NCBI GenBank assembly: GCA_026647565.1
Contig: JAPKGU010000001.1
Coordinates: forward strand, 13,458-77,457
Source: Phycisphaerales bacterium
GTDB taxonomy: Bacteria; Planctomycetota; Phycisphaerae; Phycisphaerales; UBA1924
Direction of reading: 5' to 3'
DNA length: 64,000 nt
Program-made: the position numbers and the translations under genes
Shown: one piece after another, positions 1 through 64,000 of the stretch
Position numbering within the stretch: the first letter of the stretch is position 1
How the letters are laid out: each line of letters begins with the position of its first letter
Notes under the pieces: model-generated
Database searches by the model: none
What the model was told of the DNA's origin: nothing
What the model saw: only the letters and a program-made list of their open reading frames with translations

Positions 1-188
1 GGCCACGGACAGTGGGTGTACCTGCCGCAGTGCGGGCCCGGTGCGCCCAAGGCCAGGAGGTTCGTCCTGCCCGGCGCTTCCGGCGACTCCGTCTACAGAA
101 CCTCCGCTGGTGATGCTGCAAACAGGGATTCTGTTTGTGTAGACGGTGTAGACACGTCCGCCTCCACACCCGCTGGAGGTGCCGCGTG

Positions 189-452
189 ATGCGCTGGACT
201 TCCTACTGGACGAAGGCCTTCGACGAGGGGCGGCACATCGACTGCCGTCTCGATGGCGAGTACGTCGCCCGAGTCTTCGAACTCGAGCGGATCGTGGGCT
301 TTCCGGTCATGCCTCACCGCTGTGGCCGTCAGCGTCGGCTCTTCCTCGCGATGGCGTGCCTGAGGGGGAAGTGGATGGTCGTTGGCGTGTACGGGACATC
401 TGGAGCAGCAAAGCGGGCGTGCGAGCGCGCGCTCGAGGAGGCAATCTCATGA
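189..452 (+). CDS. Hypothetical small protein (mobile-element module)
   Basis: In-frame ATG at 189 preceded by GGAGG (175-179). Its stop overlaps the next start (ATGA). No recognisable domain. Confidence 0.4.
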   Translation: MRWTSYWTKAFDEGRHIDCRLDGEYVARVFELERIVGFPVMPHRCGRQRRLFLAMACLRGKWMVVGVYGTSGAAKRACERALEEAIS

Positions 453-946
453 ATCGATGGAAACTCAGTCTGCACGAGGCGGGCCGCGCGGTCGCCGCCT
501 ACGTGCTCACCAATCACAAGGTCGTGGCGAAGGTGTTCCAGGATGGCTGCTCCTGCTGGCCATCCCAGGAGCTCACTCCGGCGAGCAGGGAAATCGTGTC
601 AGCCATCGGGCCGCTGGCGGCGGCTCTCGCCGAGTGCGAACTGGAGCCGGCGCTCCCGCTCCACTTGAGGAACAAGCTCGTCCAGTTGGAGGCCGTCGGC
701 CAGATCGAGCCGTTCGACCACCTGCTGACCGATCTTCGGGCCGCCACCGAGCTCTCGCTCGCCGCCGAACTCCGCATGGACGGCCCGGAGGACTGGTCAA
801 ACCGATGGTCCGAGCGCCGCGAGTGGGCCACCCCGCTCGCCGAGCAGCTCATCAGCCAGCACCAAGCCCTGATCGTCAAGGCCGCGCGGGAGCTGTTCCT
901 GCACGGCGCTGTCGTGATCCCCCTTACGGAAAGGACGAAGTCATGA
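449..946 (+). CDS. Hypothetical protein with FtsH/M41-peptidase-like helical region and a degenerate zinc motif (HEAGR instead of HEAGH)
   Basis: Begins MNRWKLSLHEAGRAVAAYVL, later IGPLAAALAE. This resembles the HEAGHA...GGRAAE arrangement of M41 peptidases, but the second His is Arg. ATGA overlaps on both sides. Confidence 0.5.
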   Translation: MNRWKLSLHEAGRAVAAYVLTNHKVVAKVFQDGCSCWPSQELTPASREIVSAIGPLAAALAECELEPALPLHLRNKLVQLEAVGQIEPFDHLLTDLRAATELSLAAELRMDGPEDWSNRWSERREWATPLAEQLISQHQALIVKAARELFLHGAVVIPLTERTKS

Positions 947-1632
947 TGTCCCTCGCACAGATCGCCCAGAACAAGAAGCAGCAGGCCCGCACCGCGTTCA
1001 TCAACGCGGCGTGGTCCGAGGAGCCGCCGGAGCGCCTCGCGGAGCTCGCCAACGACGCCGGGATGGAGCTCGCGGCCGCGGACGCCATCCTGGCCCGCAT
1101 CGCGGACATCCGCACCGACATGGCCACCGCGGACACCGTCGCGCATCTCCGGCGTGTGGCGAGTCAGGCGAAGGCCCACTCCGATGCGGTCGGGGCGAAG
1201 GCACAGGCCGCCATCGACAAGCTCGACGCCGAGGCAGAAGCCGTCGCCCGCGAAGCCGATGCCGCGCGGCGCGAACTCGGTGATGCGGAGTCCGCAGCGA
1301 CGCGTGTGCTTTCCGTCTACGAGGAGGGGCTCATCCCTGTCTCCCGCCTGCCGAAGGAGGTCGCTGCGATGATCGAGCGGAGGTCGCTGGAGGCCAAGGT
1401 CAACCAGGCCCACACCGTGGTCATCGCCGCGACCAACAAGCGCAACAGCCTCCGCGAGGAGGTGCAGCGGCTGGAGCGCGATCTGCAGTACCTGCCCATC
1501 TCGCGCGACCGCAAGGAGCAGGAGGCCAGGCTGAACGCCGAGATCGAGCGGGCAAAGGCCGCCCTCGCGGCCGCGGAGGGGCGGCTCAGCGACGCCGAGC
1601 GGGCCCACGCCAAGGCCCGCAGCGCCCTGTAG
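943..1632 (+). CDS. Ala/Glu/Arg-rich coiled-coil protein, function unknown
   Basis: ATG at 943 overlaps the upstream stop, with AAAGGA upstream. Long heptad-like AEAEAVAREADAARREL-type sequence. The longer 382..1632 ORF is out of frame over the upstream gene. Confidence 0.55.
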   Translation: MMSLAQIAQNKKQQARTAFINAAWSEEPPERLAELANDAGMELAAADAILARIADIRTDMATADTVAHLRRVASQAKAHSDAVGAKAQAAIDKLDAEAEAVAREADAARRELGDAESAATRVLSVYEEGLIPVSRLPKEVAAMIERRSLEAKVNQAHTVVIAATNKRNSLREEVQRLERDLQYLPISRDRKEQEARLNAEIERAKAALAAAEGRLSDAERAHAKARSAL

Positions 1633-1758
1633 TCCCGCACATCCCCGCATGTATCTCCCTCTGGCTTTGCCGCCGGGGGGCGACTTGACCCGTGCCACCG
1701 GCCAGCCCTGACTGTGACATGCCCGTCGGCCCCGACGGGCCAATCCACCGGAGTCCGC

Positions 1759-3364
<1,606 letters not shown>

Positions 3365-3599
3365 AAACCTGTTGCCGTCCCGAGCCGCCTCGCGGCCACT
3401 CGGAACAGGATGATCAATGTAGGCATCCGAAACACGCTGTCAAGCATCCAGCCCCCACTTGTGCCCGTCGTCTGCGAGCGACACGCCCGGGCTCTCGCCG
3501 CCGCATCGCACCAGCCGCCCGCGCACCGACGCCTGTTCGCCACAGGCCGATCCGCCGTCCTCCCGCAATCGCTCACCTGAGAGGAATCGCTCACGCGCC

Positions 3600-3803
3600 T
3601 CAGTTGGTCTTCAGCTGGATCTGGCCGTCGCCGTGCAGCTTGAAGGGGCTGCCGCTCGGACCGACCTTGCTGCCCTGGACGTAGACGAAGCCGCACGCCG
3701 CGAGCAGGCACACCACGGCCACGAACAGCAGGGCGGTGTAGACATCCACTCCCGCGCCGCGCCGGTGCTTCCCGCCCGGCATCTGCATTCCAATCTGGTT
3801 CAT
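3600..3803 (-). CDS. Small membrane protein (single TM helix)
   Basis: 67 aa with the hydrophobic stretch ALLFVAVVCLLAACGFVYV. GGAG lies about 9 nt upstream of the ATG. Confidence 0.5.
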   Translation of the reverse strand: MNQIGMQMPGGKHRRGAGVDVYTALLFVAVVCLLAACGFVYVQGSKVGPSGSPFKLHGDGQIQLKTN

Positions 3804-3870
3804 CGGTCGATTCTCCGAGGCACTCGGTGAGCGCTGGTTTGGATATCGCGGCCTCTCGCGGGCGTCCGCA

Positions 3871-4737
3871 TCACTTCACGCGGCTCAGCACCGAGTCGCC
3901 CGTGCGGACCTCGATCTTGTCGCGACCGAGCAGATCGATCCGCCCAACGGCGTAGTTGAGGTCGGTCTGCGTGATGATCAGGTGCCCGAGGAACTCCCCG
4001 TTTCGACCGATGTACATCTGCATGTTGTTGCGGATGCGATCGTTGCTGCCCGCGTTGATCCGAGCCAGGAGAGCGCCCGAAGACGGGTCACGCTCCACGC
4101 TCTCGACCTGCGCCGTGATCAGCGGGCCGGCGTCCACGAACGGCGCCGACACGCTGCCGGACGAGGTCGGCGTCACGCCGCCCTGCGCCTGCGCCAGAGC
4201 CGTCTTGACCTCCGTCAGCTGCTCCTGAAGCGAGCGGAGCGTCTGCTCCAGAACCTCGCGACGGGACTCGAGATCGTTGATGCGGTCCTCGAGCTGGAGC
4301 TCACGCTGCCGGAACTGGATCTCGCTGTCGCGGAGCGACGTCACCTCGACCCGGTAACCCTCGATCAGCTTGGACTGCGTCCGCGCCGTCTCCTCGAGGA
4401 TCTTCGTCTTGTTCGACACCTCGTCGCGCTGCGTCATCGCCTCGCGCTTCGCCGCGATCTCGCGGGCATTGGCCGTCTGCAGCTCGCGGATCTCGGACTC
4501 CTTGGCCGCCAGCGCGTTCTGCACGTCGCTCAGCTGCGTCTGCAGACGCGCACGCTCCGCGGAGAAGTTCGAGACCTCCGCCGCCTTGGTCGATTCCGCG
4601 GCCTTGCGCCGCGCCGACTCCGCGCCGTAGTCCGCCACGATCTTGTCCGCGTTCACCGCGTACGCCATGGTCAGGCCCGCGAGAAGGATGCTCAGGACCG
4701 CCGCGAACACCACAAAGATCTTCGAGAGAATGTGCAC
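3871..4737 (-). CDS. Membrane-anchored coiled-coil protein
   Basis: N-terminal TM segment ILSKIFVVFAAVLSILLAGLTMAYAV followed by long coiled-coil sequence. GTG at 4737 is preferred because AGGAG lies 7 nt upstream. The ORF is open up to 4878. Confidence 0.6.
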   Translation of the reverse strand: MHILSKIFVVFAAVLSILLAGLTMAYAVNADKIVADYGAESARRKAAESTKAAEVSNFSAERARLQTQLSDVQNALAAKESEIRELQTANAREIAAKREAMTQRDEVSNKTKILEETARTQSKLIEGYRVEVTSLRDSEIQFRQRELQLEDRINDLESRREVLEQTLRSLQEQLTEVKTALAQAQGGVTPTSSGSVSAPFVDAGPLITAQVESVERDPSSGALLARINAGSNDRIRNNMQMYIGRNGEFLGHLIITQTDLNYAVGRIDLLGRDKIEVRTGDSVLSRVK

Positions 4738-5202
4738 CCTGCTGCTCCTGTCACTGCTGGCCGCGGCCGACGCTGCCTCCGTGGACCGCGCCGCCGCGAT
4801 GAACACTGAACCCCGTCCGAAGGGGGGCATGTTTATATGCCTCCCACACCACTCCGGACGACTCCGACCTCCCGACATCCGCCGTCAGATTCCCGAACAA
4901 ACCGTCCGGCGGCGGCCACCCGGAACGATTCACCACACCTTGAGGGAACCCTTGATACCTGACGGCGCGGCCTCTTGTCAACCGGCCCCAGGGTTCGACG
5001 CAGGACTCGGCCCCACCGGCTTTCGCGAGAAACCGATACGCGGCCCATGCCGCCGCGGGTTCCCTCCCCACCAACGCCGGAACCAACCGGGGTCTTTGCC
5101 CCACGTTCTCTGCTCCAAAGACCCCGCCAAGGCCCCCGTCCACATGATCCTCGCTCCGAGCCGCTTCCCCAGGACCGGGCGTCTGTCCCGACCGACACGC
5201 CC

Positions 5203-5709
5203 TCAAAGCACCGGCCTCAGCATCTCGATGGAGGAGACTCGAAACCCCTCCGCCTCAAACGTCGCCCTCGCCGCATCGTTGAACGACGCCGTCTCCAGCC
5301 GCACCTGCGTCACGCCAAGAGACCGGAACCGGGCAACCGCCTCGCGCGTCAGCGCGCGGGCGATGCCCCGGCGCCGGGCGGCGGGAACGACGTACAAGTC
5401 GTGGATCCAGCCGAACTCGGCCGTGGCGTAGATGGGGATCGCGGACTCGATGGACGCGACGAGGAAGGCGGCGAGGCCCGGCTTCGTGAGTCCGGGTTTC
5501 ATGGGGTCAGGGATGTCGGGCTCTTCGGCGACGAGGAAGACCGAACGCGGGTCGGCGGCGCGAATGGGGAGCCAGCGGGCGTAGCGGTCGAGGACATCGG
5601 GGAGCGTGGCGAAGCGGTCTGGATCGCGAGCGGCGTGCTCGTCGAGGAGCGCCCCCACCATCGGAAGCACAAGCGGCACGTCGGCGGGAGTGGCGGGGCG
5701 GAGGGGCAT
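5203..5709 (-). CDS. GNAT family N-acetyltransferase
   Basis: Acetyl-CoA binding motif A-like VVPAARRRGIARAL and a typical ~168 aa length. Confidence 0.8.
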   Translation of the reverse strand: MPLRPATPADVPLVLPMVGALLDEHAARDPDRFATLPDVLDRYARWLPIRAADPRSVFLVAEEPDIPDPMKPGLTKPGLAAFLVASIESAIPIYATAEFGWIHDLYVVPAARRRGIARALTREAVARFRSLGVTQVRLETASFNDAARATFEAEGFRVSSIEMLRPVL

Positions 5710-5730
5710 GACAAAGCGTAGATTCGCGAT

Positions 5731-6219
5731 CTATGCCATTCGATCGATGAAGTACTCACTCGCATTCGCGATCACTGGCTTGTCGAAACCCTCGGCGATC
5801 AGAGCGGCTTCGATCTCGTGAAGCGACTGAACATCGCCACACACGTCGAATCCGTGCCTCACGTCGTCGTCCGTATCCACCCAGTATCGCAGGCACGCCG
5901 TGAAGTCGGCGGCGTACACAAGCGTGTGAACCCGCCAATCATCCGAGCAGGACGAGGCCAACGTTGCCGGTGTGCTTGCCCACTTGTCGAGCTCGGCCCA
6001 TGAGCAGGGGCGCTCCGTCGAGATCCAATCGTCATGCTCGATCCAGTCTTCAAGCACAAGAATGTCGGTGTCGCCGTGACGTCGATGCAGCACACGAATG
6101 GCAATCGCAACGACGTGTGCCAACTGTGAACGCGAAGCAATCGACGGCATGAAGTGCAGAACATTCCCATCGAAGGGCGGGAGTGCCTTCTGGAGACGCT
6201 GTGTCAACTCGTCGTTCAT
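5731..6219 (-). CDS. Hypothetical protein (lower-GC orphan)
   Basis: Clean 162-aa ORF in a stretch visibly less GC-rich than its neighbours. No motif recognised. Confidence 0.55.
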   Translation of the reverse strand: MNDELTQRLQKALPPFDGNVLHFMPSIASRSQLAHVVAIAIRVLHRRHGDTDILVLEDWIEHDDWISTERPCSWAELDKWASTPATLASSCSDDWRVHTLVYAADFTACLRYWVDTDDDVRHGFDVCGDVQSLHEIEAALIAEGFDKPVIANASEYFIDRMA

Positions 6220-6327
6220 GAATCGTCCATTCCAACAGTTACAAAGTCGGGGCCCGGCCTTTCGGCCGAGCCCCTCTCGTCTCTCTTGATGCTCGCGACG
6301 GCTCCTTCGAGCCGTGCCACCACGGCA

Positions 6328-7521
6328 TCACACCTCCAGTTCGGCCTCGGATTCCTCGACGGCCTCGTTGCCGACGGGCGTGGTCACGCGGGGCGGGACC
6401 TTGGCCGCGAGCAGGGCGCGACGGATCTCGTCGAGCAGGTCGGGGTTGTCCTTCAGGAACTGCTTGGAGTTCTCGCGGCCCTGGCCGAGGCGCACCTCGC
6501 CCCGGCTGAACCACGCGCCGGACTTCTGGACGATCTCGGCCTCGATCGCCAGGTCGAGCACGTCGCCGGTGACGGAGATGCCCTCGCTGAACATGATGTC
6601 GAACTCGGACTCGCGGAAGGGGGGCGCGACCTTGTTCTTGACGACGCGGGCGCGGACGCGGTTGCCGACGTTGACGTCGCCATCCTTGATCGCGCTGATG
6701 CGCCGGATGTCGATGCGGACGGAGGAGTAGAACTTGAGGGCGCGGCCGCCGGGGGTTGTTTCGGGCGAACCGAACATGACGCCGATCTTCTCGCGGATCT
6801 GGTTGATGAAGATGACGGTGCAGTTGGAGCGTGCGATCACGCCGGTGAGCTTGCGCATCGCCTGGGACATGAGGCGTGCCTGGAGGCCGACGTGGCTGTC
6901 GCCCATCTCGCCCTCGATCTCGGCCTTGGGGATGAGAGCCGCGACGGAGTCGACGACGATCACATCCACGGCGTTGGACCGCACCAGCAGCTCACAGATC
7001 TCCAGGGCCTGCTCGCCGGTGTCGGGCTGAGAGACGAGGAGGTTGTCGATGTTGACGCCGATCTTGCGTGCCCACGACGGGTCGAGGGCGTGCTCCGCGT
7101 CGATGAAGGCGGCGACGCCGCCCTTCTTCTGCGCGTTGGCCGCGACGGTGAGGGCGAGGGTGGTCTTACCGGAGGATTCCGGGCCGAAGATCTCGACGAT
7201 GCGGCCGCGGGGGATGCCCTTGCCGCCGAGCGCCAGGTCGAGCGAGAGTGCGCCGGTGGAGATGCCGGGGATGTTGAGATAGGCCTCTTCATCCAGGCGC
7301 ATGATCGAGCCCTTGCCGAAGTTGCGGTCGATCTGCTGGAGGGCGCGATCGAGTGCCGCGGCCTTCTCACGGTCGATCGTGATCGGCTCCGGTGCCTTGG
7401 GCTTTGTTGTTGTGGGCTTGAGTTCGGCCTTCGACTCGCTGCGGGACTTACCTTCGCTGCGGTCGGCCTTGGACTCGGACTTGGATTCGATCTGCGCGGA
7501 CGTAGACGAACTGCGAGCCAT
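6328..7521 (-). CDS. recA: Recombinase RecA with a Lys/Ser-rich N-terminal extension
   Basis: Walker [11 protein letters not shown] plus FIDAEHALD and the L2 region [27 protein letters not shown] at 7521 with AAGGAG 8 nt upstream. Confidence 0.95.
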
Positions 7522-7794
7522 GCGGCACGCTCCTTTGCTGCCGTGCGGGGCCGCTTGTGTCCCTGGACCGAGCGTCAGATCGCGAAGAAGCCGTCGACTC
7601 TTTGGTCTTGACTTTCGGATCAGCCGGGCGGGTGAGGGGTGCGGGCGCAACGGGTCCCGACGCGGGGCACGATTCGGATCAACACGATCCGGATTCGTCG
7701 ATCAGGGGCGGCGTCGGACGCGGGCCTGACTGGTGAACACGATACAACCACATCGGCGGCTCGTCAAAGCAAGGACCAGTGTGGAGGGCCGCGC

Positions 7795-7816
7795 CACTGA
7801 CAACTGTCTGTCAGTG
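7795..7816. promoter_or_regulatory. Perfect 8-bp inverted repeat CACTGACA-N6-TGTCAGTG about 275 nt upstream of recA
   Basis: Read directly in the AT-richer recA upstream region. Function (operator or hairpin) unknown. Confidence 0.25.
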
Positions 7817-7990
7817 AGAAATGTCAAGCGGCGTGCCGCCCTTGCAGCACGATGCGCACAAGTCCATGTGTCACAGGCCTTTGCGAGATGTATTCCGCGA
7901 TCAGCACCCGCCATTCAAGGCGTCGATGAAACGGAGAACATCGAGGATGTCCACATGGGATGAAGTCCAGAAACGATCGAGCGGCCGTGC

Positions 7991-9556
7991 TCACGCCAGC
8001 CACTTGTCATCAACGGTCATGCCCGTCGGCAGCGGCGCATCCGGACCGGACTCGATCATGCCCGCGACGGGGTACGCGCAGTAATCCACGCTGAACGAGC
8101 CCGCCGGGCGATGGTTGCCCGACAGCCCAAGCCCGCCGAACGGCAGCTTGCTCGAAGCGCCGGCTGTGCCCGCGTTCACGTTGATGCAGCCGGCGCGGGC
8201 CTCATTGAGGAATCGGTCCGCGGCGGCGTTGTCCTTCGTGAAGATGGACGCCGCGAGGCCGTAGCGTGTGGTGTTCGCCTGCTCGATCGCTTCATCGAGC
8301 GACTTCACGACACTGATGCGGACGAGGGGGCCGAAGACCTCGGTGTCGCACCCGGCATCGCGGCCTGCGTGAAGTTCGGGCTCGCCTCCGAGGGTGAAAC
8401 GATCAACGCGGGCGACGCCCGGCGTCAGGTAGAAACCTCGCTCCGGCGTGTCGATGGGCGTCGACGGAACGAGGATCTCGGCGCCGGCCTTCTGGAGTGA
8501 CCTCTGGAAGGCGAAGACGGCGTCGCGTGAAGGACCATTGATGATCGGGCCCATGAAGACGGGGTGCGCCGCGCGCGGATCGCCGACAATCAGGTTCGAT
8601 GCCGCCTTGCAGAAAGCGGGGATGAACCTCGACGCGATCGATTCGTGCACAATCACGCGCCGGGTGCACGTGCAGCGCTGGCCGGTGGTCACGAAGCCGG
8701 ATCGGACACACTCGACGAGGGCCTGCCTGAGATCGCCATCGGGCATGATCACGGCGGCGTTGTTGCCGCCCATCTCCAGCGCCAGAATCCGGCCGGGGCG
8801 GTCGAGGTTCGCCTCCATGATCCGACGCCCCACGGGCCAGGACCCGGTGAACAGGATCCCGTCGATGCCGTCGTGCGACGAGAGTGCCGCGGCAACGTCG
8901 GCGCCGCCCTGCACCAGATTCACCACACCCGGCGGAGCCCCTTCCGCGTCCAGCGCCTCCTGGAACAGCTCGACCAGCATCTGCCCCGTCGCCGGCGCCT
9001 TGTCCGACGGCTTGAGCACGACCGTGTTCCCGAGCGCGAGCGCCGGAACCATGTGCCCGTTCGGCAGGTGCGCCGGAAAGTTGAACGGGCCGAGCACGCC
9101 CATGACGCCGTGCGGTCGGAACCACGACCTGCCCTGCTTCGTCGGCGTCATCGCGAACTCAACGCCGGTCACACGCGAGAGCGCACCGGTCGGCGTCGCA
9201 TCCAGCGTGATGTCCACCTTGTTCGTGAGCGCCGAGACCTCGCCCTTGCTGTCCCACATCGCCTTGCCCGTCTCGTCGCAGATCAGGTCAGCAATCCGCT
9301 GCGCACGCTCCGAGACCAGGCCCTTGAAGCGCTGCAGGACGGCAAAGCGGCGCTCGCGGGACCAGCGGGACCACGCGGGGAGTGCGGCTCGCGCGCCAGC
9401 GATCGCCTCGTGCAGGTGCGCCACGCTCGAACCGGAGCTGAACACGACCTGCGCGGGGCGAGCGGGGTTGAACGACCGGACAGAATCGCCGGGGATGGGG
9501 ACCCATCGCCCGTTGATGAGATTGGACGGCTCGCGTGAGAGTGACGGGTGCTTCAT
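7991..9556 (-). CDS. astD: N-succinylglutamate 5-semialdehyde dehydrogenase-type aldehyde dehydrogenase (AstD-like)
   Basis: GPFNFPAHLPNGHMVPALALGNTVVLKPS, LALEMGGNN and GQRCTCTRR match the AstD subfamily signatures of aldehyde dehydrogenases. Confidence 0.8.
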   Translation of the reverse strand: MKHPSLSREPSNLINGRWVPIPGDSVRSFNPARPAQVVFSSGSSVAHLHEAIAGARAALPAWSRWSRERRFAVLQRFKGLVSERAQRIADLICDETGKAMWDSKGEVSALTNKVDITLDATPTGALSRVTGVEFAMTPTKQGRSWFRPHGVMGVLGPFNFPAHLPNGHMVPALALGNTVVLKPSDKAPATGQMLVELFQEALDAEGAPPGVVNLVQGGADVAAALSSHDGIDGILFTGSWPVGRRIMEANLDRPGRILALEMGGNNAAVIMPDGDLRQALVECVRSGFVTTGQRCTCTRRVIVHESIASRFIPAFCKAASNLIVGDPRAAHPVFMGPIINGPSRDAVFAFQRSLQKAGAEILVPSTPIDTPERGFYLTPGVARVDRFTLGGEPELHAGRDAGCDTEVFGPLVRISVVKSLDEAIEQANTTRYGLAASIFTKDNAAADRFLNEARAGCINVNAGTAGASSKLPFGGLGLSGNHRPAGSFSVDYCAYPVAGMIESGPDAPLPTGMTVDDKWLA

Positions 9557-9594
9557 GCGATTCCCTTCGCCTGATGCTGGTGGGCCGGGAGTCC

Positions 9595-10800
9595 TCAGGC
9601 CTTGGCCTTGGAGCGCGGACGCGGCCTCTTGCCGGGTGCCTGCGCCTTGGATGGGATCAGCGGCCCGGTCGCCTTCTTGAGATCATCGATGGGCGTGATC
9701 CCGATGGTGCTCCGGATGTCGGCCTTGAGCGCCGTGATCGCCTCCCGAGTGATGCGCACGCGCCCCTGCTTGTCCAGTGCCATCGGCGTCTCGACCGCGC
9801 GGAAGTCGCCGTCGCTCGTCAGGACGCTCGCGTACCCGCTGAGAGGACAGTCCGAGGCGTCGATGCTGTCGGCGAGCGCGGCGCGCGTGGTCTTCTTCAC
9901 GATCTCGATGTCGGAGGTCTTGGCCTCCAGGTGCGGCCCGCCGTCAAAGGGGTCGATGCGGTTGTGGTACTTGAACCCGAGCTTCTCCAGCATCCGGCGC
10001 GCGGGGACGGTCTCGGGGCTGACCTGGCCGACGGCGTTGCGCGCTTCGGCGGGAAGGAGGGTGAGGTAGATCTCCTCGCGCGGCAGCAGCGAGAGCATGA
10101 ACTCCTTGCTGTGCTGGCAGAAGCGATCGGCCTCCGGGTACGAGAGATTGATGAAGCGACGCCCGAAGTACTCCCAGAACGGGTTCTGTCCGTCGTGAGA
10201 GATCGGCGCCATCATCTCCGCGAGCACGCGATCCGCGAACAGCTCCGGATACAGACCGATGAAGTGGAATCGGATGTACGACAGGAACCGGCCGAGTCGC
10301 TGGCGGTGCGATCGCATCGACGGCTGAAGGATCAGCCCCCCCACCTCCGTCGGCGCCGACTCGTCAAGGTGGAGCTTCGCCACGACGTGCGTCGTGCCGA
10401 CCTGCAGGTCCGTCGAGAACATCTCCTTGCGCGTCAACTGGTACGAGAGATTCGGCTGTCCCGGACCGCCCATCCGCGAAACCACCTGGCACGTGCCCAG
10501 CGGCGTGCCGCTGTCGGCATCCTCCAGCACGAACATGAAGAGCGGCGCCTTGCCCGTGATGGCGCGAAGCCCGGCAGAGATCACCCCGTGGTGACCCGCG
10601 CTCGGATCCACACGCTTCCCCGCGTTCACCTTGCCCGCGCCCGTCACAAGCTCCGACGCCAGCAGGAACGACTGCCTCGACCACTGCACCTTCTCGCCGA
10701 TGATCGTGTTGTCCGGCGGCAGGTTGATGAAGTACACCATCCTCGCCAGCTTCAGCAGGGTCGGAACGTCGTTCGGGATCGCGCGTCGGATGATGAACAC
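9595..10800 (-). CDS. astA: Arginine/ornithine N-succinyltransferase family protein (AstA-like)
   Basis: NPFWEYFGRRFINLSYPEADRF, LLPAEARNAVGQVSPETVPARRMLEKLGFKY and IDPFDGGPHLE fit the AstA family (PF04958). GTG at 10800 is preferred; the alternative ATG at 10893 would overlap the upstream gene by 35 nt. Confidence 0.75.
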   Translation of the reverse strand: MFIIRRAIPNDVPTLLKLARMVYFINLPPDNTIIGEKVQWSRQSFLLASELVTGAGKVNAGKRVDPSAGHHGVISAGLRAITGKAPLFMFVLEDADSGTPLGTCQVVSRMGGPGQPNLSYQLTRKEMFSTDLQVGTTHVVAKLHLDESAPTEVGGLILQPSMRSHRQRLGRFLSYIRFHFIGLYPELFADRVLAEMMAPISHDGQNPFWEYFGRRFINLSYPEADRFCQHSKEFMLSLLPREEIYLTLLPAEARNAVGQVSPETVPARRMLEKLGFKYHNRIDPFDGGPHLEAKTSDIEIVKKTTRAALADSIDASDCPLSGYASVLTSDGDFRAVETPMALDKQGRVRITREAITALKADIRSTIGITPIDDLKKATGPLIPSKAQAPGKRPRPRSKAKA

Positions 10801-10858
10801 GGGTTGGCTTTCGGTGAGATGATCGACCAGGCTACAGGACGCACGCTGAAAGAGACGC

Positions 10859-12358
10859 TCAGGACGACGCGGCCCGCGCCAGGCCCCGCTCAAGGCACTC
10901 TAAGACGCGCGGCCAATCCTCCATCTTCATCACACCCAGCGGAGGCAGCATCCGGACGTGGTACGGGCCGTGGCCGCAATAGAAGAGAAGCACGTGCTCG
11001 TCGAAGCACGCGCGGCACGCCTTCATCACCTTGTCCTTGTCGCCGCCGAACGGCGTGAACCGCATCATGCCGCCGCACCCGGAGACGAGGTCCTTGACCT
11101 TCGGGTTCGCCGGGAACCACTCCGGATGCTTCGCGATCATCGTCTGCATGTGACGCCGGAACTCCGCGTGGTGGCGCTCGATCAGTCCGTCGGGACCGTA
11201 GTAGCTTCCGTCCCGCAGTTTCTCCACGACCCGCCTGCCGACCCTGAAGTCCGCCGTCGCGCCCGTGAACGTGCCCGAGAGCAGGCCCGGCTTGGGGTTG
11301 TAAGCGTCCGTGTAGAGCGTCGCGCACGCCTGCGTCATCTTGCCCACGCAGAGCACGTCCACGTACTCGCCAAGGTTGAGATGCTCGTACGCGAACATGC
11401 GGGGCGTGCGCCCGAACGACTGGATCTCGTCGTCCCACACCGCGATGTTGTGGGCCTTGCACACCTCCATCAGCGCCTTGTGGAAGTCGCGCGGCGCAAC
11501 ATTGAAGCCGCCCTCGCCCTGCACCAGCTCGAAGATGAAGCACGCGTGCTGACCCGGATACCGCTCGATGTACTGGCGGAGGTGATCGACACACATGTCG
11601 ATGAACCTGGTCTCACCCATGCGATCGGCGATCACCGGGTTGTAGAACGGCATGTAGTCCACCTGCGTCGACAGAGGGATGCCCACGCGTCCCGCCGCCG
11701 AGTCGCCCAGCTGCGACATCGTCACCGTGCGACCCATGAAGCAGTCCTGGAACGCGATCACTCGCGTCGCGCCGGGCGCGTGCTTCTGGTAGCAGACCTT
11801 GATCGCGTTCTCGTTCGCCATCGCGCCCGACGTGGAGACGAAGCAGTGCTTGAGGCGAGAGTGCTTCTGCGCCTCGATCAGCAGCGTCTCCGCGAACTCG
11901 AACGCCGCATTCGACGTCTGAAGATTGCCGTGCTTCAGCGTGTCCTCGACGCCCGCCTCGACCGCGGCCCGCACCAGGTCCGGTTCCGCGTGCCCGAAGA
12001 AGTGAACGCCGATCCCGCAGATCATGTCCCACTTCACCGACCCGTCCATCAGCTCGACCAGCGCCCCGTTGCCCGCGCCCGACGAGATGTACGGATACAG
12101 CAGCGATCGACCCCGCACCGCCGCCGCCCGCGCCATCAACTGCTCGTAAGACTGCGCCAGCTCCGGCACAGGCCCTCGCGCGTCGGTCACCAACGCCGAT
12201 TTGGCCCTGACCTCGGCCACGATCGCATCCACCGCCGCGCGGACCGCCGGCGATTCCTGCAACTGGCGTCCGGCGGTCCTGACGACCGTCTGGGCCGCGA
12301 TCTTCTGCGCCGCTGTCTGGGGGGTGCTGCTGGAAACGGTTGGGGAAGGAACGGTCAT
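10859..12358 (-). CDS. Class III (PLP-dependent) aminotransferase, atypically long (499 aa)
   Basis: STSGAMANENAIK, FIFELVQGEGG, DEIQSFGRT and the PLP-lysine context CVGKMTQ. Confidence 0.8.
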   Translation of the reverse strand: MTVPSPTVSSSTPQTAAQKIAAQTVVRTAGRQLQESPAVRAAVDAIVAEVRAKSALVTDARGPVPELAQSYEQLMARAAAVRGRSLLYPYISSGAGNGALVELMDGSVKWDMICGIGVHFFGHAEPDLVRAAVEAGVEDTLKHGNLQTSNAAFEFAETLLIEAQKHSRLKHCFVSTSGAMANENAIKVCYQKHAPGATRVIAFQDCFMGRTVTMSQLGDSAAGRVGIPLSTQVDYMPFYNPVIADRMGETRFIDMCVDHLRQYIERYPGQHACFIFELVQGEGGFNVAPRDFHKALMEVCKAHNIAVWDDEIQSFGRTPRMFAYEHLNLGEYVDVLCVGKMTQACATLYTDAYNPKPGLLSGTFTGATADFRVGRRVVEKLRDGSYYGPDGLIERHHAEFRRHMQTMIAKHPEWFPANPKVKDLVSGCGGMMRFTPFGGDKDKVMKACRACFDEHVLLFYCGHGPYHVRMLPPLGVMKMEDWPRVLECLERGLARAASS

Positions 12359-12473
12359 GGAGCCCTCGTCGGGGTTTGGATTGGCTGCCGACGCACGAAA
12401 CGCTCGGCTTCTCGGACCGGACGGTCATCCGGAAGGGGTCGCCCCATGTCCGGACCGGGGATTGTTGGATCGG

Positions 12474-13712
12474 TCAGGAACGGGTGCCCAAGCAAGCCCG
12501 ATCCGCCCGAGCAAGACGGGTGATGAGGATTGCAAGGAGCGAGCAACGCTCAACAAGACTGGAAAGGTCGATCCACTCGTCCGGCGTGTGCAGACCACCC
12601 CCACGGACACCGAGCGTGTCGATACAGGGCATTCCCTCATCCTGAAGGATGTTCCCGTCACACACACCCGCCGTTTTCCCGAACGGCAGTTTCTGCCCGA
12701 GGTCTTCCGCCGCCGAGCGCGCCGACTCGGCGAGGAACCGAACGCCCGGAGTCAGCGGCTTGGCCGGACGATTGAACGAGCGCCTGATGACAACGCGAGG
12801 CAGCGTCCCCGCCGACGCGGAAGCCGGCGTCGCCAGCGCATCGACCTTCCGCGCCAGTTCCTCACACCCCTCGGGATTCGGGAATCGCACGTTCCCCCAC
12901 GCCTGCGCATGGTCCGGCACCGCGTTCGTCACCTCACCACCCTTGATCGGCCCGACATTCACGATCATGCCGCGCGAGGGCTCCGGCAGCTTCGCGAGCG
13001 CCACGAGCGTCTCCGCAAGCGCCGTCACCGCCGAGATGCCCGATGTGAAGTCGCGCCCGACGTGCGCGGATCTTCCGAACGTCTCGACCTTGAACTGACC
13101 GGAGCCGGCCCGCTCCACGACGAGCGAGCCGTCCGGGAGCGCCGGCTCCAGCGCCAGCGCCAGATCGTGCGCCCGCGCCGCGTCGCGAATCGCTCGCTCC
13201 GAGTGGTAGCTCCCCGTCTCCTCGTCCGAGTTCAGCAGGAACGACCAGCTCACATCGACGCCAAGCTCGTGCAGCACCTCGAGCGCCGCAACCGCGATCA
13301 CGATCCCCCCCTTCATGTCGACGCACCCCGGCCCGATCGCCGTCTTTCCGTCCGCGCTCGGCGACAGCTTGAGGAAGGGCCCCGCCGGATCGTGCACCGT
13401 GTCAAGGTGCCCCGCGATGAGGATCCGCGTCAGGCCCGCGTCTCTCGACGGACGCGACGCGATCCCCGTCGGAGGGATCGGACCACCCGATGCCCCGAGA
13501 AGCCAATCCGGCTTCGCGTCGCCGGGCACAATCGTCGTCGCTGCCCCAAGCGAGGCCAGCCGCTCAAGCAGCATGCGACGCGAGGCGTCCAGCGCCGTGG
13601 CGTTGTTGCCGCCGGTGGGCATCTCCACGTGCAGTCGCAGGTCCTCGAGCAACGCCGCGCGCCGCTCGGCAACCGCGCTGGCGATCTCTCTTTCAAGTGT
13701 GCTCAGTGGCAT
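12474..13712 (-). CDS. M20 family metallopeptidase / deacylase (candidate desuccinylase)
   Basis: HLDTVH, NSDEETGS and an overall M20 dimerisation-domain layout. Start at MPLSTLERE (13712). The ORF upstream of this is antisense overlap. Confidence 0.75.
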   Translation of the reverse strand: MPLSTLEREIASAVAERRAALLEDLRLHVEMPTGGNNATALDASRRMLLERLASLGAATTIVPGDAKPDWLLGASGGPIPPTGIASRPSRDAGLTRILIAGHLDTVHDPAGPFLKLSPSADGKTAIGPGCVDMKGGIVIAVAALEVLHELGVDVSWSFLLNSDEETGSYHSERAIRDAARAHDLALALEPALPDGSLVVERAGSGQFKVETFGRSAHVGRDFTSGISAVTALAETLVALAKLPEPSRGMIVNVGPIKGGEVTNAVPDHAQAWGNVRFPNPEGCEELARKVDALATPASASAGTLPRVVIRRSFNRPAKPLTPGVRFLAESARSAAEDLGQKLPFGKTAGVCDGNILQDEGMPCIDTLGVRGGGLHTPDEWIDLSSLVERCSLLAILITRLARADRACLGTRS

Positions 13713-13911
13713 GGAGGGCGATGGTAGCCGCCGGCGCCGGTCGGGAACCCTCAGGTCGCCTCCCGACCATGGCGATCCCTCCGGCAGTCCGATCGGATCA
13801 CCGCCGAACGAAACCTCGCCTTCGCACGGGCGCCTCCGCTCGGCCAATCACCTCCTACCATCTTGGTCCGGGTCTTGCCTGCACCCCTTCCCACAAGTGG
13901 AGAGCGTTGAG

Positions 13912-15636
13912 ATGGCGGCGTTTGTGAACCGGCTCGTGATGCAGAATCGTCTCTTCTCCGAGCTGTCGCGCATGTTCGGCCGCGAGGTTCCCCTCTACGA
14001 CAAGTCGCTCCTCGTCAACGCGATCTGCAACCGGATCGTGTGCGACCTCCTGTCGCGGATGCACGCCGGTTTCTCGATCACCGACGCGCAGCTGGAGAGA
14101 ACCAGCGGCGAGCGGCACGGCGCGATCCGCATCGGCCGACCCGACGAGTACCGCTGGATCGCGCGGTTCTTCGCGTGCTTCGCCATGGAGCCGCACAACT
14201 TCTACGACATGACGAGTGTCGGCGCCAAGAGCCAGCCCAGCATCGCAACCGCCTTCAGGTCCGTCACCGGTCCGGAGCATCGCGTCTTCACCTCGCTTCT
14301 CATGACCAGCTACTTCGCCCCGGAGACCAGGGCGCGGATCGAAGCCTTGCTCGCGCAGCGATCGATCATGTCGCCGCGGGCCAAGGAGCTCATCGAGAAG
14401 AGCGAACGCCAGGGCGGGCTCTCGGAGCACGATGCCGACGCGCTCATCCGCGAGGGCACCGACCGGATCTTCAAGTGGACGGGCCGCGCCCGCGACCTGG
14501 ATCTGTACAAGGAACTGAGCGCGGCGGGCTTCAAGATCGCCGCGGACATCGCGTGCTTCGAGTCGCACCACCTCAACCACCTGACGCCGAACACGCTGTG
14601 CATGGACCTGTTCACGAGCGCGATGAAGTTCTGCATGGGCGTGCTCGACGAGGACCGCTTCCGCGAACGCGCACGCTCGGCACTCACGGCACTGCTGACC
14701 TCCGCCGACGCGGACTTCCTCTGTCTCTCGTTCAAGCATCTCTCTCGCGACGAGGTCGACGCCTTCACCCGCGCCGCACCGACACCCGACGACATCCGCA
14801 GACTCGTCGCGGCCCTCGCATCCCGCCTTCGTTCGCCCGACCTTGATCTTGCCCGACTCGACCATTCCGGCTTCAAAGACTCGACCGAAGGGCCGCCCGC
14901 GGGCACCCCGGTGCTGCTCCGCCAGGACGCGTACAAGGCGCTGGTCGAGCCCGTCACCTTCACGAATCCCGACGGCACCGTTGTTGAATCGACGCACACC
15001 GCAAGGTTCGGCGAGATCGAGCAGCGCTTCTTCGCGACCACCCCCGCGGGCCGAAAGCTCTACGACGCGTGTCTTGCAGAAGCGGACGCCGCCCGAGAGA
15101 AGGACCCCGCTCTGGCCCATCGCGACCACGAGGCATACCAGCGACTCTACGCCGAGCCGTTCGCCCCGTTCCCGAAGACGCTTCCCGAGCTCGTCGCACA
15201 GGGACTCGTGTACGCAAGGTACGAGCCGACCGAGGCCGGACGCGCTCGGAAGGGCTCGATCGAGACCCCGAGACTTCCCGAGCTCGTGCGCCTGGGCCTC
15301 GCCAGGTTCGAGGGCCTTCGCTACGAGGACTTCCTGCCCGTGAGCGCCGCGGGCATCTTCGCGTCGAATCTGAACCAATACGGGACCAAGTCCACCGCCG
15401 CCGTTCGTCCCACCTACACGCAGGCGATGCTGGAAGAGATCATGGGAAAGCGGATCGTCGACGCCGATGCCGTCTACAAGGCGATGCAGGCCAGGTCGAT
15501 CCTCGACACACACACCGCGCTCGGCACGCTGCGCCTGCTCGCGCCGACCGAACGCGCCGAGCTCGAAGCCGCCGCCGAAACGCTGCCCGAGGCATCTCGC
15601 TTCAAGGAATCCGAACGCGTCGCGGCAACGGTCTGA
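13912..15636 (+). CDS. ydcJ: YdcJ/HglS family (DUF1338) 2-oxoadipate dioxygenase/decarboxylase-like protein
   Basis: ERHGAIRIG, RVFTSLL, HHLNHLTPNT, LLRQDAYKAL, HTARFGEIEQR and YEDFLPVSAAGIFASNL align closely with E. coli YdcJ as remembered. GGAG precedes the ATG at 13912. The 13315 ORF start is antisense to the M20 gene. Confidence 0.85.
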   Translation: MAAFVNRLVMQNRLFSELSRMFGREVPLYDKSLLVNAICNRIVCDLLSRMHAGFSITDAQLERTSGERHGAIRIGRPDEYRWIARFFACFAMEPHNFYDMTSVGAKSQPSIATAFRSVTGPEHRVFTSLLMTSYFAPETRARIEALLAQRSIMSPRAKELIEKSERQGGLSEHDADALIREGTDRIFKWTGRARDLDLYKELSAAGFKIAADIACFESHHLNHLTPNTLCMDLFTSAMKFCMGVLDEDRFRERARSALTALLTSADADFLCLSFKHLSRDEVDAFTRAAPTPDDIRRLVAALASRLRSPDLDLARLDHSGFKDSTEGPPAGTPVLLRQDAYKALVEPVTFTNPDGTVVESTHTARFGEIEQRFFATTPAGRKLYDACLAEADAAREKDPALAHRDHEAYQRLYAEPFAPFPKTLPELVAQGLVYARYEPTEAGRARKGSIETPRLPELVRLGLARFEGLRYEDFLPVSAAGIFASNLNQYGTKSTAAVRPTYTQAMLEEIMGKRIVDADAVYKAMQARSILDTHTALGTLRLLAPTERAELEAAAETLPEASRFKESERVAATV

Positions 15637-15692
15637 GCCGCCGCGCCTCCTGACCAGGTCACGCCCCGCGCCGTGTCACGGACTCTCGCGCC

Positions 15693-16232
15693 TCACGGAC
15701 TCGTCGCTCCGTACCTGAGACGAGTCACCGACACGGCTCGCTCCCCCACCAGCGTCGCGACCACAAGGTTGTCGTACGCCTCAAACGAGTCGATCGGCTC
15801 CGCGCCGAGCCCCTCCATGATCGGCCCGAGCGTGTTGCTGTGACCGACGATGAGAACCGTCGAGCCGTCCGGCGTCGCTCGCACGCCCGCCAGCACCTCT
15901 TCGTTCCCGGTCGCTCCCTGCTTGACCACGCGCGGCATCACCCCGATCGCCTCCGCCAGCGGCATCGCCGTGTCCCGCGTCCGCCGCAGCGGTGAGACGA
16001 GGATCGCATCCACCGAGGCGTCCGCCAGCACGCGCATCAGCTCCGATGCCCTCGCAGACCCCGTCTCGCTGAGTTCCGGATCGGCCGACTCATCGACCTT
16101 CTCCGCGTGACGCACGAGAATGACCGTTCGGACGGGTTCCTGTTGCACGAGGCCTCGGCCGCTTCCGACCGCGCCCGTTCCACAGGCGATCAGCACGGCC
16201 CCCGCGAGCGACGGCAAGAGTCGAGTCTTCAT
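15693..16232 (-). CDS. Histidine phosphatase family lipoprotein (SixA/phosphoglycerate-mutase-like)
   Basis: Lipobox LIAC in the signal peptide, RHAEK catalytic motif and a later VGHSNTL. Confidence 0.7.
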   Translation of the reverse strand: MKTRLLPSLAGAVLIACGTGAVGSGRGLVQQEPVRTVILVRHAEKVDESADPELSETGSARASELMRVLADASVDAILVSPLRRTRDTAMPLAEAIGVMPRVVKQGATGNEEVLAGVRATPDGSTVLIVGHSNTLGPIMEGLGAEPIDSFEAYDNLVVATLVGERAVSVTRLRYGATSP

Positions 16233-16274
16233 GGCAGCAGCATAACGCCGCGTCTCACGCTCGGCGTCGCCCGA

Positions 16275-17702
16275 TCACGGCTCCCTTCCCGGTTCACGCT
16301 GGTGCTCGTCCGCCGCGGGCCACGCCCCGCCCTCCGCCCCATCCAGCACCAACACCACACCGGGCCGCTCCGACGCCAGCCGTGCCGCCCCCTCCGAGGT
16401 CACGCTCGTGCCCCACGCATACACGCGTGCCAGCGACGGGGACCACGCTCCGCCCGTCAGCGCCGCGTCCGTCACGCGCGTCCCCGTCATCGTCAGCACG
16501 CGAAGCGCCGGCAGCCCGACGACCTTCGAGAAGCCCTCATCAGTCAGACCGCTCGCCGAGAGGTCGAGCCGTTCCAGCGCCTTGCACTCGGCGACAACAT
16601 CCATCGCGGCATCCGTCACCAGCGGGCCCGTCGCGCGGAGCCAACGCACGCGATGCGCAATCGGCCGCAGCATCTGCAACGCCTCGTCATCGCATCCAGG
16701 CCCAGCCAGCGAGAGATTGACGTCGAGCAACTCGGAACCCGCCGCGACCGGAAGCACGTGCGCCCCGATCGCCCGAAGCGCGTCGATCGCCGCCGCCTCT
16801 TCCGGGTGCTCCTGCCGATCCGTGCCGTCCTTCGGCGCTCCCCCTTCGTACTCATCTTCGCCGGAAGCCGGCACGTCCACCGCCTGCCGCTCCGTGCGCT
16901 GGCCCTCACTCGCCAGCGACTCGATCCACACCCGCACCGCATGGATCTGCGCCGAACTCAAACGCTCACCCTTCGGCGGCATCGCGCCGTCCTCATCCTC
17001 AGCAGCCGTGATCCGAACGATCATGTCGCTCGCATCAGGAGCACCCGGAGCGATCACCCACTCGTCAACGCCGAGCGCGTGCTCAAGCGAATCCAGCCGC
17101 AGCCCGCCCTTCGCCCGTGTCGGACCGTGGCACTCCACGCACCTCGACTCAAGCACGGGGAGCACATCACGCTCGAAAGAGACCGTCCCCGCGGTCAGCG
17201 CCTCCGACGGCTCCTCCGACGGCTCCGCCGCCGGCGCCGCGTTCCCGTCGGGAGAACCCCTGGACGCGAACGGCGCGAAGAGATAGCCCTCGCCGTAGAC
17301 CAGTGTTCCGCCCAGATGCCCCGCGAATCCGATCGCGCCGGACGCGATCACAAGCGATGCGCGGAACGCCGCGACGCCGCCCCTGTTCCCCCTCGCCGCA
17401 ATCCCGATGAGCAGGGCCAGCAGCGCGCCCCCGCCCCCACCGATCGCGACCCACCGGTGCAGCTCGAGCGTCGTGTTGCCCGAGCCGTGCTCAAAGTCCG
17501 CGTTGAGCCACCCGCTCCCGATCGCCGCGCCGGAAGCCGCCACGCCGATCGCCAGCATGTTGATCGAGGTCCGCGCCGGCCCCGGGCGCCGCAGCGCGGC
17601 TCGCGTCACCTCGATCATCGCCGCCGCCAGCACCATCGCAATCGGAAAGTGAACGACGATCGGGTGCAACCGTCCGGCAAACTGGAGCAGCTGTTCGGTC
17701 AT
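16275..17702 (-). CDS. Membrane protein with DUF2231-like N-terminus, planctomycete cytochrome c domain (PSCyt1) and C-terminal leucine-rich repeats
   Basis: HPIVVHFPIAM TM region, FERDVLPVLESRCVECHG (CxxCH) and LRR-like LERLDLSASGLTDEG. ATG at 17702 overlaps the upstream stop (ATGA). Confidence 0.7.
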   Translation of the reverse strand: MTEQLLQFAGRLHPIVVHFPIAMVLAAAMIEVTRAALRRPGPARTSINMLAIGVAASGAAIGSGWLNADFEHGSGNTTLELHRWVAIGGGGGALLALLIGIAARGNRGGVAAFRASLVIASGAIGFAGHLGGTLVYGEGYLFAPFASRGSPDGNAAPAAEPSEEPSEALTAGTVSFERDVLPVLESRCVECHGPTRAKGGLRLDSLEHALGVDEWVIAPGAPDASDMIVRITAAEDEDGAMPPKGERLSSAQIHAVRVWIESLASEGQRTERQAVDVPASGEDEYEGGAPKDGTDRQEHPEEAAAIDALRAIGAHVLPVAAGSELLDVNLSLAGPGCDDEALQMLRPIAHRVRWLRATGPLVTDAAMDVVAECKALERLDLSASGLTDEGFSKVVGLPALRVLTMTGTRVTDAALTGGAWSPSLARVYAWGTSVTSEGAARLASERPGVVLVLDGAEGGAWPAADEHQREPGREP

Positions 17703-18790
17703 GCACCCACCCGCCTCAGCAGCGTGATCCGGCCGATCGGCACCCACTCCGCGACCAGGATATCGCCGCTCTGCAGGAAGATCGCGGTGTGCGGGTGTAT
17801 GAACCTGCCCGGCACGAAGTCGGCGCGTGGCCGGCCGCGCAGCGCCGACGGATGCCCGTCCCCGAGGTGCACAACCGCCTTCCCGTCCATACCCATGAGC
17901 GTCACAACGCTCTCCAGGTCCGGCACGAGCAGCAGGTCGTTCCGCGTCTTGAAGTGGCACGGCATCCGCACGCCGTCCGACAGAAACTCGACGTGCTCGC
18001 CCTCGAGCGTGAATCGCTGGATGCGCCTGTTCCCTCGGTCCGCCACGAGCAGCGTCGGCCCCCGCCCCCGAACGACAACGCGATCATCCACCCAAAGCCC
18101 GTGCGGGCACGACACCTGGCCACGCTCATGCCCCGGCCCGATCAGCGTCGACTCGTACGCCCCATCCGCGCCGTATCGATGGACATAGGACGAGCCGTAC
18201 CCGTCACCAACCAGCAGCCGACCATCGGGAAGGAATGCAACGTTTGTCGGGCACCACTTCTCGGGCGACTCGTACTTGCCCGACTGCAGCGGGCACCCGG
18301 ACTCCCACACGACCTCTCCCTTGAGATCGGTCTTCACAACCAGCCGACGCTGCGTGTCGCAGTGGTACAGGAACTCCGCCTCGGAGCCGTCCGCGCCCTC
18401 GGCCCTCACGTCAAGGCCGTGCGCCCCACCGCGGAACGCCGAGCCCCACGCGCCATGGAACTTCCCTTCGGGAGTGAACACGACAACCGCCTCCGAACGG
18501 GTGCTCTCAGCGTTGACCGTGTGAGCGACGTAGATCAGCCCCGACCTGTCCTGCGCCAGCCCGTGCGTGTCTCCCCACATCAGGCCATCCGGGGGCGACA
18601 GCCAGTCGTGGACGCACTCATACATATGCTCGCCCGAGCCGAGCACCGGCGCCCTCAGCCCTGACTTGTCCGACCCGCAAACCCGCGGCGCGAACGCTCC
18701 CGCGGCCGCCAGACCGACCCCCGCGTGGAGACCCGCTCGAAGGAACCCGCGTCGATCGACGCCACCGCCCGCCGTTGATTGCCGCTTCAT
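17699..18790 (-). CDS. TAT-secreted NHL-repeat / six-bladed beta-propeller protein
   Basis: Twin-arginine signal DRRGFLRAG and repeated GxxHGL / VAD-type propeller motifs. The start is uncertain between 18790 and 18874. Confidence 0.65.
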   Translation of the reverse strand: MKRQSTAGGGVDRRGFLRAGLHAGVGLAAAGAFAPRVCGSDKSGLRAPVLGSGEHMYECVHDWLSPPDGLMWGDTHGLAQDRSGLIYVAHTVNAESTRSEAVVVFTPEGKFHGAWGSAFRGGAHGLDVRAEGADGSEAEFLYHCDTQRRLVVKTDLKGEVVWESGCPLQSGKYESPEKWCPTNVAFLPDGRLLVGDGYGSSYVHRYGADGAYESTLIGPGHERGQVSCPHGLWVDDRVVVRGRGPTLLVADRGNRRIQRFTLEGEHVEFLSDGVRMPCHFKTRNDLLLVPDLESVVTLMGMDGKAVVHLGDGHPSALRGRPRADFVPGRFIHPHTAIFLQSGDILVAEWVPIGRITLLRRVGA

Positions 18791-18862
18791 GTGATCCATG
18801 CCCTGAGCATACTGCATTCCGTCGGAGTTGGACCGGCCGATCCGATCCTGTAGACTCGGCGC

Positions 18863-21208
18863 ATGGTCCGACACCGTCCCGCCCTCTCCCTCCTGTCAGC
18901 CGTCTGCGCCCTCGGTCACGCCTCCGCATCCGACGGACCGACACCCGGGCGGACCATCGAGTTCGCACGAGATGTACGCCCGATCCTCGCCTCGAACTGC
19001 TTTGCCTGCCACGGTCCCGACGAGAAGACGCGTCAGGCCGGCCTGCGTCTGGACACCCACGAGGGCGCCCTCGAAGTCGTCCGCCCCGGCAACGCCGACG
19101 CCAGCTCCCTCATCAGGCACGTCCTTTCCGACGATCCCTCCGAACGAATGCCTCCCCCCGAGGTCAGCGAGCGGGGCCTGAGCGATCAGCAGGTCGGGAT
19201 CCTGCGCGCGTGGATCAACGAGGGCGTCTCATGGGGGGAGCATTGGTCCTTTCTCCCTCCCGTTTCCCAACCCCCGCCGGCCGTCTCTTCGCCCGACTGG
19301 GTGCGGCGCGACCTCGACGCGCTCGTGCTCGCCGCGCTCGACGACGCCGGCCTGCCCGCGTCCGCGAGCGCCGACCGCCGCACGCTCGCGCGTCGCGTCT
19401 CGCTCGACCTCACAGGCCTCCCGCCCGATCCCGTGCGGGTCGACGCCTTCGTCTCCGACCCCCGGCCGGATGCCTACGAACAGCTCGTCGACGAGCTTCT
19501 CGCGTCGCCCCACTACGGCGAGAAATGGGCCCGATGGTGGCTCGACCTGGCCCGCTACGCCGACACCAAGGGATACGAGAAAGACGAACGCCGCACCATG
19601 TGGCCCTATCGCGACTGGGTCGTCCGCGCTCTCAACGACGACATGCCGATGGATCGCTTCGCCGCGCTCCAGCTCGCCGGAGACATGCTGCCCGACGCGT
19701 CCGAGTCCGATCTCGTCGCCACCGCCTTCCATCGCAACACCATGACCAACGACGAGGGCGGCACCGACGACGAGGAGTTCCGCACCGCCGCGGTCATCGA
19801 CCGCGTCAACACCACCATGGAGATCTGGCAAGGCCTGACCATGGCGTGCGCCCAGTGCCACACGCACAAGTTCGAGCCGATCACGCACACCGACTACTTC
19901 CGCGTCTTCGCGATCTTCAACAACACCGAGGACGCCGATCGCTACCCCGTGGAATCCCCCGTCCTTCCCCTCCCGAGCAAGGAGCAGCAGGAACGGATCG
20001 AGGCCCTCAAGGCCGAGATCGCCCGACTCGAAGCCGCCGCCGCGTCAGAGCCCGCCATCGCGCCGGAACTCGAGCCCAAGCTCGCAGAAGCCCGCGGCTC
20101 CCTGGGCACGGTCCAGTCCGCGGTCCCCGAGCTCCCCATCATGCGCGAACTCGCCGGCGACCAGCGCCGCGTCACCCGCGTCTTCACCGGAGGAAGCTAT
20201 CTCAATCCCGCCGACGAAGTCTCCCCCGGCGTTCCCGACCGCTTCGCACGCGTCAGCGAGTCCCATCCCGCCAACCGCGCCGAACTCGCCGCGTGGCTCT
20301 TCGATCCCGACAACCCGCTCACGGGCCGCACTCTCGCCAACCGCGTCTGGGAACAGGTGTGGGGCATCGGCATCGTCGAAACCGTCGAGGACCTTGGCAC
20401 CCAGGGCGCATGGCCCAGCAACCAGCCGCTCCTGGACCACCTTGCCATCCGGTTCATGGAAGGCAACTGGAGTCTCAAGCGACTGCTCCGCGAGATCGTG
20501 ACCTCCTCGACCTACATGCAGTCCTCTGACGTCTCGCCCCAACTGCTCGAGCGCGATCCCGCCAACCGGCTCCTCGCCCGCGGCCCGCGCACCCGTCTCG
20601 ACGCAGAGACCATCCGCGATCAGGCACTGGCTGCCTCCGGCCTTCTCTCCCGCAGGATGTACGGACCATCCGTCTTCCCGTACCAGCCACCGGGCCTCTG
20701 GATCATGATCTACAGTGGCGATCAATGGGCAACCAGCCCCGGCGAGGACAAGCACCGCCGCAGTCTCTACACCTTCATCCGCCGGACCGTCCCCCATCCC
20801 GCGATGACCACGTTCGATGCGCCAAGCCGGGAGGTCTGCGTGTCCAGACGCCTGCGCACAAACACGCCGCTCCAGGCGATGGTCACGCTCAACGACCCGC
20901 AGTTCGTCGAGTGCGCCCAGGCGCTCGCACGCGTCGCGCTCGCCTCCCCCGGCGACGACGCGGCACGCCTGTCGCTCGCGATGCGTCGCGTCCTCGCCCG
21001 CCCGCCGTCGCCGGATGAACAGGGCATGCTGCTCGATGCCCTCCGCGAGCTTCGCTCGCGATTCGATGCCGCCCCGGAGGACGCGCTCCCGGCCGCGACC
21101 GATCCGATCGGCCCGCTCCCCGAGGGACTCGACGCCAGGGAAGCCGCGCCCTGGACCGTGCTCTGCTCCGTGATCCTCAATCTCGACGAAGCGCTGACAA
21201 AGGAATGA
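18863..21208 (+). CDS. PSCyt1-DUF1549-DUF1553 (PSD1) protein
   Basis: Signal peptide. FARDVRPILASNCFACHGPDE (PSCyt1), ARRVSLDLTGLPP (DUF1549) and CAQCHTHKFEPI (DUF1553). Confidence 0.85.
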   Translation: MVRHRPALSLLSAVCALGHASASDGPTPGRTIEFARDVRPILASNCFACHGPDEKTRQAGLRLDTHEGALEVVRPGNADASSLIRHVLSDDPSERMPPPEVSERGLSDQQVGILRAWINEGVSWGEHWSFLPPVSQPPPAVSSPDWVRRDLDALVLAALDDAGLPASASADRRTLARRVSLDLTGLPPDPVRVDAFVSDPRPDAYEQLVDELLASPHYGEKWARWWLDLARYADTKGYEKDERRTMWPYRDWVVRALNDDMPMDRFAALQLAGDMLPDASESDLVATAFHRNTMTNDEGGTDDEEFRTAAVIDRVNTTMEIWQGLTMACAQCHTHKFEPITHTDYFRVFAIFNNTEDADRYPVESPVLPLPSKEQQERIEALKAEIARLEAAAASEPAIAPELEPKLAEARGSLGTVQSAVPELPIMRELAGDQRRVTRVFTGGSYLNPADEVSPGVPDRFARVSESHPANRAELAAWLFDPDNPLTGRTLANRVWEQVWGIGIVETVEDLGTQGAWPSNQPLLDHLAIRFMEGNWSLKRLLREIVTSSTYMQSSDVSPQLLERDPANRLLARGPRTRLDAETIRDQALAASGLLSRRMYGPSVFPYQPPGLWIMIYSGDQWATSPGEDKHRRSLYTFIRRTVPHPAMTTFDAPSREVCVSRRLRTNTPLQAMVTLNDPQFVECAQALARVALASPGDDAARLSLAMRRVLARPPSPDEQGMLLDALRELRSRFDAAPEDALPAATDPIGPLPEGLDAREAAPWTVLCSVILNLDEALTKE

Positions 21209-22710
21209 CGATGACGACCCCGACGGACCTTCCCCTCCCCGATGCCGATCCGCACGTCCCCGGCTCGCATCTCGCCGGAGTCCGCGACGTCACCCGCCGC
21301 CATTTCTTCTCCCAGATGAAGAACGGGGTCGGACTTCTCGCGCTCGCCTCACTCGCCCGCGGCTCCGCCCACGCCGCCGCTCCGCACCCCGCGACTCCGG
21401 CGCTCGCGCCCCGGCCTGCACACTTCATCCCGCGCGCCAAACGCATCGTCTACCTCCACATGGCCGGCTCCCCTCCCCAGCAGGACCTCTTCGACTACAA
21501 GCCCCGCCTCAACGACCTCGACGGCCAGCTCTGCCCCGAGTCTCTCCTTGAAAAGGAGCGGTTCGCGTTCATCAAGGGCCACCCGAAGATCCTCGGCTCA
21601 CCCTACAAGTTCGAAAGGGTCGGCAAGAGCGGCATGTGGGTCTCCAATCTCCTCCCCCACTTCCGCGCCATCGCCGACGACGTCGTCGTCGTCAGATCCA
21701 TGTACACGGACCAGTTCAATCACGCCCCCGCCGAGCTCTTCCTCTACACCGGGTCGCCCCGCCTCGGCCGCCCATCCATGGGCGCTTGGACGGTCTACGG
21801 ACTCGGCAGCGAGAACCAGAACCTCCCCGGATTCGTCGTGCTCCTCTCCGGCGGCGCCAATCCCTCATCCGGCAAGAGCGTGTGGGGAAGCGGCTTCCTT
21901 CCGACCGTGTACCAGGGCTGCCAGTGCCGCTCCGAGGGGGATCCGATTCTCTACGCCGGCAATCCCCCGGGCGTCTCCCGAGCGACCCGGCGCCAGGCAC
22001 TCGACGTCCTCGGCGCGATGAACCGCGTGCGTCAGGCCGCGCACGGCGACCCCGAGACGCTCAGCCGCGTGGAACAGTACGAACTCGCCTTCCGCATGCA
22101 GATGTCCGTCCCCGAAGTCACCGACCTCTCCAGCGAGCCGCCCGAAGTCATGCAGCTGTACGGCGCCGACCCATCAACGCCCAGCTTCGCCCGAAACTGT
22201 GTCCTCGCACGCCGCCTGCTCGAAAGAGGCGTCCGATACGTCCAGCTCTTCGACCACGGCTGGGACGTCCACGGCACTCACCCCGGCGACGACATCGTCA
22301 CGCAACTCCCCGCAAAGTGTCGGCAGACCGATCAAGCCGCCGCGGCACTCGTCCTCGATCTCAAACGGCGCGGCATGCTCGAGGACACCCTCGTCGTCTG
22401 GTCCGGAGAGTTCGGACGCACCGCGATGAACGAGGAACGCGCCGGCTCAAAGTTCTTGGGACGCGACCACCACCCCCACTGCTTCACCATCTGGATGGCC
22501 GGCGCCGGGCTGAAGAAAGGCCACGTCCACGGCGAAACCGACGAACTCGGCTACCGCATCACACGCGACCCCGTCCACATCCACGACCTCCAGGCAACCA
22601 TCATGCACGCGATGGGCATGAACCACGAGCAGCTCACCTACCGGTTTCAGGGTCGCGAGTTCCGGTTGACCGATGTCCACGGACAGGTCATCCACGATCT
22701 CTTCGCCTGA
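21205..22710 (+). CDS. DUF1501 (sulfatase-like) protein with TAT signal
   Basis: ATGA overlap with the upstream DUF1553 gene (the usual pairing). TRRHFF twin-arginine region. GRDHHPHCFTIWMAGAG is typical of DUF1501. Confidence 0.85.
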   Translation: MTMTTPTDLPLPDADPHVPGSHLAGVRDVTRRHFFSQMKNGVGLLALASLARGSAHAAAPHPATPALAPRPAHFIPRAKRIVYLHMAGSPPQQDLFDYKPRLNDLDGQLCPESLLEKERFAFIKGHPKILGSPYKFERVGKSGMWVSNLLPHFRAIADDVVVVRSMYTDQFNHAPAELFLYTGSPRLGRPSMGAWTVYGLGSENQNLPGFVVLLSGGANPSSGKSVWGSGFLPTVYQGCQCRSEGDPILYAGNPPGVSRATRRQALDVLGAMNRVRQAAHGDPETLSRVEQYELAFRMQMSVPEVTDLSSEPPEVMQLYGADPSTPSFARNCVLARRLLERGVRYVQLFDHGWDVHGTHPGDDIVTQLPAKCRQTDQAAAALVLDLKRRGMLEDTLVVWSGEFGRTAMNEERAGSKFLGRDHHPHCFTIWMAGAGLKKGHVHGETDELGYRITRDPVHIHDLQATIMHAMGMNHEQLTYRFQGREFRLTDVHGQVIHDLFA

Positions 22711-22893
22711 CCCGCAGGCCGAGGACGCCCAAACCCGACCCGCACCCCACCCCGCACCCCGAACACGCCCAGTGCCCGCCGGACGCTCCAGCGCCAGGGC
22801 ACCCCAAGGGACCCCGCGAACACCCAATTTCACCCGACGATTCGTCGCGTGCATTGACCATCCCGGCCCGGCTCCCTAACATCGCCCCACGAT

Positions 22894-22967
<74 letters not shown>

Positions 22968-22972
22968 TTGCC

Positions 22973-23007
22973 GGGCCGGTTGCGAAAGCGACCGGCCCTT
23001 TGGTTTT
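22973..23007 (+). terminator. Intrinsic terminator after tRNA-Met
   Basis: Stem GGGCCGGT / ACCGGCCC with a 10-nt loop, followed by TTTGGTTTT. Confidence 0.6.
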
Positions 23008-23014
23008 CAGGGAA

Positions 23015-23050
23015 CGCCGCCGAGAGACCTCGGCGGCGTTTTCGCGTTTT
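23015..23050 (+). terminator. Second intrinsic terminator
   Basis: Perfect 10-bp stem CGCCGCCGAG / CTCGGCGGCG, loop AGAC, followed by TTTTCGCGTTTT. Confidence 0.6.
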
Positions 23051-23232
23051 GGCCCATGTTCCGAAGGGTTCGCCAACCCGTCCGCCCATTGGACGAGTCT
23101 CTGCCGCGCGGCGTGTCCATAACCGGCTCTGGCCCACTTGGGCCTCACGGGCGCGATTTTGGCCCAAAGTCTCTCCGCGTCTCTCGTCGCCGGGTGCCCG
23201 GGTTATATGAGGTTCGTGCTCGCGAAGGCGGA

Positions 23233-23565
23233 ATGGATGCGGTTGCAACCGTGATCCGCTGGCTATCGCGCCACGCGGCGCGCGACTTTTGCATAAAGGC
23301 ATGCGGTGATGCGGCTGTGATCGTCGCGGCCATTCTCTCCGGCACGGAGCTCACCGTGATCTCAAACACCCGGCCCGAGTCCATGACGCCTGCGGAGCGC
23401 GACGCGGAAGTGGCGAGCATCTTCGCCCGCGGCCTTGCGCGGGCCATCCATGCGGAACGTTCGCGTTCCACCCGGGAGGCGAGCGACCTGGCGAAATCTG
23501 ACGCCGATCGACTTGAACTTCCGCAGCATGCGGACCTCAGTGTCTCCGCACGGCCCCGGGGTTAG
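23233..23565 (+). CDS. Hypothetical protein
   Basis: Internal ATG of the 23056 ORF with GGCGGA upstream. No domain recognised and the coding status is uncertain. Confidence 0.35.
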   Translation: MDAVATVIRWLSRHAARDFCIKACGDAAVIVAAILSGTELTVISNTRPESMTPAERDAEVASIFARGLARAIHAERSRSTREASDLAKSDADRLELPQHADLSVSARPRG

Positions 23566-23594
23566 GGCTCCGGACCATGCGAAGAGGAACCCCC

Positions 23595-24101
23595 ATGCCC
23601 GATGCGATTGAACGACAACTCGGCGAGCTTCAGCGGATGACCACCAGCGACTTGGTGGACCGCTACGAGGAACTCCACGGTCACGCCTGCCGTACGCGCC
23701 ACCGCGCCTATCTGATCCGCAAGATCGCGTGGCGCATCCAGGCCAACGCGGAGGGCGACCTGAGCGAGCGAGCCAAGCGGCGGGCGGCGGAACTCGCCGA
23801 CGACGCCGAGATCCGGACGATGGCTCCCCGCTCGTACACCTCGCCGCCGCAGCCCGGCGAGATCCGCACCTGCGTGCGGTCGCTCGACCCGCGCGACCGG
23901 CGCGATCCCCGGCTGCCGCCGCCCGGCTCCGCGATCGTCCGCCAGTACAAGGGGCGGACGATCCGGGTGATGGTGCTCGCGGACGGTGAAGGCTTCGAGT
24001 TCGACGGCGAGCGGTACGGCACGCTCTCGGTGATCGCCAAGAAGGTGACGGGCCAGCACATCAACGGGTACCGCTTCTTCGGATTGCGGGGTGGGCGATG
24101 A
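23595..24101 (+). CDS. DUF2924 family protein (recombinase-associated)
   Basis: The C-terminal GSAIVRQYKGRTIRVMVLADGEGFEFDGERYGTLSVIAKKVTGQHINGYRFFGL matches the DUF2924 pattern as remembered. AGAGGA lies 6 nt before the ATG at 23595. The stop overlaps the recombinase start (ATGA). Confidence 0.7.
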   Translation: MPDAIERQLGELQRMTTSDLVDRYEELHGHACRTRHRAYLIRKIAWRIQANAEGDLSERAKRRAAELADDAEIRTMAPRSYTSPPQPGEIRTCVRSLDPRDRRDPRLPPPGSAIVRQYKGRTIRVMVLADGEGFEFDGERYGTLSVIAKKVTGQHINGYRFFGLRGGR

Positions 24102-25549
24102 CCAAGCGAGGCCGAACGCCCAGCGTGCCGCCATCGCGGGAACGGGGCGCGGGAGCGCCCGGGCCGATCCGGTGCGCGATCTACACCCGCAAGAGCAGCG
24201 AGGAGGGGCTCGAACTCGAGTTCAACTCCCTCGACGCCCAGCGGGAGGCGGCGGAGGCGTACATCGCCAGCCAGCGGAACGAAGGGTGGATCTGCCTTCC
24301 GGACCGCTACGACGACGGCGGGTTCTCCGGCGGCAGCATGGAACGGCCAGCGCTGGAGCAGCTCCTGAAGGACATCGAGGCCGGCAAGGTTGACTGCGTC
24401 GTGGTCTACAAGGTGGACCGACTGAGCCGTTCGCTCATGGACTTCGCCCGCATCATGCAAACGTTCGACCGCAAGGGCGTCTCGTTCGTCTCGGTGACAC
24501 AGCAGTTCAACACCACGAGCTCGATGGGGCGGCTGACGCTCCACATCCTGCTCTCGTTCGCCCAGTTCGAGCGTGAGATCATCGGCGAGCGGATCCGCGA
24601 CAAGATTGCCGCCCAGAAGCGCCGGGGCAAATGGGCGGGCGGCGTGCCCATCCTCGGCTACGACGTCGACCGGTCCAGCGGCAGTCCCCGCTTGGTCGCC
24701 AATCCCCGCGAGGCAGCCAAGGTCCGCGAGATCTTCAAGATCTACCTCGACAAGGGGTCGCTCCAGCGTGCCGTCACCGAACTCAGGCACCGGGAGTGGA
24801 AGAACAAGCGCCGGGTGACCAAGAAGGGGGTCAGCGTCGGCGGCCAGCCCTTCAACACGGGCACCCTCCACGTTCTTCTGACCAACCCGCTTCTGACGGG
24901 CAAGATCGTCCACCGGGGCAACACCTACGACGGCGAGCACGAGGCGATCGTCGATCCCGCGTTGTTCGAGCGCGTCCGCCAGCAACTCCTCGAGAACGGT
25001 CGGACCGGTGGTATCGAGATGCGCAACAAGTACGGGGCACTCCTGCGTGGGCTCCTGCGCTGCAAGAAGTGCGACTGCGCCATGATCCACACCTTCTACG
25101 GCAAGCGGAACAAGCAGTACCGCTACTACCGCTGTCTGGAAGCCATCAAGAACGGGGCGCACACCTGCGAGGCGTCGTCGCTGCCAGGGCTGGAGATCGA
25201 GAAGCTCGTGGTCGACGAGATCCGCACCCTCGGCGGCGACCGCGAGCTGCTGGATCGCATTCTCGCCGAGGCCCAGGTGAACGTTGACCAGGAACTCGCG
25301 GCGCTCAGGACGGAGCGGGCGTCGATCCACGCCTCGCTCGGCCGATTGGAGCAGGAACTGCGGGAACTGGTGGCGGACAGGAGCGGGACCGCCGCCGCGA
25401 CCGCCCGGCTCGCCGCCGCCCACGAGCGGGTCAGCGGCGCGGCGAGCTCGCCGACGTCCCGTGGGACCAGCTCAGCGAGCACCGTATCGAGCCGGTGTTC
25501 GCGGGCTGGCTCGCGCTTTCGGACGCCAAGCAGCGCGAAGTGCAGATGA
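24098..25549 (+). CDS. Large serine recombinase (resolvase catalytic domain, recombinase domain, zinc ribbon, coiled coil); 3' end probably frame-disrupted
   Basis: CAIYTRKSS...SLDAQRE catalytic Ser region, VVVYKVDRLSRS, GGVPILGYD and zinc ribbon CKKCDCAM...YYRC. The last ~35 residues (ASSPTSRGTSSASTVSSRCSRAGSRF) look like out-of-frame translation. Confidence 0.85.
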   Translation: MTKRGRTPSVPPSRERGAGAPGPIRCAIYTRKSSEEGLELEFNSLDAQREAAEAYIASQRNEGWICLPDRYDDGGFSGGSMERPALEQLLKDIEAGKVDCVVVYKVDRLSRSLMDFARIMQTFDRKGVSFVSVTQQFNTTSSMGRLTLHILLSFAQFEREIIGERIRDKIAAQKRRGKWAGGVPILGYDVDRSSGSPRLVANPREAAKVREIFKIYLDKGSLQRAVTELRHREWKNKRRVTKKGVSVGGQPFNTGTLHVLLTNPLLTGKIVHRGNTYDGEHEAIVDPALFERVRQQLLENGRTGGIEMRNKYGALLRGLLRCKKCDCAMIHTFYGKRNKQYRYYRCLEAIKNGAHTCEASSLPGLEIEKLVVDEIRTLGGDRELLDRILAEAQVNVDQELAALRTERASIHASLGRLEQELRELVADRSGTAAATARLAAAHERVSGAASSPTSRGTSSASTVSSRCSRAGSRFRTPSSAKCR

Positions 25550-26550
25550 TCATCCGCGACGTCAACGAACTCGCCGATCACCGCGGCGTGGCCGTGCTTG
25601 CGGAGGGCATCCTCGCTCGCCACCCCGACCGGGCCGAGGACTTCTCCGCGCAGCGCAGCAAGGCCGACAAGGCGATGTGGTCGTACCTGTACGCGCCGGA
25701 GGTCTTCAATGACGCGGCGATGTTCGCCCGCGCCGATGCTTTGACCGGAGGCCGCCTCTGGAACCGCCGCAACGGCCTGCCCAAGCGCCAGCTCGACGAT
25801 CCCGAGTCGTTGTGCGGCCCGCTCGGTGAAGCACTTTCATCGGTGTATGCGCCGGCCCAGCTGCGCGGCAAACAGTGCATGGTGGAGCACTACCGCCGCG
25901 CTGACGGCGCGGACTATTTCTTCGCGTACCTCGACGACTACCCCGACAAGCACCTGGTCTTCGACGGCAACGACAGCCAGCCGATCGTGCGCTGGGATCG
26001 GTACGCCTTCGAGAACGTGTTCGTCTACAGCGGCGATGAGGGAGTCCTCGAGATCGTCGCGCCCGGTGGCGGGAAGATGTGGACGACGCTGCAGGTGGCG
26101 TTTTGCAAGGCCGTGCTCAAGAAGGACATCCCGCCGGCGGACCCGCTCAAGCCGTCGTATCGCCTCGACCATCTGCTCCAGAACGATTTCCCGCTTCCCA
26201 CCGATCCTGCCGATCGCGTCGAGGACGCCCGTATCACGCGGCTGCGCATCGTGCCGCGCGGCGGAGGCGGACACATCGAGATCAAGGCCGATCCGCGCGG
26301 CGACCGCAACGACATCTACCGCAAGATGGACCGCTGGCTGCGCCGCGAGAACCTGCCAGTCGAAGGGCTGCGCATCGTCCAGGCGACGTTCTCGCTCCGT
26401 CTCGTCCACAACGGTGTTGGTCGCCAGCCAACGCTGACGTTCGAGGTCTCGGTCCCACACTCCAGCAACCTCAAGAGCAAGCCCGACGAGGTTCGCGTCA
26501 TCGGCGCGCGTTGCCTGCGCCGTTGGGAGGTGACCGATGACCAAGGCTGA
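25546..26550 (+). CDS. Hypothetical protein (or C-terminal continuation of the recombinase reading frame)
   Basis: ATG at 25546 overlaps the recombinase stop (ATGA). The frame is open from 25441 (GTG at 25495). High third-position GC throughout. No domain recognised. Confidence 0.5.
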   Translation: MIIRDVNELADHRGVAVLAEGILARHPDRAEDFSAQRSKADKAMWSYLYAPEVFNDAAMFARADALTGGRLWNRRNGLPKRQLDDPESLCGPLGEALSSVYAPAQLRGKQCMVEHYRRADGADYFFAYLDDYPDKHLVFDGNDSQPIVRWDRYAFENVFVYSGDEGVLEIVAPGGGKMWTTLQVAFCKAVLKKDIPPADPLKPSYRLDHLLQNDFPLPTDPADRVEDARITRLRIVPRGGGGHIEIKADPRGDRNDIYRKMDRWLRRENLPVEGLRIVQATFSLRLVHNGVGRQPTLTFEVSVPHSSNLKSKPDEVRVIGARCLRRWEVTDDQG

Positions 26551-27442
26551 TCTCTTCCGGATGCTGCTCGTCGCGGCGGATATGCCGGGGTTACTCTTCG
26601 ACCACTCAGAAGTGTCGCGCTGGCCGACAGGGGCGCTCGACGACCTGCTGAGGTCACACTTGGTGCGTCCCGCTCAGACGGGGCTCACCGCGCCGTGTCC
26701 CCACTGCGACGACGGCCACGTCGAATCGGTGACGGTCGTCGCGCCGTCGGACGACACCGAGAAGCCGCGGTACTTCATCTCCTGCCCGGAGTCGCTCAAG
26801 GTCGAGGTCACCGAGGAGATGTGCCGTGGCTGGTCGGTTGACTTAGACGGCTTGGCAGTCACGCTCGCATCGGCACTCGCCGTCTCCACGCCGAAGCCGG
26901 TGGTTCCGGGGCGATTCTGGCGGCTCGGCCGGATGCAGCTGCGCGACACCACACGCGAGGTCGTTTTCGCGGCGCGACTTGCCGATGACGACGCGGAGGC
27001 GCTGATGCGGCACGTCAGCACTGGCGGACGTGCGGTGGTGTTCGTCCCGCACCGGGTGCCCGACCCGGGCCGATGGCCAGGTAGGGCACCCGCCGTGATC
27101 GCCATGCATGACGTGGCCGCGATGGCCGACGACAACATCGTGCTTGATCCGGAAGCGGTCCTTGAAGCGATCGACATCGCCGACAGGAACGCAGAATCTC
27201 GCGGAGAGATCCCCGAGGAGAAGCTGACCGCCAAGCGGATCGAGCGCGGGGTCCGCAAGGTCATCGAGAACATGGTGTCCGACGACGCACTCGTCCGGGC
27301 ATACGTGACTCACGGCTCCTATCGGAAGGCCGCTGGCCAACGTGAAGCCGTACGAGAAGAACCCCCGCAAGAACGAGGGCGCGATCGACGCGGTGGCCAA
27401 GAGCATCGCGGAGTTCGGGTTCCGCGTCCCGATCGTCGTTGA
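26537..27442 (+). CDS. Hypothetical protein with a CPHC...C cysteine cluster
   Basis: GGGAGG lies 6 nt before the ATG at 26537, with a 14-nt overlap with the upstream ORF. The last ~100 nt overlap the methyltransferase gene out of frame, so the true 3' end is uncertain. Confidence 0.5.
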   Translation: MTKADLFRMLLVAADMPGLLFDHSEVSRWPTGALDDLLRSHLVRPAQTGLTAPCPHCDDGHVESVTVVAPSDDTEKPRYFISCPESLKVEVTEEMCRGWSVDLDGLAVTLASALAVSTPKPVVPGRFWRLGRMQLRDTTREVVFAARLADDDAEALMRHVSTGGRAVVFVPHRVPDPGRWPGRAPAVIAMHDVAAMADDNIVLDPEAVLEAIDIADRNAESRGEIPEEKLTAKRIERGVRKVIENMVSDDALVRAYVTHGSYRKAAGQREAVREEPPQERGRDRRGGQEHRGVRVPRPDRR

Positions 27443-28640
27443 CAGCGAGGGCGTGGTGATCGCCGGGCACACGCGGCTCAAAGCCGCCGAGAAGCTAGGG
27501 CTCGCGGAGGTGCCCGTGCACATCGCCCGCGAGCTCACCGCCGACCAGGTGCGGGCGCTGCGGATCGCAGACAACAAGTTGCACGAATTGTCTTCGTGGG
27601 ACATGGAGCTGCTGCCGCTGGAACTGGCGGACCTGCGGTCGGTCGACTTCGATCTCGCGCTGCTGGGCTTCAGCGCCGAGGACCTCGCGGCGATCATGGC
27701 TCCCGCCGGCAACGAGGGGCTCGTCGACCCTGACGACGTGCCCGCGCCGCCCGACGCTGCGACGACGGTCCCCGGCGATATCTGGGTGCTGGGCAACCAC
27801 CGCCTGATGTGCGGCGACTCGTCCAAGCCGGAGGAGCTGGATCGACTGCTGGATGGCCAACCGATCCACCTCGTCAACACCGATCCGCCGTACAACGTGA
27901 AGGTCGAGCCGCGGAGCAACAACGCGATCGCGGCCGGGCTGTCGTCGTTCACCTCCACGCAGCGCAAGGACACGAGCGCCGGCGACCAGCAGTCGGCGGA
28001 CCTGCACCGCTACCCCGAGAAGTCCAAGCCGACGCACAAGAAGCTCCGGGCCAAGGACCGCCCCCTGGCCAACGACTTCGTGTCCGACCAGGAGTTCGAC
28101 CGCCTGCTGGCGGCGTGGTTCGGGAACATCGCCCGCGTGCTCATCCCCGGCGGCGGGTTCTACATCTGGGGCGGCTACGCGAACTGCGCCAACTACCCGC
28201 CGGTGCTCAATGCGATGGAGTTGTACTTCAGCCAGGCGGTGATCTGGATCAAGGAGCACCCGGTCCTGACGCGCAAGGACTTCATGGGCAACCACGAGTG
28301 GTGCTTCTACGGCTGGAAGGAAGGCGCGGCGCACCGCTTCTTCGGCCCCAACAACGTGCCGGACACGTGGAGCATCAAGAAGGTCAATCCGCAGAGCATG
28401 GTCCACCTGACGGAGAAGCCGGTGGAACTGGCCCGACGCGCGATCGAGTTCTCATCGCGTCCCGGAGAGAACGTGCTCGACCTCTTCGGCGGCAGCGGGA
28501 GCACGCTCATCGGCGCGGAGATGACGGGGCGGCGAGCGTACCTGATGGAACTCGACCCGCTCTACTGCGACGTCATCGTGCAGCGGTGGGAGAAGTTCAC
28601 GGGGCGGAAGGCGGAGCGGCTGAGCGCCGCGACCGTCTGA
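27342..28640 (+). CDS. ParB-like nuclease domain fused to an N4/N6 DNA methyltransferase (beta class)
   Basis: ParB-N motifs KPYEKNPRKN and VVIAGHTRLKAAEKLG. Motif IV DPPY precedes motif I LDLFGGSGSTLIGAE. GTG start. Confidence 0.85.
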   Translation: MKPYEKNPRKNEGAIDAVAKSIAEFGFRVPIVVDSEGVVIAGHTRLKAAEKLGLAEVPVHIARELTADQVRALRIADNKLHELSSWDMELLPLELADLRSVDFDLALLGFSAEDLAAIMAPAGNEGLVDPDDVPAPPDAATTVPGDIWVLGNHRLMCGDSSKPEELDRLLDGQPIHLVNTDPPYNVKVEPRSNNAIAAGLSSFTSTQRKDTSAGDQQSADLHRYPEKSKPTHKKLRAKDRPLANDFVSDQEFDRLLAAWFGNIARVLIPGGGFYIWGGYANCANYPPVLNAMELYFSQAVIWIKEHPVLTRKDFMGNHEWCFYGWKEGAAHRFFGPNNVPDTWSIKKVNPQSMVHLTEKPVELARRAIEFSSRPGENVLDLFGGSGSTLIGAEMTGRRAYLMELDPLYCDVIVQRWEKFTGRKAERLSAATV

Positions 28641-29798
28641 TCACTTCTCGTCGCCGGTCAGGATCTGGAGGTACTTGTGGTACGCGAACACCCGATCACG
28701 CTGCTTGCCGCTGACCTCGCGGAGGATGCCCGCGTCGGCGGCGATCTCGACGGCCTTCCGCGCCGTGGGCGCGGTGATCTTCAGCAGCTTCGCCACGCGT
28801 GCGGTGGTGACGACCGGGTGGTCGGGGAGCAGGTCGAGCAGTTGGAGCGCCGCCACCGTCGACCGCTTGTCGGAGGCCAGGCGGCGACGGTCCTTGCCGA
28901 GCAGTTCGAACAGCCCGCCAGCAACCTCGACCCCGTCGTCGGCCGCCTCGCGGACGCAGGACAGGAAGAACGCCGTCCACCCTTCCCAGTCGCCCTCGGT
29001 CCTGACCGCGGAGAGGCGGGCGTAGTACTCGCTCTGGTGCCGCTTGAACGCCAGGCTCAGGTACAGCAGCGGGCTGGGCATGAGCTTCCAGTGCTCCAGG
29101 AGCAGCGCGATCAGCAGGCGGCCGATGCGTCCGTTGCCGTCGAGGAAGGGGTGGATGGTCTCGAACTGCACGTGCGCGAGGCCGCACTTGATGAGGGGCG
29201 GGAGGGCATCGTCGCTGTGGATCCAGCGCTCCAGCCGCGTCATCGCCTCGGGGACGTCTTCCGCCGGGGGCGGCACGAACCTGGCGTTGCCCGGGCGTGT
29301 CCCGCCGATCCAGTTCTGTGTGCGGCGGATCTCGCCCGGAGCTTTGTCCGCGCCGCGCACGCCCTTCATGAGTCGTCTGTGGCTCTCGCAGAGAAGCCGA
29401 ACGCTGAGCGGCAACCCGCTGGGCTTGGCCAGTTCGGAGCGTGCGTACTTGATCGCCTCGACGTAGTTGCAGACCTCCTCGACATCGTGCGGCCTCTGGG
29501 CCTCCTTGGTCGCCTCGAACGTGACCACCTCGCGCAGCGTCGCCTGCGTGCCTTCGATCTGCGAGGTGATGACCGCCTCCTTGCGGACGAAGCCGTAGAG
29601 GAACCAGCCGGTGCTGGGGACCATCCGGCCCGCGACCTCCAGGCGGGCCAGGCCCGTGAGCGCGTCGGCGTGCAGCCGGTCGATGTCCCCGGCGGTCTGG
29701 AGGGCCGGGTCGGCCGGGGGCAAGGGGTGGGGAATGAACGCCCGGAAGGACTCCCCGGCGGCGGCGGATGTGCGGTAGGTGCCGGTCGTTCTGGGCAT
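28641..29798 (-). CDS. Class II Fic family protein (AMPylase-type) with Fic_N and C-terminal winged-helix domains
   Basis: Canonical HPFLDGNGRIGR active-site motif. N-terminal inhibitory motif TSQIEG ([ST]xxxE[GN]). C-terminal wHTH-like TARVAKLLKITAPTARKAV. Confidence 0.9.
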   Translation of the reverse strand: MPRTTGTYRTSAAAGESFRAFIPHPLPPADPALQTAGDIDRLHADALTGLARLEVAGRMVPSTGWFLYGFVRKEAVITSQIEGTQATLREVVTFEATKEAQRPHDVEEVCNYVEAIKYARSELAKPSGLPLSVRLLCESHRRLMKGVRGADKAPGEIRRTQNWIGGTRPGNARFVPPPAEDVPEAMTRLERWIHSDDALPPLIKCGLAHVQFETIHPFLDGNGRIGRLLIALLLEHWKLMPSPLLYLSLAFKRHQSEYYARLSAVRTEGDWEGWTAFFLSCVREAADDGVEVAGGLFELLGKDRRRLASDKRSTVAALQLLDLLPDHPVVTTARVAKLLKITAPTARKAVEIAADAGILREVSGKQRDRVFAYHKYLQILTGDEK

Positions 29799-29835
29799 CG
29801 CTGTGAAACGCTCCTTTCCGAGCGGCTGAGTCTAG

Positions 29836-29884
29836 GAAACGATCGTTTCTTTGTCGAGCCTGCTGCGCAACGATCGTTTCTTTG
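29836..29884. promoter_or_regulatory. Duplicated operator-like site upstream of fic: 16-nt direct repeat AACGATCGTTTCTTTG (29838-29853 and 29869-29884); first copy lies within the perfect palindrome GAAACGATCGTTTC
   Basis: Read directly. The copies are 31 nt apart (about 3 helical turns), 38-86 nt upstream of the Fic ATG. Confidence 0.4.
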
Positions 29885-29904
29885 CGCTTCCGGCGGTGCG
29901 TCAC

Positions 29905-29934
29905 CGCATAAACGCCCCGGCCGGGGGCCGGGGC
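29905..29934 (-). terminator. Hairpin terminator candidate downstream of the small minus-strand ORF
   Basis: Perfect 9-bp stem GCCCCGGCC / GGCCGGGGC with a 3-nt loop. On the minus strand it is followed by GTTTAT, a short T-tract. Confidence 0.4.
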
Positions 29935-29963
29935 GGGCTGGCGATCGGGCATGGGCACCCGCT

Positions 29964-30080
29964 TCAGGGCTCGTCGATCTGCGGGAGCGGGCCGTCGGTC
30001 GCTTCGTCCCATTCGAGGGCGTAGCGCTCGGCGATGTCCTCAAGGTCGTGGTCGGTCAGGTACTCGGCGGTCTTCGCCAC
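29964..30080 (-). CDS. Possible small acidic protein (38 aa from GTG; ORF open to 30182)
   Basis: AKTAEYLTDHDLEDIAERYALEWDEATDGPLPQIDEP, with a hairpin just downstream. It overlaps the 5' end of the + strand ORF 30034, so only one of the two is likely real here. Confidence 0.25.
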   Translation of the reverse strand: MAKTAEYLTDHDLEDIAERYALEWDEATDGPLPQIDEP

Positions 30081-30129
30081 CGGCTTCCAGATGATCTGGG
30101 AGGAGGCGTCGTCGTGGGTCGCCAAGCGG

Positions 30130-30714
30130 ATGCTGGAGATCCAGGGGCTGTTCGATGACGGGCTCGATGTTGAAGCCGCCAAGAAGGCGGTGGACCAGCA
30201 GCTCGAGTCCCGACTGGTCGAGCTGGAGAACGCCGCTCAGCAGTCCGTGACGGCCCGCGAGGGGCAGCGCGAACAGCAGCGCCGCGATGCGGCGGCGATG
30301 CACGAAGCGACGCTGGCCGCGATCGGCCTGGACTTCGAGAACGCGCAGGAGGCCCTGCGCAAGGATACGGAAGCGGGGCTCGCCGAGTCACAAGCGGCGC
30401 TCGACGCCGCCAAGCAGAAGCTCGCGGCCGCGATCGAGGAGGCCCGGAAGAAGCGCGAGGCCGCCGATGCCGAGAAGGGACCTGGGCGTCCCCAACGGGA
30501 CCTCCTCGCGGACTTCGAGGAGCGTCTGTCGGGCCTCGGTGCGGCCATCGGCAAGGGCATCAGTGTCACTGGGACGTTCAGCGCCGCTGCTGTCTCGGGC
30601 TTGGGCACGGGTGGCGACGCCGCCGAGCGCACCGCCAGCGCCACCGAGCAGACCGCCCGCAACACCAAGCGTCTGCTGGATGCCAGCGTCGACAACGGAC
30701 TGCGGTTTGCCTGA
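30130..30714 (+). CDS. Coiled-coil protein, possibly a truncated phage tape-measure or scaffold-like fragment
   Basis: Ala/Glu/Gln-rich coiled coil ending GTFSAAAVSGLGTGGDAAERTASATEQTARNTKRLLD. This resembles tape-measure C-terminal segments from memory only. The start is ambiguous (30034, 30091 or 30130). Confidence 0.45.
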   Translation: MLEIQGLFDDGLDVEAAKKAVDQQLESRLVELENAAQQSVTAREGQREQQRRDAAAMHEATLAAIGLDFENAQEALRKDTEAGLAESQAALDAAKQKLAAAIEEARKKREAADAEKGPGRPQRDLLADFEERLSGLGAAIGKGISVTGTFSAAAVSGLGTGGDAAERTASATEQTARNTKRLLDASVDNGLRFA

Positions 30715-30744
30715 CCCCTTCACACAGAAAGGAGTTCATCGCTC

Positions 30745-31563
30745 GTGCCCGTCGAGGTGTTTGAGAAGTTCGAGAGCCGCCGCTCCACCAAGGCGAACCA
30801 AGCCTCGCAGTCGTCTGCGGAGCTCGGCTACATCGTGCGCGGCACCGCCGACGACCTCGCGGCCCGCACCGCAGCGCAAGCGGCCTCTCCGGCGACCTAC
30901 GACACGCTCCCGCGCCAGACCATCCAGATCGAGCCCATCGGACCGCAGCTGTGGGACGTCACCGTCCGCTACAGTCAGAACGCCTCCACCGGCACGAGCA
31001 CCCCGAGCGAGTCCTCGTTCACGTTCGAGACCGGCGGCGGGACGCAGCACATCACCCAGAGCCTGCAGACCGTGCAGCGCCGGCCCGCACCAGGCACCAC
31101 CGCGCCCGACTTCGGCGGCGCGATCGGCGTCACCTCCGACGGCGTCGAGGGCGTCGACATCACCGTCCCGGTCTACCAGTTCTCCGAGACGCACTACTTC
31201 ACGGACGCGCAGGTCACCGCCTCGTACAAGGGCGCGATCTTCTCCTGCACGGGCAAGACCAACGCCGGCTCGTTCCGCGGGTTCGCGGCTGGCGAGGTGC
31301 TGTTTCTCGGTGCGACAGGCTCCAAACGCGGCGACGGCCCGGATGACGACTGGGAGATCACGTTTCGGTTCGCGGCGAGCCCAAACCAGACCAACCTGAC
31401 CGTCGGTCCCGTCACCGGGATCAACAAGAAGGGGTGGGAGTACCTGTGGGTCCGCTACGCCGACGCCGAGGACTCGGGGTCTGGCGCGATCATCAAGAAA
31501 CCCATCGCCGCGTACGTCGAGCGCGTGTACGACCAGGCCAACTTCGGAGCACTCGGAATCTAA
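30745..31563 (+). CDS. Hypothetical protein, phage-structural-looking (beta-rich, no repeats)
   Basis: GTG with AAGGAG 10 nt upstream and strong third-position GC. No family recognised. Confidence 0.55.
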   Translation: MPVEVFEKFESRRSTKANQASQSSAELGYIVRGTADDLAARTAAQAASPATYDTLPRQTIQIEPIGPQLWDVTVRYSQNASTGTSTPSESSFTFETGGGTQHITQSLQTVQRRPAPGTTAPDFGGAIGVTSDGVEGVDITVPVYQFSETHYFTDAQVTASYKGAIFSCTGKTNAGSFRGFAAGEVLFLGATGSKRGDGPDDDWEITFRFAASPNQTNLTVGPVTGINKKGWEYLWVRYADAEDSGSGAIIKKPIAAYVERVYDQANFGALGI

Positions 31564-31566
31564 AGC

Positions 31567-32607
31567 ATGTCGGACGACCTCCACAAAGTTCGCTCCGGCC
31601 AGCCGCTCCGCATCCCCGCGGGCGCGTATAACGCGTTCGTCGATGCGGCGGTCGATCTGCGCACGCGACAGGGGCGGGGCCAAGCCGTCGCCGGTCCTCT
31701 CGTCGAATCCGCGCAGCGTGGCATCGGCGTGGTGCTGGTCCGCAACGACTCGGACGAACTGATCGAGCCGCACCACGCGCTGGCGATCACCGGTGTGCTG
31801 GTCGAGCCCGGTGAGGACGACCAGGAGCGGACCTTCCACAGTCGCACGCCCCTGACGGGCGACATGGCGAACGAGGAGTCCGACACGCTCGCCCTCGCGG
31901 TGGCGCTCCAGCCCATCAAACCCAATGCCCTCGGCCCCTGCGTGCTCACCGGCGTGACGACCGCCCGGGTCTACATCACCAACGAGACCGACACCACCTG
32001 CGAGCTCGCGGCAGACGAGACGGTCCTGGCGAGCACGCCCATGGGCGGCATCCCGATCCTGTGGAAGGAGGTTGGCACCGGCGAGAAGTGGGCGGTGATC
32101 GAGCTCGGCCGCCCCTCGCCCGGACGCATCACCGCGATCCTGGGCGCGGCCCAGCCGATCCCCACCGAGCGCAACCGCTGGCGCTACCCGTGGGTCGAGG
32201 CCCAGATCGACGGCAACCCCGGCAGCCCGGACTATCTGCGGTACGTGCCGGTCGAGAACGGCCTGACCTCGCAGGCCCCCAGCGGCGGCGAGGACCCCAC
32301 GCGCCTGGCGATCAACCGCTTCGAGGCGCACCACATGGACGACTCCGAGCCCGGCTCCGGGTTCGGTGGCCTGCTCGGGCTGGGCCCGGTGTGCGAGCTC
32401 CCGGGCGTGCTGCCCAAGTGCCCGCCCGCGCGGTCGCTCAAGCCCAAGCTCGTGCCGATCCCCGAGGGCGTGTGCGTGCAGATGACCTGTGAGCGCAACA
32501 GCCGGGGCAAGCCCGTGTGGGTCTTCGAGGCCATGAGCCTCATCGAGATCGCCGACCCCGCCGACGAGGACCGCAAGTTCAACCTCTACATCGGAGGTGC
32601 CGAATGA
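31567..32607 (+). CDS. Hypothetical protein, phage-structural-looking
   Basis: ATG 3 nt after the upstream stop. Its stop overlaps the next start (ATGA). No family recognised. Confidence 0.55.
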   Translation: MSDDLHKVRSGQPLRIPAGAYNAFVDAAVDLRTRQGRGQAVAGPLVESAQRGIGVVLVRNDSDELIEPHHALAITGVLVEPGEDDQERTFHSRTPLTGDMANEESDTLALAVALQPIKPNALGPCVLTGVTTARVYITNETDTTCELAADETVLASTPMGGIPILWKEVGTGEKWAVIELGRPSPGRITAILGAAQPIPTERNRWRYPWVEAQIDGNPGSPDYLRYVPVENGLTSQAPSGGEDPTRLAINRFEAHHMDDSEPGSGFGGLLGLGPVCELPGVLPKCPPARSLKPKLVPIPEGVCVQMTCERNSRGKPVWVFEAMSLIEIADPADEDRKFNLYIGGAE

Positions 32608-33194
32608 CAACCACTCCGACCACCCCAACGCCGCTGGAGGCCAAGCGTGCCAAAGAACGGGCCAAGTACCTCGCGCTGGCCAGCAAGCCCGGCTCGACCT
32701 ACGGGTCGACCAACCACGGCCGGGCGGCGATCCCGCTCATCCAGGAGAGCAAGCCGAGGTTCGTGGTGGACTTCGGTTGCGGCCGCAACGACCTTGTGCG
32801 CGAGTTGCGGCGTCTTGGCATCGACGGGCTGGGCGTCGACTTTGCCTTCCCCGAAGCGGACCTCGTGCGCCCCATGCACGCGACCGCCCTGCAGGCGGGC
32901 ATCGCCGATGTGGTGACGAGCTTCGACGCCCTCGAGCACCTCCTGCCCGAGGACGTGGATCTCACGCTCGCGGAGATGCGCCGCGTCGCGGTGCCGCGTG
33001 GGCGGTTCATCTTCTCGATCTGCACGCGGCCGAGCACGACCACCGTCGCCGGCGAGGGTCTGCACCCGACGGTGCGTCCGCTGGACTGGTGGCTGGAGCG
33101 CATCGCCCGCGTCGGCGTCGCTGGCAGGCCCCAGGCGGGGTCCCGCTACATCGTCGGGCGGTTCAAGAGTGATGGGGGGTGCTGCGGTGCGTGA
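32604..33194 (+). CDS. Class I SAM-dependent methyltransferase
   Basis: Motif I VVDFGCGRN, post-I LGVDF and motif II/III region VVTSFDALEHL. GGAGG precedes the ATG. Confidence 0.75.
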   Translation: MTTTPTTPTPLEAKRAKERAKYLALASKPGSTYGSTNHGRAAIPLIQESKPRFVVDFGCGRNDLVRELRRLGIDGLGVDFAFPEADLVRPMHATALQAGIADVVTSFDALEHLLPEDVDLTLAEMRRVAVPRGRFIFSICTRPSTTTVAGEGLHPTVRPLDWWLERIARVGVAGRPQAGSRYIVGRFKSDGGCCGA

Positions 33195-34101
33195 GAACCA
33201 GTCCGACATCGCGGCGCTGCAGGCCGGGCTCAAGGCGCGTAAGCCCGCCCGTGATGGCCTGCGCCTCTACACCGCTCCGCCGACGTTCGAGTCGGTGTCG
33301 CTGAGCGGGTTCTACCGAGGCCGGTCCGCGTTCCTGATGCTCTCCGGGCCCTCCCTCAAGCAGATCGACCTGTCGCTGCTGGACGCCCGCGGCATCGTCA
33401 CGATGGCCGTCAACAACGCCTGGTCCGTGCGGCGTCCGACGCTCTGGACCTGCGTGGACGACCCCGGCCGCTTCATCGATGTGGGCTGGAAGGACCCGGG
33501 CATCCTGAAGTTCGTGCCGACCTGCATGTGGGACAAGCGGCTGAAGGTGATGAACCCCGACGGCACGCTCCGCAACAGCGCCTTCAAGGTCCACCAGATG
33601 CCCGGCGTGCTGTTCTTCCGACGCAGCGATCACTTCGACCACGTGCGATTCCTCACCGGGGACACGATCTCATGGGGCAACGACGCGAAGAACCCCGACT
33701 CGCTGGGCATCACCGGCAAGCGCTCGGTCATGCTCGTCGCCCTGCGCCTGCTCCACTACCTCGGCTTCTCGACGGTGTACCTGCTCGGCTGCGACTTCAA
33801 GATGGACGCGGAGCGCAAATACGCCTTCGACGAGCACCGAGCGCAGAACGCGATCCGGCACAACAACGTGCTGTATGACTCGCTGTCGAAGAGATTCGAG
33901 GCCCTCAAGCCGCACTTCGAGAAGCACCGATTCCGCGTCGTCAACTGCTCGCCCGGAAGCGCCCTGGAGGTCTTCGAGAAGATGGCCTTTGAGGACGCGG
34001 TGACGGCAGCCGCTTCCGAGTGCGGCAAGCCCATCCGCACCGACGGGTGGTACGAGCCCAATCCCAAGGCGAGCGCCCCGCAACAGGAGGCCGCACGATG
34101 A
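33172..34101 (+). CDS. MptE/DUF115 (Maf-like) putative glycosyltransferase
   Basis: FLMLSGPSLKQIDLSLL...VTMAVNNAW and YLLGCDFKMD resemble the GPSL/N.../G-D motifs of DUF115 motility-accessory-factor-type proteins (motif-level only). Start at 33172 or GTG 33187. Confidence 0.5.
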   Translation: MGGAAVRENQSDIAALQAGLKARKPARDGLRLYTAPPTFESVSLSGFYRGRSAFLMLSGPSLKQIDLSLLDARGIVTMAVNNAWSVRRPTLWTCVDDPGRFIDVGWKDPGILKFVPTCMWDKRLKVMNPDGTLRNSAFKVHQMPGVLFFRRSDHFDHVRFLTGDTISWGNDAKNPDSLGITGKRSVMLVALRLLHYLGFSTVYLLGCDFKMDAERKYAFDEHRAQNAIRHNNVLYDSLSKRFEALKPHFEKHRFRVVNCSPGSALEVFEKMAFEDAVTAAASECGKPIRTDGWYEPNPKASAPQQEAAR

Positions 34102-35606
34102 GCGACGGCCCCACTCGGTACTACCTCTACATCCCCGTCTGGGCGACGGGGCGTGCTCCGCAAGGCGGCGGGTCGAGCAACTACTCGACGCCGTCGGGCT
34201 CGACGCCCGAGAGCACGTACTCGACGCCGACCAGCACGCCGAGCATGCCGCCGAGCTACTCGACGACCGGCGACGTGATCTACACGACCGGGCCGGGCGG
34301 CACGCCCACGCTCACGTTCTACACCACCGGCGCGTTCACGAGCAACACGCCGGGGACGACGCACACGCCGTCGAGCAGCGGGGCGATGTCATCCAGCGGG
34401 ATGACCACCGACTCGTCGCAGACGCCGACGAGTTCGCAGACCCCGTCGAGCACGGGCTCATCGGGCATGAGCAGTTCCGGCGGCGGGAGTTCTTCGGGTG
34501 CATCGAGCGGTATGTCGTCGGGCGCGAGTTCGGGGGCATCGTCGGGCATGTCCACTGGTGGCAGTTCCGGTATGTCCTCGGGCATGTCGTCTGGCGGGTC
34601 GTCCGGTGGTTCATCGGGAGGCGGGTCGTCGGGTGGCGGTGGATCGAGTGGCGGCGGCAGCGGCCCCGGTGGGTCGGGTCCAGGCGGGTCCGGGCCTGGC
34701 GGCTCGGGGCCGGGTGGTTCTGGCCCGGGCGGCAGTGGTCCCGGTGGCTCCGGCCCCGGTTCCAACTGCGTGCTCGCGGGCACGCCCGTGGTGCTGGCGG
34801 ACGGCTCGACCAAGCCGGTCGAGGCGCTCCAGCCGGGCGATCGTGTCGCGGCGCTCGACGTGGCGGGCCTGGACCGCGACGTGCCGTGGCGAGCCCAGTA
34901 CCAGTGGCTCCGTCCCTGGGCCGAAGCGGCGCTCACGCCCGTCACCGGCACCGTCGGCAGCGTGAAACTCGGCACGCACGAGGGCTTCATCACCATCAAC
35001 GGACGCCTGCGCCTCACGCCCGAGCACCCGGTGCTGCTCAAACGCAACGATGAGATCGGCTTCGCGTCGGCGGAGTTCGTGCAGGTCGGCGATGCGCTCG
35101 TGCGCCAGGACCTAAGCGAGGAACTCGTCGAGTCAGTTGATCGGTCGGGCGAGCGCGTGACGACAGTGGCCGTGCATGTGCCCGGACTCAACGTGTTCCT
35201 GGTGGGCGGCGTTGGGGGGGTGTGGATTCACAACGACATGCCCGCCACGCAGCAGAGCGGCTCGGGCTCGTCGTCGGGTTCAGGGTCGAGTTCTGGATCT
35301 GGGTCCGGCTCCTCGAGCGGGAGCGGCTCCGGCAGCGGCAAGTCCAGCGGCTCGTCCATGTCGAGCTCGGGGTCCAGTTCCGGGTCGAGTTCCGGCAGTT
35401 CGTCGGGCTCATCGAGCGGGAGTGACAGCGGCTCCGGCCCGCCCGGCTCCGGATCGGGCTCCGGCAGCGCCCAGCAGTCAGTGGCGCTGGGCGAAGGCGC
35501 ATCGTCCTTCATCGAGGGTGGCATGGAGGGTGTGCCTCCGGCGAAGTGGCAGCAGAGCGGCGTAGCAAGTCTCAGCAGCGGCATCGAAGAGGAGGCAAAG
35601 GCGTGA
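34098..35606 (+). CDS. Ser/Thr/Pro- and Ser/Gly-rich protein with an internal Hint (bacterial intein-like) domain
   Basis: ATGA overlap with the upstream gene. The Hint N-terminus CVLAGTPVVLADGSTKPVEALQPGDRV starts at Cys codon 34767. Block B is TPEH. The C-terminus is VGGVWIHN (Asn codon 35232-35234) followed by Asp. The flanks are almost pure S/G/T/P. Confidence 0.8.
   Translation: MSDGPTRYYLYIPVWATGRAPQGGGSSNYSTPSGSTPESTYSTPTSTPSMPPSYSTTGDVIYTTGPGGTPTLTFYTTGAFTSNTPGTTHTPSSSGAMSSSGMTTDSSQTPTSSQTPSSTGSSGMSSSGGGSSSGASSGMSSGASSGASSGMSTGGSSGMSSGMSSGGSSGGSSGGGSSGGGGSSGGGSGPGGSGPGGSGPGGSGPGGSGPGGSGPGGSGPGSNCVLAGTPVVLADGSTKPVEALQPGDRVAALDVAGLDRDVPWRAQYQWLRPWAEAALTPVTGTVGSVKLGTHEGFITINGRLRLTPEHPVLLKRNDEIGFASAEFVQVGDALVRQDLSEELVESVDRSGERVTTVAVHVPGLNVFLVGGVGGVWIHNDMPATQQSGSGSSSGSGSSSGSGSGSSSGSGSGSGKSSGSSMSSSGSSSGSSSGSSSGSSSGSDSGSGPPGSGSGSGSAQQSVALGEGASSFIEGGMEGVPPAKWQQSGVASLSSGIEEEAKA
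34653..34757 (+). repeat. Seven tandem 15-nt units encoding (GGSGP)x7 immediately upstream of the Hint domain
   Basis: Codon by codon, every unit encodes GGSGP, but the units differ at synonymous positions (e.g. ggc ggc agc ggc ccc / ggt ggg tcg ggt cca / ggc ggg tcc ggg cct). Confidence 0.85.
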
Positions 35607-36226
35607 TTCCGAAGGTCATCTACACGGCGGACCTCAGCGGGACTCCCGACAAGCAGCGGCTCACGGCCTGGCGGCACGCGTGGCAAACCATGCATCCCGA
35701 GTGGGACGTGGTGACGCTCACGCTGGACACCAAGCCGCCGATCATGAACTACGACCAGTGGCAGCAGACCTTCGGGCTCAGCGAGCCCGCAGCCTCGGCG
35801 GCACGGCTGAACCTGCTTCGCTACGAGGTGCTGGCCCGCGAGGGCGGAGTGTTTGTCGATCCCGATCGCCTGCCGCTGCGACCGCTCGATGAGCTCGTCA
35901 CTGGCGTCGGTGCCTTCTGCTCCACGATCGCCAGCCACGGCGCGAGCCGCCCGCACATGCTCTCGCCATCGGTGCTCGGCGCGACGCGGAACCATCCGAT
36001 GCTCTGGCACGCCATCCGCGACCTGCCGCACTCGGTGCTGGTCTATCGCGGCGTGTGGGACCAGAGCGGGCCGGGGTTCCTCACCCGCGTCGTCCGCGAC
36101 CACGGACACTTCCGCGACGTGGTGCCGTTTCACTGGGCGCTCTTCGAACAGACCGAGGACGCCGCGAAGGCCCACGGCGGGGCATTCGCATTCGTGCAGC
36201 CCAAGCCCGCGGAGGTGGTGGCGTGA
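35603..36226 (+). CDS. Glycosyltransferase with DXD motif (GT32 / Gly_transf_sug-like)
   Basis: IPKVIYT N-terminus, LLRYEVLAREGGVFVDPD (DXD region). GTGA overlap with the upstream gene. Confidence 0.65.
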   Translation: MIPKVIYTADLSGTPDKQRLTAWRHAWQTMHPEWDVVTLTLDTKPPIMNYDQWQQTFGLSEPAASAARLNLLRYEVLAREGGVFVDPDRLPLRPLDELVTGVGAFCSTIASHGASRPHMLSPSVLGATRNHPMLWHAIRDLPHSVLVYRGVWDQSGPGFLTRVVRDHGHFRDVVPFHWALFEQTEDAAKAHGGAFAFVQPKPAEVVA

Positions 36227-36228
36227 GC

Positions 36229-36906
36229 ATGGCCGCACGCACCACCTCGATCCCGCGTGTCCTGCACCAGATCTGGCTGGGCAAGGGCGAGATGCCCCTC
36301 AATCAGCGGCGCTGGCGGCGGCGCTTCGCCGAGATGAACCCGCACTGGGAGATGCGGCTGTGGACGGACGACAACCTGCCGCCGATCCTGAACCGCAACG
36401 CCTGGGACGCGTGCGGCAACGTCGGCGGGACGCCCGGCTGCGTGATGCGGTCGGATATCCTGCGGCTTGAGATCCTGGCCCGGTTCGGAGGGGTCTATCT
36501 CGACACCGACGTGAAGCCCGTGCGGCCGCTGGACGAGATGTGCCCGCCCGAGGTGGTCGCGTGGGCGGCGTGCGAGCAACTCGACATCGTCACCAATGCC
36601 GCGATGGGCTTCCCGCCAAACCACCCGGCGATGTGGCACGTGGTGGCGATGATTGAAGAGTCATTCTTCGAGCGCCGGTACGTCGGTGATCAGGCGGGGC
36701 CAGGACTGATCGCCCGGGTCGTGACGCAGTACGACGACGTGGCACTCTACCCGCCGGCGTACTTCCACCCGACGGTTAGGGAGTCGAAGTCAAACCCGGA
36801 CGCGCCCGTGTTCTTGAAGGCGGCACATCTCTTCGCGGGGACGTGGGTGGAAGAGAACCGGCAACGCTACTCAAGAATGTGGCACGCGAACGAATCACCT
36901 CGCTGA
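36229..36906 (+). CDS. Glycosyltransferase with DXD motif (GT32 / Gly_transf_sug-like), paralogue of the preceding gene
   Basis: [11 protein letters not shown] and [21 protein letters not shown]. The start (GTG 36223 or ATG 36229) overlaps or abuts the upstream stop. The 3' end overlaps the copA 3' end by 12 nt. Confidence 0.7.
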
Positions 36907-39381
36907 TCGCGTCCGCAACCTCAGGCTGTTGAGCACCACGCTGACGCTGCTGAACGCCATCGCCGCGCTCGCGATGATCGGCGAGAGCAGCCAACCCGTG
37001 AACGGGAACAGCACGCCCGCCGCGATTGGAATGCCGACGACGTTGTAGATGAACGCCCAGAAGAGGTTCTGCTTTATGGTGCGCATCGTCGCGTGCGAGA
37101 GGGCGATGGCCTCCGGCACGGTTCGCAGGTCGCCCCGCATCAGCGTGATGTCCGCGGACTCCATCGCAACGTCGGTGCCGGTTCCGACCGCGAGGCCCAC
37201 ATCGGCCTGCGCGAGCGCGGGGGCATCGTTGATGCCGTCGCCGACCATTCCCACGACGTGCCCCTCGGCCTGAAGGGCTTTGACCTTGTCCGCCTTGTCC
37301 TTGGGCAGTACCTCCGCGAACACCAGGTCCACGCCGACCTGGGAGGCGACCGCTTCGGCCGTCCGCTGATTGTCGCCGGTCATCATCACCACGCGGAGCC
37401 CCAGCGCGTGCATCGTGGCGATGGCGTCCTTCGACTCTGGCCGCACCGTGTCCGCGACCGCAATGATCCCCGCTTCGCGGCCGTCGACGGCAACGTACAT
37501 GGGCGTGCGCCCCAGCGCCGCCAGACCCGCGGCCTTCTCCGCCAGCGCGGACTGGATGCTGCGCTGAGCCAGCAACGCCGCCTTGCCGACCAACACCGCG
37601 TGCCTATCCACCTGGGCTTCGACGCCGTGCCCAACCACAGCCTGGAAGCCGAGTGGCTCGGTGAGCGACAGTCCGCGTACTGTGGCCTCGCGGACGATCG
37701 CCGCGGCGAGCGGGTGCTCGCTGTGCTGCTCGGCCGATGCAGCCAGTCGAAGCACCTCGCGCTCATCGAGAAGGCCCGCAGGGGCCGGGATGATGTCCGT
37801 CACGGCGGGCTTGCCGTGCGTGATGGTTCCCGTTTTGTCGAGCACGATGGCGGTGAGCTTGTGGGCGGTCTCTAGGGCCTCGCCGCCCTTGATGAGAATG
37901 CCCTTCTCCGCGCCACGGCCCGTGCCGACCATGATCGCCGTCGGTGTTGCCAGCCCCAGCGCGCACGGGCAGGCGATGATGAGCACCGAGACGGCCGTGA
38001 CCAGCGCCATGCTGAGCCGCGAGTCCACCGGCGAGGTGAACCACCAGGCTACGAACGTCACGAGGGCGATCGCGATGACGATGGGGACAAACACGCCACT
38101 GATCCTGTCGGCCAAGCGGGCGATTGGGGCCTTGCTCCCCTGGGCCTCCTGCACGAGCCGCACGATCTGCTGGAGCGCCGAGTCCGCTCCCACCTTGGTC
38201 GCCACCAGTCGCAGCGCGCCGGTCGTGTTCATCGTCGCACCGAAGACGCTATCGCCGGCCGCCTTCTCCACCGGGACACTCTCGCCGGTGAGCATCGACT
38301 CATCCACGGCGGACTGTCCACTCTCAACTTTGCCGTCCACGGGGATCTTCTCACCGGGACGCACCAGCACACGATCACCAACGACGACAGATTCGATTGG
38401 CACGTCCTGCTCGGTGCCGTTGCGCACGATACGAGCGGTCCGAGCCTGCATGCCGATGAGACGCTTGATGGCCGCACTCGTCCGGCCCGTGGCCCGGGCC
38501 TCGAAGTACTTGCCCAGCAGGATCAGCACGATGATGACCGCGGCGGCCTCGTAGTACACGGGCACCATGACCATGTCGCCCATGGTGCCTTCGGCGTGTG
38601 CGGTATGAGCCACGGCTCCGCTCACTCCAGCGAAGAATCCTGGCCAAATCGTTGCGGCGAGCGAATAGAGGTACGCCGCGCCGGTGCCCATCGCTACGAG
38701 CGTGTCCATGTTCGCGCTGAAGTGCCGCAGACCCTTCCATGCGGAGCGAAAGAACTGCCACCCGCACCAGAACATGACAGGCGTCGTCAGGGCGAGCTGG
38801 AGCCAGTTGATCCACGATACGTTGAACGCCTCGATCTCTCCGTGCGACATGGCGATGACCAGCACCGGCAGCGCGAGCACCGTGCCGACGATCATCTTGG
38901 TGAGCAGTCGACGCGTCTCGGTCTCGCCGACGTTCATGTGGGCCGAGTGATCCTCACGCTCAGCACCGCGGCTCATCGTGTGCCCGGCGTGCTCCCCCGT
39001 TGTCTGCGCCGCGAGCATGGCCGCGTGGTCGTGGCCGGCGTGACCGTGCGCTGGATTCACCGCGTTGTGCCGTGCCTTGGGTACGACGGCCTTGTAACCG
39101 ATGTCGTCTACCGCCTTCGCCAGCTTCTCCGGCCCGACTGCGGCTGGGTCGTACTTCACCGTCGCCACCTTGGTGGCGAAGTTTACGCTCGCGGAGGTGA
39201 CGCCGGGCTGCTTCGCCAGGCGCTTCTCGATGCGCGAAGCGCACGAGGCGCACGTCATGCCTTCGATAGGCAAATCGCAGCGCTCAATCGCGGGTTGTGG
39301 AGGGTACAATTGCCCGGAAGAGTGCGAGGTATCGCTGCCGTGCGAGTGCGCACGGTCATCGCCAAGATTCGTCGTGGTCAT
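36895..39381 (-). CDS. copA: Copper-translocating P1B-type ATPase
   Basis: HMA domain [16 protein letters not shown] motif [17 protein letters not shown] phosphorylation site and [10 protein letters not shown]. His-rich linkers. Confidence 0.9.
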
Positions 39382-39423
39382 GTCTGTCGCCTTTGTGCGT
39401 TGTCGCGGGGCGCGGGGTAGCGC

Positions 39424-39876
39424 TCAGCGTGCAATCCTTCCGACCAGTTCGATCAGTTCTTCGATCATCGCGTCCTGCTGCTGTTTGTCACCGTGCATCG
39501 CGCGGCTCGCGCAATGCCCGAGGTGGTTCCGCAGCAGGTTCTTCGCCACGGCTCGCAGGGACTCCTGCACCGCCGCGCACTGCTGGATGATGTCGGCGCA
39601 GTAGCGGTCCTCCTGGATCATCGCGGCGATGCCGCGGACTTGGCCCTCAATGCGTTTGAGGTGCTTGAGGTTGGCGGCCTTAAGCCCAGAGTCGACACCC
39701 GCGGCGTGGGCTCCGGGGCCTACGCCTTCATGTGCGCCTGCCCTTGCGCTTGTCGCCGCGCAGCCGCAGCACGCCGACGGCGTGGCCAGCGCGTCCGAAG
39801 CGGTGGAAGTGCCGTGGCCGCTGAGTGACGGACTGAGAGTCTCGATGCGTGGTTCGTTGTTCTTGCGGTTCTTCAT
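39424..39876 (-). CDS. csoR: CsoR/RcnR family metal-sensing repressor with ~60-aa N-terminal extension
   Basis: LKRIEGQVRGIAAMIQEDRYCADIIQQCAAVQESL...HLGHC matches the CsoR (DUF156) pattern. GAAGGA precedes the ATG at 39876. Confidence 0.8.
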   Translation of the reverse strand: MKNRKNNEPRIETLSPSLSGHGTSTASDALATPSACCGCAATSARAGAHEGVGPGAHAAGVDSGLKAANLKHLKRIEGQVRGIAAMIQEDRYCADIIQQCAAVQESLRAVAKNLLRNHLGHCASRAMHGDKQQQDAMIEELIELVGRIAR

Positions 39877-39881
39877 GGCTG

Positions 39882-41519
39882 ATGTTCCTTCGGACGAACT
39901 CCTGCGAAAGCGTCGGCGAAACCCCGGACGGCAGCGTCCAGTGCGTCCTCGACGGCGACCTCTACAACCGCGCGGACGTCCGCAAATTCGTCACCTCCCG
40001 CACCCGCGACCTCCGCACCGACTCCAACGCCGAACTCATCGCCCACCTCTGGCAGGCCAAGGGACGCGACATGCTCATGTCCCTCCGCGGCGGCTACGCC
40101 CTCGCCATCCTCGACCGCGCCAACAGCACCCTCTTCGTCGCCCGCGACGCCCTCGGCCACCGCCCCCTGTTCGTCTACGAGGGACACGAGGGCTGGGCGG
40201 TCGGCTCCGACCTGCGCGCCGTCCTCGCCTGGCCCGCCACCCGCCCCGCTCTCGAAACCCGCGCCCTCGACCACTTCCTCGCCTACCACATCCCCCCCCA
40301 GCCCCTCACGCTCTTCCGGAACGTCCGGAAAATCCTCCCGGCCGGCTGGCTGGAAATCCGGAACGGCCGCGTCGAGGAAGGCCGGTACTGGGAACCGACC
40401 TACTACGACCCCGCCGGTCAGAATCCCGACGAGGTCGCCCAGCACGCGTTCAGCTACCTGTTCGAAAGCGTCAAGGCCCACACGCGCGACCTGGACCGAC
40501 CGACCGTCTGCCTCGAGGGCGACCCGTACAGCGCCGTCCTCGCCGGGCTCGCGTCGCTGGCGAAGCGCGGGCGATTCACGACGTTTTCGCTCAAACACGC
40601 CTGGATCCCCGCCGAAACCCGGAGCGGAACCGCCGCTGCGGTGGCGCGGTTCGGATGCCCGCACCACGAGGAGGAGGTTGCGGGGTCCATCGCCGAGCTG
40701 CTCGACGCCATCGCGGACGTGAACATCGAGGGGCTCCCGATCTCCCGGATGGCGCAGGCGATGCTGTTCGCGGGAAGCGCTTCGGCGTCCTCGCCGGGGG
40801 TGCTGACGGCCGCGGGCGGAGAGCTCTACTGGCTGGCGGGGCGCCGGCCGGTGCCGCCGCCGCTCTCCACGCTCGGCGCCTGGCGGCAGGTGAAGGAGTC
40901 GGGCGGGTCTTCGGCCGGGCTTTCCGTCGCGCTGCGGGCGGAATTCGAGGCGCGGATGACGGTGCCGACGGCGGAGCGTGCGTCGCTCGCGGGGCGCCCC
41001 GGGATCCCGGCGCTCGACGCGGTGACGGAGGTGATGAAGCACGCGGCAACGCCGGGAGAGGCGTCGGCGGCGGCCTATGTGGACGCCGCGTGCTTCCTCC
41101 CCGACCTCTTCATCAGCCCGATCCAGGCCGCCTGTCGCGCCCGTGGATTCCCGGCCCGTTCGCCGCTGGCGGATCCGAGCGCGGTCCAGCTGCTGGTCCC
41201 GGTGGTGCACTCGCTCGCCGGGCAGAATCCCCTGCAGGGGCTCCGCCGGGTCTTCGAGTCGCTCGTCCCGGAAGACGCGTTCTGGAATGCGCGCTGGTCG
41301 CGCCCGGAGGACTGGGAGACCGCGACCTGGCGCGAGCTCGGCGAGCGCGCCTGCGACTCGCTCACCGAGCGGCGCTCCCTCGAGCGCGGCCTCTTCGAAG
41401 GCTCGCACGTCCGCCGGCTGGTCGAGGACCAGCGCGCCGGCCGGGAGCGCAACGAGCGCAAGCTGCTGCTGCTGTTCGCCCTTGAACTCTGGATGCGGAG
41501 CGGCATCGACCCCCGCTGA
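39882..41519 (+). CDS. Asparagine synthase-like protein lacking the N-terminal Cys nucleophile and with a degenerate PP-loop (possible pseudoenzyme or truncated gene)
   Basis: Aligns with the intact AsnB at 46862 from ...TPDGSVQCVLDGDLYN onward. The MCG N-terminus is absent. SGGIDS is replaced by EGDPYS (TVCLEGDPYSAVLAGLAS versus VGCYLSGGIDSTIVSGLAS). Confidence 0.6.
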   Translation: MFLRTNSCESVGETPDGSVQCVLDGDLYNRADVRKFVTSRTRDLRTDSNAELIAHLWQAKGRDMLMSLRGGYALAILDRANSTLFVARDALGHRPLFVYEGHEGWAVGSDLRAVLAWPATRPALETRALDHFLAYHIPPQPLTLFRNVRKILPAGWLEIRNGRVEEGRYWEPTYYDPAGQNPDEVAQHAFSYLFESVKAHTRDLDRPTVCLEGDPYSAVLAGLASLAKRGRFTTFSLKHAWIPAETRSGTAAAVARFGCPHHEEEVAGSIAELLDAIADVNIEGLPISRMAQAMLFAGSASASSPGVLTAAGGELYWLAGRRPVPPPLSTLGAWRQVKESGGSSAGLSVALRAEFEARMTVPTAERASLAGRPGIPALDAVTEVMKHAATPGEASAAAYVDAACFLPDLFISPIQAACRARGFPARSPLADPSAVQLLVPVVHSLAGQNPLQGLRRVFESLVPEDAFWNARWSRPEDWETATWRELGERACDSLTERRSLERGLFEGSHVRRLVEDQRAGRERNERKLLLLFALELWMRSGIDPR

Positions 41520-41544
41520 GCCCATTTTCTGTGGAGACACCCTG

Positions 41545-42717
41545 GTGAAAGTTCCCCTGCTCGACCTTGTCGGCCAGTACAAGTCCATCCAGAGCGAGAT
41601 TCAGGCGGCGATCGCGCCGGTCATGGAATCGCAGATGCTGATTCTCGGCGCGACCGTCGAGAAGTTCGAGGCGGCGATGGCCGAGCTGACGGGGGTGAAG
41701 CACTCGATCGCGATGTCGAGCGGCTCGGACGCGATCCTGATCGCGGCGATGGGGCTCGGGCTCGGGCGCGAGGATGACGTGATCGTGCCGAGTTTCACGT
41801 TTTTCGCGACGGCCGGGTGCATCGCGCGGCTGGGGATCCGGCCGGTCTTCGCGGACATCGACCCGAAGACTTACTGTCTCTCGCCGGACGCGGTGACGGC
41901 GCTGATCGCCAGGGACTACGTGGTGAAAAAGGACGGCGCGCCGCCCGTGAACAGGAAGACCGGGAGGGCGCTCCGGGGAATCATGCCGGTCCACCTCTAC
42001 GGGCAGTGCGCCGACATGGACGCGTTCCTGAAGATCGGGGAGATCTACGGAATCCCGATCATCGAGGACGCCGCGCAGGCGATCGACGCCCACTACCAGG
42101 GGCGCCCCGCCGGGTCGATGGGGACCATCAGCTGCTTCTCGTTCTACCCGACCAAGAACCTCGGCGCGTTCGGGGACGCCGGACATGTCGTCACCCCCGA
42201 TCCGAAACTCGGGGACCTGATCCGCAAACTCCGCGTCCACGGCGGCCACCAGCGCTACTACCACGACATCGTCGGGATCAACGGGCGGATGGACGCGATC
42301 CAGGCCGCCGTCCTCTCCGTCAAGATCCGGCACCTGAAGGGCTGGATCCGCGCCCGGCAGGAACGCGCCGCACGGTACGCCGCGCTCTTCGCGAAACACG
42401 GGCTGACCGGCACCGTCACCCTCCCGTTCACCGCGCCGGACCGCGATCACACCTGGCACCAGTACGTCATCCGCGCCCCGCGCCGCGATGCCCTCCGCGA
42501 CCACCTCAAGGCCGCGGAGGTCGGCAGCGAGGTCTACTACCCGCTCCCCCTCCACATGCAGTCCTGCTTCGCCGATCTCGGCTGCCGCGAGGGCGACCTC
42601 CCCGAATCGGAGAAGGCCGCGAAGGAGGTGCTGGCCCTTCCCATCTACCCCGAACTCTCCGAGGAACAGCAGGGCTGGGTCGTCGCGAAGATCGCGGAGT
42701 TCTACGGGAAACGGTAA
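41545..42717 (+). CDS. DegT/DnrJ/EryC1/StrS family sugar aminotransferase
   Basis: VPLLDLVGQYKSI, VIVPSFTFFATA and SFYPTKNLGAFGDAG (PLP-lysine context). GTG at 41545 with GGAG 8 nt upstream. Confidence 0.85.
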   Translation: MKVPLLDLVGQYKSIQSEIQAAIAPVMESQMLILGATVEKFEAAMAELTGVKHSIAMSSGSDAILIAAMGLGLGREDDVIVPSFTFFATAGCIARLGIRPVFADIDPKTYCLSPDAVTALIARDYVVKKDGAPPVNRKTGRALRGIMPVHLYGQCADMDAFLKIGEIYGIPIIEDAAQAIDAHYQGRPAGSMGTISCFSFYPTKNLGAFGDAGHVVTPDPKLGDLIRKLRVHGGHQRYYHDIVGINGRMDAIQAAVLSVKIRHLKGWIRARQERAARYAALFAKHGLTGTVTLPFTAPDRDHTWHQYVIRAPRRDALRDHLKAAEVGSEVYYPLPLHMQSCFADLGCREGDLPESEKAAKEVLALPIYPELSEEQQGWVVAKIAEFYGKR

Positions 42718-42779
42718 GCGGGGAATGCCGGCCCGCTCCGGCGCGTTCTCAGTCCACATGCCATCACAAGGGGAGACTC

Positions 42780-43025
42780 ATGCCTGAACCGAAGATCGCC
42801 GCACGTTCGCCGTACAAGTCCGAGCTCGCCGCCGGGACCTACGCCTGGTGTTCCTGCGGGCACTCGGCGAAACAGCCGTTCTGCGACGGCTCCCACAAGG
42901 GGACCGGATTTTCCCCGAAGATGTTCGAGATGAAGGAAAAGGCCTTCGTCGCGCTCTGCATGTGCAAGCACTCCGCGAACGGCGAACGGTGCGACGGCTC
43001 GCACAAGTCGCTCCCGCCGGCCTGA
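42780..43025 (+). CDS. CDGSH iron-sulfur domain protein (two CDGSH motifs)
   Basis: CSCGHSAKQPFCDGSHK and CMCKHSANGERCDGSHK. AAGGGGAG precedes the ATG. Confidence 0.8.
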   Translation: MPEPKIAARSPYKSELAAGTYAWCSCGHSAKQPFCDGSHKGTGFSPKMFEMKEKAFVALCMCKHSANGERCDGSHKSLPPA

Positions 43026-43104
43026 TCGCGCCGCCCGCCGCTCCTTAGTTCTGGACCGGCGGGCGCCGGGCGCGAGAATGGACCTTTCCCCACGGAGGCC
43101 GGAT

Positions 43105-43470
43105 ATGCCTGCGCCCGTCTGCCACGTCGAGATCCCGGTCAGGAACATGGCCCGCGCGAAGAAGTTCTACCGCGCACTGTTCGGCTGGGCGTTCAAGCAG
43201 TTCTCGCCGCGGTACGTGATGTTCGACACGGGGGTGCGGCCTGGCGGGGCGCTGGTGAAGATCGACGGCCCGATCGGCGGGGACCACGCGACGGTCTATC
43301 TCCGCGTGGACTCGATCGGCGAGACGCTGCGCGCGGCGAAGGCGTTCGGCGTCGACGTGCCGACGAAGAAGTCCGAAATCGGCGGCGAGGGCGCGTTCAT
43401 CGCGCACCTCCGCGACACCGAGGGGAACAAGATCGGGCTGTTCGAAGAGGTCACGGCGGAGCTGGCCTGA
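43105..43470 (+). CDS. VOC (glyoxalase/bleomycin-resistance) family protein
   Basis: HVEIPVRNMARAKKFYRALFGW and AHLRDTEGNKIGLFE. GGAGG lies 5 nt before the ATG. Confidence 0.7.
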   Translation: MPAPVCHVEIPVRNMARAKKFYRALFGWAFKQFSPRYVMFDTGVRPGGALVKIDGPIGGDHATVYLRVDSIGETLRAAKAFGVDVPTKKSEIGGEGAFIAHLRDTEGNKIGLFEEVTAELA

Positions 43471-43561
43471 GCCGCGTTCCGCCCATGGGGCCGGCGGGGG
43501 GCGCGCGGACGCCGAGAAGCGTTGACGGGGAGGGTCCGCGCCCGGAAGGTAGGGCGCACCC

Positions 43562-44701
43562 GTGCGCATCCTGATCGTCACCGGCACGTTCCACCCCGAG
43601 GCAGGCGGTCCTCCGCGCTACCTCCTGAATCTCGCGACGGACCTGGTCCGCGCGGGGCACGGGGTGGAGGTGGTGACGCTCGGGGAGCCGCACGACCACC
43701 CCTACCCGTTCCCCGTGACGCGCATTTCGCGGAAACAGCCGGTCCCGCTTCGCCTCGCCCGCCTCTCGGTGGAGGTCGTCCGCCGGGCCGCGCGGGCCGA
43801 CCTGCTCTACGTGAACGACCACGGGCTCGCCCCGGCGGTCGTCAACCTGGCGCTGCGAAAACCGATGGTGATGAAGATCGTCGGCGACTTTTCCTGGGAG
43901 TGGTCGGTGCGCCACGGGCACACGAAGGAGAACATCGACGAGTTCCAGGACCTCCCGCATGCGCCGAAGGTCGCCCTGGTGCGCGCCCTCCAGACGTTCT
44001 ATTCGCGCCGCGCCGACCGGATCGTGACGCCGAGCCGGTATCTGGCGGGGATCGTCGCCGGGTGGGGGGTCGACCCGGGGAGGATCAGGGTGGTGCATAA
44101 CGCGGTCGACCCTGCGAAGTATCCGTTCCCCGAGTCCCGCGCCGCCGCGCAGGCGCTTCTGGGCCTGGAGGGGCGGTTCGTGGTGACGGTGGCGCGGCTG
44201 ACGCCGTGGAAGGGCGTGGACGCGCTGATCCGGGTGCTGCCGCGGATGCCGGCCGGGTGGCGGCTGCTGGTGGTCGGCGACGGGCCGGAGCGGGCGAGGC
44301 TGGAGGCGCAGGCGCAGGCCGCCGGATTGACGCAGCGCGTCATTTTCACCGGGGAGGTTGCGCAGGAGAAGGTCCCGGCATACATGAAGGCGTCGGACAT
44401 CTTCGCGCTCTACACCGGGTACGAGGGGCTTTCGCACGTCCTGCTCGAATGCCTCCTGGCCGGGCTGCCGGCGGTGGCGACGCGGAAGGGCGGGAACCCG
44501 GAGGTGGTGCGGGACGGCGAGAACGGGCTGCTGGTCCCGTGGGGGGACGAGGAGGCGCTGGGCGCGACGCTTGCCGGGCTGGCGTCCGACGACGCGCTCC
44601 GCGCCCGGCTCGCGGAGGGGGCGCGGCGCGCGGCCGCGGACTTCGACTGGAGCCGGCTGCTCCGTGCCACGACGGCGGTCTTCGAGGAGGTCGCGGGATG
44701 A
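43562..44701 (+). CDS. Glycosyltransferase family 4
   Basis: RILIVTGTFHPEAGG N-terminus and C-terminal GYEGLSHVLLECLLAGLPAVATRKGGNPEVV. Confidence 0.8.
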   Translation: MRILIVTGTFHPEAGGPPRYLLNLATDLVRAGHGVEVVTLGEPHDHPYPFPVTRISRKQPVPLRLARLSVEVVRRAARADLLYVNDHGLAPAVVNLALRKPMVMKIVGDFSWEWSVRHGHTKENIDEFQDLPHAPKVALVRALQTFYSRRADRIVTPSRYLAGIVAGWGVDPGRIRVVHNAVDPAKYPFPESRAAAQALLGLEGRFVVTVARLTPWKGVDALIRVLPRMPAGWRLLVVGDGPERARLEAQAQAAGLTQRVIFTGEVAQEKVPAYMKASDIFALYTGYEGLSHVLLECLLAGLPAVATRKGGNPEVVRDGENGLLVPWGDEEALGATLAGLASDDALRARLAEGARRAAADFDWSRLLRATTAVFEEVAG

Positions 44702-45828
44702 GCCGCCCCCTCCGGGTCCTGTCGATCTCGCTCGATCGGTCGCTTCTCACCTCGGGCACGAACGCCGGGGACGCCGTCGCCCGCCATGTGCATCTGGCGA
44801 GCTCGCTCGGCCGGCTCGCGATGGTCGTGTATTCGCCGCGCACGGGGTACGAGGCGCGCCGTCACGCCCCGAACTTCACCGTCGAGCCGACGCGTTCGCT
44901 CTCGCGCGTGCTGTTCCCGATCGACGCCGTCCGGCTCGCCACGCGGCTGGGGCGCGCCGAGGCGTTCGACCTCGTCACCTGCCAGGACCCGTTTGCGACG
45001 GGGATCGCCGCCTGGCGCGTCGCCCGCCGCCTCGGCCTCCCGCTCAACGTCCAGGTGCACTTCGACTTCATGGCGAACGAGTGGTGGATGCAGGAGCGGT
45101 TCCGTCACCGCCCGGCGGCCGCGTTCGCGCGGTGGCTGCTGAAGCGGGCGACGACGGTCCGGGTGGGGACGACCCGGGAGCGGGAGAAGTTCATCGCCGC
45201 GGGGTTCGCGCCGGACCGGGTGTTCTGCGTCCCGGTCGCGGTCGACGTCGCGGGGACTCCCGGCCGGGCGCAGCGGGATTTCCGCGCCGAGTTTCTGCGC
45301 CCGCCGTACCGGCGGCTCGTGGCGGCGGCGGGGCGGATGGTGGACCAGAAGGATTTCCCGACGCTGCTCAAGGCGGCCGCCCTCCTCCCGCCCGACACCC
45401 TCGTCGTGATCGCCGGGGACGGCCCGCGCCGCGCCGCGCTCTCCGCCGCCGCCCCGCCGAACGTCCTCCTCCCCGGCGCCCTCCCCCACGCCGACGTCCG
45501 CGACCTGTTCCGCGCCGCGGATGTCTTCGCCCTCTCGAGCATCTACGAGGGAACCGGGCTGGTGATGGTCGAGGCCGCGGCGGCGAAGAAGCCGATCGTC
45601 GCGACCGACGTCGCCGGCACCGGCGACATCGTGATCCCGGGGGTGACCGGATTCGTCGTCCCGATCCGCGACGCCGTCGCCCTCGCCGCCCGCATCGCCG
45701 AGCTGCTCGACGATCCCCACCGCGCCGCCGGGATGGGCCGCCGCGGCCGCGACCACGTCCTCGCCACCTTCGGCCCCGCGAAAACCGAGGCCGGCCTCCT
45801 CGAGATGTGGCGGAGAACCGCCCGGTGA
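44698..45828 (+). CDS. Glycosyltransferase family 4
   Basis: ATGA overlap with the upstream gene. C-terminal SSIYEGTGLVMVEAAAAKKPIVATDVAGTGDIV. Confidence 0.75.
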   Translation: MSRPLRVLSISLDRSLLTSGTNAGDAVARHVHLASSLGRLAMVVYSPRTGYEARRHAPNFTVEPTRSLSRVLFPIDAVRLATRLGRAEAFDLVTCQDPFATGIAAWRVARRLGLPLNVQVHFDFMANEWWMQERFRHRPAAAFARWLLKRATTVRVGTTREREKFIAAGFAPDRVFCVPVAVDVAGTPGRAQRDFRAEFLRPPYRRLVAAAGRMVDQKDFPTLLKAAALLPPDTLVVIAGDGPRRAALSAAAPPNVLLPGALPHADVRDLFRAADVFALSSIYEGTGLVMVEAAAAKKPIVATDVAGTGDIVIPGVTGFVVPIRDAVALAARIAELLDDPHRAAGMGRRGRDHVLATFGPAKTEAGLLEMWRRTAR

Positions 45829-46826
45829 AGGTCCTCTTCCTCACCCAGGTCGTGGACCCCTCCTCCGACCTCCTCGGGTTCGTCCCTTCCTGGATCCGCG
45901 CCCTCTCCCGCCGCGTCGAGACACTGTACGTCCTCGCCGGCCGCGTCCGCCCCTGCGACCTCCCGGCCAACGTCGAAGTCGCCTCGCTCGGCAAGGAAAC
46001 CGGCCGCGGCCGCCTCGCCCGCCTCGCCCGTTTCTACCTCGGCCTCCGCCACGCCGTGAACGGCGGCGCCGATCTCATCTTCGCCCACATGAACCCGGAA
46101 TACGTCCTCGCCGCCGCCCCCGTCTCCCCCGTCCCCGTCGTCCTCTGGTACACCCACACCGCGGTCACCGCCCGCCTGAAACTTGCCGCGCGCCTCGCCC
46201 GCCGGATCGTCACCGCCACCCCCGGCTCCTGCCGCCTCCCGTCGCGCAAGGTCCGCGTCGTCGGCCACGGGATCGACCTCTCCCTGTTCCCGCCGTCGCC
46301 TCCCCCCGGCAGCGCACGGATCCTGACCGTCGGGCGGCTCGATGCGGTGAAGGATGTCGAAACGCTGATCGAGGGGATCGCCCTTCTCCGCCGCACCGAG
46401 CCGGCCGCCCGACTCGTCGTGGCCGGCGACGGGCCGCTCCGGGGAAAACTCGAAGCGCTGGCGCGCGAGCGCGGCGTCCCCGCGCAGTTCCTGGGGAGCG
46501 TTCCGTACCCGGAAATCCCGCGGCTCTACCGCGAGTGCGACCTGTTCGTCAGCGCCAGCCGGGGGGCGCTGGACAAGGTGATCCTGGAAGCGATGGCGAG
46601 CGGACGGCCGGCGGTCGCGTGCTCCGAGGCCGCGCACGGCGTGGTCGACGCTCCGTTCCGGTTCGCGCCCGGGGATGCGGCGGGACTGGCGGCGGCCGCG
46701 GCCCGCGCTCTCGCCGGCGACCGCGCCGCGCTCGGGACGGCCGCACGGGAGCGCGTCGGTCGGGAGCACGGGCTGGACGCGCTGATGGGCCGGATCGTGG
46801 ACGTCTTCGGCGAAGCCCTGCGGTGA
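45825..46826 (+). CDS. Glycosyltransferase family 4
   Basis: GTGA overlap. VKVLFLTQV N-terminus and C-terminal ALDKVILEAMASGRPAVA. Confidence 0.75.
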   Translation: MKVLFLTQVVDPSSDLLGFVPSWIRALSRRVETLYVLAGRVRPCDLPANVEVASLGKETGRGRLARLARFYLGLRHAVNGGADLIFAHMNPEYVLAAAPVSPVPVVLWYTHTAVTARLKLAARLARRIVTATPGSCRLPSRKVRVVGHGIDLSLFPPSPPPGSARILTVGRLDAVKDVETLIEGIALLRRTEPAARLVVAGDGPLRGKLEALARERGVPAQFLGSVPYPEIPRLYRECDLFVSASRGALDKVILEAMASGRPAVACSEAAHGVVDAPFRFAPGDAAGLAAAAARALAGDRAALGTAARERVGREHGLDALMGRIVDVFGEALR

Positions 46827-46861
46827 TGGCGCCCGCCGCGCCGGCGCGGTAGCCTCACCCC

Positions 46862-48691
46862 ATGTGCGGCCTCTGCGGCATCCTCCGGCGTGACGGCGCC
46901 ACCGCCGACCCGGCCCTCGCGGGGCGGATGCTCGACCGCATGCCGCACCGCGGCCCCGACGGCCGCGGCGTCCACACCGCCGGGCCGCTCGCCCTCGGCC
47001 ACCTCCGCCTCTCCATCATCGACCTCGCCACCGGCGCCCAGCCGATGTCCACCCCCGACGGACGCTTCACCATCGTCTTCAACGGCGAGATCTACAACCA
47101 CCGCGACCTCCGCCGCGAACTCGAGCCCGAATACCCCTATCGCACGTCGAGCGACACCGAGTCGCTGCTCCACGGGTGGCGGCGGTGGGGGCCCGGGATG
47201 CTGGACAGGCTGGAAGGGATGTTCGCCTTCGCGATCGCGGACCGCGTCGAGGGGACGGTCTTCTGCGCCCGCGACCGGCTCGGGAAGAAACCCTTCTACT
47301 ATGTCGACCGCCCCGATGTTTTCATTTTCGCAAGCGAGATCAAGGCGATCCTGGAGCACCCGGGAATCCCCCGCGAAGTCGACCCCGAGGCGCTGGAGCT
47401 CTTCCTCGCCCTCGGGTACGTCCCGGCGCCGTGGACGATGTTCCGGGGGATCCGGAAACTCCCGGCGGGGCACTGGCTGAGGGCGGGGGCGAAGACGGAG
47501 ATCCGGGAGTACTGGGATGTCCGGCCGGAGACGGTCGTGCCGGGCGAAGAGGCGGTCCGCGAGCGGGTGCGGGCGGCGGTGAAGAAACGGCTGATCTCGG
47601 ACGTGCCGGTCGGGTGCTACCTGTCGGGAGGGATCGACTCCACGATCGTGTCGGGGCTCGCGTCCGCGGAAATCCGGGGGATGCGGACGTTCAGCGCGGG
47701 GTTTTCGGAGGGGCCCTCGGAGAAATTCAACGCCGACCTGGCGCTGGCGCGGGTCGCGGCGAAGCAGTTCGGGACGATCCACGAGGAGGTCCTCGTCGAC
47801 CAGGCGATCGACCTGCCCGCGCTTGTCCGGCAGGTGGCGTGGGCGCTTGACGAACCGCTGGCCAACGCCGCCTCGATCCCGACCTTCCTCGTGGCGCGGC
47901 TGGCGCGGGAGCGCGGCGTCCCGGTCCTGCTCTCCGGGGACGGGGCGGACGAGCTGTTCGCGGGGTACGACCGGTACCTCTCCGACGCGCTCGTCTCGAG
48001 CTACCGCCGCGTCCCGGGGTGGGCGCGCGCGATGGCGTCGCCGCTTCTCCGCCTCAACGCGAACCTCGGGAAGCTCGACCGCAAGGCGCGGCTCGACCCG
48101 GGGCCGGAGCGGTACCTGACCTGGCACGAGGCCTTTCCGCGGGAGATGAGGGCGAGGCTGATCGCGCACGACCTGCCGGGGCCGGATTTTGTCCGGGAGG
48201 TCGTCCGCAGGGTGGTCGACCGCCCCGTCACCGACTGTTTCCAGGAACGCCTCCTCTACGGCGACCTGAAACTCTGGATCGCCGAGGAGTCGAATATGCG
48301 GATGGACAAGATGAGCATGCTCGCCTCGGTCGAGACGCGCGCGCCGTTCCTGGACCATCACCTCGTCGAGTTCGCCGCGGGGATCCCGTTCGCGGAGAAG
48401 GTGCGCGGGCGGCGCTACAAGGCCCTTCTCCGCGACGCCTTCGCGGACCTCCTCCCCGCCGAAATCCGGACCCGGAGCAAGTGGGGGTTCATTCCCCCGG
48501 CGTCGGAATGGCTCCGCGGCCGGCTGAACCCGCTCGCGAAGGAGATGTTCTCTCCGGAGAAACTGCGCTGGTTCCGCCACGGGACCGTCTCGGAGCTCTT
48601 CGACGACCACGTCGCGAAACGCGCCTATCACCTCCCCCGCCTCTGGATTCTCCTCGCCTTCCAGCTCTGGCAGGAGACGTACCTCTCATGA
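46862..48691 (+). CDS. asnB: Asparagine synthase (glutamine-hydrolysing), intact
   Basis: MCGLCGI N-terminal nucleophile, NGEIYNHRDL and PP-loop YLSGGIDST. Confidence 0.85.
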   Translation: MCGLCGILRRDGATADPALAGRMLDRMPHRGPDGRGVHTAGPLALGHLRLSIIDLATGAQPMSTPDGRFTIVFNGEIYNHRDLRRELEPEYPYRTSSDTESLLHGWRRWGPGMLDRLEGMFAFAIADRVEGTVFCARDRLGKKPFYYVDRPDVFIFASEIKAILEHPGIPREVDPEALELFLALGYVPAPWTMFRGIRKLPAGHWLRAGAKTEIREYWDVRPETVVPGEEAVRERVRAAVKKRLISDVPVGCYLSGGIDSTIVSGLASAEIRGMRTFSAGFSEGPSEKFNADLALARVAAKQFGTIHEEVLVDQAIDLPALVRQVAWALDEPLANAASIPTFLVARLARERGVPVLLSGDGADELFAGYDRYLSDALVSSYRRVPGWARAMASPLLRLNANLGKLDRKARLDPGPERYLTWHEAFPREMRARLIAHDLPGPDFVREVVRRVVDRPVTDCFQERLLYGDLKLWIAEESNMRMDKMSMLASVETRAPFLDHHLVEFAAGIPFAEKVRGRRYKALLRDAFADLLPAEIRTRSKWGFIPPASEWLRGRLNPLAKEMFSPEKLRWFRHGTVSELFDDHVAKRAYHLPRLWILLAFQLWQETYLS

Positions 48692-49854
48692 CCCCGCCGC
48701 GCGTCCACTACATCTCGAACGCGCGCCTCCCCTCCGAACGCGCCAACACGCTCCAGACGATGCGGATGTGCGAGGCGTTTTCCCGCGCCGGGACGGAGGT
48801 CACGCTTTTTCATCCGTGGCGGAAGCAGTCCGGCGCGCTGAAGACGGCCGACATCTGGGACCACTACGGCGTGGCGCGCGACGCGTTCGCGATCCGCCGG
48901 CTCCCCGCCCTCGACCTGCTGCCGGCCGCCGAGCGCACGGGGATCGGCGCCGCGGCGAAGGGTGCGTTTCTCCTCCAGACCTGGACGTACACGGCGATCG
49001 CGGTCCCGGTCGTCGCCGCGCTCCCGCACGGCCTCGTCTTCACCCGCGAGATCTTCATCGCGGCGGCCCTCGCCCCGCTCTGCCGCGCCCGCGGCCTCCC
49101 GCTGCTCTACGAGTGCCATACCCTCCCGAACCCCCGGCTCTTCCCCGCCCTCCGCCTCGTCGACGGCGTCCTGTGCGTCTCGGAGACGCTCGCCGCGCAG
49201 GTGCGCGAGGCCGGCGCGCGGCACGTCCTCACCGCCCCGAACGGCGTCGATCTCGCCCGCTACGGGAACCTGCCGACGCGCGCCGAGGCCCGCCGCACCC
49301 TCGGCTGGGATGCGCGCCCCGTCGCGGCCTACACCGGGCAGCTGTTCACCTGGAAAGGGGTCGGGACGCTGATCGAGGCGGCCCGCCGGATTCCCGGTGT
49401 CCGCGTGATGCTGATCGGGGGAAGCGGCCGGGAGCTGGCGGAGGCGCGGGAGCGCGCGCGGGAGATCCCGAACCTCGAGGTCGTCGGGCAGATTCCGCCG
49501 TCCGACGTCCCGCTGCGGACGCGCGCCGCCGACGTCCTGGTCCTCCCCAACACGGCGAAGGACACGCAGTCGCGGGAGCACACGTCGCCCCTGAAGCTGT
49601 TCGAGTACTTCGCGAGCGGCACGCCCGTGGTCGCGAGCGACCTTCCGAGCGTCCGCGACATCGCCCACCCGGGCAACGCCCGGCTGGTCGCCCCCGACGA
49701 CCCCGCCGCGCTCGCCGACGCCATCACCTGGTCGCTCGAACACCCGGGCCCCGCCGCCGCGCTCGCCGAACGCGCCCGCGCCGACGTCGAAAGCCGGACC
49801 TGGCTCCGCCGCGCGCAGGACATCCTCCGCTTCGCAGCCTCCCTCCGCAGCTGA
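48688..49854 (+). CDS. Glycosyltransferase family 4
   Basis: ATGA overlap with asnB. C-terminal TSPLKLFEYFASGTPVVASDLPSV. Confidence 0.75.
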   Translation: MTPPRVHYISNARLPSERANTLQTMRMCEAFSRAGTEVTLFHPWRKQSGALKTADIWDHYGVARDAFAIRRLPALDLLPAAERTGIGAAAKGAFLLQTWTYTAIAVPVVAALPHGLVFTREIFIAAALAPLCRARGLPLLYECHTLPNPRLFPALRLVDGVLCVSETLAAQVREAGARHVLTAPNGVDLARYGNLPTRAEARRTLGWDARPVAAYTGQLFTWKGVGTLIEAARRIPGVRVMLIGGSGRELAEARERAREIPNLEVVGQIPPSDVPLRTRAADVLVLPNTAKDTQSREHTSPLKLFEYFASGTPVVASDLPSVRDIAHPGNARLVAPDDPAALADAITWSLEHPGPAAALAERARADVESRTWLRRAQDILRFAASLRS

Positions 49855-49925
49855 CCCGCCGCGCCGATTTTCCGCGCTCACATTCCTTCCCTCCCCGCCA
49901 CCCCCGTCGGACACTGCCCCGCACC

Positions 49926-50999
49926 GTGAAACTCTTCCACCTCATCACGACGCTCGACATCGGAGGAGCCGAAAATCACCTCCTCGCGCTGCTCTCGGGG
50001 CTGCCGCGCCCCGAGTTCGAGATCCGGGTCGGGTATCTCAAGGGGGCGGGCGGGCTGCGGGGGCGGTTCGAGGAACAGGGGGTGGCGGTCACGGACTTCG
50101 CCCTGCGGCACGCGGCGGACGCCACGGTTCTCCGTCGGCTGGCCGCGGCGTTCGCCGGGTCCGATGTCGTCCACACGCACCTCTTCAAGGCCGATGTCTT
50201 CGGCGCAGCCGCCGCGAAGATCGCCGGCGTGCCGCGGCTCGTGTCCTCGAAGCACAACGAGGACCAGTACCTGAAGGATTTCGGCGCGGGGCTGATCGGG
50301 CGGATGGCGGCGCGCGCCGCGGACCGGGTGATCTGCATCAGCCGGGCGGTCCACGGATTCATGGCGGCGCGGAAGCTCCCGCAGGACCGGCTCGTCGTGA
50401 TCCCCTACGGGATGGACGCCCCGCCGGCGGACCCCTCGCGGCGCGACGCGATCCGCCGCGAGTTCGGCGCCGGGCCGGACGACCTCGTGATCGGCACGAT
50501 GGGACGCCTCGAGGAGCAGAAAGGCCAGTCCGACCTGATCGACGCGATGGCGCACCTCCCCTCCGCCCGCCTCGTCCTCGTCGGCCGCGGCTCGCTCGAC
50601 GCCCCCCTCCGCGCCCGCGCCGCCCCGCTCGGCCCCCGCGTCCATTTCGCCGGCTTCCGCACCGACGTCGCCGCCGTCATGGCCGCCTTCGACATCTTCG
50701 CCCTCCCGTCGCGCTGGGAGGGATTCGGGCTGGTGCTCCTGGAAGCGATGGCGCAGGGGCTGCCGATCGTCGGCTCCGCGGCGGGGTCGATCCCGGAGAT
50801 CGTGGTCGAGGGAGAAACCGGGCTTCTCGTCCCCCCGGGAGACGCCGCCGCGCTCGGACGCGCGCTCGCCTCCCTCGCAGCCGACCCCGCCCGCGCCCGA
50901 TCCCTCGGCGCCGCCGGCCGCCGCCGCCTCGACACGGTCTACGGCCTCCGCCGGATGATCGACGCCTACACCCGCCTCTACCGCGAGCTCGCTCCCTGA
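49926..50999 (+). CDS. Glycosyltransferase family 4
   Basis: HLITTLDIGGAENHLL and PSRWEGFGLVLLEAMAQGLPIVGSAAGSIPEIV. GTG start. Confidence 0.8.
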   Translation: MKLFHLITTLDIGGAENHLLALLSGLPRPEFEIRVGYLKGAGGLRGRFEEQGVAVTDFALRHAADATVLRRLAAAFAGSDVVHTHLFKADVFGAAAAKIAGVPRLVSSKHNEDQYLKDFGAGLIGRMAARAADRVICISRAVHGFMAARKLPQDRLVVIPYGMDAPPADPSRRDAIRREFGAGPDDLVIGTMGRLEEQKGQSDLIDAMAHLPSARLVLVGRGSLDAPLRARAAPLGPRVHFAGFRTDVAAVMAAFDIFALPSRWEGFGLVLLEAMAQGLPIVGSAAGSIPEIVVEGETGLLVPPGDAAALGRALASLAADPARARSLGAAGRRRLDTVYGLRRMIDAYTRLYRELAP

Positions 51000-51003
51000 C
51001 CCC

Positions 51004-52131
51004 ATGAGCGCGATCCCGATCCTCCTCGTCACCCGCCCCGGCATCGGCGGCGCCGCAAAACACGTCCGCATGATCTGCGAACTGATCGACAAGTCCGCCT
51101 TCTCCGTCAGCGTCGCCGCCTCCCCCCTCGAAGACCCCGCGTTCCTCGACGACCTCGCCCGCACCGGCGTCCGCGTCACACCCTTCCCCATCCGCCGCGA
51201 ACCCCACCCGCACGACGCCGTCGTCCTCTACCGCCTCGTCCGCCTCCTCCGCCGCCGCCGCCCCGCCCTCATCCACGCCCACACCTCCAAGCCCGGCCTG
51301 CTGGCGCGGCTGGCGGGAAGCGCCAGCGGTCTCCCGACGCTGTACACGCCCCACGGTTTTTATTTTCACTACGACCTCCCGGCCTGGAAACGGACCGCGT
51401 ACCGCGCCCTCGAACGCGTCGCCGGCCTCTGGACGACGCGCCTCGTCTGCGTGACGGAGGAGGAGAAGCGCCAGGCGCTGGAAGCCGGGCTCGCCCCGGA
51501 GGAGCGGCTGGTCGTCCTCCCGAACGCGCTCAAGATCGAGGAGTGCGAACCGTCAAAACCGCGCGCCGAGGTCCGCGCCGCCCTCAACATCCCCCAGCAC
51601 GCACCCCTTCTCGCCATGATCGGCCGCCTCGACGCGCCGAAGGATCCGTTCACGCTCGTCCGCGCCGCGCACCGGCTCGCGCCGGACGTCCATGTCCTGT
51701 TCGCGGGGGAGGGCCGGCAGAAGGAGGAGGTCCGGGCGCTCGCCCGCGAGCTCCGGATGGAAAACCGCGTCCTCCTCCCGGGCCACCGGACCGACCCGAT
51801 CGACCTGGCCGCCGCCGCGGACATCGCCGTCCTCAGCTCACGCTGGGAGGGACTCCCGTTCGCCCTCCTGGAGGCGATGGCGGTCTCCCGCCCGGTCGTC
51901 GCCAGCGACGTCAGCGGGTGCCGCGACGCGCTGGGGGAATCCGGCGCGGGGATCCTCGTCACGCCGGGGGACCCGGACACGATGGCCCGCGCGCTGGGAA
52001 AACTGATCGCCGATCCCCGCGCGCGCGCCACCATGGGCGCCGCCGGCCGCCTCCTCGTCGAGACGAAGTACACCGCCGGCCGCTGGATCCGCCGCCTCGA
52101 GGATCTCTACCGCTCCGTCCTCCACCTCTGA
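51004..52131 (+). CDS. Glycosyltransferase family 4
   Basis: SSRWEGLPFALLEAMAVSRPVVASDVSGCRDAL. Confidence 0.8.
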   Translation: MSAIPILLVTRPGIGGAAKHVRMICELIDKSAFSVSVAASPLEDPAFLDDLARTGVRVTPFPIRREPHPHDAVVLYRLVRLLRRRRPALIHAHTSKPGLLARLAGSASGLPTLYTPHGFYFHYDLPAWKRTAYRALERVAGLWTTRLVCVTEEEKRQALEAGLAPEERLVVLPNALKIEECEPSKPRAEVRAALNIPQHAPLLAMIGRLDAPKDPFTLVRAAHRLAPDVHVLFAGEGRQKEEVRALARELRMENRVLLPGHRTDPIDLAAAADIAVLSSRWEGLPFALLEAMAVSRPVVASDVSGCRDALGESGAGILVTPGDPDTMARALGKLIADPRARATMGAAGRLLVETKYTAGRWIRRLEDLYRSVLHL

Positions 52132-52141
52132 CCCGCCCCGC

Positions 52142-52696
52142 CTACCGCGCCCCGACCTTCACTTTCTTCGCCCCCTCGGGCTTCCGCCGGATCGTCGTCT
52201 TCGGGTCCACCATCCCCCAGAGGTCGACCGGAATCCCGTTCGGCGTCCGGAACGTCGCGCTGTAGATCGGCGACCCCTCGTGCGACGTCGGCGCCTGCTC
52301 AAACACCACCCCGCGCGCCTCGAACTCCTTCGCCAGCCCGAACAGGTCCTCCACCATGAACTGCAGGTGGACCGCGTCCGCCGGCGTCGGCTTCTCCCCC
52401 GCCTTCGCCTTCACCACGCTGAAATAGAAGTCCTTCTCCGGGGACGTGAACATCGCGTAGTCCGGCCCGAACGCGTTCGTCGGGAACCCCAGCACGTCCA
52501 CGAACATCCCGACCTCCGCCGCGAAGTCCGTCACCCGGTACTCAAAACACGCCTTCCAGCAGGTCCCCCACCGGATCGCCCACTCGTGCGCAGGCTTCTT
52601 CCACAGACGCTTCCAGTCCATCGGCGTCTTCGCCACACGCGCCACCTCGATCCGCGCTTCCCCCATCGCCCGGCAGTCCTGCGCCTTTGAGGCCAT
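52142..52696 (-). CDS. VOC-like protein
   Basis: VTDFAAEVGMFVDVLGF and ATFRTPNGIPVDLW resemble the VOC fold. Start uncertain. Confidence 0.55.
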   Translation of the reverse strand: MASKAQDCRAMGEARIEVARVAKTPMDWKRLWKKPAHEWAIRWGTCWKACFEYRVTDFAAEVGMFVDVLGFPTNAFGPDYAMFTSPEKDFYFSVVKAKAGEKPTPADAVHLQFMVEDLFGLAKEFEARGVVFEQAPTSHEGSPIYSATFRTPNGIPVDLWGMVDPKTTIRRKPEGAKKVKVGAR

Positions 52697-52782
52697 CGGT
52701 CTCTCCTGTTTGCGGGAACCCGCCCATCATGACGCGAACGCTTGCGGGGACGCAAGCGCTCCCGGAGGTATGATACCGGGGC

Positions 52783-53796
52783 ATGTACATCACCCAGGGT
52801 GAGATTGCGCGCGCGGTCCGGATCCTCGAGAGCGGGGGGCTGGTGGCGTTTCCGACCGAGACGGTCTACGGGCTCGGTGCGGACGCGCTGAACGAGAAGG
52901 CGGTGAAGCGCGTGTACAAGCTGAAGGGGAGGCCGGAGGGGCATCCGCTGATCGTGCACGTGGGGGATGCGAACGCGGTGCAGGAGTATGCGGCGGAGTT
53001 CCCCGAGGCGGCGCACCGGCTGGCGGCGCGGTTCTGGCCGGGGCCGCTGACGCTGATCCTGAAGAAATCCGACCGGATCCCGACGACGGTGACCGGGGGT
53101 CAGGACACGGTCGGCCTGCGCGTCCCGGGGCACCCGGTCGCGCTGGCGCTGCTCAAGGCGTTCGACGGGGCGATTGCGGCGCCGAGCGCGAACCGGTACG
53201 GGAAGGTGAGCCCGACGACGGCGCAGCACGTCTACGACGACATCGGGGGGAAGGTCGACCTGATCCTGGACGGCGGGCCGTGCGCGGTGGGGATCGAGAG
53301 CACGATCGTGGACGTCTCCACGGGCGAGCCGACGATCCTGCGCCCGGGCGGGGTGACGCGCGAGGAGATCGAGAAACTGCTCGGGAGGTCGGTCCCGGTG
53401 GTGCGCGAGGAGACCTCGGTCCGCACCTCGGGCCAGGTGACGCAGCACTACTCCCCGAAGGCGGGGGTCGTGCTGGCGAAGCCCGAGGAGCTGGTCCGGA
53501 AGGCGAACCGGCTGCGCGCCTCGGGGCGCAAGGTCGCGATCCTGACCAACACCCTCCCCGCGAAGCCGCCGATCGGGATCGAGACCATCATGCTCCCGGT
53601 GGGGATGGCCGACATGGCGCGCGGGCTCTACGAGGCGCTCCGCGAGGTCGACCGCCGCGGGTTCGACGCGGTCGTGGTCTCCGTCCCCCAGGCGGTCGGG
53701 CTCGGGCTCGCGGTCGCGGACCGGCTCGAGCGCGCGGCGGGAAAGAAAAAGGACCCCGGGGACGCGAAGGCCGAGAAGGCGCGCGAACCGCGCTGA
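52783..53796 (+). CDS. tsaC: L-threonylcarbamoyladenylate synthase (Sua5/YwlC long form of TsaC)
   Basis: VAFPTETVYGLGADA, KGRPEGHPLIVHV and SANRYG, plus a Sua5 C-terminal domain. Confidence 0.85.
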   Translation: MYITQGEIARAVRILESGGLVAFPTETVYGLGADALNEKAVKRVYKLKGRPEGHPLIVHVGDANAVQEYAAEFPEAAHRLAARFWPGPLTLILKKSDRIPTTVTGGQDTVGLRVPGHPVALALLKAFDGAIAAPSANRYGKVSPTTAQHVYDDIGGKVDLILDGGPCAVGIESTIVDVSTGEPTILRPGGVTREEIEKLLGRSVPVVREETSVRTSGQVTQHYSPKAGVVLAKPEELVRKANRLRASGRKVAILTNTLPAKPPIGIETIMLPVGMADMARGLYEALREVDRRGFDAVVVSVPQAVGLGLAVADRLERAAGKKKDPGDAKAEKAREPR

Positions 53797-53800
53797 GCGG

Positions 53801-54793
53801 TCAGGTGCGGTGCCCGAGGAGGGGCCCGCCGGCGCGCGCGAGGCATTCCTCGAAGACGCGCAGCAGCCCGTCCGCGACGCGTCCCCACTCGAAGGCGCCG
53901 ATCCGCCGCAGGCCCGCCCCGGCGCGCGCCCGGGCCTCCTCCGGATTCGCGCGGACGTCCCGCAGGGCCAGCACCAGCGCGTCCACGTCGTCGTCGGGAA
54001 CGACCCGCGCCGTCGAGGCGTCCGCGAAATCCCCCGTCCCGTGGCGCGTGCAGATCACCGGAATCCCGCACGCCATCGCTTCGCACGCCGGATTCGACCA
54101 CCCCGCCGTCCGTTCCATCGTCACGAACACGTCCGAGTCGCGGTAGAACCCGACCAGCGCCGCCTGGTCCTGTCCGTCCACGAGCTCGACCCGGCTCCGC
54201 GTCCGGAATCGCCACCACGGAAGCCGCCCGGTCTCCCCGCCGACGATCCGCAGCCGCGCATCCTTCCACCCGAGCCGCCGGAACGCCTCCAGCACCACCG
54301 GCACCGCCTCGCGCTTCTTTCCCACCGTCCCGACCACCGTCACCGTGTACGGCCCGGGCCGCCGTTCCCCCGGGCAGAACTGCTCCAGGTTGATGCCGCC
54401 GGGAACGGCGAGCCCCGTGACGCCGGGGAGGTACTCCGTCCACGCGGAGGAGTTTCCGATCACGAGCGTGTCCGGGTGTTCCTGAAGATAGGCGCGGTAC
54501 TTCTCCGCGTACCGGTCCCCCAGCGCGACCAGGACGCGCAGTTTCGTCGGCGCCCGCCCCAGCAGGTGGAGAAGGCCGGTGTCGCCGCACATCGTGACGT
54601 CGTACGGGTGGGCGAGGACGGTGTCGAGGGGGCGGAACCAGAAGCGCGTAGGGAACCAGGGCGGGGGGGCGACGTCGGGCTTGAAGACGGCGAACTGGTG
54701 GCCGCGGTCGGCGAAGCGGTTGCCGAGTTCGAGGAAGCGGCGGACGCCGCCGGCGATGCGGGTATGAGGGAGGAGGGCGCGGAGGGTCAGCAC
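53801..54793 (-). CDS. Glycosyltransferase (GT1/GT4-like)
   Basis: C-terminal AGWSNPACEAMACGIPVICTRHGTGDF. The N-terminal half is divergent. Confidence 0.6.
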   Translation of the reverse strand: MLTLRALLPHTRIAGGVRRFLELGNRFADRGHQFAVFKPDVAPPPWFPTRFWFRPLDTVLAHPYDVTMCGDTGLLHLLGRAPTKLRVLVALGDRYAEKYRAYLQEHPDTLVIGNSSAWTEYLPGVTGLAVPGGINLEQFCPGERRPGPYTVTVVGTVGKKREAVPVVLEAFRRLGWKDARLRIVGGETGRLPWWRFRTRSRVELVDGQDQAALVGFYRDSDVFVTMERTAGWSNPACEAMACGIPVICTRHGTGDFADASTARVVPDDDVDALVLALRDVRANPEEARARAGAGLRRIGAFEWGRVADGLLRVFEECLARAGGPLLGHRT

Positions 54794-54922
54794 GGGGACA
54801 TTCTGGGGCGGGCGGGCGGCCGCGCCAACTGCTTCATCGGGATTTCATGCCGGATTCACCGGGCTTGCGCGGGGGCGGGCGCGGGCTTAGCGTGCGGGGC
54901 TGACCCGAGGGGAGGCCCGGCG

Positions 54923-57016
54923 ATGGCGCGACGTCCGATGACGGTGGAGGACCTGTGGTCGATCCCGCGGGTGGGGGCGCCGGTGCCCTCCCCGGACGGG
55001 ACGCGGTGCGTGGTTCCGGTGACGGAATGGTCGATGGAGTCGAACGAGGCGACCACGCGGCTCTGGCTGGTCGACGTGCAGGGGGCCGCGGCGCCGCGGG
55101 CGCTGACGCACGCGGAGGCGTCGAGCGGGTCGCCGGCGTGGAGCCCGGACGGGACGCGCCTGCTGTTCGTGCGGAAACCCGGCGGGAAGAAGGACGAAAA
55201 GAAAACTTCGGGGCCGAAGCACCCCGACCGGCCGCAGGTCTACCTGCTGCCGATGGGCGGCGGGGAGCCCGAACGCCTGACCGACCTCCCGCTCGGCGCC
55301 GCCGACCCGCGCTGGTTCCCCGACGGCCGCCGGATCGCGTTCGTCGCCGCGGTCTACGCCGACGCCCGCACCCCGGAGGCCGCCGCCCGGCGCGCGAAGG
55401 AACGCGAGGAAGACCCCTGCCGCGTCCATGTCACCGAGGACCGCTGGTACCGCCACTGGGACCAGTGGATGACCGACGGAAAGGTCCAGCACCTCTTCGC
55501 GATGGACCTCGCCACCCGCGCCGTCCTCGACCTGATCCCCGACTCCGTACTCCGCTGGTCCCCGGAAGACCCCTCCGGCCAGTACGAAATCTCCCCCGAC
55601 GGCGCCGCGATCGCATTCTCGGCCTGCCGCTCCCTCCCGCCGTACGACCCGGTCCTCTGGGGCGTCCACACGGTCGGCGTCCCCGCGACGATCCGGCCCG
55701 GGTCGAAACCCGGCAAAGTCCGCCTCGTCTCGTCGGAAGAGTTCCCCGACAGCACCGGCGCCCGCTGGTCGCCGGACGGCCGCCGGCTCGCCTACGGCAT
55801 GCAGCGCGAACACGACTTCTACGCCGACCGCGTCCGCCTGGTCGCCCTCGATCTCCGAAGCGGCCGCCACACCGTCCTCACGGAGGGGTGGGATCGAAGC
55901 GCCAGCGGGTGGGAATGGTCGGCGGACTCGCGGACCCTGTACATCCGCGCCGAGGACCGCGCCCGCACCGGCCTGTTCGCCCTCGACGTCGCCGCCGCCC
56001 TCCGCACCCCGCGCACCGCCGCCCCGAAACTCCTCGTCCGGCGGATGACCTTCAGCGCCCCTGAAATCGCGGGCGGACTCGCCTTCGTGAGCGTGACCGG
56101 CGTCCGGCAGCCGCCGGAAGCCGGCGTCATCGACCTCCGCACCCGCAAGCTTCGCCTCCTCACATCGTTCACAAAGCCCGCGATGAAAAACATCCTCCTC
56201 TGCGAGGTCGAGGAGATGCACGTCACCGGCGCGGACGGCGATCCCGTCCATATGTGGGTCTACCACCCCCCCGGCGAGAAAATCCCGCGCACACCCCTTC
56301 CCGCCTCGAAGCGCCGCCCGCTCGTCCACATCATCCACGGCGGCCCGCACGGCGCCTTCGGCGACGACTGGCACTGGCGGTGGAACCCGCACGCCTTCGC
56401 GGCGCCGGGGTACGTCGTCGCGCTCGTCAATTTCCACGGCTCGACCGGGTGGGGCCAGAAGTTCGCCGCCTCCATCCTCGGCCGCTGGGGAGACCAGCCG
56501 TACTACGACATCACCGTCGCCACCGACGCCCTCATCGCCCGCGGCCTCGTCGATCCGCGCCGCATGGCCGCAACCGGCGGCTCCTACGGCGGGTACATGG
56601 CCGCCTGGATCGCCTCCCAGACCGACCGTTTCGCGTGCATCGTCAACCACGCCGGCGTTTCGGACCTCCAGACGCAGTACGCCAGCGATCACACCCAGGG
56701 CCGCGCCCGGTCGATGGGCGGCGAACCGTGGGACCGGATGGAAGGCATGGACCGCTGGAACCCGATGCGCCACGCGCGCGGCTTCCGCTCCCCGATGCTG
56801 ATCCTCCACGGCGAGAAGGACTACCGGGTTCCCTCGGTGCAGGGGCTGGAGATCTACAACGTCTACAAGGCGATGAAGCTCCCGGCGCGCCTGGCCGTCT
56901 ACCCCGAGGAGAACCACTGGATCCTCAAGCCGCGCACCAGCCGGCACTGGTACGGGGAAATGCTCGGATGGCTGAACCGGTGGCTGAAGAGAGGGCGCCG
57001 CGGGGAGGCGCGCTAG
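54923..57016 (+). CDS. S9 family serine peptidase (acylaminoacyl-peptidase / prolyl oligopeptidase-like)
   Basis: N-terminal beta-propeller repeats (SPDGTR, FPDGRR, SPDGRR) and catalytic GGSYGGYMAAW. GAGGGGAGG lies upstream of the ATG at 54923. The longer ORF start is antisense to the neighbouring gene. Confidence 0.85.
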   Translation: MARRPMTVEDLWSIPRVGAPVPSPDGTRCVVPVTEWSMESNEATTRLWLVDVQGAAAPRALTHAEASSGSPAWSPDGTRLLFVRKPGGKKDEKKTSGPKHPDRPQVYLLPMGGGEPERLTDLPLGAADPRWFPDGRRIAFVAAVYADARTPEAAARRAKEREEDPCRVHVTEDRWYRHWDQWMTDGKVQHLFAMDLATRAVLDLIPDSVLRWSPEDPSGQYEISPDGAAIAFSACRSLPPYDPVLWGVHTVGVPATIRPGSKPGKVRLVSSEEFPDSTGARWSPDGRRLAYGMQREHDFYADRVRLVALDLRSGRHTVLTEGWDRSASGWEWSADSRTLYIRAEDRARTGLFALDVAAALRTPRTAAPKLLVRRMTFSAPEIAGGLAFVSVTGVRQPPEAGVIDLRTRKLRLLTSFTKPAMKNILLCEVEEMHVTGADGDPVHMWVYHPPGEKIPRTPLPASKRRPLVHIIHGGPHGAFGDDWHWRWNPHAFAAPGYVVALVNFHGSTGWGQKFAASILGRWGDQPYYDITVATDALIARGLVDPRRMAATGGSYGGYMAAWIASQTDRFACIVNHAGVSDLQTQYASDHTQGRARSMGGEPWDRMEGMDRWNPMRHARGFRSPMLILHGEKDYRVPSVQGLEIYNVYKAMKLPARLAVYPEENHWILKPRTSRHWYGEMLGWLNRWLKRGRRGEAR

Positions 57017-57019
57017 ACG

Positions 57020-57826
57020 GTGCACCCGGTCGCAGTCGTCGCCCTGGGGCTGACCATCGGACTCGCGGTCCTGCTCGCGTTCCTCGCGCTCATCTACCTC
57101 GTCGCCCCGCTGATCGTCCGGTCCACCGCCTGGCAGGCCGCGGAGCCGTCTTTCCTCCCCCGCGAGCCGCAGCCCGGATCGGGAGAGGTCGACGCCTGGT
57201 TCGATGCCATCGGCCCGACGCTCGCCGACGCCGGCTACGGGGAGGCGCAGCGCTGGACCGTCCGCGGACTGCACCTCCGCTCCTCGATCGACCTTCTCAT
57301 CATGACCCACCGGCAGAAGAGCGTCGTCGCGAATGTCATCGCGATCCACAGCCTCGCCGGCTCCCTCTGGCGGCTCCAGGCGCGGGTGGTGGAGTTCAGC
57401 AGCCGGAAACAGAACGGCCGCGTCCTGAACACGACCAACACCCCCAGCCTCCTCCCGAGGACGGAGTGGCCTCACAAACAGGTCCATGTCTTCGACCAGA
57501 TCCAGGCACCGCTTTTCCTCGAGGCCGTCCACCTCGCACTCCGTGCCCGCGAGACCGATGCGACCTGGGAGCCCCCTCCCGCAGTCGTCGCCATGCCCGC
57601 GGCCTATATCCTCGGGATGCGGCAGGACATGGAGACGCTCGTCGCGGACGGGTGGATGCGCTTCGACCCGAAACGCAACCGCTACACGCTGACGCTTCGC
57701 GGCGCCTTCCCGCTCACATGGCGGGGGCTCTGGCCGGTCAGCCTGTTCGTGAGGCGCCGTCAGCGGCGGAAGGCGGAAGCGCTGCTCGCCGAACTGGGCC
57801 TCACCGAGGCGCCCCCGGTCACCTGA
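57020..57826 (+). CDS. Hypothetical membrane protein
   Basis: N-terminal TM helix VALGLTIGLAVLLAFLALIYLVAPLIV. No domain recognised. Confidence 0.45.
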   Translation: MHPVAVVALGLTIGLAVLLAFLALIYLVAPLIVRSTAWQAAEPSFLPREPQPGSGEVDAWFDAIGPTLADAGYGEAQRWTVRGLHLRSSIDLLIMTHRQKSVVANVIAIHSLAGSLWRLQARVVEFSSRKQNGRVLNTTNTPSLLPRTEWPHKQVHVFDQIQAPLFLEAVHLALRARETDATWEPPPAVVAMPAAYILGMRQDMETLVADGWMRFDPKRNRYTLTLRGAFPLTWRGLWPVSLFVRRRQRRKAEALLAELGLTEAPPVT

Positions 57827-57833
57827 CCGGCGT

Positions 57834-58727
57834 TCAGCGCCTGCGGATCGCCGCCGGGCCGGTGCCGGGCGCCCAGGGCTCCGGGAACCCCTCTGTCACA
57901 TCCCGATCCAGGAGTTCCGAACCGGCGGCGTAGATCATGCTCAGTCGCTGGGAGACGCATCCGACCGCCGAGCACTGCCACGGCCCGAGGTGGCGCCGGG
58001 CGTTGCCGCAGGACGAGGCCGCGAATTCTGCGTTGAGCTCGTCGATGATCGCCGCGCGCCGTTCGCGGACCTCCGTGACCGGCAGGGCGAGGAAATCCCG
58101 GGCGCGCGCGATCTCCGCGTTCAGCCGCGCCTCCCCCCACCACCCCTGCAGCATGTGCCGGACTTTCCCCTCCGACGTCAGGAACCAGATGCGGATGTCG
58201 CGGAGCCCCTGGTGGCCGTCGAACCGGTCCATGGACGCCTCGAAGGTATCGCGCGGCATCGCGGGCTGGCCCTCCGCACCCGGCTTCGACGGCCCTTCCC
58301 AGACCAGTTCGCACCCAGAGAGCGATTGCGTGACCGACTCGAGCTCCGTCGTCATCTGCATGAAAGATCCGAATCCGCGCGCCTCGTTCGCTCCGACCTG
58401 GACGACGATGACGAGCTTCCCGCGCGCCTTCGCCGCCTGCAGCGCCTCGGCGAGGGAATCCTTCCACTTCGGGATGTCGAGCCGGCGGAGGACTCGCCCG
58501 AGACGGGACCGGATCTCCGGATCGCTCGCGTTCTCCATCTCTGCCTGGAGCCGCTCGCGTGCGGGTTCTCCGAGCGCGAGGAGGTCGCGCTCGGCCGACT
58601 CCCGCACTTCCACCTCGTCCGCGCCCAGCGCGGTGACCAGGGCGCGGATCTGCGCATCCGGCTCCTCCGCGAACGGGGCGAGGGCGGACAGGGCGAGTGC
58701 GAGCAGCACGGCGGTGCGGATTCTCAT
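57834..58727 (-). CDS. Secreted hypothetical protein
   Basis: Signal peptide MRIRTAVLLALALSALAPFA. No domain recognised. Confidence 0.5.
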   Translation of the reverse strand: MRIRTAVLLALALSALAPFAEEPDAQIRALVTALGADEVEVRESAERDLLALGEPARERLQAEMENASDPEIRSRLGRVLRRLDIPKWKDSLAEALQAAKARGKLVIVVQVGANEARGFGSFMQMTTELESVTQSLSGCELVWEGPSKPGAEGQPAMPRDTFEASMDRFDGHQGLRDIRIWFLTSEGKVRHMLQGWWGEARLNAEIARARDFLALPVTEVRERRAAIIDELNAEFAASSCGNARRHLGPWQCSAVGCVSQRLSMIYAAGSELLDRDVTEGFPEPWAPGTGPAAIRRR

Positions 58728-58874
58728 CGGTTCCTCCCATCATAGACGCTCGCCGGCCCGGGAGGTTCGAGGGAAGTTGTGGAGAATCCGGAGGAAAAGC
58801 CAATGGCGCTCGATCGGTCCCCATGACCCTGCTGGTCTCTCGGCGGCCTGGCAATCCTCCGGCCTCAGCACTGC

Positions 58875-59231
58875 CTACCGCGCAGGCCGGTAGACAGTAA
58901 TAAATTTCCCGGCAAGTGGCGTCTCGGCCTTCACGCGGGCGTCAATGCTCCGGGCCTGGCGCTCAAAGTCCTTGTCCTCGGTACACGCTACGATGCCTTC
59001 ATGTTCCGGTGAGGCCGCGTGGAGGAGCCTGAAGTCATGGCGATTCAGGGTAAGCAACACCCGCTTCTGCACGCGAGCGAATGTCAAGACGTCGGCATCG
59101 GGGACGCCCCGGTTCGCATTCCCGGCCTCGAGGCTTGTGAGGACATCGTGGCCGAAGACCCGGAGGGCACGAATGACCTGAAGCGGAAAATTTTCGTTGC
59201 CATAAAACGCCGTCACCTCAGGCGCGCTCAT
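58875..59231 (-). CDS. DUF5615 (PIN-like/Mut7-C-like) putative toxin
   Basis: FYGNENFPLQVIRALRVFGHDVL and LLTLNRHDF fit the DUF5615 pattern. 14-nt overlap with the upstream DUF433 gene. Confidence 0.65.
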   Translation of the reverse strand: MSAPEVTAFYGNENFPLQVIRALRVFGHDVLTSLEAGNANRGVPDADVLTFARVQKRVLLTLNRHDFRLLHAASPEHEGIVACTEDKDFERQARSIDARVKAETPLAGKFITVYRPAR

Positions 59232-59640
59232 TCAGACCAATTTGCCTTTCAACGTCCGCCGCATTCTTCCGGACAAACTCCCACGCGTGCACGAGATCGA
59301 TCGCCCGCAAGGTCGGATAGGTAGCAAGAATCTCGACGTCCGTCAGGCCTTGACGTCGCCACGCCTCGAGCGTCCAGACGGGTATGCGAGTGCGGACAAC
59401 GCACGGATTTCCGCCACACACGCCCGGGATGGACTCGACGCCGGGGGATCCCGCGGCGTCTGCGGTGGGAGCCGACCGGACCTGCTCTGTGGTGTCAAAG
59501 CTGAAGCCACCACGTCGAGAGTTCGGCCGCAGATCCGCACTCAGGGATGCCGAAGCGTGGTTGTGCCCGAAGTAACGCCCGGGCTCGGGAGAGATATCCC
59601 AAAACGACCAGGTCGACTCGGCATGTATCGACGGCATCAC
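59218..59640 (-). CDS. DUF433 putative antitoxin (with extended N-terminus)
   Basis: PGVCGGNPCVVRTRIPVWTLEAWRRQGLTDVEILATYPTLRAIDLVHAWEF. Start uncertain. Confidence 0.7.
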   Translation of the reverse strand: MMPSIHAESTWSFWDISPEPGRYFGHNHASASLSADLRPNSRRGGFSFDTTEQVRSAPTADAAGSPGVESIPGVCGGNPCVVRTRIPVWTLEAWRRQGLTDVEILATYPTLRAIDLVHAWEFVRKNAADVERQIGLNERA

Positions 59641-59885
59641 TCCCCCTTCGCTTCCGTGGGCGCCGCGGTCATGAGAACGCGGTGCTGCACATGATAGACG
59701 GGGTTTCCGAGCTCATCCTTGACTCCTTCGACGCGGACGACGTCCAGGACCACTGTTTTCATCTTGATGGTGTGCCCGTCTGCCAGATCGTAGACGTTGA
59801 ATCCCTCCTTGGAGGCGAGGACCGCCACCGAAACGACCTCTTTCACGCCTTCTGGAGTGGTAACCATCCGCTTCTGTGCGCTCAT
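59637..59885 (-). CDS. Small hypothetical protein (82 aa), first gene of the DUF433/DUF5615 operon
   Basis: Its stop TGA overlaps the DUF433 start. Lower-GC sequence. No domain recognised. Confidence 0.45.
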   Translation of the reverse strand: MSAQKRMVTTPEGVKEVVSVAVLASKEGFNVYDLADGHTIKMKTVVLDVVRVEGVKDELGNPVYHVQHRVLMTAAPTEAKGE

Positions 59886-60059
59886 GCCCCATACTGTACG
59901 CCTCACCCCTGCTTGGGTCAAAACGAGAACTTGGAGACAGTCTTCCGGCTGTCGATTCGCCCGCAACAAGCTAATTTCGGGGACCACTTCGCCGCGGCAC
60001 TCCTTGTGCCCCGACCCCGCGCCGCTATCATCGGGGTCGCCCGGGGGAGCCCCCCGATC

Positions 60060-61463
60060 ATGCTCAAGCGCAACAGCCAGCTGATCGAAGCCGTCATGTT
60101 CGTCGCCGATATGAGCGTCACGGCGGCGGCGTGGGCGCTCGCCTTCTGGGTGCGGTTCGACTCGGGGCTCTGGCCCGCGCCGCTGGGCCGCCCGGACTTC
60201 GAGCACTACGCGCGGTTTCTCCCGGTGATCCTGCTGCTGGGGGCGTTCTCCTACCGTTACTGCCGCCTCTACACCCCGCGGCGGAGCGACTCGCTTCTGA
60301 GCGAGTGGTTCGACATCTCGCGCGCGCAGCTGCTGGTGTTCCTGCTCATGACCGGGGTGACGTTCGTCTACAAGACCTACGAGTATTCCCGGGGCGTGTT
60401 CGGGATATTTCTGCTGTTCAACGCTTCCCTCCTCGCCCTGGAGCGGACCGGCGCGCGGATCATCCTCCGCTGGGCGCGCCGCCACGGCTGGAACGTCCGC
60501 CGCGCGCTGATCGTCGGCGCAGGGCGGGCGGGGCAGCAGCTCGCGATCTCCCTCCGGAAGCAGCGGTGGATGGGGATCCTCCCCGTCGGATACGTCGACG
60601 CGCGCGACGAGCGGCAGGGGATGAAAATTCACCGCGTCCCCGTCCTCGGCCGCCCGGACGCCCTCCCGTCGCTCATCCGCGAGCACGGGATCGACCAGGT
60701 CTACCTCGCCCTCCCGGCGCAGGAACACCAGCTCCTCGAGTCGCTCGTCGCCTCCCTCGGCGAGGAAACCGTCGACGTGCGCGTCATCCCCGACATGGGG
60801 TCGTTCGACGCGCTCAACCACTCGATCGCCGACGTGGACGGCCTCCCCGTCATCCTCCTCCGCGAATCCCCGCTCTACGGCTGGAACCAGGTCCTCAAGC
60901 GGATCGCGGACGTCGCCTTCAGCGCCGTCGTGCTGATCCTGATCTCCCCCCTCCTCCTCGCGATCGCCGTCGGCGTCAAACTCACATCCCCCGGACCCGT
61001 CTTCTACGGCCAGGAACGGATGGGGCTCGACGGCCGGGTGTTCAAAATGTGGAAGTTCCGCTCGATGCGCATCGACGCCGAACAGCAGACCGGCGCGAAA
61101 TGGGCGGTGAAGGACGACCCGCGCAAGACGGCGTTCGGCTCCTTTCTCCGGAAGACCTCGCTCGACGAACTCCCCCAGTTCTGGAACGTCCTCGTCGGCG
61201 ACATGAGCGTCGTCGGCCCGCGCCCCGAGCGCCCCGTTTTCATCGACCAGTTCAAGAAGCAGATCCCGCGCTACATGCTCCGCCACAAGATGAAGGCGGG
61301 GATCACCGGGTGGGCGCAGGTGAACGGATGGCGCGGGAACACGAGCCTGAAAAAGCGCATCCAGTACGACCTCTACTACATCGAGAACTGGTCGCTCTGG
61401 CTCGACGCCCGGATCGTCCTCCTGACCGTGGCGCGCGGGTTCGTGAACCCGAACGCCTACTGA
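60060..61463 (+). CDS. Undecaprenyl-phosphate hexose-1-phosphate transferase (WcaJ/exopolysaccharide priming glycosylphosphotransferase)
   Basis: N-terminal TM helices, a central Rossmann-like region and C-terminal KMWKFRSM...DELPQFWNVLVGDMSVVGPRPERP...GITGWAQV. Confidence 0.85.
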   Translation: MLKRNSQLIEAVMFVADMSVTAAAWALAFWVRFDSGLWPAPLGRPDFEHYARFLPVILLLGAFSYRYCRLYTPRRSDSLLSEWFDISRAQLLVFLLMTGVTFVYKTYEYSRGVFGIFLLFNASLLALERTGARIILRWARRHGWNVRRALIVGAGRAGQQLAISLRKQRWMGILPVGYVDARDERQGMKIHRVPVLGRPDALPSLIREHGIDQVYLALPAQEHQLLESLVASLGEETVDVRVIPDMGSFDALNHSIADVDGLPVILLRESPLYGWNQVLKRIADVAFSAVVLILISPLLLAIAVGVKLTSPGPVFYGQERMGLDGRVFKMWKFRSMRIDAEQQTGAKWAVKDDPRKTAFGSFLRKTSLDELPQFWNVLVGDMSVVGPRPERPVFIDQFKKQIPRYMLRHKMKAGITGWAQVNGWRGNTSLKKRIQYDLYYIENWSLWLDARIVLLTVARGFVNPNAY

Positions 61464-61469
61464 GGTGAG

Positions 61470-62942
61470 ATGAGCGACCTCCCTCCCGCCCCGCCGCCCG
61501 CCCCCGCCGCGGACCCCCCGCCGCCGGGCGCGACCGCGCCGACCCTCGCCGCCCTCGTCGCCCTCGCCTTCGCCGTCCGCCTCGGCGCCTGCCTCCTCAA
61601 GGCCGTCGTCGCCACCGACGCCTACCACTACGTCCGCATCGCCCGGATGATCGCCTCGGGAAACTGGCACGACGCGATCGCCAACGGCTACCACCCCGCC
61701 TTCCCCGCCCTCGGCGCCCTCCTCGGCGCCCCGCTCGGCAGCGCCGCCACCGGACTCACCGCCGTCTCCCTCCTCCTCGGCGCCCTCACCACCCTCCCCG
61801 CCTGGTTCATCGGCCGCCGCCTCGCCGGCGACCGCGGCGCCCTCTTCGCCGCCCTCCTCGTCGCCGTCCACCCGGGACTGGTGGATGTGGGAAGCGACAT
61901 CCTCGTGGAAGCGACCTTCCTGTTCTTCCTGGTCTCCGCGGCGGCGCTGGTCCTCCGCGCCTCGGGAACGCTCGACCCCTGGAGCGCCGCCGGGGCCGGG
62001 TTCTGCGCCGGCGCGGCGTTCCTGACGCGCCCGGAGGGGATGGTCGTCCCGGCGGTCGCGGCGCCGTTTCTCCTCCTCGCCCCCGGCCTTCTCCCCCGCT
62101 TCGCCCCCCGCCGCTGGCTCGCCGCGGCGATCCTCGGCGGCGTCTTCGTCGCGACGGTGCTCCCCTACGCCGTCGCCGTCCGCGCCGTCTTCGGCCGCTG
62201 GATGATCACCCCCAAGTCCGGGGGCGCCGCGTTCCGCGCAGGCGCGCAGCCCGCGGCCGCCGGGGAATCGCAGCAGAAAATGAAAGAGTCCGCGAAGAAA
62301 AGCCGGCTGCACCTTCCCTGGACGTTCGCGCGGAAGTTCGGCGAGTCGCTCTACTGGCCGTTCGCGCTGGCGGTGATCGGCGCGGCGTTCGTGCCGCGCG
62401 GCCCGCCCGGCGGCCGCGCCGCGCGCGTCTTCCTCCTCGCCCTCCTCGCCCTCTACCTCCCGCCCCTCCTGCGCCTCCTCTGGACCTCGTCGTACATCAG
62501 CACCCGCCACCTCCTCGGCCCGGCCGTCCTCCTCCTCCTCGCCACCGCGCCCGCCGCCTGCGCCGCCCTCACCCCGCGCCTCCCCCGCCTCCGCCTCCTC
62601 GTCCTCCTCGTCGCCGCCGTCGCCCTTCCCAAATCCCTCCGCCCCGAACGCCGCGAGGAAATCGGGCTGAAGCAGGCCGGACTCTGGCTGCGCGAGCACG
62701 CCCCGGGCGAGCCGGTCGCGGGCGCCGAGAAGGTCGCGTACTACGCGGATGTCGTCCAGTTCAAGGTCCCCAGGGACCCCGCCCTCGTCCCCGCCCACAT
62801 GGACGAAATCCGCGCCCGCTGGCTCGCCCTCGTCGAGGACGACCACCGCGGCCTCGCCTCGCGCCTCGGCCCCGAGTTCACCATCGTCGCCGTCTTCGGC
62901 GAGGGCGACGACCGCGTGAGCGTGATCCGCTACTCCCCGTGA
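61470..62942 (+). CDS. Polytopic membrane glycosyltransferase (GT39/ArnT/PMT_2-like)
   Basis: Many hydrophobic segments. N-terminal loop DAYHYVRIARMI is typical of ArnT-like enzymes (motif-level only). Confidence 0.55.
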   Translation: MSDLPPAPPPAPAADPPPPGATAPTLAALVALAFAVRLGACLLKAVVATDAYHYVRIARMIASGNWHDAIANGYHPAFPALGALLGAPLGSAATGLTAVSLLLGALTTLPAWFIGRRLAGDRGALFAALLVAVHPGLVDVGSDILVEATFLFFLVSAAALVLRASGTLDPWSAAGAGFCAGAAFLTRPEGMVVPAVAAPFLLLAPGLLPRFAPRRWLAAAILGGVFVATVLPYAVAVRAVFGRWMITPKSGGAAFRAGAQPAAAGESQQKMKESAKKSRLHLPWTFARKFGESLYWPFALAVIGAAFVPRGPPGGRAARVFLLALLALYLPPLLRLLWTSSYISTRHLLGPAVLLLLATAPAACAALTPRLPRLRLLVLLVAAVALPKSLRPERREEIGLKQAGLWLREHAPGEPVAGAEKVAYYADVVQFKVPRDPALVPAHMDEIRARWLALVEDDHRGLASRLGPEFTIVAVFGEGDDRVSVIRYSP

Positions 62943-63080
62943 ACCCCGCACCCGCTTGCGCTCCCGCCGCTCCCGCACCATAATCGCCGCCACATCGCGC
63001 GCCCCGGCCGAAGGCGCCCGGTCCCGCCCGGATCCCGACCCCGCCGGATCCGCCCGCGATTCCCGTACCCGGAGACTCCC

Positions 63081-63923
63081 GTGCCGCGCCGCAACGACGA
63101 GGACTTCGAGTTCTACCTGAAACAGGTGGAGAAGGTCCGCCTCCTCACCGTCGACGAGGAAAAACAGCTCGGCCGCGCCATCCGCGACCACGACGACCCC
63201 GCCGCGCGCGAACGGATGATCCGCGCCAACCTCCGGCTCGTCATCTCCATCGCCAAGAAATACTCCAACCGCGGGATGACCTTTCTCGACCTGATCGAAG
63301 AGGGAAACATCGGGCTCCTCAAGGCCGTCGAGAAGTTCGACCCGGAACGCGGCGTCAAGTTCGGCACCTACGCCACCTGGTGGATCCGGCAGTCCATCCA
63401 GCGCGCCCTCATGGACACCGCCCCGACCGTCCGCATCCCGACCTACATGGTCGAGCTGATCAATAAGTGGAAGGCGGTCTCCCTCAAGCTCACCCAGAAG
63501 CTCGGCCGCAAACCCGACCCGACCGAGATCGCCAAAGCCCTCAAGATCTCCGGCCCCGCGGGCGAGGCGATCCGCCAGGCGCTCGCCACCAGCACCAACT
63601 CCGCCCAGCCCGTTTCCCTCGACCTCCTCTGGAAGGCGATCCACGACACCAACCGCGAGCCCGCCTGGACCCAGGAGTTCCCCGAGGACCTCACCGGCCA
63701 GATCCAGAAGTACCTCCTCAAGGTCAACGGGCGGGAAGCGGAGATCCTGAAACTGCGCTACGGCCTCGGCGACGGCCCGCCGCTCACCCTCCAGGAAGTC
63801 GGCGACAAGATCGGCGTCAGCCGCGAACGCGTCCGCCAGATCGAGAGCTCCGCGCTGAAGAAGATCCGGCTGTCGCTCAAGCGGACCCGGACCTCGAAGG
63901 AGGAGTTCGACGAGCAGGACTAG
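63081..63923 (+). CDS. Sigma-70 family RNA polymerase sigma factor (short RpoD/RpoS-like)
   Basis: Region 2 [11 protein letters not shown]...[41 protein letters not shown] and region 4.2 [31 protein letters not shown] start. Confidence 0.85.
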
Positions 63924-64000
63924 TCCCCCCACCCCCCACGCTTCTCCAGGACTCCCCATGCCCCCTCACGTCACCGACACCGACCTCCTCCGCGCCTCGA

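Follow-up and report, generated by a model that had tools for sequence, protein, structure and literature searches.

A late tail operon of Phycisphaerales siphoviruses that may glycosylate its own mucin-like protein

The five genes analysed here close the tail module in a temperate siphovirus family of Phycisphaerales, and the copy in the window (the whole stretch of 64,000 nucleotides that was analysed) belongs to a defective prophage of a planctomycete, in which a deletion cut inside the tape-measure gene at 30072. The genes form two layers: a core trio of methyltransferase, DUF115/GT42-like transferase and Ser/Gly-rich protein, found in every locus, and a pair of GT32-type glycosyltransferases restricted to two clades (A and C). 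An earlier note on this DNA had described the five genes as one dedicated cassette; we find instead a universal trio to which two clades add the GT32 pair, located distally in a phage tail operon that lies here within a deleted prophage. As the best explanation we tentatively propose a siphovirus late tail operon whose enzymes would glycosylate its own mucin-like protein.

The phage tail setting and the deleted prophage

The analysis drew on over 140 related loci. In 62 viral and 80 genomic ones, the genes for the tape-measure protein, g30745, g31567, the methyltransferase, the transferase and the Ser/Gly-rich protein kept the same order and spacing, and in intact copies head-protease, decoration, major tail and tape-measure genes lay upstream. 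The transferase is absent from deposited phage genomes, which leaves no isolate as a reference point. The first gene after the tape-measure gene, g30745, is syntenic in loci L001–L142 (58–99% identity), with no match in Pfam, PHROG or NCBIfam or in a profile search of the PDB. The AF2 model of g31567 (pLDDT 76) matched trimeric phage decoration proteins and phi29 gp12 in the PDB, and its BFVD matches included Mtd N-terminal-domain, tail-fibre-like and preneck-appendage proteins (E down to 1e-6); this predicted tail-fibre-like fold supports the phage tail context.

Table 1 Features of the defective prophage and its tail-module genes in the window
Feature	Position	Strand	Remarks
Left arm of the same defective prophage	22893–30071	.	
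tRNA-Met	22893–22968		left arm
DUF2924	23577–24101		left arm
Large serine recombinase	24098–25549		left arm
phrog_37634	25495–26550		left arm
ParB–DNA methylase	27342–28640		left arm
Fic	28641–29798	−	left arm
Tape-measure 3′ remnant	30072–30714	+	about residues 442–664 of the intact 664-aa protein
g30745	30745–31563	+	272 aa, unknown fold; position after tape-measure gene, kept in all loci
g31567	31567–32607	+	346 aa, tail-fibre/receptor-binding-like
Methyltransferase	32604–33194	+	196 aa, class I SAM-dependent
SAM-binding motif VDFGCG	32766–32783		methyltransferase
DUF115/GT42-like transferase	33172–34101	+	309 aa, sialyltransferase fold; alternative start GTG 33187
Motif SGPSL	33343–33357		transferase
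Motif GCDF	33787–33798		transferase
Motif YAFD	33820–33831		transferase
Ser/Gly(/Thr/Pro)-rich protein	34098–35606	+	502 aa, mucin-like
N-terminal motif RYYLYIPVW	34116–34142		Ser/Gly-rich protein
Linker 1	34167–34766		Ser/Gly-rich protein
Hint domain	34767–35234	+	156 aa, putative type A bacterial intein-like (BIL); Ser/Gly-rich protein
Hint Cys1	34767–34769		directly after conserved Asn
Hint block B TPEH	35016–35027		
Hint terminal His-Asn	35229–35234		then invariant Asp
Linker 2	35235–35465		Ser/Gly-rich protein
C-terminal tail with FIEGGMEGVPPAKW	35508–35549		Ser/Gly-rich protein
GT32-type glycosyltransferase a (GT32a)	35603–36226	+	207 aa, GT-A fold region
DXD motif VDPD	35855–35866		GT32a
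GT32-type glycosyltransferase b (GT32b)	36223–36906	+	227 aa
DXD motif LDTD	36499–36510		GT32b

Homology to the phage family begins exactly at 30072, the deletion junction, where all blastn matches of seven loci to the window start. The product of L001 5547–7541 matched tape-measure PHROGs (1.4e-49), and tblastn of an intact tape-measure query covered only residues 442–664 in the window. Homologues of the 25495 product share viral contigs with the transferase module and precede it by 20–28 kb; in the window this distance is 7.7 kb. The window prophage lacks about 20 kb, with packaging, head and most tail genes gone, and is incapable of making virions.

We put at about even the chances that the cassette in the window is an inert, decaying piece of this prophage, of no current use to the cell. 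The loss of some 20 kb and the cut in the tape-measure gene leave the operon without its upstream late promoter context, a similar, shorter remnant sits at the same copA site in CP054186.1 (L069), and a consensus scan of the + strand from 29700 to 37300 found no promoter-like site, although that scan does not extend to planctomycete promoter types. Against decay, all seven ORFs between 30745 and 36906 are intact and 87–99% identical to their counterparts in complete prophages. Inertness would concern the window copy alone and is compatible with the glycosylation proposal for the family.

Reading the sequence directly, we recovered all five start/stop overlaps listed in the earlier note: ATGA at 32604–32607, which couples g31567 translationally to the methyltransferase, TGA at 33192–33194 overlapped by a start at GTG 33187 (or, in the same frame, ATG 33172), ATGA at 34098–34101, and GTGA at 35603–35606 and 36223–36226. 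Because overlaps of 4 nt are common in bacterial operons, a single copy says little. The overlaps are conserved, however: in 118 of 123 related loci the transferase gene ends in a 4-nt overlap with the start of the following gene (ATGA in 113, GTGA in 5), and the junction between the Ser/Gly gene and GT32a was ATGA or GTGA in 45 of 45.

The enzymes and their Ser/Gly-rich neighbour

The transferase matched phrog_4603 'alpha-2,3-sialyltransferase' (1.5e-11), and PF01973 was touched by 11 of 20 diverse relatives. Foldseek searches of the PDB with its AF2 model (pLDDT 87) returned Cst-II and Cst-I as best matches (prob 0.91–0.99), a modest agreement (TM 0.36–0.44, E 5e-3) that places it in the same fold class as GT42 and the DUF115 core of Maf (PF01973). 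The GPSL nucleotide-sugar motif and the G-x-DF...YAFD segment are held in common and align with Cst-II and a LOS sialyltransferase. In contrast to both families, it stayed below threshold for PF01973 and PF06002 (17 bits against curated cut-offs of 34.6 and 25), and the catalytic His of Cst-II had no conserved counterpart in the transferase alignment. Of the earlier 'Maf/DUF115-like' label, the sialyltransferase-fold, DUF115/GT42-like part therefore stands, whereas true Maf identity was rejected: the protein is a bare 309-aa domain, below the Pfam cut-off and without flagellin-type recognition domains. Characterised Maf proteins, which we take to be two to three times longer (the transferase being a third to half of their size), presumably carry extra N- and C-terminal domains. 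Maf genes often lie near methyltransferases in glycosylation islands; this transferase, unlike them, is phage-encoded within a tail operon.

The methyltransferase scored above the cut-offs for Methyltransf_23 (38.2 bits) and Methyltransf_11 (36 bits) and matched phrog_24759 'methyltransferase' (3.4e-11). Methyltransferase and transferase domains are fused, in both orders, in at least 13 of 149 family representatives, and one transferase–GT32–GT9 fusion was found elsewhere; such fusions in other organisms link the three enzyme types and support their functional coupling.

Both GT32 genes carry DXD motifs and pass PF04488 (GT32a 25.6 bits, GT32b 39 bits; cut-off 23), which upholds the GT32-type assignment made before and, together with the match of the 33172 model to Cst-II and Cst-I, the claim that glycosyltransferase-like ORFs flank the Ser/Gly gene; of the Pfam families proposed for these ORFs, only PF01973, for the 33172 product, fell short. 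GT32b also matched PF12919 TcdA/TcdB (32.7 bits) and, by sequence in the PDB, Legionella SetA (1.4e-6), an Och1-type alpha-1,6-mannosyltransferase (1.5e-6) and TcdA (2e-4). Its 3′ end overlaps that of copA by 12 nt; in phage contigs without the copA flank, homology stops at about 36892 (blastn end points). GT32a is confined to clades A and C, where it invariably overlaps the Ser/Gly gene stop, and the C-terminal motif FIEGGMEGVPPAKW of the Ser/Gly-rich protein is present in 45 of 45 loci with GT32a and in 0 of 48 without. In clade C, GT32a and GT32b (60–68% identity) diverge in step with the core genes (65–74%). The tail-motif association and the in-step divergence place the GT32 pair in the module; the association itself could be mere linkage of adjacent DNA.

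The Ser/Gly-rich protein is largely disordered and falls into architecture classes A, B and C, with the motif RYYLYIPVW in 123 of 143 sources. In the window its residues 24–130 contain 27% S, 24% T, 15% G and 11% P, residues 131–223 46% G and 37% S, and residues 380–456 55% S and 30% G. The 'STP-rich' N terminus reported earlier is thus real here but clade-specific, some relatives being close to 47% S and 48% G and lacking T and P altogether; Ser/Gly richness is the conserved property. Of the 1,466 further distinct ORFs in these loci, a background of Phycisphaerales phage and host loci only, a single one had a 60-aa segment with at least 65% S+T+G. Gene neighbourhoods bore out co-occurrence with the methyltransferase and the DUF115-like transferase in every case, and with GT32 in the two clades only. 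Around transferase relatives of 40–54% identity, Ser/Thr/Gly-rich ORFs lay no more than two genes away in 6 of 10 independent neighbourhoods; in L174/L175 the transferase and a Ser-rich partner are still paired at 46% identity, with the separate methyltransferase gene missing. From its gene position we predict that the protein is a virion component; it could be an unmodified flexible linker.

Possible targets of the enzymes

In this operon, the tape-measure gene is followed by the 272-aa protein, the tail-fibre-like protein, the SAM methyltransferase, the DUF115/GT42-like transferase and the Ser/Gly(/Thr/Pro)-rich protein, with two GT32-type DXD glycosyltransferases added at the end in two clades and the whole series translationally coupled. 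During virion assembly, cytoplasmic enzymes would O-glycosylate Ser/Thr of the mucin-like protein, whose short and invariant N-terminal RYYLYIPVW may dock it onto the tail tip. The DUF115/GT42-like enzyme would probably use a CMP- or NDP-activated acidic sugar, the methyltransferase would act on that sugar or its product, and the GT32 pair, where present, would add hexoses, possibly recruited through the co-varying C-terminal motif. Maf-type enzymes O-glycosylate Ser/Thr with nonulosonic acids (for example, PMC11339370, PMC4065374). Cytoplasmic glycosylation of protein Ser/Thr is presumed here as well, the presumed acceptor being a disordered Ser/Gly-rich protein and not flagellin. In an unsystematic look, no nonulosonate biosynthesis genes were noticed in the window or the phage loci, which counts against the proposal.

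The enzymes might instead modify the host envelope or a polysaccharide, for lysogenic conversion or receptor destruction against superinfection, or another virion protein such as g31567, leaving the Ser/Gly-rich protein an unmodified flexible tail appendage; we regard this as unlikely. GT32a and GT32b do lie at the very end of the prophage, next to copA and the attachment side, a typical place for lysogenic-conversion genes, and clade B carries variable cargo in the same slot (for example, restriction and abortive-infection genes). Enzymes of the GT32 type, Och1 among them, use glycans as substrates; immediately downstream is a host exopolysaccharide cluster (39849–61463); and, for g31567 as the target, it is coupled by ATGA to the methyltransferase and its L174 homologues have Gly/Ser-rich inserts of their own. 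However, the methyltransferase and transferase are kept in every family member, inside the late structural operon and with no separate promoter-like or terminator-like site, and no membrane or export feature was noticed in the enzymes when their sequences were read by eye. Ser/Thr/Gly-rich neighbours recur around distant transferase relatives in unrelated phages, and the GT32 starts overlap the Ser/Gly gene stop without exception, unlike typical morons.

Serine-rich repeat adhesins of Gram-positive bacteria (GspB/Fap1-type) are Ser-rich disordered proteins encoded in operons with dedicated cytoplasmic glycosyltransferases. By analogy, the phage operon likewise joins a Ser-rich disordered protein to several glycosyltransferases, but it lacks an accessory Sec system and a cell-wall anchor, its enzymes are unrelated, its context is a phage and its protein contains a BIL-like domain. 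Mycobacteriophages offer another parallel, as temperate siphoviruses with cytoplasmic glycosyltransferases presumed to act on their own structural proteins; according to a secondary mention, these decorate capsid and tail-tube subunits (PMC11256854). By comparison, the operon differs in its enzyme families (DUF115/GT42-like transferase, GT32 and methyltransferase), in interleaving them with the presumed acceptor gene at the tail-operon end, and in having as acceptor a separate mucin-like protein and not a capsid or tail-tube extension.

The Hint domain

The 34098 product was sub-threshold for Pfam Hint_2, and in the PDB the Hint profile ranked 2LWY ('bacterial intein-like domain', E 5.9e-6) first and mini-inteins next. 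Across 36 distinct homologues Cys1, T..H, HN and the +1 Asp are invariant; strict conservation of Cys1, TPEH and HN together with the flanking Asn(−1) and Asp(+1) holds in 35 of 36. One relative has HH in place of HN. Judged by sequence, the domain has every hallmark of a type A BIL (as defined in PMC4031507): it shares with such domains the Hint fold, the N-terminal Cys, the block B T-x-x-H and the C-terminal His-Asn, has no +1 nucleophile and is inserted in a variable, non-conserved region for which an insert-free allele exists. The Hint assignment of the earlier note thus holds for all but one clade, as the otherwise collinear protein of L135–L140 (clade C) lacks the domain. Cys1 would form a thioester and the terminal Asn would cyclise, so that the precursor would be cleaved to yield an N-fragment and a C-fragment or, in fewer cases, be spliced in the absence of a +1 nucleophile.

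It is very improbable that the domain is instead a Hedgehog-like functional centre, in which a specific nucleophile resolves the Cys224 thioester and the N-terminal Ser/Thr-rich fragment becomes covalently joined to a sugar, a lipid or a lysine of a tail protein that the neighbouring enzymes make or modify: its conserved residues and its constant place between two disordered linkers would suit such a role, and transfer to a hydroxyl is established Hint chemistry (PMC5874633), but clade C keeps the protein, its N- and C-terminal motifs and the enzymes, so the system works without the domain. Nor does the protein have a region resembling sterol or adduct recognition; among solved structures the domain's nearest relative, a type A BIL, does no more than cleave or splice, and HH replaces HN in one relative.

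Type A BIL domains were reportedly described by Amitai in 2003 and Dassa in 2004. Known BILs occur in bacterial secreted or surface proteins, such as FhaB-like and MafB-type proteins, and we know of no report of one in a phage tail-module protein. The domain described here differs from them in having low-complexity Ser/Gly sequence on both flanks and an invariant Asn at −1 and Asp at +1.

Coupled genes around a Ser/Gly-rich protein

Direct reading of the sequence between 32500 and 37000 found each of the five start/stop overlaps that an earlier note on this DNA had reported for the cassette, and all five ORFs, encoding a methyltransferase, a DUF115/GT42-like transferase, a Ser/Gly-rich protein and two GT32-type enzymes (GT32a and GT32b), are intact. 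Overlaps of 4 nt are ordinary in bacterial operons, and one copy alone proves little. The overlap between the transferase gene and the gene that follows it is retained in 118 of 123 related loci, and the junction between the Ser/Gly gene and GT32a is ATGA or GTGA in 45 of 45 loci. The Ser-, Thr- and Pro-rich N terminus that had been claimed for the central protein is borne out by its composition (residues 24-130: 51% Ser plus Thr, 11% Pro), and it is followed by two further low-complexity stretches, residues 131-223 (46% Gly, 37% Ser) and residues 380-456 (55% Ser, 30% Gly).

The low-complexity repeats of the Ser/Gly gene break assemblies and gene calls, and the module is therefore under-represented in protein databases. 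When residues 1-113 served as query in a word-indexed protein search, just 13 short N-terminal fragments (P0372-P0384) were returned, with no new architecture of the Ser/Gly protein among them. Many contigs end inside the gene, including those of the related loci L007, L009, L019, L022, L028 and L031. A 15-nt tandem repeat of 6.7 copies encodes (GSGPG)n immediately before the Cys of the Hint domain, and linker lengths vary from 151 to 219 residues among near relatives, which suggests repeat expansion and contraction; the relative in locus L056 has 27 consecutive glycines. Four loci carry an additional ~760-780 nt between the transferase and Ser/Gly genes, so that the usual 4-nt overlap is lost (L056, 10930-11718, with a 262-aa ORF; L134, ~1950-2680).

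Features of the window and their coordinates
Feature	Position	Strand	Remark
PSCyt1/PSCyt2/PSD1 protein, then DUF1501 protein	18863-22710		pair typical of Planctomycetota
Prophage left arm: tRNA-Met, DUF2924, large serine recombinase, phrog_37634, ParB-DNA methylase, Fic	22893-22968 (tRNA-Met), up to 30071
ParB-N-domain/N6-N4 DNA methylase fusion	27342-28640		in left arm
Fic/DOC protein with HTH domain	28641-29798		convergent with methylase gene; right at deletion junction
ORF cut at 30071/30072	29964-30182	-	left part resembles the end of a small gene beside Fic
Methyltransferase gene	32604-33194	+	opens with ATGA junction, 32604-32607
Transferase gene	33172-34101	+	start GTG 33187 or in-frame ATG 33172; overlaps methyltransferase TGA, 33192-33194
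Ser/Gly gene	34098-35606	+	ATGA junction, 34098-34101; AGGAG directly upstream, 34085-34089
15-nt tandem repeat	34661-34760
GT32a gene	35603-36226	+	GTGA junction, 35603-35606
GT32b gene	36223-36906	+	GTGA junction, 36223-36226
Overlap of GT32b and copA 3' ends	36895-36906	+/-	12 nt; copA on minus strand
Host polysaccharide biosynthesis cluster	39849-61463
Asparagine-synthase-like amidotransferases	39849-41519, 46862-48691		in cluster
GT4 glycosyltransferases	43562-44701, 51004-52131, 53801-54793	- (53801-54793)	in cluster
Initiating sugar transferase with Bac_transf	59547-61463		in cluster

Enzymes of the cassette

The first gene encodes a class I SAM methyltransferase (Methyltransf_23, 38 bits; Methyltransf_11, 36 bits). 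The GT32-type assignment made in the earlier note holds for both downstream genes: GT32a scores 25.6 bits and GT32b 39 bits against the PF04488 (Gly_transf_sug) gathering cut-off of 23, with the DXD motifs VDPD and LDTD, respectively. GT32b also exceeds the PF12919 cut-off (32.7 versus 23.6 bits) and matches Legionella SetA, an Och1-type mannosyltransferase and TcdA in the PDB; PDB sequence searches with the methyltransferase and with GT32a returned nothing specific.

The second gene had been called Maf/DUF115-like, and this assignment stands in part. The transferase does match PF01973 (MptE-like/DUF115), but at 17.1 bits against a gathering cut-off of 34.6; it likewise stays below the cut-off of PF06002 (CST-I; 17.7 versus 25 bits), and 11 of 20 diverse relatives reach PF01973 only at sub-cut-off level (best E value 9.7e-7). 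It matches phrog_4603, 'alpha-2,3-sialyltransferase', at 1.5e-11. Foldseek comparison of the AlphaFold model (pLDDT 87, with 36 homologues as input) gave 1RO8, 2X61 and 2P2V as the best PDB matches (probability 0.91-0.99, TM 0.36-0.44), and the order of matches runs from GT42 Cst-II and Cst-I to the mammalian sialyltransferases (probability 0.8-0.99, with modest TM values of 0.30-0.44). HMMER paired the SGPSL and GCDF...YAFD segments of the transferase with GNGPSL and GIDF...YAFD of Cst-II and of a LOS sialyltransferase, and alignments to PDB entries 9C08 and 1RO7 cover both motifs. The sialyltransferase-type fold, the GPSL-like motif and the G-x-DF...YAFD segment that mark GT42 members are all present. 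Because of these fold matches and shared segments, we assign the protein to the DUF115/GT42 superfamily as a predicted sialyltransferase-fold enzyme. The catalytic His of Cst-II ('YIGHSKN') has no conserved counterpart in the profile alignment of the transferase, where N231-N232 are conserved instead.

True Maf proteins are multi-domain, with flagellin-recognising regions beyond the central DUF115, and occur in a flagellar gene context. The cassette enzyme is a single domain of 309 aa that carries no such extra regions, and its context, a phage tail operon, contains no flagellar genes; together with the sub-cut-off PF01973 score, this led us to drop strict Maf identity while retaining the glycosyltransferase fold.

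In an exhaustive HMMER search the transferase family came to 2,142 cluster representatives with E ≤ 0.001 (576 at E ≤ 1e-30), and tblastn against 50,697 deposited phage genomes gave zero matches, so that this set offers neither an isolate nor a curated annotation for the enzyme. Among the best 149 representatives, at least 13 are fused, in both orders, to a methyltransferase domain homologous to that of the window, and one is a transferase-GT32-GT9 fusion; these gene fusions argue that methyltransferase, transferase and GT32 act in one pathway. For distant context, we examined contigs from eleven representatives that share 40-54% identity with the window protein. Ser/Thr/Gly-rich genes recur there: six neighbourhoods from the eleven contigs (L167, L168, L169, L170/L171, L173 and L174/L175) encode a long Ser/Thr/Gly-rich segment at most two genes away, three contigs show nothing clear and two more are too short to judge. 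A comparable segment occurs in 1 of 1,466 distinct ORFs outside the family, a background that is only indicative as it comes from the Phycisphaerales loci of one lineage. L174/L175 comes from a remote branch of this phage lineage; in it, the transferase directly follows a homologue of g31567 (the tail-fibre-like gene upstream of the cassette), a separate methyltransferase gene is absent, and the gene after the transferase again encodes a Hint-bearing, Ser/Gly-rich protein with the N-terminal motif.

A deleted prophage of a tail-module phage family

A scan with the transferase found 62 loci on viral contigs, and all those long enough share the order tape-measure gene, g30745, g31567, methyltransferase, transferase and Ser/Gly gene with equal spacing. 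Gene order and spacing agree in 80 genomic loci, which were kept from a scan of a genome collection that used a profile built on distant relatives, and which are all close relatives from Phycisphaerales assemblies. This origin and the PSCyt/PSD and DUF1501 gene pair of the window (18863-22710) mark the host as a planctomycete. Upstream, intact copies carry a head-protease fusion, a head decoration protein, a major tail protein and a 664-aa tape-measure protein. Nucleotide homology of the window to each tested locus starts exactly at 30072, and the window retains only residues ~442-664 of the tape-measure protein, whose gene is cut at this junction. Homologues of the 25495 product lie 20-28 kb upstream of the tail module on the same viral contigs, against 7.7 kb in the window, from which we infer a ~20-kb internal deletion; the window thus holds one prophage, running from tRNA-Met to the host copper P-type ATPase gene copA. 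We rejected a foreign insertion as the source of the recombinase/ParB/Fic block, since its genes share viral contigs with the tail module.

The right end of the prophage adjoins copA, and the same flank is found in several genomes, most of them with full prophages there; the idea that the copA-adjacent fragment is a domesticated, conserved remnant was discarded for this reason. Seven loci (L038, L065, L068, L069, L077, L091 and L107) have the module beside this flank, which is therefore a recurrent integration side of the phage family. Up to four tail-module copies of different clades occur per Phycisphaerales genome (CP054186.1: L069, L078, L102 and L116), and OZ243106.1 has two (L125 and L137); the hosts are therefore poly-lysogenised by the family. 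The L069 remnant is shorter than that of the window and begins inside g31567, and the locus in CP159477.1, the genome of a cultured Phycisphaerales strain, gave no match to g31567.

For the 346-aa product of g31567, encoded just upstream of the methyltransferase, the model (pLDDT 76) has trimeric decoration proteins of phages and phi29 gp12 as its PDB matches and, among viral models, Mtd N-terminal-domain, tail-fibre-like and preneck-appendage proteins, and g31567 is best read as a putative tail fibre or receptor-binding protein. A gp27-like tail hub was rejected, because the domains matched are of the trimeric decoration, Mtd-N and fibre types. The 272-aa g30745 product had no matches in Pfam, PHROGs, NCBIfam or the PDB, including profile searches, and any role we infer for it comes from its gene position. 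A search of the plus strand from 29700 to 37300, with a consensus that does not cover planctomycete promoter types, found no promoter-like site ahead of the block. Because of this and because the prophage is defective, the window's own cassette copy may be inert, which is independent of how the mechanism is read.

The Hint domain, locus classes and a model

The 34098-35606 product has a weak Hint_2 match, and the best PDB match of the Hint profile is 2LWY, a 'bacterial intein-like domain' (E value 5.9e-6), with mini-inteins at 2e-3 or weaker. The domain, which spans residues 224-379 in the window protein, is 153-156 residues long in 36 distinct homologues, all with Cys224 and the block B TPEH (307-310), which are invariant in a 10-sequence alignment. 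It opens with its sole conserved Cys, preceded by an invariant Asn (..SN|C..), and ends at ...VW[IV]HN|D[ML]P, where Asp at +1 is invariant and no Cys, Ser or Thr nucleophile occupies that position. Type A bacterial intein-like (BIL) domains have a Cys1 thioester and a C-terminal His-Asn, lack a +1 nucleophile, sit in variable regions and give mostly cleavage products with occasional splicing by aminolysis (PMC4031507, PMC5874633). The Hint domain agrees with type A in each of these hallmarks that can be read from sequence and is assigned to it. A canonical (class 1) intein was rejected, given the +1 Asp in all homologues and flanks that are low-complexity and variable rather than a conserved site. 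One of 37 distinct sequences (L119, Ser/Gly gene 8921-10330) has HH in place of the terminal HN, and C-terminal cleavage may be defective in this natural variant. The domain is flanked by two low-complexity linkers, and a collinear protein without it occurs in L135-L140.

The methyltransferase, transferase and Ser/Gly genes form a universal core, and three classes of locus differ downstream of, or within, the Ser/Gly gene. Class A, which includes the window, has the Hint domain, the C-terminal tail ...FIEGGMEGVPPAKW... and both GT32 genes; class B has the Hint domain and the tail ...GGTGT[FY]SI and lacks both GT32 genes; class C (L135-L140) lacks the Hint domain and has a FIEGG-type tail and both GT32 genes, 60-68% identical to those of the window. 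The class C protein keeps the same N-terminal motif and a recognisably homologous Ser/Thr/Pro stretch, has a small beta-rich segment where the Hint domain would be, and behaves as the empty-site allele. Transferases of clade C are 71-74% identical to that of the window, those of clade B 79-81%. Because clade C is thus more distant than B on core genes and its GT32 genes have diverged about equally to its core genes, the GT32 pair seems to be an old module component since lost from clade B, not recent cargo. The FIEGG-type tail occurs in 45 of 45 loci with GT32a and 0 of 48 without it, counting complete genes with known downstream sequence and scoring three motif point variants as present; mere linkage of adjacent DNA is the null explanation for this association. 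In the degenerate locus L142, the truncated Ser/Gly gene has no tail, GT32a is absent and a GT32b-like stretch lies further downstream.

We propose, tentatively and at somewhat less than an even chance, a joint model for the cassette. During late gene expression, the transferase, with the GT32 enzymes where present, would act in the cytoplasm and O-glycosylate the mucin-like protein on Ser/Thr, and the methyltransferase would modify the sugar; the N-terminal RYYLYIPVW motif would dock the protein on the tail, its FIEGG C terminus would recruit the GT32 enzymes, and the BIL domain would cut or splice the precursor. The model builds on the observed gene order with its conserved translational coupling, on the folds, families and fusions of the enzymes, on the Ser-rich neighbour that keeps recurring and on the type A BIL hallmarks. 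In its main rival the enzymes act elsewhere, either as conversion functions that target the host envelope or on g31567, the fibre protein; this rival is favoured by the GT32 pair lying at the end of the prophage, whereas the integration of the enzymes into the operon and the Ser-rich neighbours of distant relatives speak against it, and we consider it unlikely. A bolder reading, which we regard as improbable, is that a widespread family of planctomycete phages builds a mucin-like glycoprotein appendage on the tail: a sialyltransferase-fold transferase, a methyltransferase and two GT32 enzymes would densely O-glycosylate a disordered Ser/Thr/Gly-rich polypeptide, which the embedded intein-like domain would then cleave or ligate, either to remove an enzyme-recruiting C-terminal tag or to bond the glycopeptide covalently with the virion. 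A 'glyco-fibre' that matures through a Hint domain would be a first among phages, as would a natural role of a BIL domain in virus assembly. A Hedgehog-like transfer role of the Hint domain is very unlikely because clade C manages without the domain.

Each part of the cassette, whether DUF115/GT42-fold transferase, GT32 enzyme, class I methyltransferase or type A BIL, is of a known kind. Self-glycosylation of phages has precedents in mycobacteriophages, and Gram-positive adhesins include Ser-rich proteins that have glycosyltransferase operons dedicated to them. New are the combination of transferase, methyltransferase, GT32 pair and BIL-bearing Ser/Gly protein, the phage tail setting of the BIL domain (for which the literature searched held no precedent), the size of the unannotated transferase family, and the natural variants with and without Hint and GT32, which make the joint model directly testable. 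If that model is true, phage self-glycosylation reaches beyond actinobacteriophages, with sialyltransferase-fold and methyltransferase chemistry and with a separate mucin-like protein as a novel type of acceptor. The biological role of BIL domains has been obscure since 2003; under the model they would gain a concrete setting and a natural insert-free allele for comparison. A function for the transferase family, often methyltransferase-fused, would annotate many phage and bacterial genes, and to our knowledge almost nothing is known of phage attachment to Phycisphaerae.

In class B, a gap separates the Ser/Gly gene from variable cargo downstream, which includes type I restriction-modification, AbiEii-like ATPase, McrBC-like and STAND genes; this slot lies at 12699-17870 in L017 and downstream of the Ser/Gly gene in L020, L039 and L057. 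The clade A locus L001 has the same sort of defence-type cargo at 13918-20890, but after the GT32 pair. Examples of the cargo are HsdM, HsdS, an AbiEii-like AAA ATPase, a DUF2357/PDDEXK_7 McrBC-like pair, a STAND NTPase and a DNA methylase.

Follow-up and report, generated by a model that had tools for sequence, protein, structure and literature searches.

The gene at 34098-35606 of the window, by which we mean the whole 64,000-nucleotide stretch of DNA that was analysed, encodes a Ser/Thr/Gly-rich protein with an embedded Hint domain. We consider it fairly probable that this protein is a glycoprotein of a phage tail module, whose Hint domain would free itself by forming a thioester and cyclising its terminal Asn; water or an amine, possibly that of a conserved downstream Lys, would then resolve the thioester. 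The protein is conserved within a phage family and carries no visible sign of secretion. It differs from the known bacterial-intein-like (BIL) domains in its fixed flanks, its Lys motif and the optional insertion of the Hint domain.

Organization of the gene and of the encoded protein

34098..35606, + strand: whole Hint gene, encoding an S/T/G-rich protein of 502 aa with an embedded Hint domain (ORF listing and translation)
34098..34148, + strand: conserved N-terminal motif MSDGPTRYYLYIPVWAT, residues 1-17 (family pattern)
34098..34766, + strand: N-extein, 223 aa, S/G/T/P-rich and Lys-free, last residue Asn223 (-1) (composition)
34661..34760, + strand: GSGPG peptide repeat, about 7 copies, directly before the Hint domain (Tandem Repeats Finder)
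34767..35234, + strand: mini-Hint domain (BIL-like), 156 aa, Cys224 to Asn379 (AF2, and Foldseek against PDB and viral BFVD)
35235..35237, + strand: Asp380, the +1 residue, directly after the terminal Asn379
35337..35360, + strand: Lys motif GKSSGSSM in the C-extein (Lys415, codon 35340-35342) (family motif)
35466..35603, + strand: C-terminal tail SAQQSVALGEGASSFIEGGMEGVPPAKWQQ...EEEAKA (common to Hint-less alleles)

The ATG of the gene overlaps the stop codon of the preceding gene (ATGA) and is preceded, 7 nt upstream, by the Shine-Dalgarno sequence AGGAGG. Another AGGAGG, belonging to the next gene, sits within the last codons of the C-terminal tail. Translation of the ORF yields a tract of 223 aa, the Hint domain of 156 aa and a C-terminal part of 123 aa, in which some 77 aa of SG repeats precede a 46-aa tail, which agrees with the complete Hint domain between S/G/T/P tracts reported in the initial annotation. 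The N-terminal tract (residues 1-223) consists of 29% Ser, 28% Gly, 13% Thr and 10% Pro, and the DNA encoding its GSGPG repeat is made of imperfect 15-bp repeats (period 15, 6.7 copies, 70% matches in Tandem Repeats Finder).

The N-terminal motif follows the pattern [MV]S(D/E)xPxRY[YF]LYIPVWA, which is carried by 104 unique full-length family members, Hint-less ones included. The N-extein block TTGDVIYTTGPGGTPTLTFYTTGAFTSN is kept across clades, and the C-terminal tail follows the pattern SVA[IL]G..FIEGG[MV]EGVPPA.WQ, which is also found in Hint-less alleles. The extein is a disordered S/T/G/P-rich chain, conserved at its two ends: in the 17-aa motif at the N-terminus and in the C-terminal tail. 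Inspection by eye of the N-terminus, MSDGPTRYYLYIPVWATGRAPQGG, revealed no n- or h-region resembling those of a signal peptide, as had been remarked earlier. In the low-complexity S/G/T flanks of the Hint domain, Pfam gave no further domain, and PHROGs, Pfam and NCBIfam assigned the full-length protein to no family beyond weak Hint/intein matches. No database record corresponds to the exact 502-aa sequence.

Fold and catalytic residues of the Hint domain

The catalytic set comprises Cys224 (codon starting at 34767), Thr307-Pro-Glu-His310 and His378-Asn379 (Asn379 codon 35232-35234). The N-terminal junction reads SN/CVLAGTPVVLADG (the slash marks the junction), TPEH (residues 307-310) forms block B and VWIHN closes the domain; the Cys1, TPEH, VWIHN and +1 Asp listed in the initial annotation are all present in the translation, and Cys1, TxxH, His-Asn and the +1 Asp are conserved in the family. 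By eye, the domain seems to lack the Asp that inteins typically have in block F. It contains neither a homing endonuclease nor a region that would recruit an acceptor, as a sterol-recognition region does.

The Pfam Hint models proposed there as a check did match the window protein, each of them below threshold: Hint_2 at 19.7 bits (cut-off 28.4), Hint at 16.7 (29.7) and PT-HINT at 16.7 (27.7), together with a weak sub-threshold match to Vint. Precomputed Pfam domains of some family members include Intein_splicing (PF14890), PT-HINT (PF07591) and Hint_2 (PF13403). A sequence search of the Hint domain against the PDB returned nothing better than E ~0.7-1.8. The AF2 model is of moderate confidence (pLDDT 71), the last strand and the junctions being of low confidence. 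When this model was compared with the PDB using Foldseek, 36 matches were obtained at E<=1e-3 and every one was a BIL domain, an intein or a Hedgehog protein. The best structural match was the C. thermocellum BIL 2lwy (E 3e-8, TM 0.81 on target), followed by Tetrahymena BIL2 (6tmm, 6y75). Against the viral BFVD, 47 matches were found at E<=1e-3 and these were, where named, Hint-bearing viral proteins.

The Hint module first described is confirmed as one of the bacterial-intein-like kind: the model shows the horseshoe-shaped fold of the Hint superfamily, and the N-terminal Cys and the block B TxxH are present. Class 1 splicing inteins are defined by a Cys, Ser or Thr at +1, a position that is occupied here by Asp380. 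In its motifs, the domain fits the definition of an A-type BIL given in PMC7765530 and PMC7664689, with Hint motifs, a C-terminal His-Asn and no nucleophile in the C-flank, the nearest proxies for this class being the sub-threshold PT-HINT match and the structural match to 2lwy.

Conservation in the phage family and Hint-less alleles

The family has more than 200 members, found in siphophage-like prophages of Phycisphaerae, and the same gene is intact in complete prophages and viral contigs. One locus (L003) was left out as evidence on account of many frameshifts, which are probably assembly errors. The window is identical to none of the compared genomes, the closest being 92-94% identical. 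The 98 unique Hint domains recovered from the loci diverge down to 50% identity and share 39 invariant columns, including C1, T84, H87, H155 and N156, so that Cys1, TxxH and His-Asn are invariant in all of them; in the wider set of 201 sequences, rare terminal variants such as HD/N occur. The median dN/dS of the domain is 0.25-0.36. In its flanks, Asn stands at -1 in 98/98 unique proteins and the junction reads HN/D in 196/201 unique family sequences, the exceptions, one each, being A, Q, Y, T and HD/N. The position of Cys1 shifts with tract length, from residue 177 to residue 259 across the family.

Five alleles (L152-154, L159 and L160) are devoid of the Hint domain. They lie within the same eight-gene block, at 65-75% identity, and possess the N-terminal motif, the GSGPG repeat and the C-terminal tail of the Hint-bearing alleles, the GSGPG repeat running straight into the S/G tract. 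Since these alleles share the N- and C-terminal modules, the Hint domain is an optional insertion, located in a low-complexity S/G linker. The -1 Asn, the +1 Asp and the K motif accompany the domain and are missing from the Hint-less alleles. Collapse of the assemblies was ruled out as their origin, for they come from five metagenomes and two diverged subclades and contain an extra unique segment.

A conserved lysine in the C-extein

Lys is absent from the N-extein of all 98 unique proteins, and the first Lys of the C-extein is found at +34 to +58 across the family; in 45 of 98 proteins, this first Lys is also the sole one of the C-extein. The GK[ST]SGSS motif is near-universal: K[STH]SGSS[MFS] is present in 193/201 sequences, with near-variants in most of the others, and the motif was not found in Hint-less alleles. 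Related C-terminal Hint domains with a C-extein of 1-25 aa have exactly one Lys there in 49 of 51 cases, a count reached by none of 200,000 simulations, and several of these related domains come from proteins of the tail-fibre type. Taken together, the conserved C-extein Lys and the Lys rule of the related Hint domains point to re-attachment by an amine. The placement of Lys415 is less favourable than in the short-tail relatives: their Lys lies at +1 to +9, whereas Lys415 is about 35 residues from the junction, on a floppy linker.

We also considered that the Lys rule could be a by-product of the Shine-Dalgarno site of the next gene. This idea fails for Phage NCTB and Afa-NA1, and neither the internal K motif nor tandem Hint domains could be accounted for in this way; for some short-tail proteins, it may still underlie the Lys.

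Prophage context and putative glycosylation genes

22893..25549, + strand: left end of the island, with tRNA-Met, a 169-aa ORF, a DUF2924 gene and a large serine recombinase (ARAGORN, Pfam)
24098-25549, + strand: large serine recombinase (Pfam Resolvase, Recombinase, Zn_ribbon_recom)
30034..32607, + strand: start of the conserved block, with the tape measure C-terminus, the 272-aa gene and the 346-aa gene (synteny)
30034-30714, + strand: truncated tape measure C-terminus (residues 442-665 of the L001 homologue)
30745-31563, + strand: 272-aa gene (synteny)
31567-32607, + strand: 346-aa gene (synteny)
32604..33194, + strand: SAM-dependent methyltransferase (Pfam Methyltransf_23 and Methyltransf_11; PHROG methyltransferase)
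33172..34101, + strand: sialyltransferase-like (CST/MptE-like) gene, 309 aa (PHROG 4603, Foldseek)
35603..36226, + strand: DXD glycosyltransferase a (Pfam Gly_transf_sug, 25.4 bits, cut-off 23)
36229..36906, + strand: DXD glycosyltransferase b, last gene of the island (Pfam Gly_transf_sug 38.1 bits, TcdA_TcdB 31.8 bits)

The serine recombinase and the phage tail-module genes confirm that the gene is borne on a recombinase-carrying, phage-like island. The gene order is tape measure, two genes without family, methyltransferase, sialyltransferase-like gene and then the Hint gene, which takes the place usual for tail-fibre genes, within a siphophage-like prophage family. We infer that the protein is present in the virion. 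The tape measure assignment comes from the 666-aa L001 homologue, which scores 29.5 bits against TIGR01760 (cut-off 28.8). In the window, the tape measure gene is without residues 1-441 and head genes are absent, so this copy resides in a truncated, decayed prophage of a Phycisphaerae bacterium, where it may lack expression. A convergent host Cu-ATPase gene follows glycosyltransferase b. The 226-aa, 272-aa and 346-aa proteins gave nothing in PHROGs, Pfam or NCBIfam, and the latter two had no match in a PDB sequence search. Two suggestions of the initial annotation do not hold in this context: the protein was likened to hypervariable secreted ones, while no signal peptide is visible and the surroundings are a phage structural operon, and what was taken for an unusual cargo is a late-operon gene that an entire phage family has conserved.

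The sialyltransferase-like gene lies immediately upstream of the Hint gene in the loci examined in detail, and the methyltransferase gene is syntenic in all loci examined. The 309-aa product matches PHROG 4603 'alpha-2,3-sialyltransferase' (E 1.5e-11) and, below the Pfam cut-offs, CST-I (E 0.004) and MptE-like (E 0.007). The top five Foldseek matches of its AF2 model (pLDDT 86.7) are all Cst-II and are weak (TM 0.35-0.47 over the five; fold match with TM 0.39-0.47 at E 3e-3), and the best match in a sequence search against the PDB was at E 0.33. Downstream, the GTG start of glycosyltransferase a overlaps the stop codon of the Hint gene (GTGA) and is provided with a Shine-Dalgarno site. Because the conserved late operon holds sialyltransferase-like and methyltransferase genes, the 'mucin-like', that is glycosylated, character initially attributed to the protein gains support from context. 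The sialyltransferase-like, DXD-glycosyltransferase and methyltransferase genes of this operon, in which neighbours overlap tightly, probably serve to O-glycosylate the extein.

Possible fates of the protein

We infer the following chemical steps. After translation, Cys224, aided by Thr307 and His310, would attack the Asn223-Cys224 bond, and an N-to-S acyl shift at Cys224 would generate a thioester. Asn379 would cyclise with the help of His378, breaking the Asn379-Asp380 bond. With Asp at +1, the thioester cannot be passed to the C-extein by transesterification, which leaves water, Lys415 or the alpha-amine of Asp380 to resolve the thioester. Resolution by water, which would release two free fragments and the free Hint domain, is quite conceivable; so is resolution by the epsilon-amine of Lys415, which would produce a branched, re-joined protein. 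That the Asp380 alpha-amine attacks, so that the two parts are re-joined in a linear protein, seems improbable. In Tetrahymena BIL2, a Lys epsilon-amine is reported to resolve the thioester, yielding an isopeptide (PMC8616854). We tentatively propose that this protein and a wider, uncharacterised Hint lineage, several members of which sit at the ends of phage tail-fibre-type proteins, may perform Lys-directed splicing. The single Lys of the C-extein would resolve the Cys1 thioester, cyclisation of Asn would next release the Hint domain, and an isopeptide bond would link the N-terminal chain to the C-terminal peptide. Such a reaction would be the bacterial/phage counterpart of the Tetrahymena BUBL reaction and would need no Cys, Ser or Thr at +1.

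Pure autoproteolysis, put forward in the initial annotation, in which both junctions are hydrolysed and the 223-aa and 123-aa chains act separately, is a serious alternative, if one that we would not bet on. BIL domains without a +1 nucleophile mostly cleave, as the initial annotation also states, and yield mainly cleaved products (PMC7664689, PMC7765530); the C-exteins of many relatives measure just 1-16 aa, so that joining seems pointless there. In a variant of this scheme, the C-terminal part would be a disposable assembly aid similar to the self-cleaving S74 chaperone domains, self-cleaving C-terminal domains being common in low-complexity tail-fibre proteins (PMC7824862). However, cutting into two polypeptides is one outcome among several and perhaps not the best, because in Hint-less alleles both halves form one chain with the same end modules, and hydrolysis explains neither the exactly-one-Lys rule, the K motif and the Lys-free N-extein nor the near-invariant +1 Asp. 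Linear splicing without a nucleophile, by attack of the Asp380 alpha-amine on the thioester after cyclisation of Asn379, would make the Hint domain an intein-like passenger and leave a continuous chain of 346 aa with the junction ...GSN-DMPAT..., equivalent to the Hint-less alleles. Presence/absence polymorphism at one site fits with this scheme, as does the conservation of catalytic residues, which is expected if failed splicing is harmful, and the C. thermocellum BIL is described as ligating without nucleophilic side chains (Aranko 2013, as cited in PMC7664689). We nevertheless regard it as rather unlikely, since, according to a review, the flanks of A-type BIL domains are cleaved and not ligated (PMC7765530), a homing endonuclease is missing, a floppy linker rather than a conserved site received the insertion, and Asn at -1, Asp at +1 and the K motif are tied to the Hint domain, unlike the host-derived flanks of inteins.

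A Hedgehog-like transfer of the thioester to an amine of a virion protein, a glycan or a lipid, stapling the glycosylated N-terminal chain to the phage tail, the capsid or the host envelope, had been raised as an alternative from the start. Hint domains are known to make this type of transfer (PMC7765530), other proteins too are among the reported targets to which BIL2 conjugates its N-extein (PMC8616854), and the gene occupies the tail-fibre position of the operon. The domain lacks an acceptor-recruiting region, though, its terminal Asn and C-extein motif are conserved while being needless for a pure N-side transfer, and the attachment would be wholly missing in Hint-less alleles, all of which makes this route doubtful. 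It is very hard to believe that the Hint domain is inert and merely a folded spacer, or that the gene is a relic decaying in a dead prophage. The window prophage is indeed truncated and the Pfam scores are below threshold, but the catalytic residues are invariant in the 98 unique domains with dN/dS well below 1, a good Shine-Dalgarno site precedes the intact ORF, and the gene is likewise intact in complete prophages and viral contigs.

If the Hint domain is active, excision through thioester formation and Asn cyclisation would mean that a structural-module protein of a Planctomycetota phage processes itself. To our knowledge, few phages of this phylum have been studied, and our literature search found no paper dealing with Hint domains of phage tail-fibre proteins or of low-complexity ones. 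The Hint-less alleles constitute natural controls, and what becomes of the thioester can be tested directly thanks to the Lys motif and the fixed residues at -1 (Asn) and +1 (Asp). Should the Lys act as acceptor, the domain would offer a compact, ATP-free route to a site-specific isopeptide, of interest to protein engineers, and the presence of exactly one Lys behind related Hint domains, several of them on phage fibre-type proteins, would be explained. The adjoining transferase genes suggest a phage-made glycoprotein fibre, which would bear on the encounter between phage and host.

Comparison with known systems

The A-type BIL domains (Amitai 2003; Dassa 2004; 2lwy) resemble the present one in being mini-Hint domains with an N-terminal Cys, TxxH and His-Asn, without Cys, Ser or Thr at +1, and in their location, a region of variable length within a protein that has no housekeeping role. 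They are found in secreted or toxin proteins and their flanks are diverse, whereas the present domain belongs to a phage late operon, has no visible signal peptide and is bordered by fixed residues (-1 Asn, +1 Asp); it is further distinguished by the downstream conserved Lys motif and by the existence of Hint-less alleles. BIL2 of the BUBL1 locus of Tetrahymena thermophila (6tmm, 6y75) is comparable for its Lys-isopeptide chemistry, suggested here by the C-extein Lys. The identity is ~14%, BIL2 is flanked by ubiquitin-like domains instead of disordered S/G tracts, and zinc dependence was reported for it; an isopeptide product is also reported for BIL2, while here such a product is suggested by sequence. 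Class 1 mini-inteins (such as DnaB, RecA and gp41-1) share the fold, Cys1, TxxH, His-Asn, a size of ~150 aa and the existence, at a single site, of alleles that have the element and others that lack it. They differ in that the +1 Asp of our domain precludes transesterification, that it interrupts a low-complexity linker and not a conserved active-site motif, and that its flanking residues are part of the element rather than of the host.

The nearest relatives outside the family include collagen-repeat tail proteins and a Gp38-adhesin-like protein, with the Hint domain at the end. Hint-ended phage tail proteins, annotated in GenBank and uncharacterised, include those of Phage NCTB (SBV38305), Alcaligenes phage Afa-NA1 (XUE01657) and Salmonella phage Sen-NF; the NCTB proteins appear, from matching lengths, to be the best viral structure matches. 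These proteins combine a fibre-like N-terminal part of collagen repeats with a related Hint domain, no +1 nucleophile and a C-extein Lys, and their genes adjoin tail-fibre genes. Their Hint domain (28-30% identity) is at the C-terminus with a tail of 7-12 aa, in contrast to the internal domain and 123-aa C-extein described here. Peptidase S74, the intramolecular chaperone of tail fibres and tailspikes and a self-cleaving domain on low-complexity phage fibre proteins (PMC7824862), would be an analogue if the outcome here is cleavage; it is not of the same family, with an unrelated fold and a chemistry based on a Ser-Lys dyad instead of a Cys thioester and Asn cyclisation. Finally, a Ser/Thr-rich tract beside dedicated glycosyltransferases is reminiscent of serine-rich repeat glycoproteins and virion O-glycosylation clusters; unlike serine-rich repeat glycoproteins, the present protein has no signal peptide, accessory Sec system or cell-wall anchor. 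There is likewise a resemblance to mycobacteriophage virion glycosylation.

A Hint domain embedded in a Ser/Gly-rich protein

The ORF listing and translation of the window gave a plus-strand ORF (34020..35606), whose likely start is the ATG at 34098, located 7 nt downstream of the Shine-Dalgarno sequence AGGAGG, and whose product counts 502 aa. Residues 1-223 (the N-extein) consist of 29% Ser, 28% Gly, 13% Thr and 10% Pro. They are followed by a 156-aa block of normal composition (residues 224-379), which begins at the junction SN/CVLAGTPVVLADG (the slash marks the junction), contains TPEH at 307-310 and ends with VWIHN. The next residue (+1) is Asp380, and the C-terminal 123 aa (the C-extein) comprise SG repeats over about 77 aa and then a tail of 46 aa. 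The initial annotation had described a Hint module with Cys1, a TPEH block B and a VWIHN end, lying between S/G/T/P tracts and followed by Asp rather than Cys, Ser or Thr; translation recovered each of these elements, with 223 aa before the module and 123 aa, mostly SG repeats, after it. Tract lengths vary even among close relatives. One repeat could be delimited in the N-extein:

34661-34760 (+), GSGPG peptide repeated about 7 times, encoded by 15-bp DNA repeats with 70% matches

Because the 15-bp repeats match at 70% only, the repeat is kept as amino acids while its DNA is degenerate.

The Pfam profiles gave only sub-threshold scores for the window protein (Hint_2, 19.7 bits for a cut-off of 28.4; Hint, PT-HINT and Vint also weak), and NCBIfam yielded a single weak match, which covers the intein portion of one model. 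An AlphaFold2 model of the Hint, built on 11 family sequences (pLDDT 71, pTM 0.68), was compared to the PDB and matched Hint proteins only. The top match was the C. thermocellum BIL (bacterial intein-like) domain 2lwy (E 3e-8, TM 0.81 on target), then came the BIL2 domain of Tetrahymena BUBL, then mini-inteins and Hedgehog. The assignment to Hint was thus left below threshold by the Pfam profiles and was borne out by the predicted structure; as all matches of the model were Hint proteins, the Hint domain of the window protein is real. Since its +1 residue is Asp380 instead of Cys, Ser or Thr, it is not a canonical intein.

Conservation of the family

Searches recovered over 200 relatives, and almost all of them come from viral contigs and from MAGs of Phycisphaerae or Planctomycetota. 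The MAG-derived carriers include a Tepidisphaera chromosome (CP051526) and a Phycisphaeraceae chromosome (CP054186). Re-reading of the ORFs in 229 loci led to 104 unique full-length proteins, all of which share the N-terminal motif [MV]S(D/E)xPxRY[YF]LYIPVWA and S/T/G tracts of varying length, with Cys1 (Cys224 in the window protein) at residue 177-259. Gene callers usually miss the low-complexity N-terminal part, either placing the start inside the Hint or annotating a spurious ORF, rich in Pro, on the complementary strand, and most database entries of the family are N-terminally truncated for this reason. Such calls of either kind were found at:

locus L001, 9415-9975 (-)
locus L002, 9409-9726 (-)
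window, 34319-35191 (-)

In locus L003 (JGI Ga0558119_03096), a 67-kb contig, the family gene calls are fragments and many frameshifts occur across the whole block, most likely as assembly or sequencing errors.

Among 98 unique Hint domains, with identities down to 50%, 39 columns are invariant, including Cys1, Thr84, His87, His155 and Asn156. The median dN/dS of 0.25-0.36 shows a Hint family under purifying selection, and the BIL-type domain is intact. Conservation of this kind says that the Hint chemistry probably matters. The residue preceding the Hint (-1) is Asn in every Hint-bearing full-length protein, and the junction HN/D was found in 196 of 201 unique sequences, the exceptions being one each of A, Q, Y, T and HD/N. 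Unusual +1 residues were seen in the related proteins P0250 (Thr), P0104 (Tyr) and P0249 (Asn). The cassette made of an S-rich tract, the Hint, Asp and a Lys motif also occurs behind unrelated N-terminal regions (P0244, P0245, P0247, P0249); in P0245, this region is a NADAR domain and the Hint ends with HT instead of HN.

Several genomes carry 4-5 copies of the gene, a number that fits the presence of several related prophages, or remnants of them, in each genome. The multicopy Phycisphaeraceae genomes are:

CP054186.1, loci L038, L056, L073 and L074
JAHBXF010000002.1, loci L041, L088, L092 and L100
BQMO01 loci

The gene closes a phage late operon

Where the prophage is complete, this gene comes last in a late operon ordered as capsid, cement, head-tail joining, major tail and tape measure (TIGR01760), followed by a 272-aa gene, a gene of about 345 aa, a SAM methyltransferase, a sialyltransferase-like gene of about 300 aa and the gene itself, often with two DXD glycosyltransferases 3' of it. 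The window operon is tightly packed: ATGA overlaps join the 346-aa gene (31567-32607) to the methyltransferase gene and the stop of the sialyltransferase-like gene (33172-34101) to the ATG of the Hint gene, whose TGA stop overlaps as GTGA with the GTG start of a DXD glycosyltransferase (35603-36226). The AGGAGG of the latter lies within the EEEAKA codons ending the Hint gene (35585-35606). The sialyltransferase-like protein matched a PHROG sialyltransferase family (E 1.5e-11), and the top five PDB matches of its AF2 model (pLDDT 86.7) were Cst-II, at a TM of only 0.35-0.47. The gene is surrounded by a glycosyltransferase operon.

The island spans from tRNA-Met (22893-22968) to 36906, where its right border is a convergent Cu-ATPase gene. 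Its left part comprises:

DUF2924 gene
large serine recombinase gene
27342-28640, ParB-methyltransferase
28641-29798 (-), Fic

Phage homology begins abruptly at 30072. As the tape measure gene is reduced to its last third (residues 442-665), the window copy lies in a decayed prophage. The recombinase-borne, phage-like island proposed in the initial annotation agrees with the serine recombinase gene, the tape-measure remnant and the late-operon genes. On one side the island borders planctomycete PSCyt/PSD1/DUF1501 genes, on the other the Cu-ATPase gene. In a related genome (L040), an intact tape measure gene lies beside the homologous Cu-ATPase gene, and in another (L038) the truncation is at another point than in the window. 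In L002 a BREX-like cluster adjoins the end of the prophage, in L001 an SNF2/AIPR/methylase cluster. A host cluster 3' of the window island (39849-44701), with asparagine-synthase-like, DegT/DnrJ aminotransferase and GT4 glycosyltransferase genes, may be a sugar-modification locus.

Hint-less alleles

The Hint is absent from five unique alleles of 319-331 aa, recovered from five metagenomes (L152-154, L159, L160). They keep the N-terminal motif and a TTGDVI[YF]TTGP..TPTLT.YTT.AFTS block, the GSGPG repeat, which borders the window protein's Hint, and the C-terminal tail SVA[IL]G..FIEGG[MV]EGVPPA.WQ. The surrounding eight-gene block is the same one (65-75% identity), and their 346-aa gene is 74% identical to that of the window, compared with 49% for the Hint-bearing L001 clade. 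Hence the Hint was gained or lost within the family and is an optional insertion. Three features were found only where the Hint is present: Asn at -1, Asp at +1 and the Lys motif.

A lysine after the Hint, and phage fibre-type relatives

The N-extein is devoid of Lys in 98 of 98 Hint-bearing full-length proteins. Their first C-extein Lys is found at +34 to +58, within GK[STH]SGSS[MFS], and is the sole Lys after the Hint in 45 of the 98. In the window protein it is:

35340-35342 (+), codon of Lys415

With phmmer, 479 relatives at E<=1e-3 were retrieved from 1.84 billion representatives. Where a complete domain is followed by a C-extein of 1-25 aa, exactly one Lys is present in 49 of 51 proteins and two in none; 11 to 31 of those 51 were expected to contain any Lys, and 49 was reached in 0 of 200,000 simulations. 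The linkers between tandem Hints are K, KG, KAG or KGA. The pattern was read in:

proteins P0279-P0387
L229, 2960-4941, Phage NCTB (LT598654.1)
L230, 3032-4462, Alcaligenes phage Afa-NA1 (PV550095.1)

In both of these cultured phages, the Lys codons do not serve as ribosome-binding site for the gene that follows. Phage NCTB also encodes a 153-aa stand-alone Hint-like protein ending with HN/KVD.

Among the closest relatives from outside the family are 'tail proteins' with collagen repeats, encoded by Phage NCTB, Afa-NA1 and Salmonella phage Sen-NF. Those of NCTB and Afa-NA1 were read; they have the Hint at their end without a +1 nucleophile, and adjoin tail-fibre genes and more 'intein domain' genes. 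One representative associates a Gp38-adhesin-like region with a Hint, another a NADAR domain. A comparison to the viral structures of BFVD apparently placed NCTB proteins first, judging from matching lengths; 'Hint domain' and FN3 proteins of uncultured Caudovirales came next, and terminase/polymerase inteins ranked lower. A literature search found no paper on these Hint-bearing phage fibre-type proteins.

Possible outcomes of Hint processing

We infer that an N-to-S acyl shift at Asn223-Cys224 would generate a thioester, that cyclisation of Asn379 would cut the bond before Asp380, and that water, the alpha-amine of Asp380 or the epsilon-amine of Lys415 would then resolve the thioester. Hydrolysis is put forward tentatively, in line with published BIL domains, which mostly cleave (PMC7664689, PMC7765530). 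The attack by Lys415 is likewise a possible, if doubtful, outcome; the second-best structural match, Tetrahymena BIL2, reportedly forms an isopeptide with a Lys (PMC8616854). The best match, the C. thermocellum BIL, is described in PMC7664689, citing Aranko 2013, as ligating without nucleophilic side chains, which speaks for the alpha-amine of Asp380, a route that we nevertheless regard as improbable. Transfer to another molecule is quite unlikely too, and an inert domain very much so. Because the Hint-less alleles hold both halves in one chain, and because of the Lys pattern, re-joining of the two halves would be a serious option.

By its motifs, the window Hint fits the definition of the A-type BIL domains. 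It differs from them by its phage late-operon context, and its family by fixed flanks, the Lys motif and Hint-free alleles.
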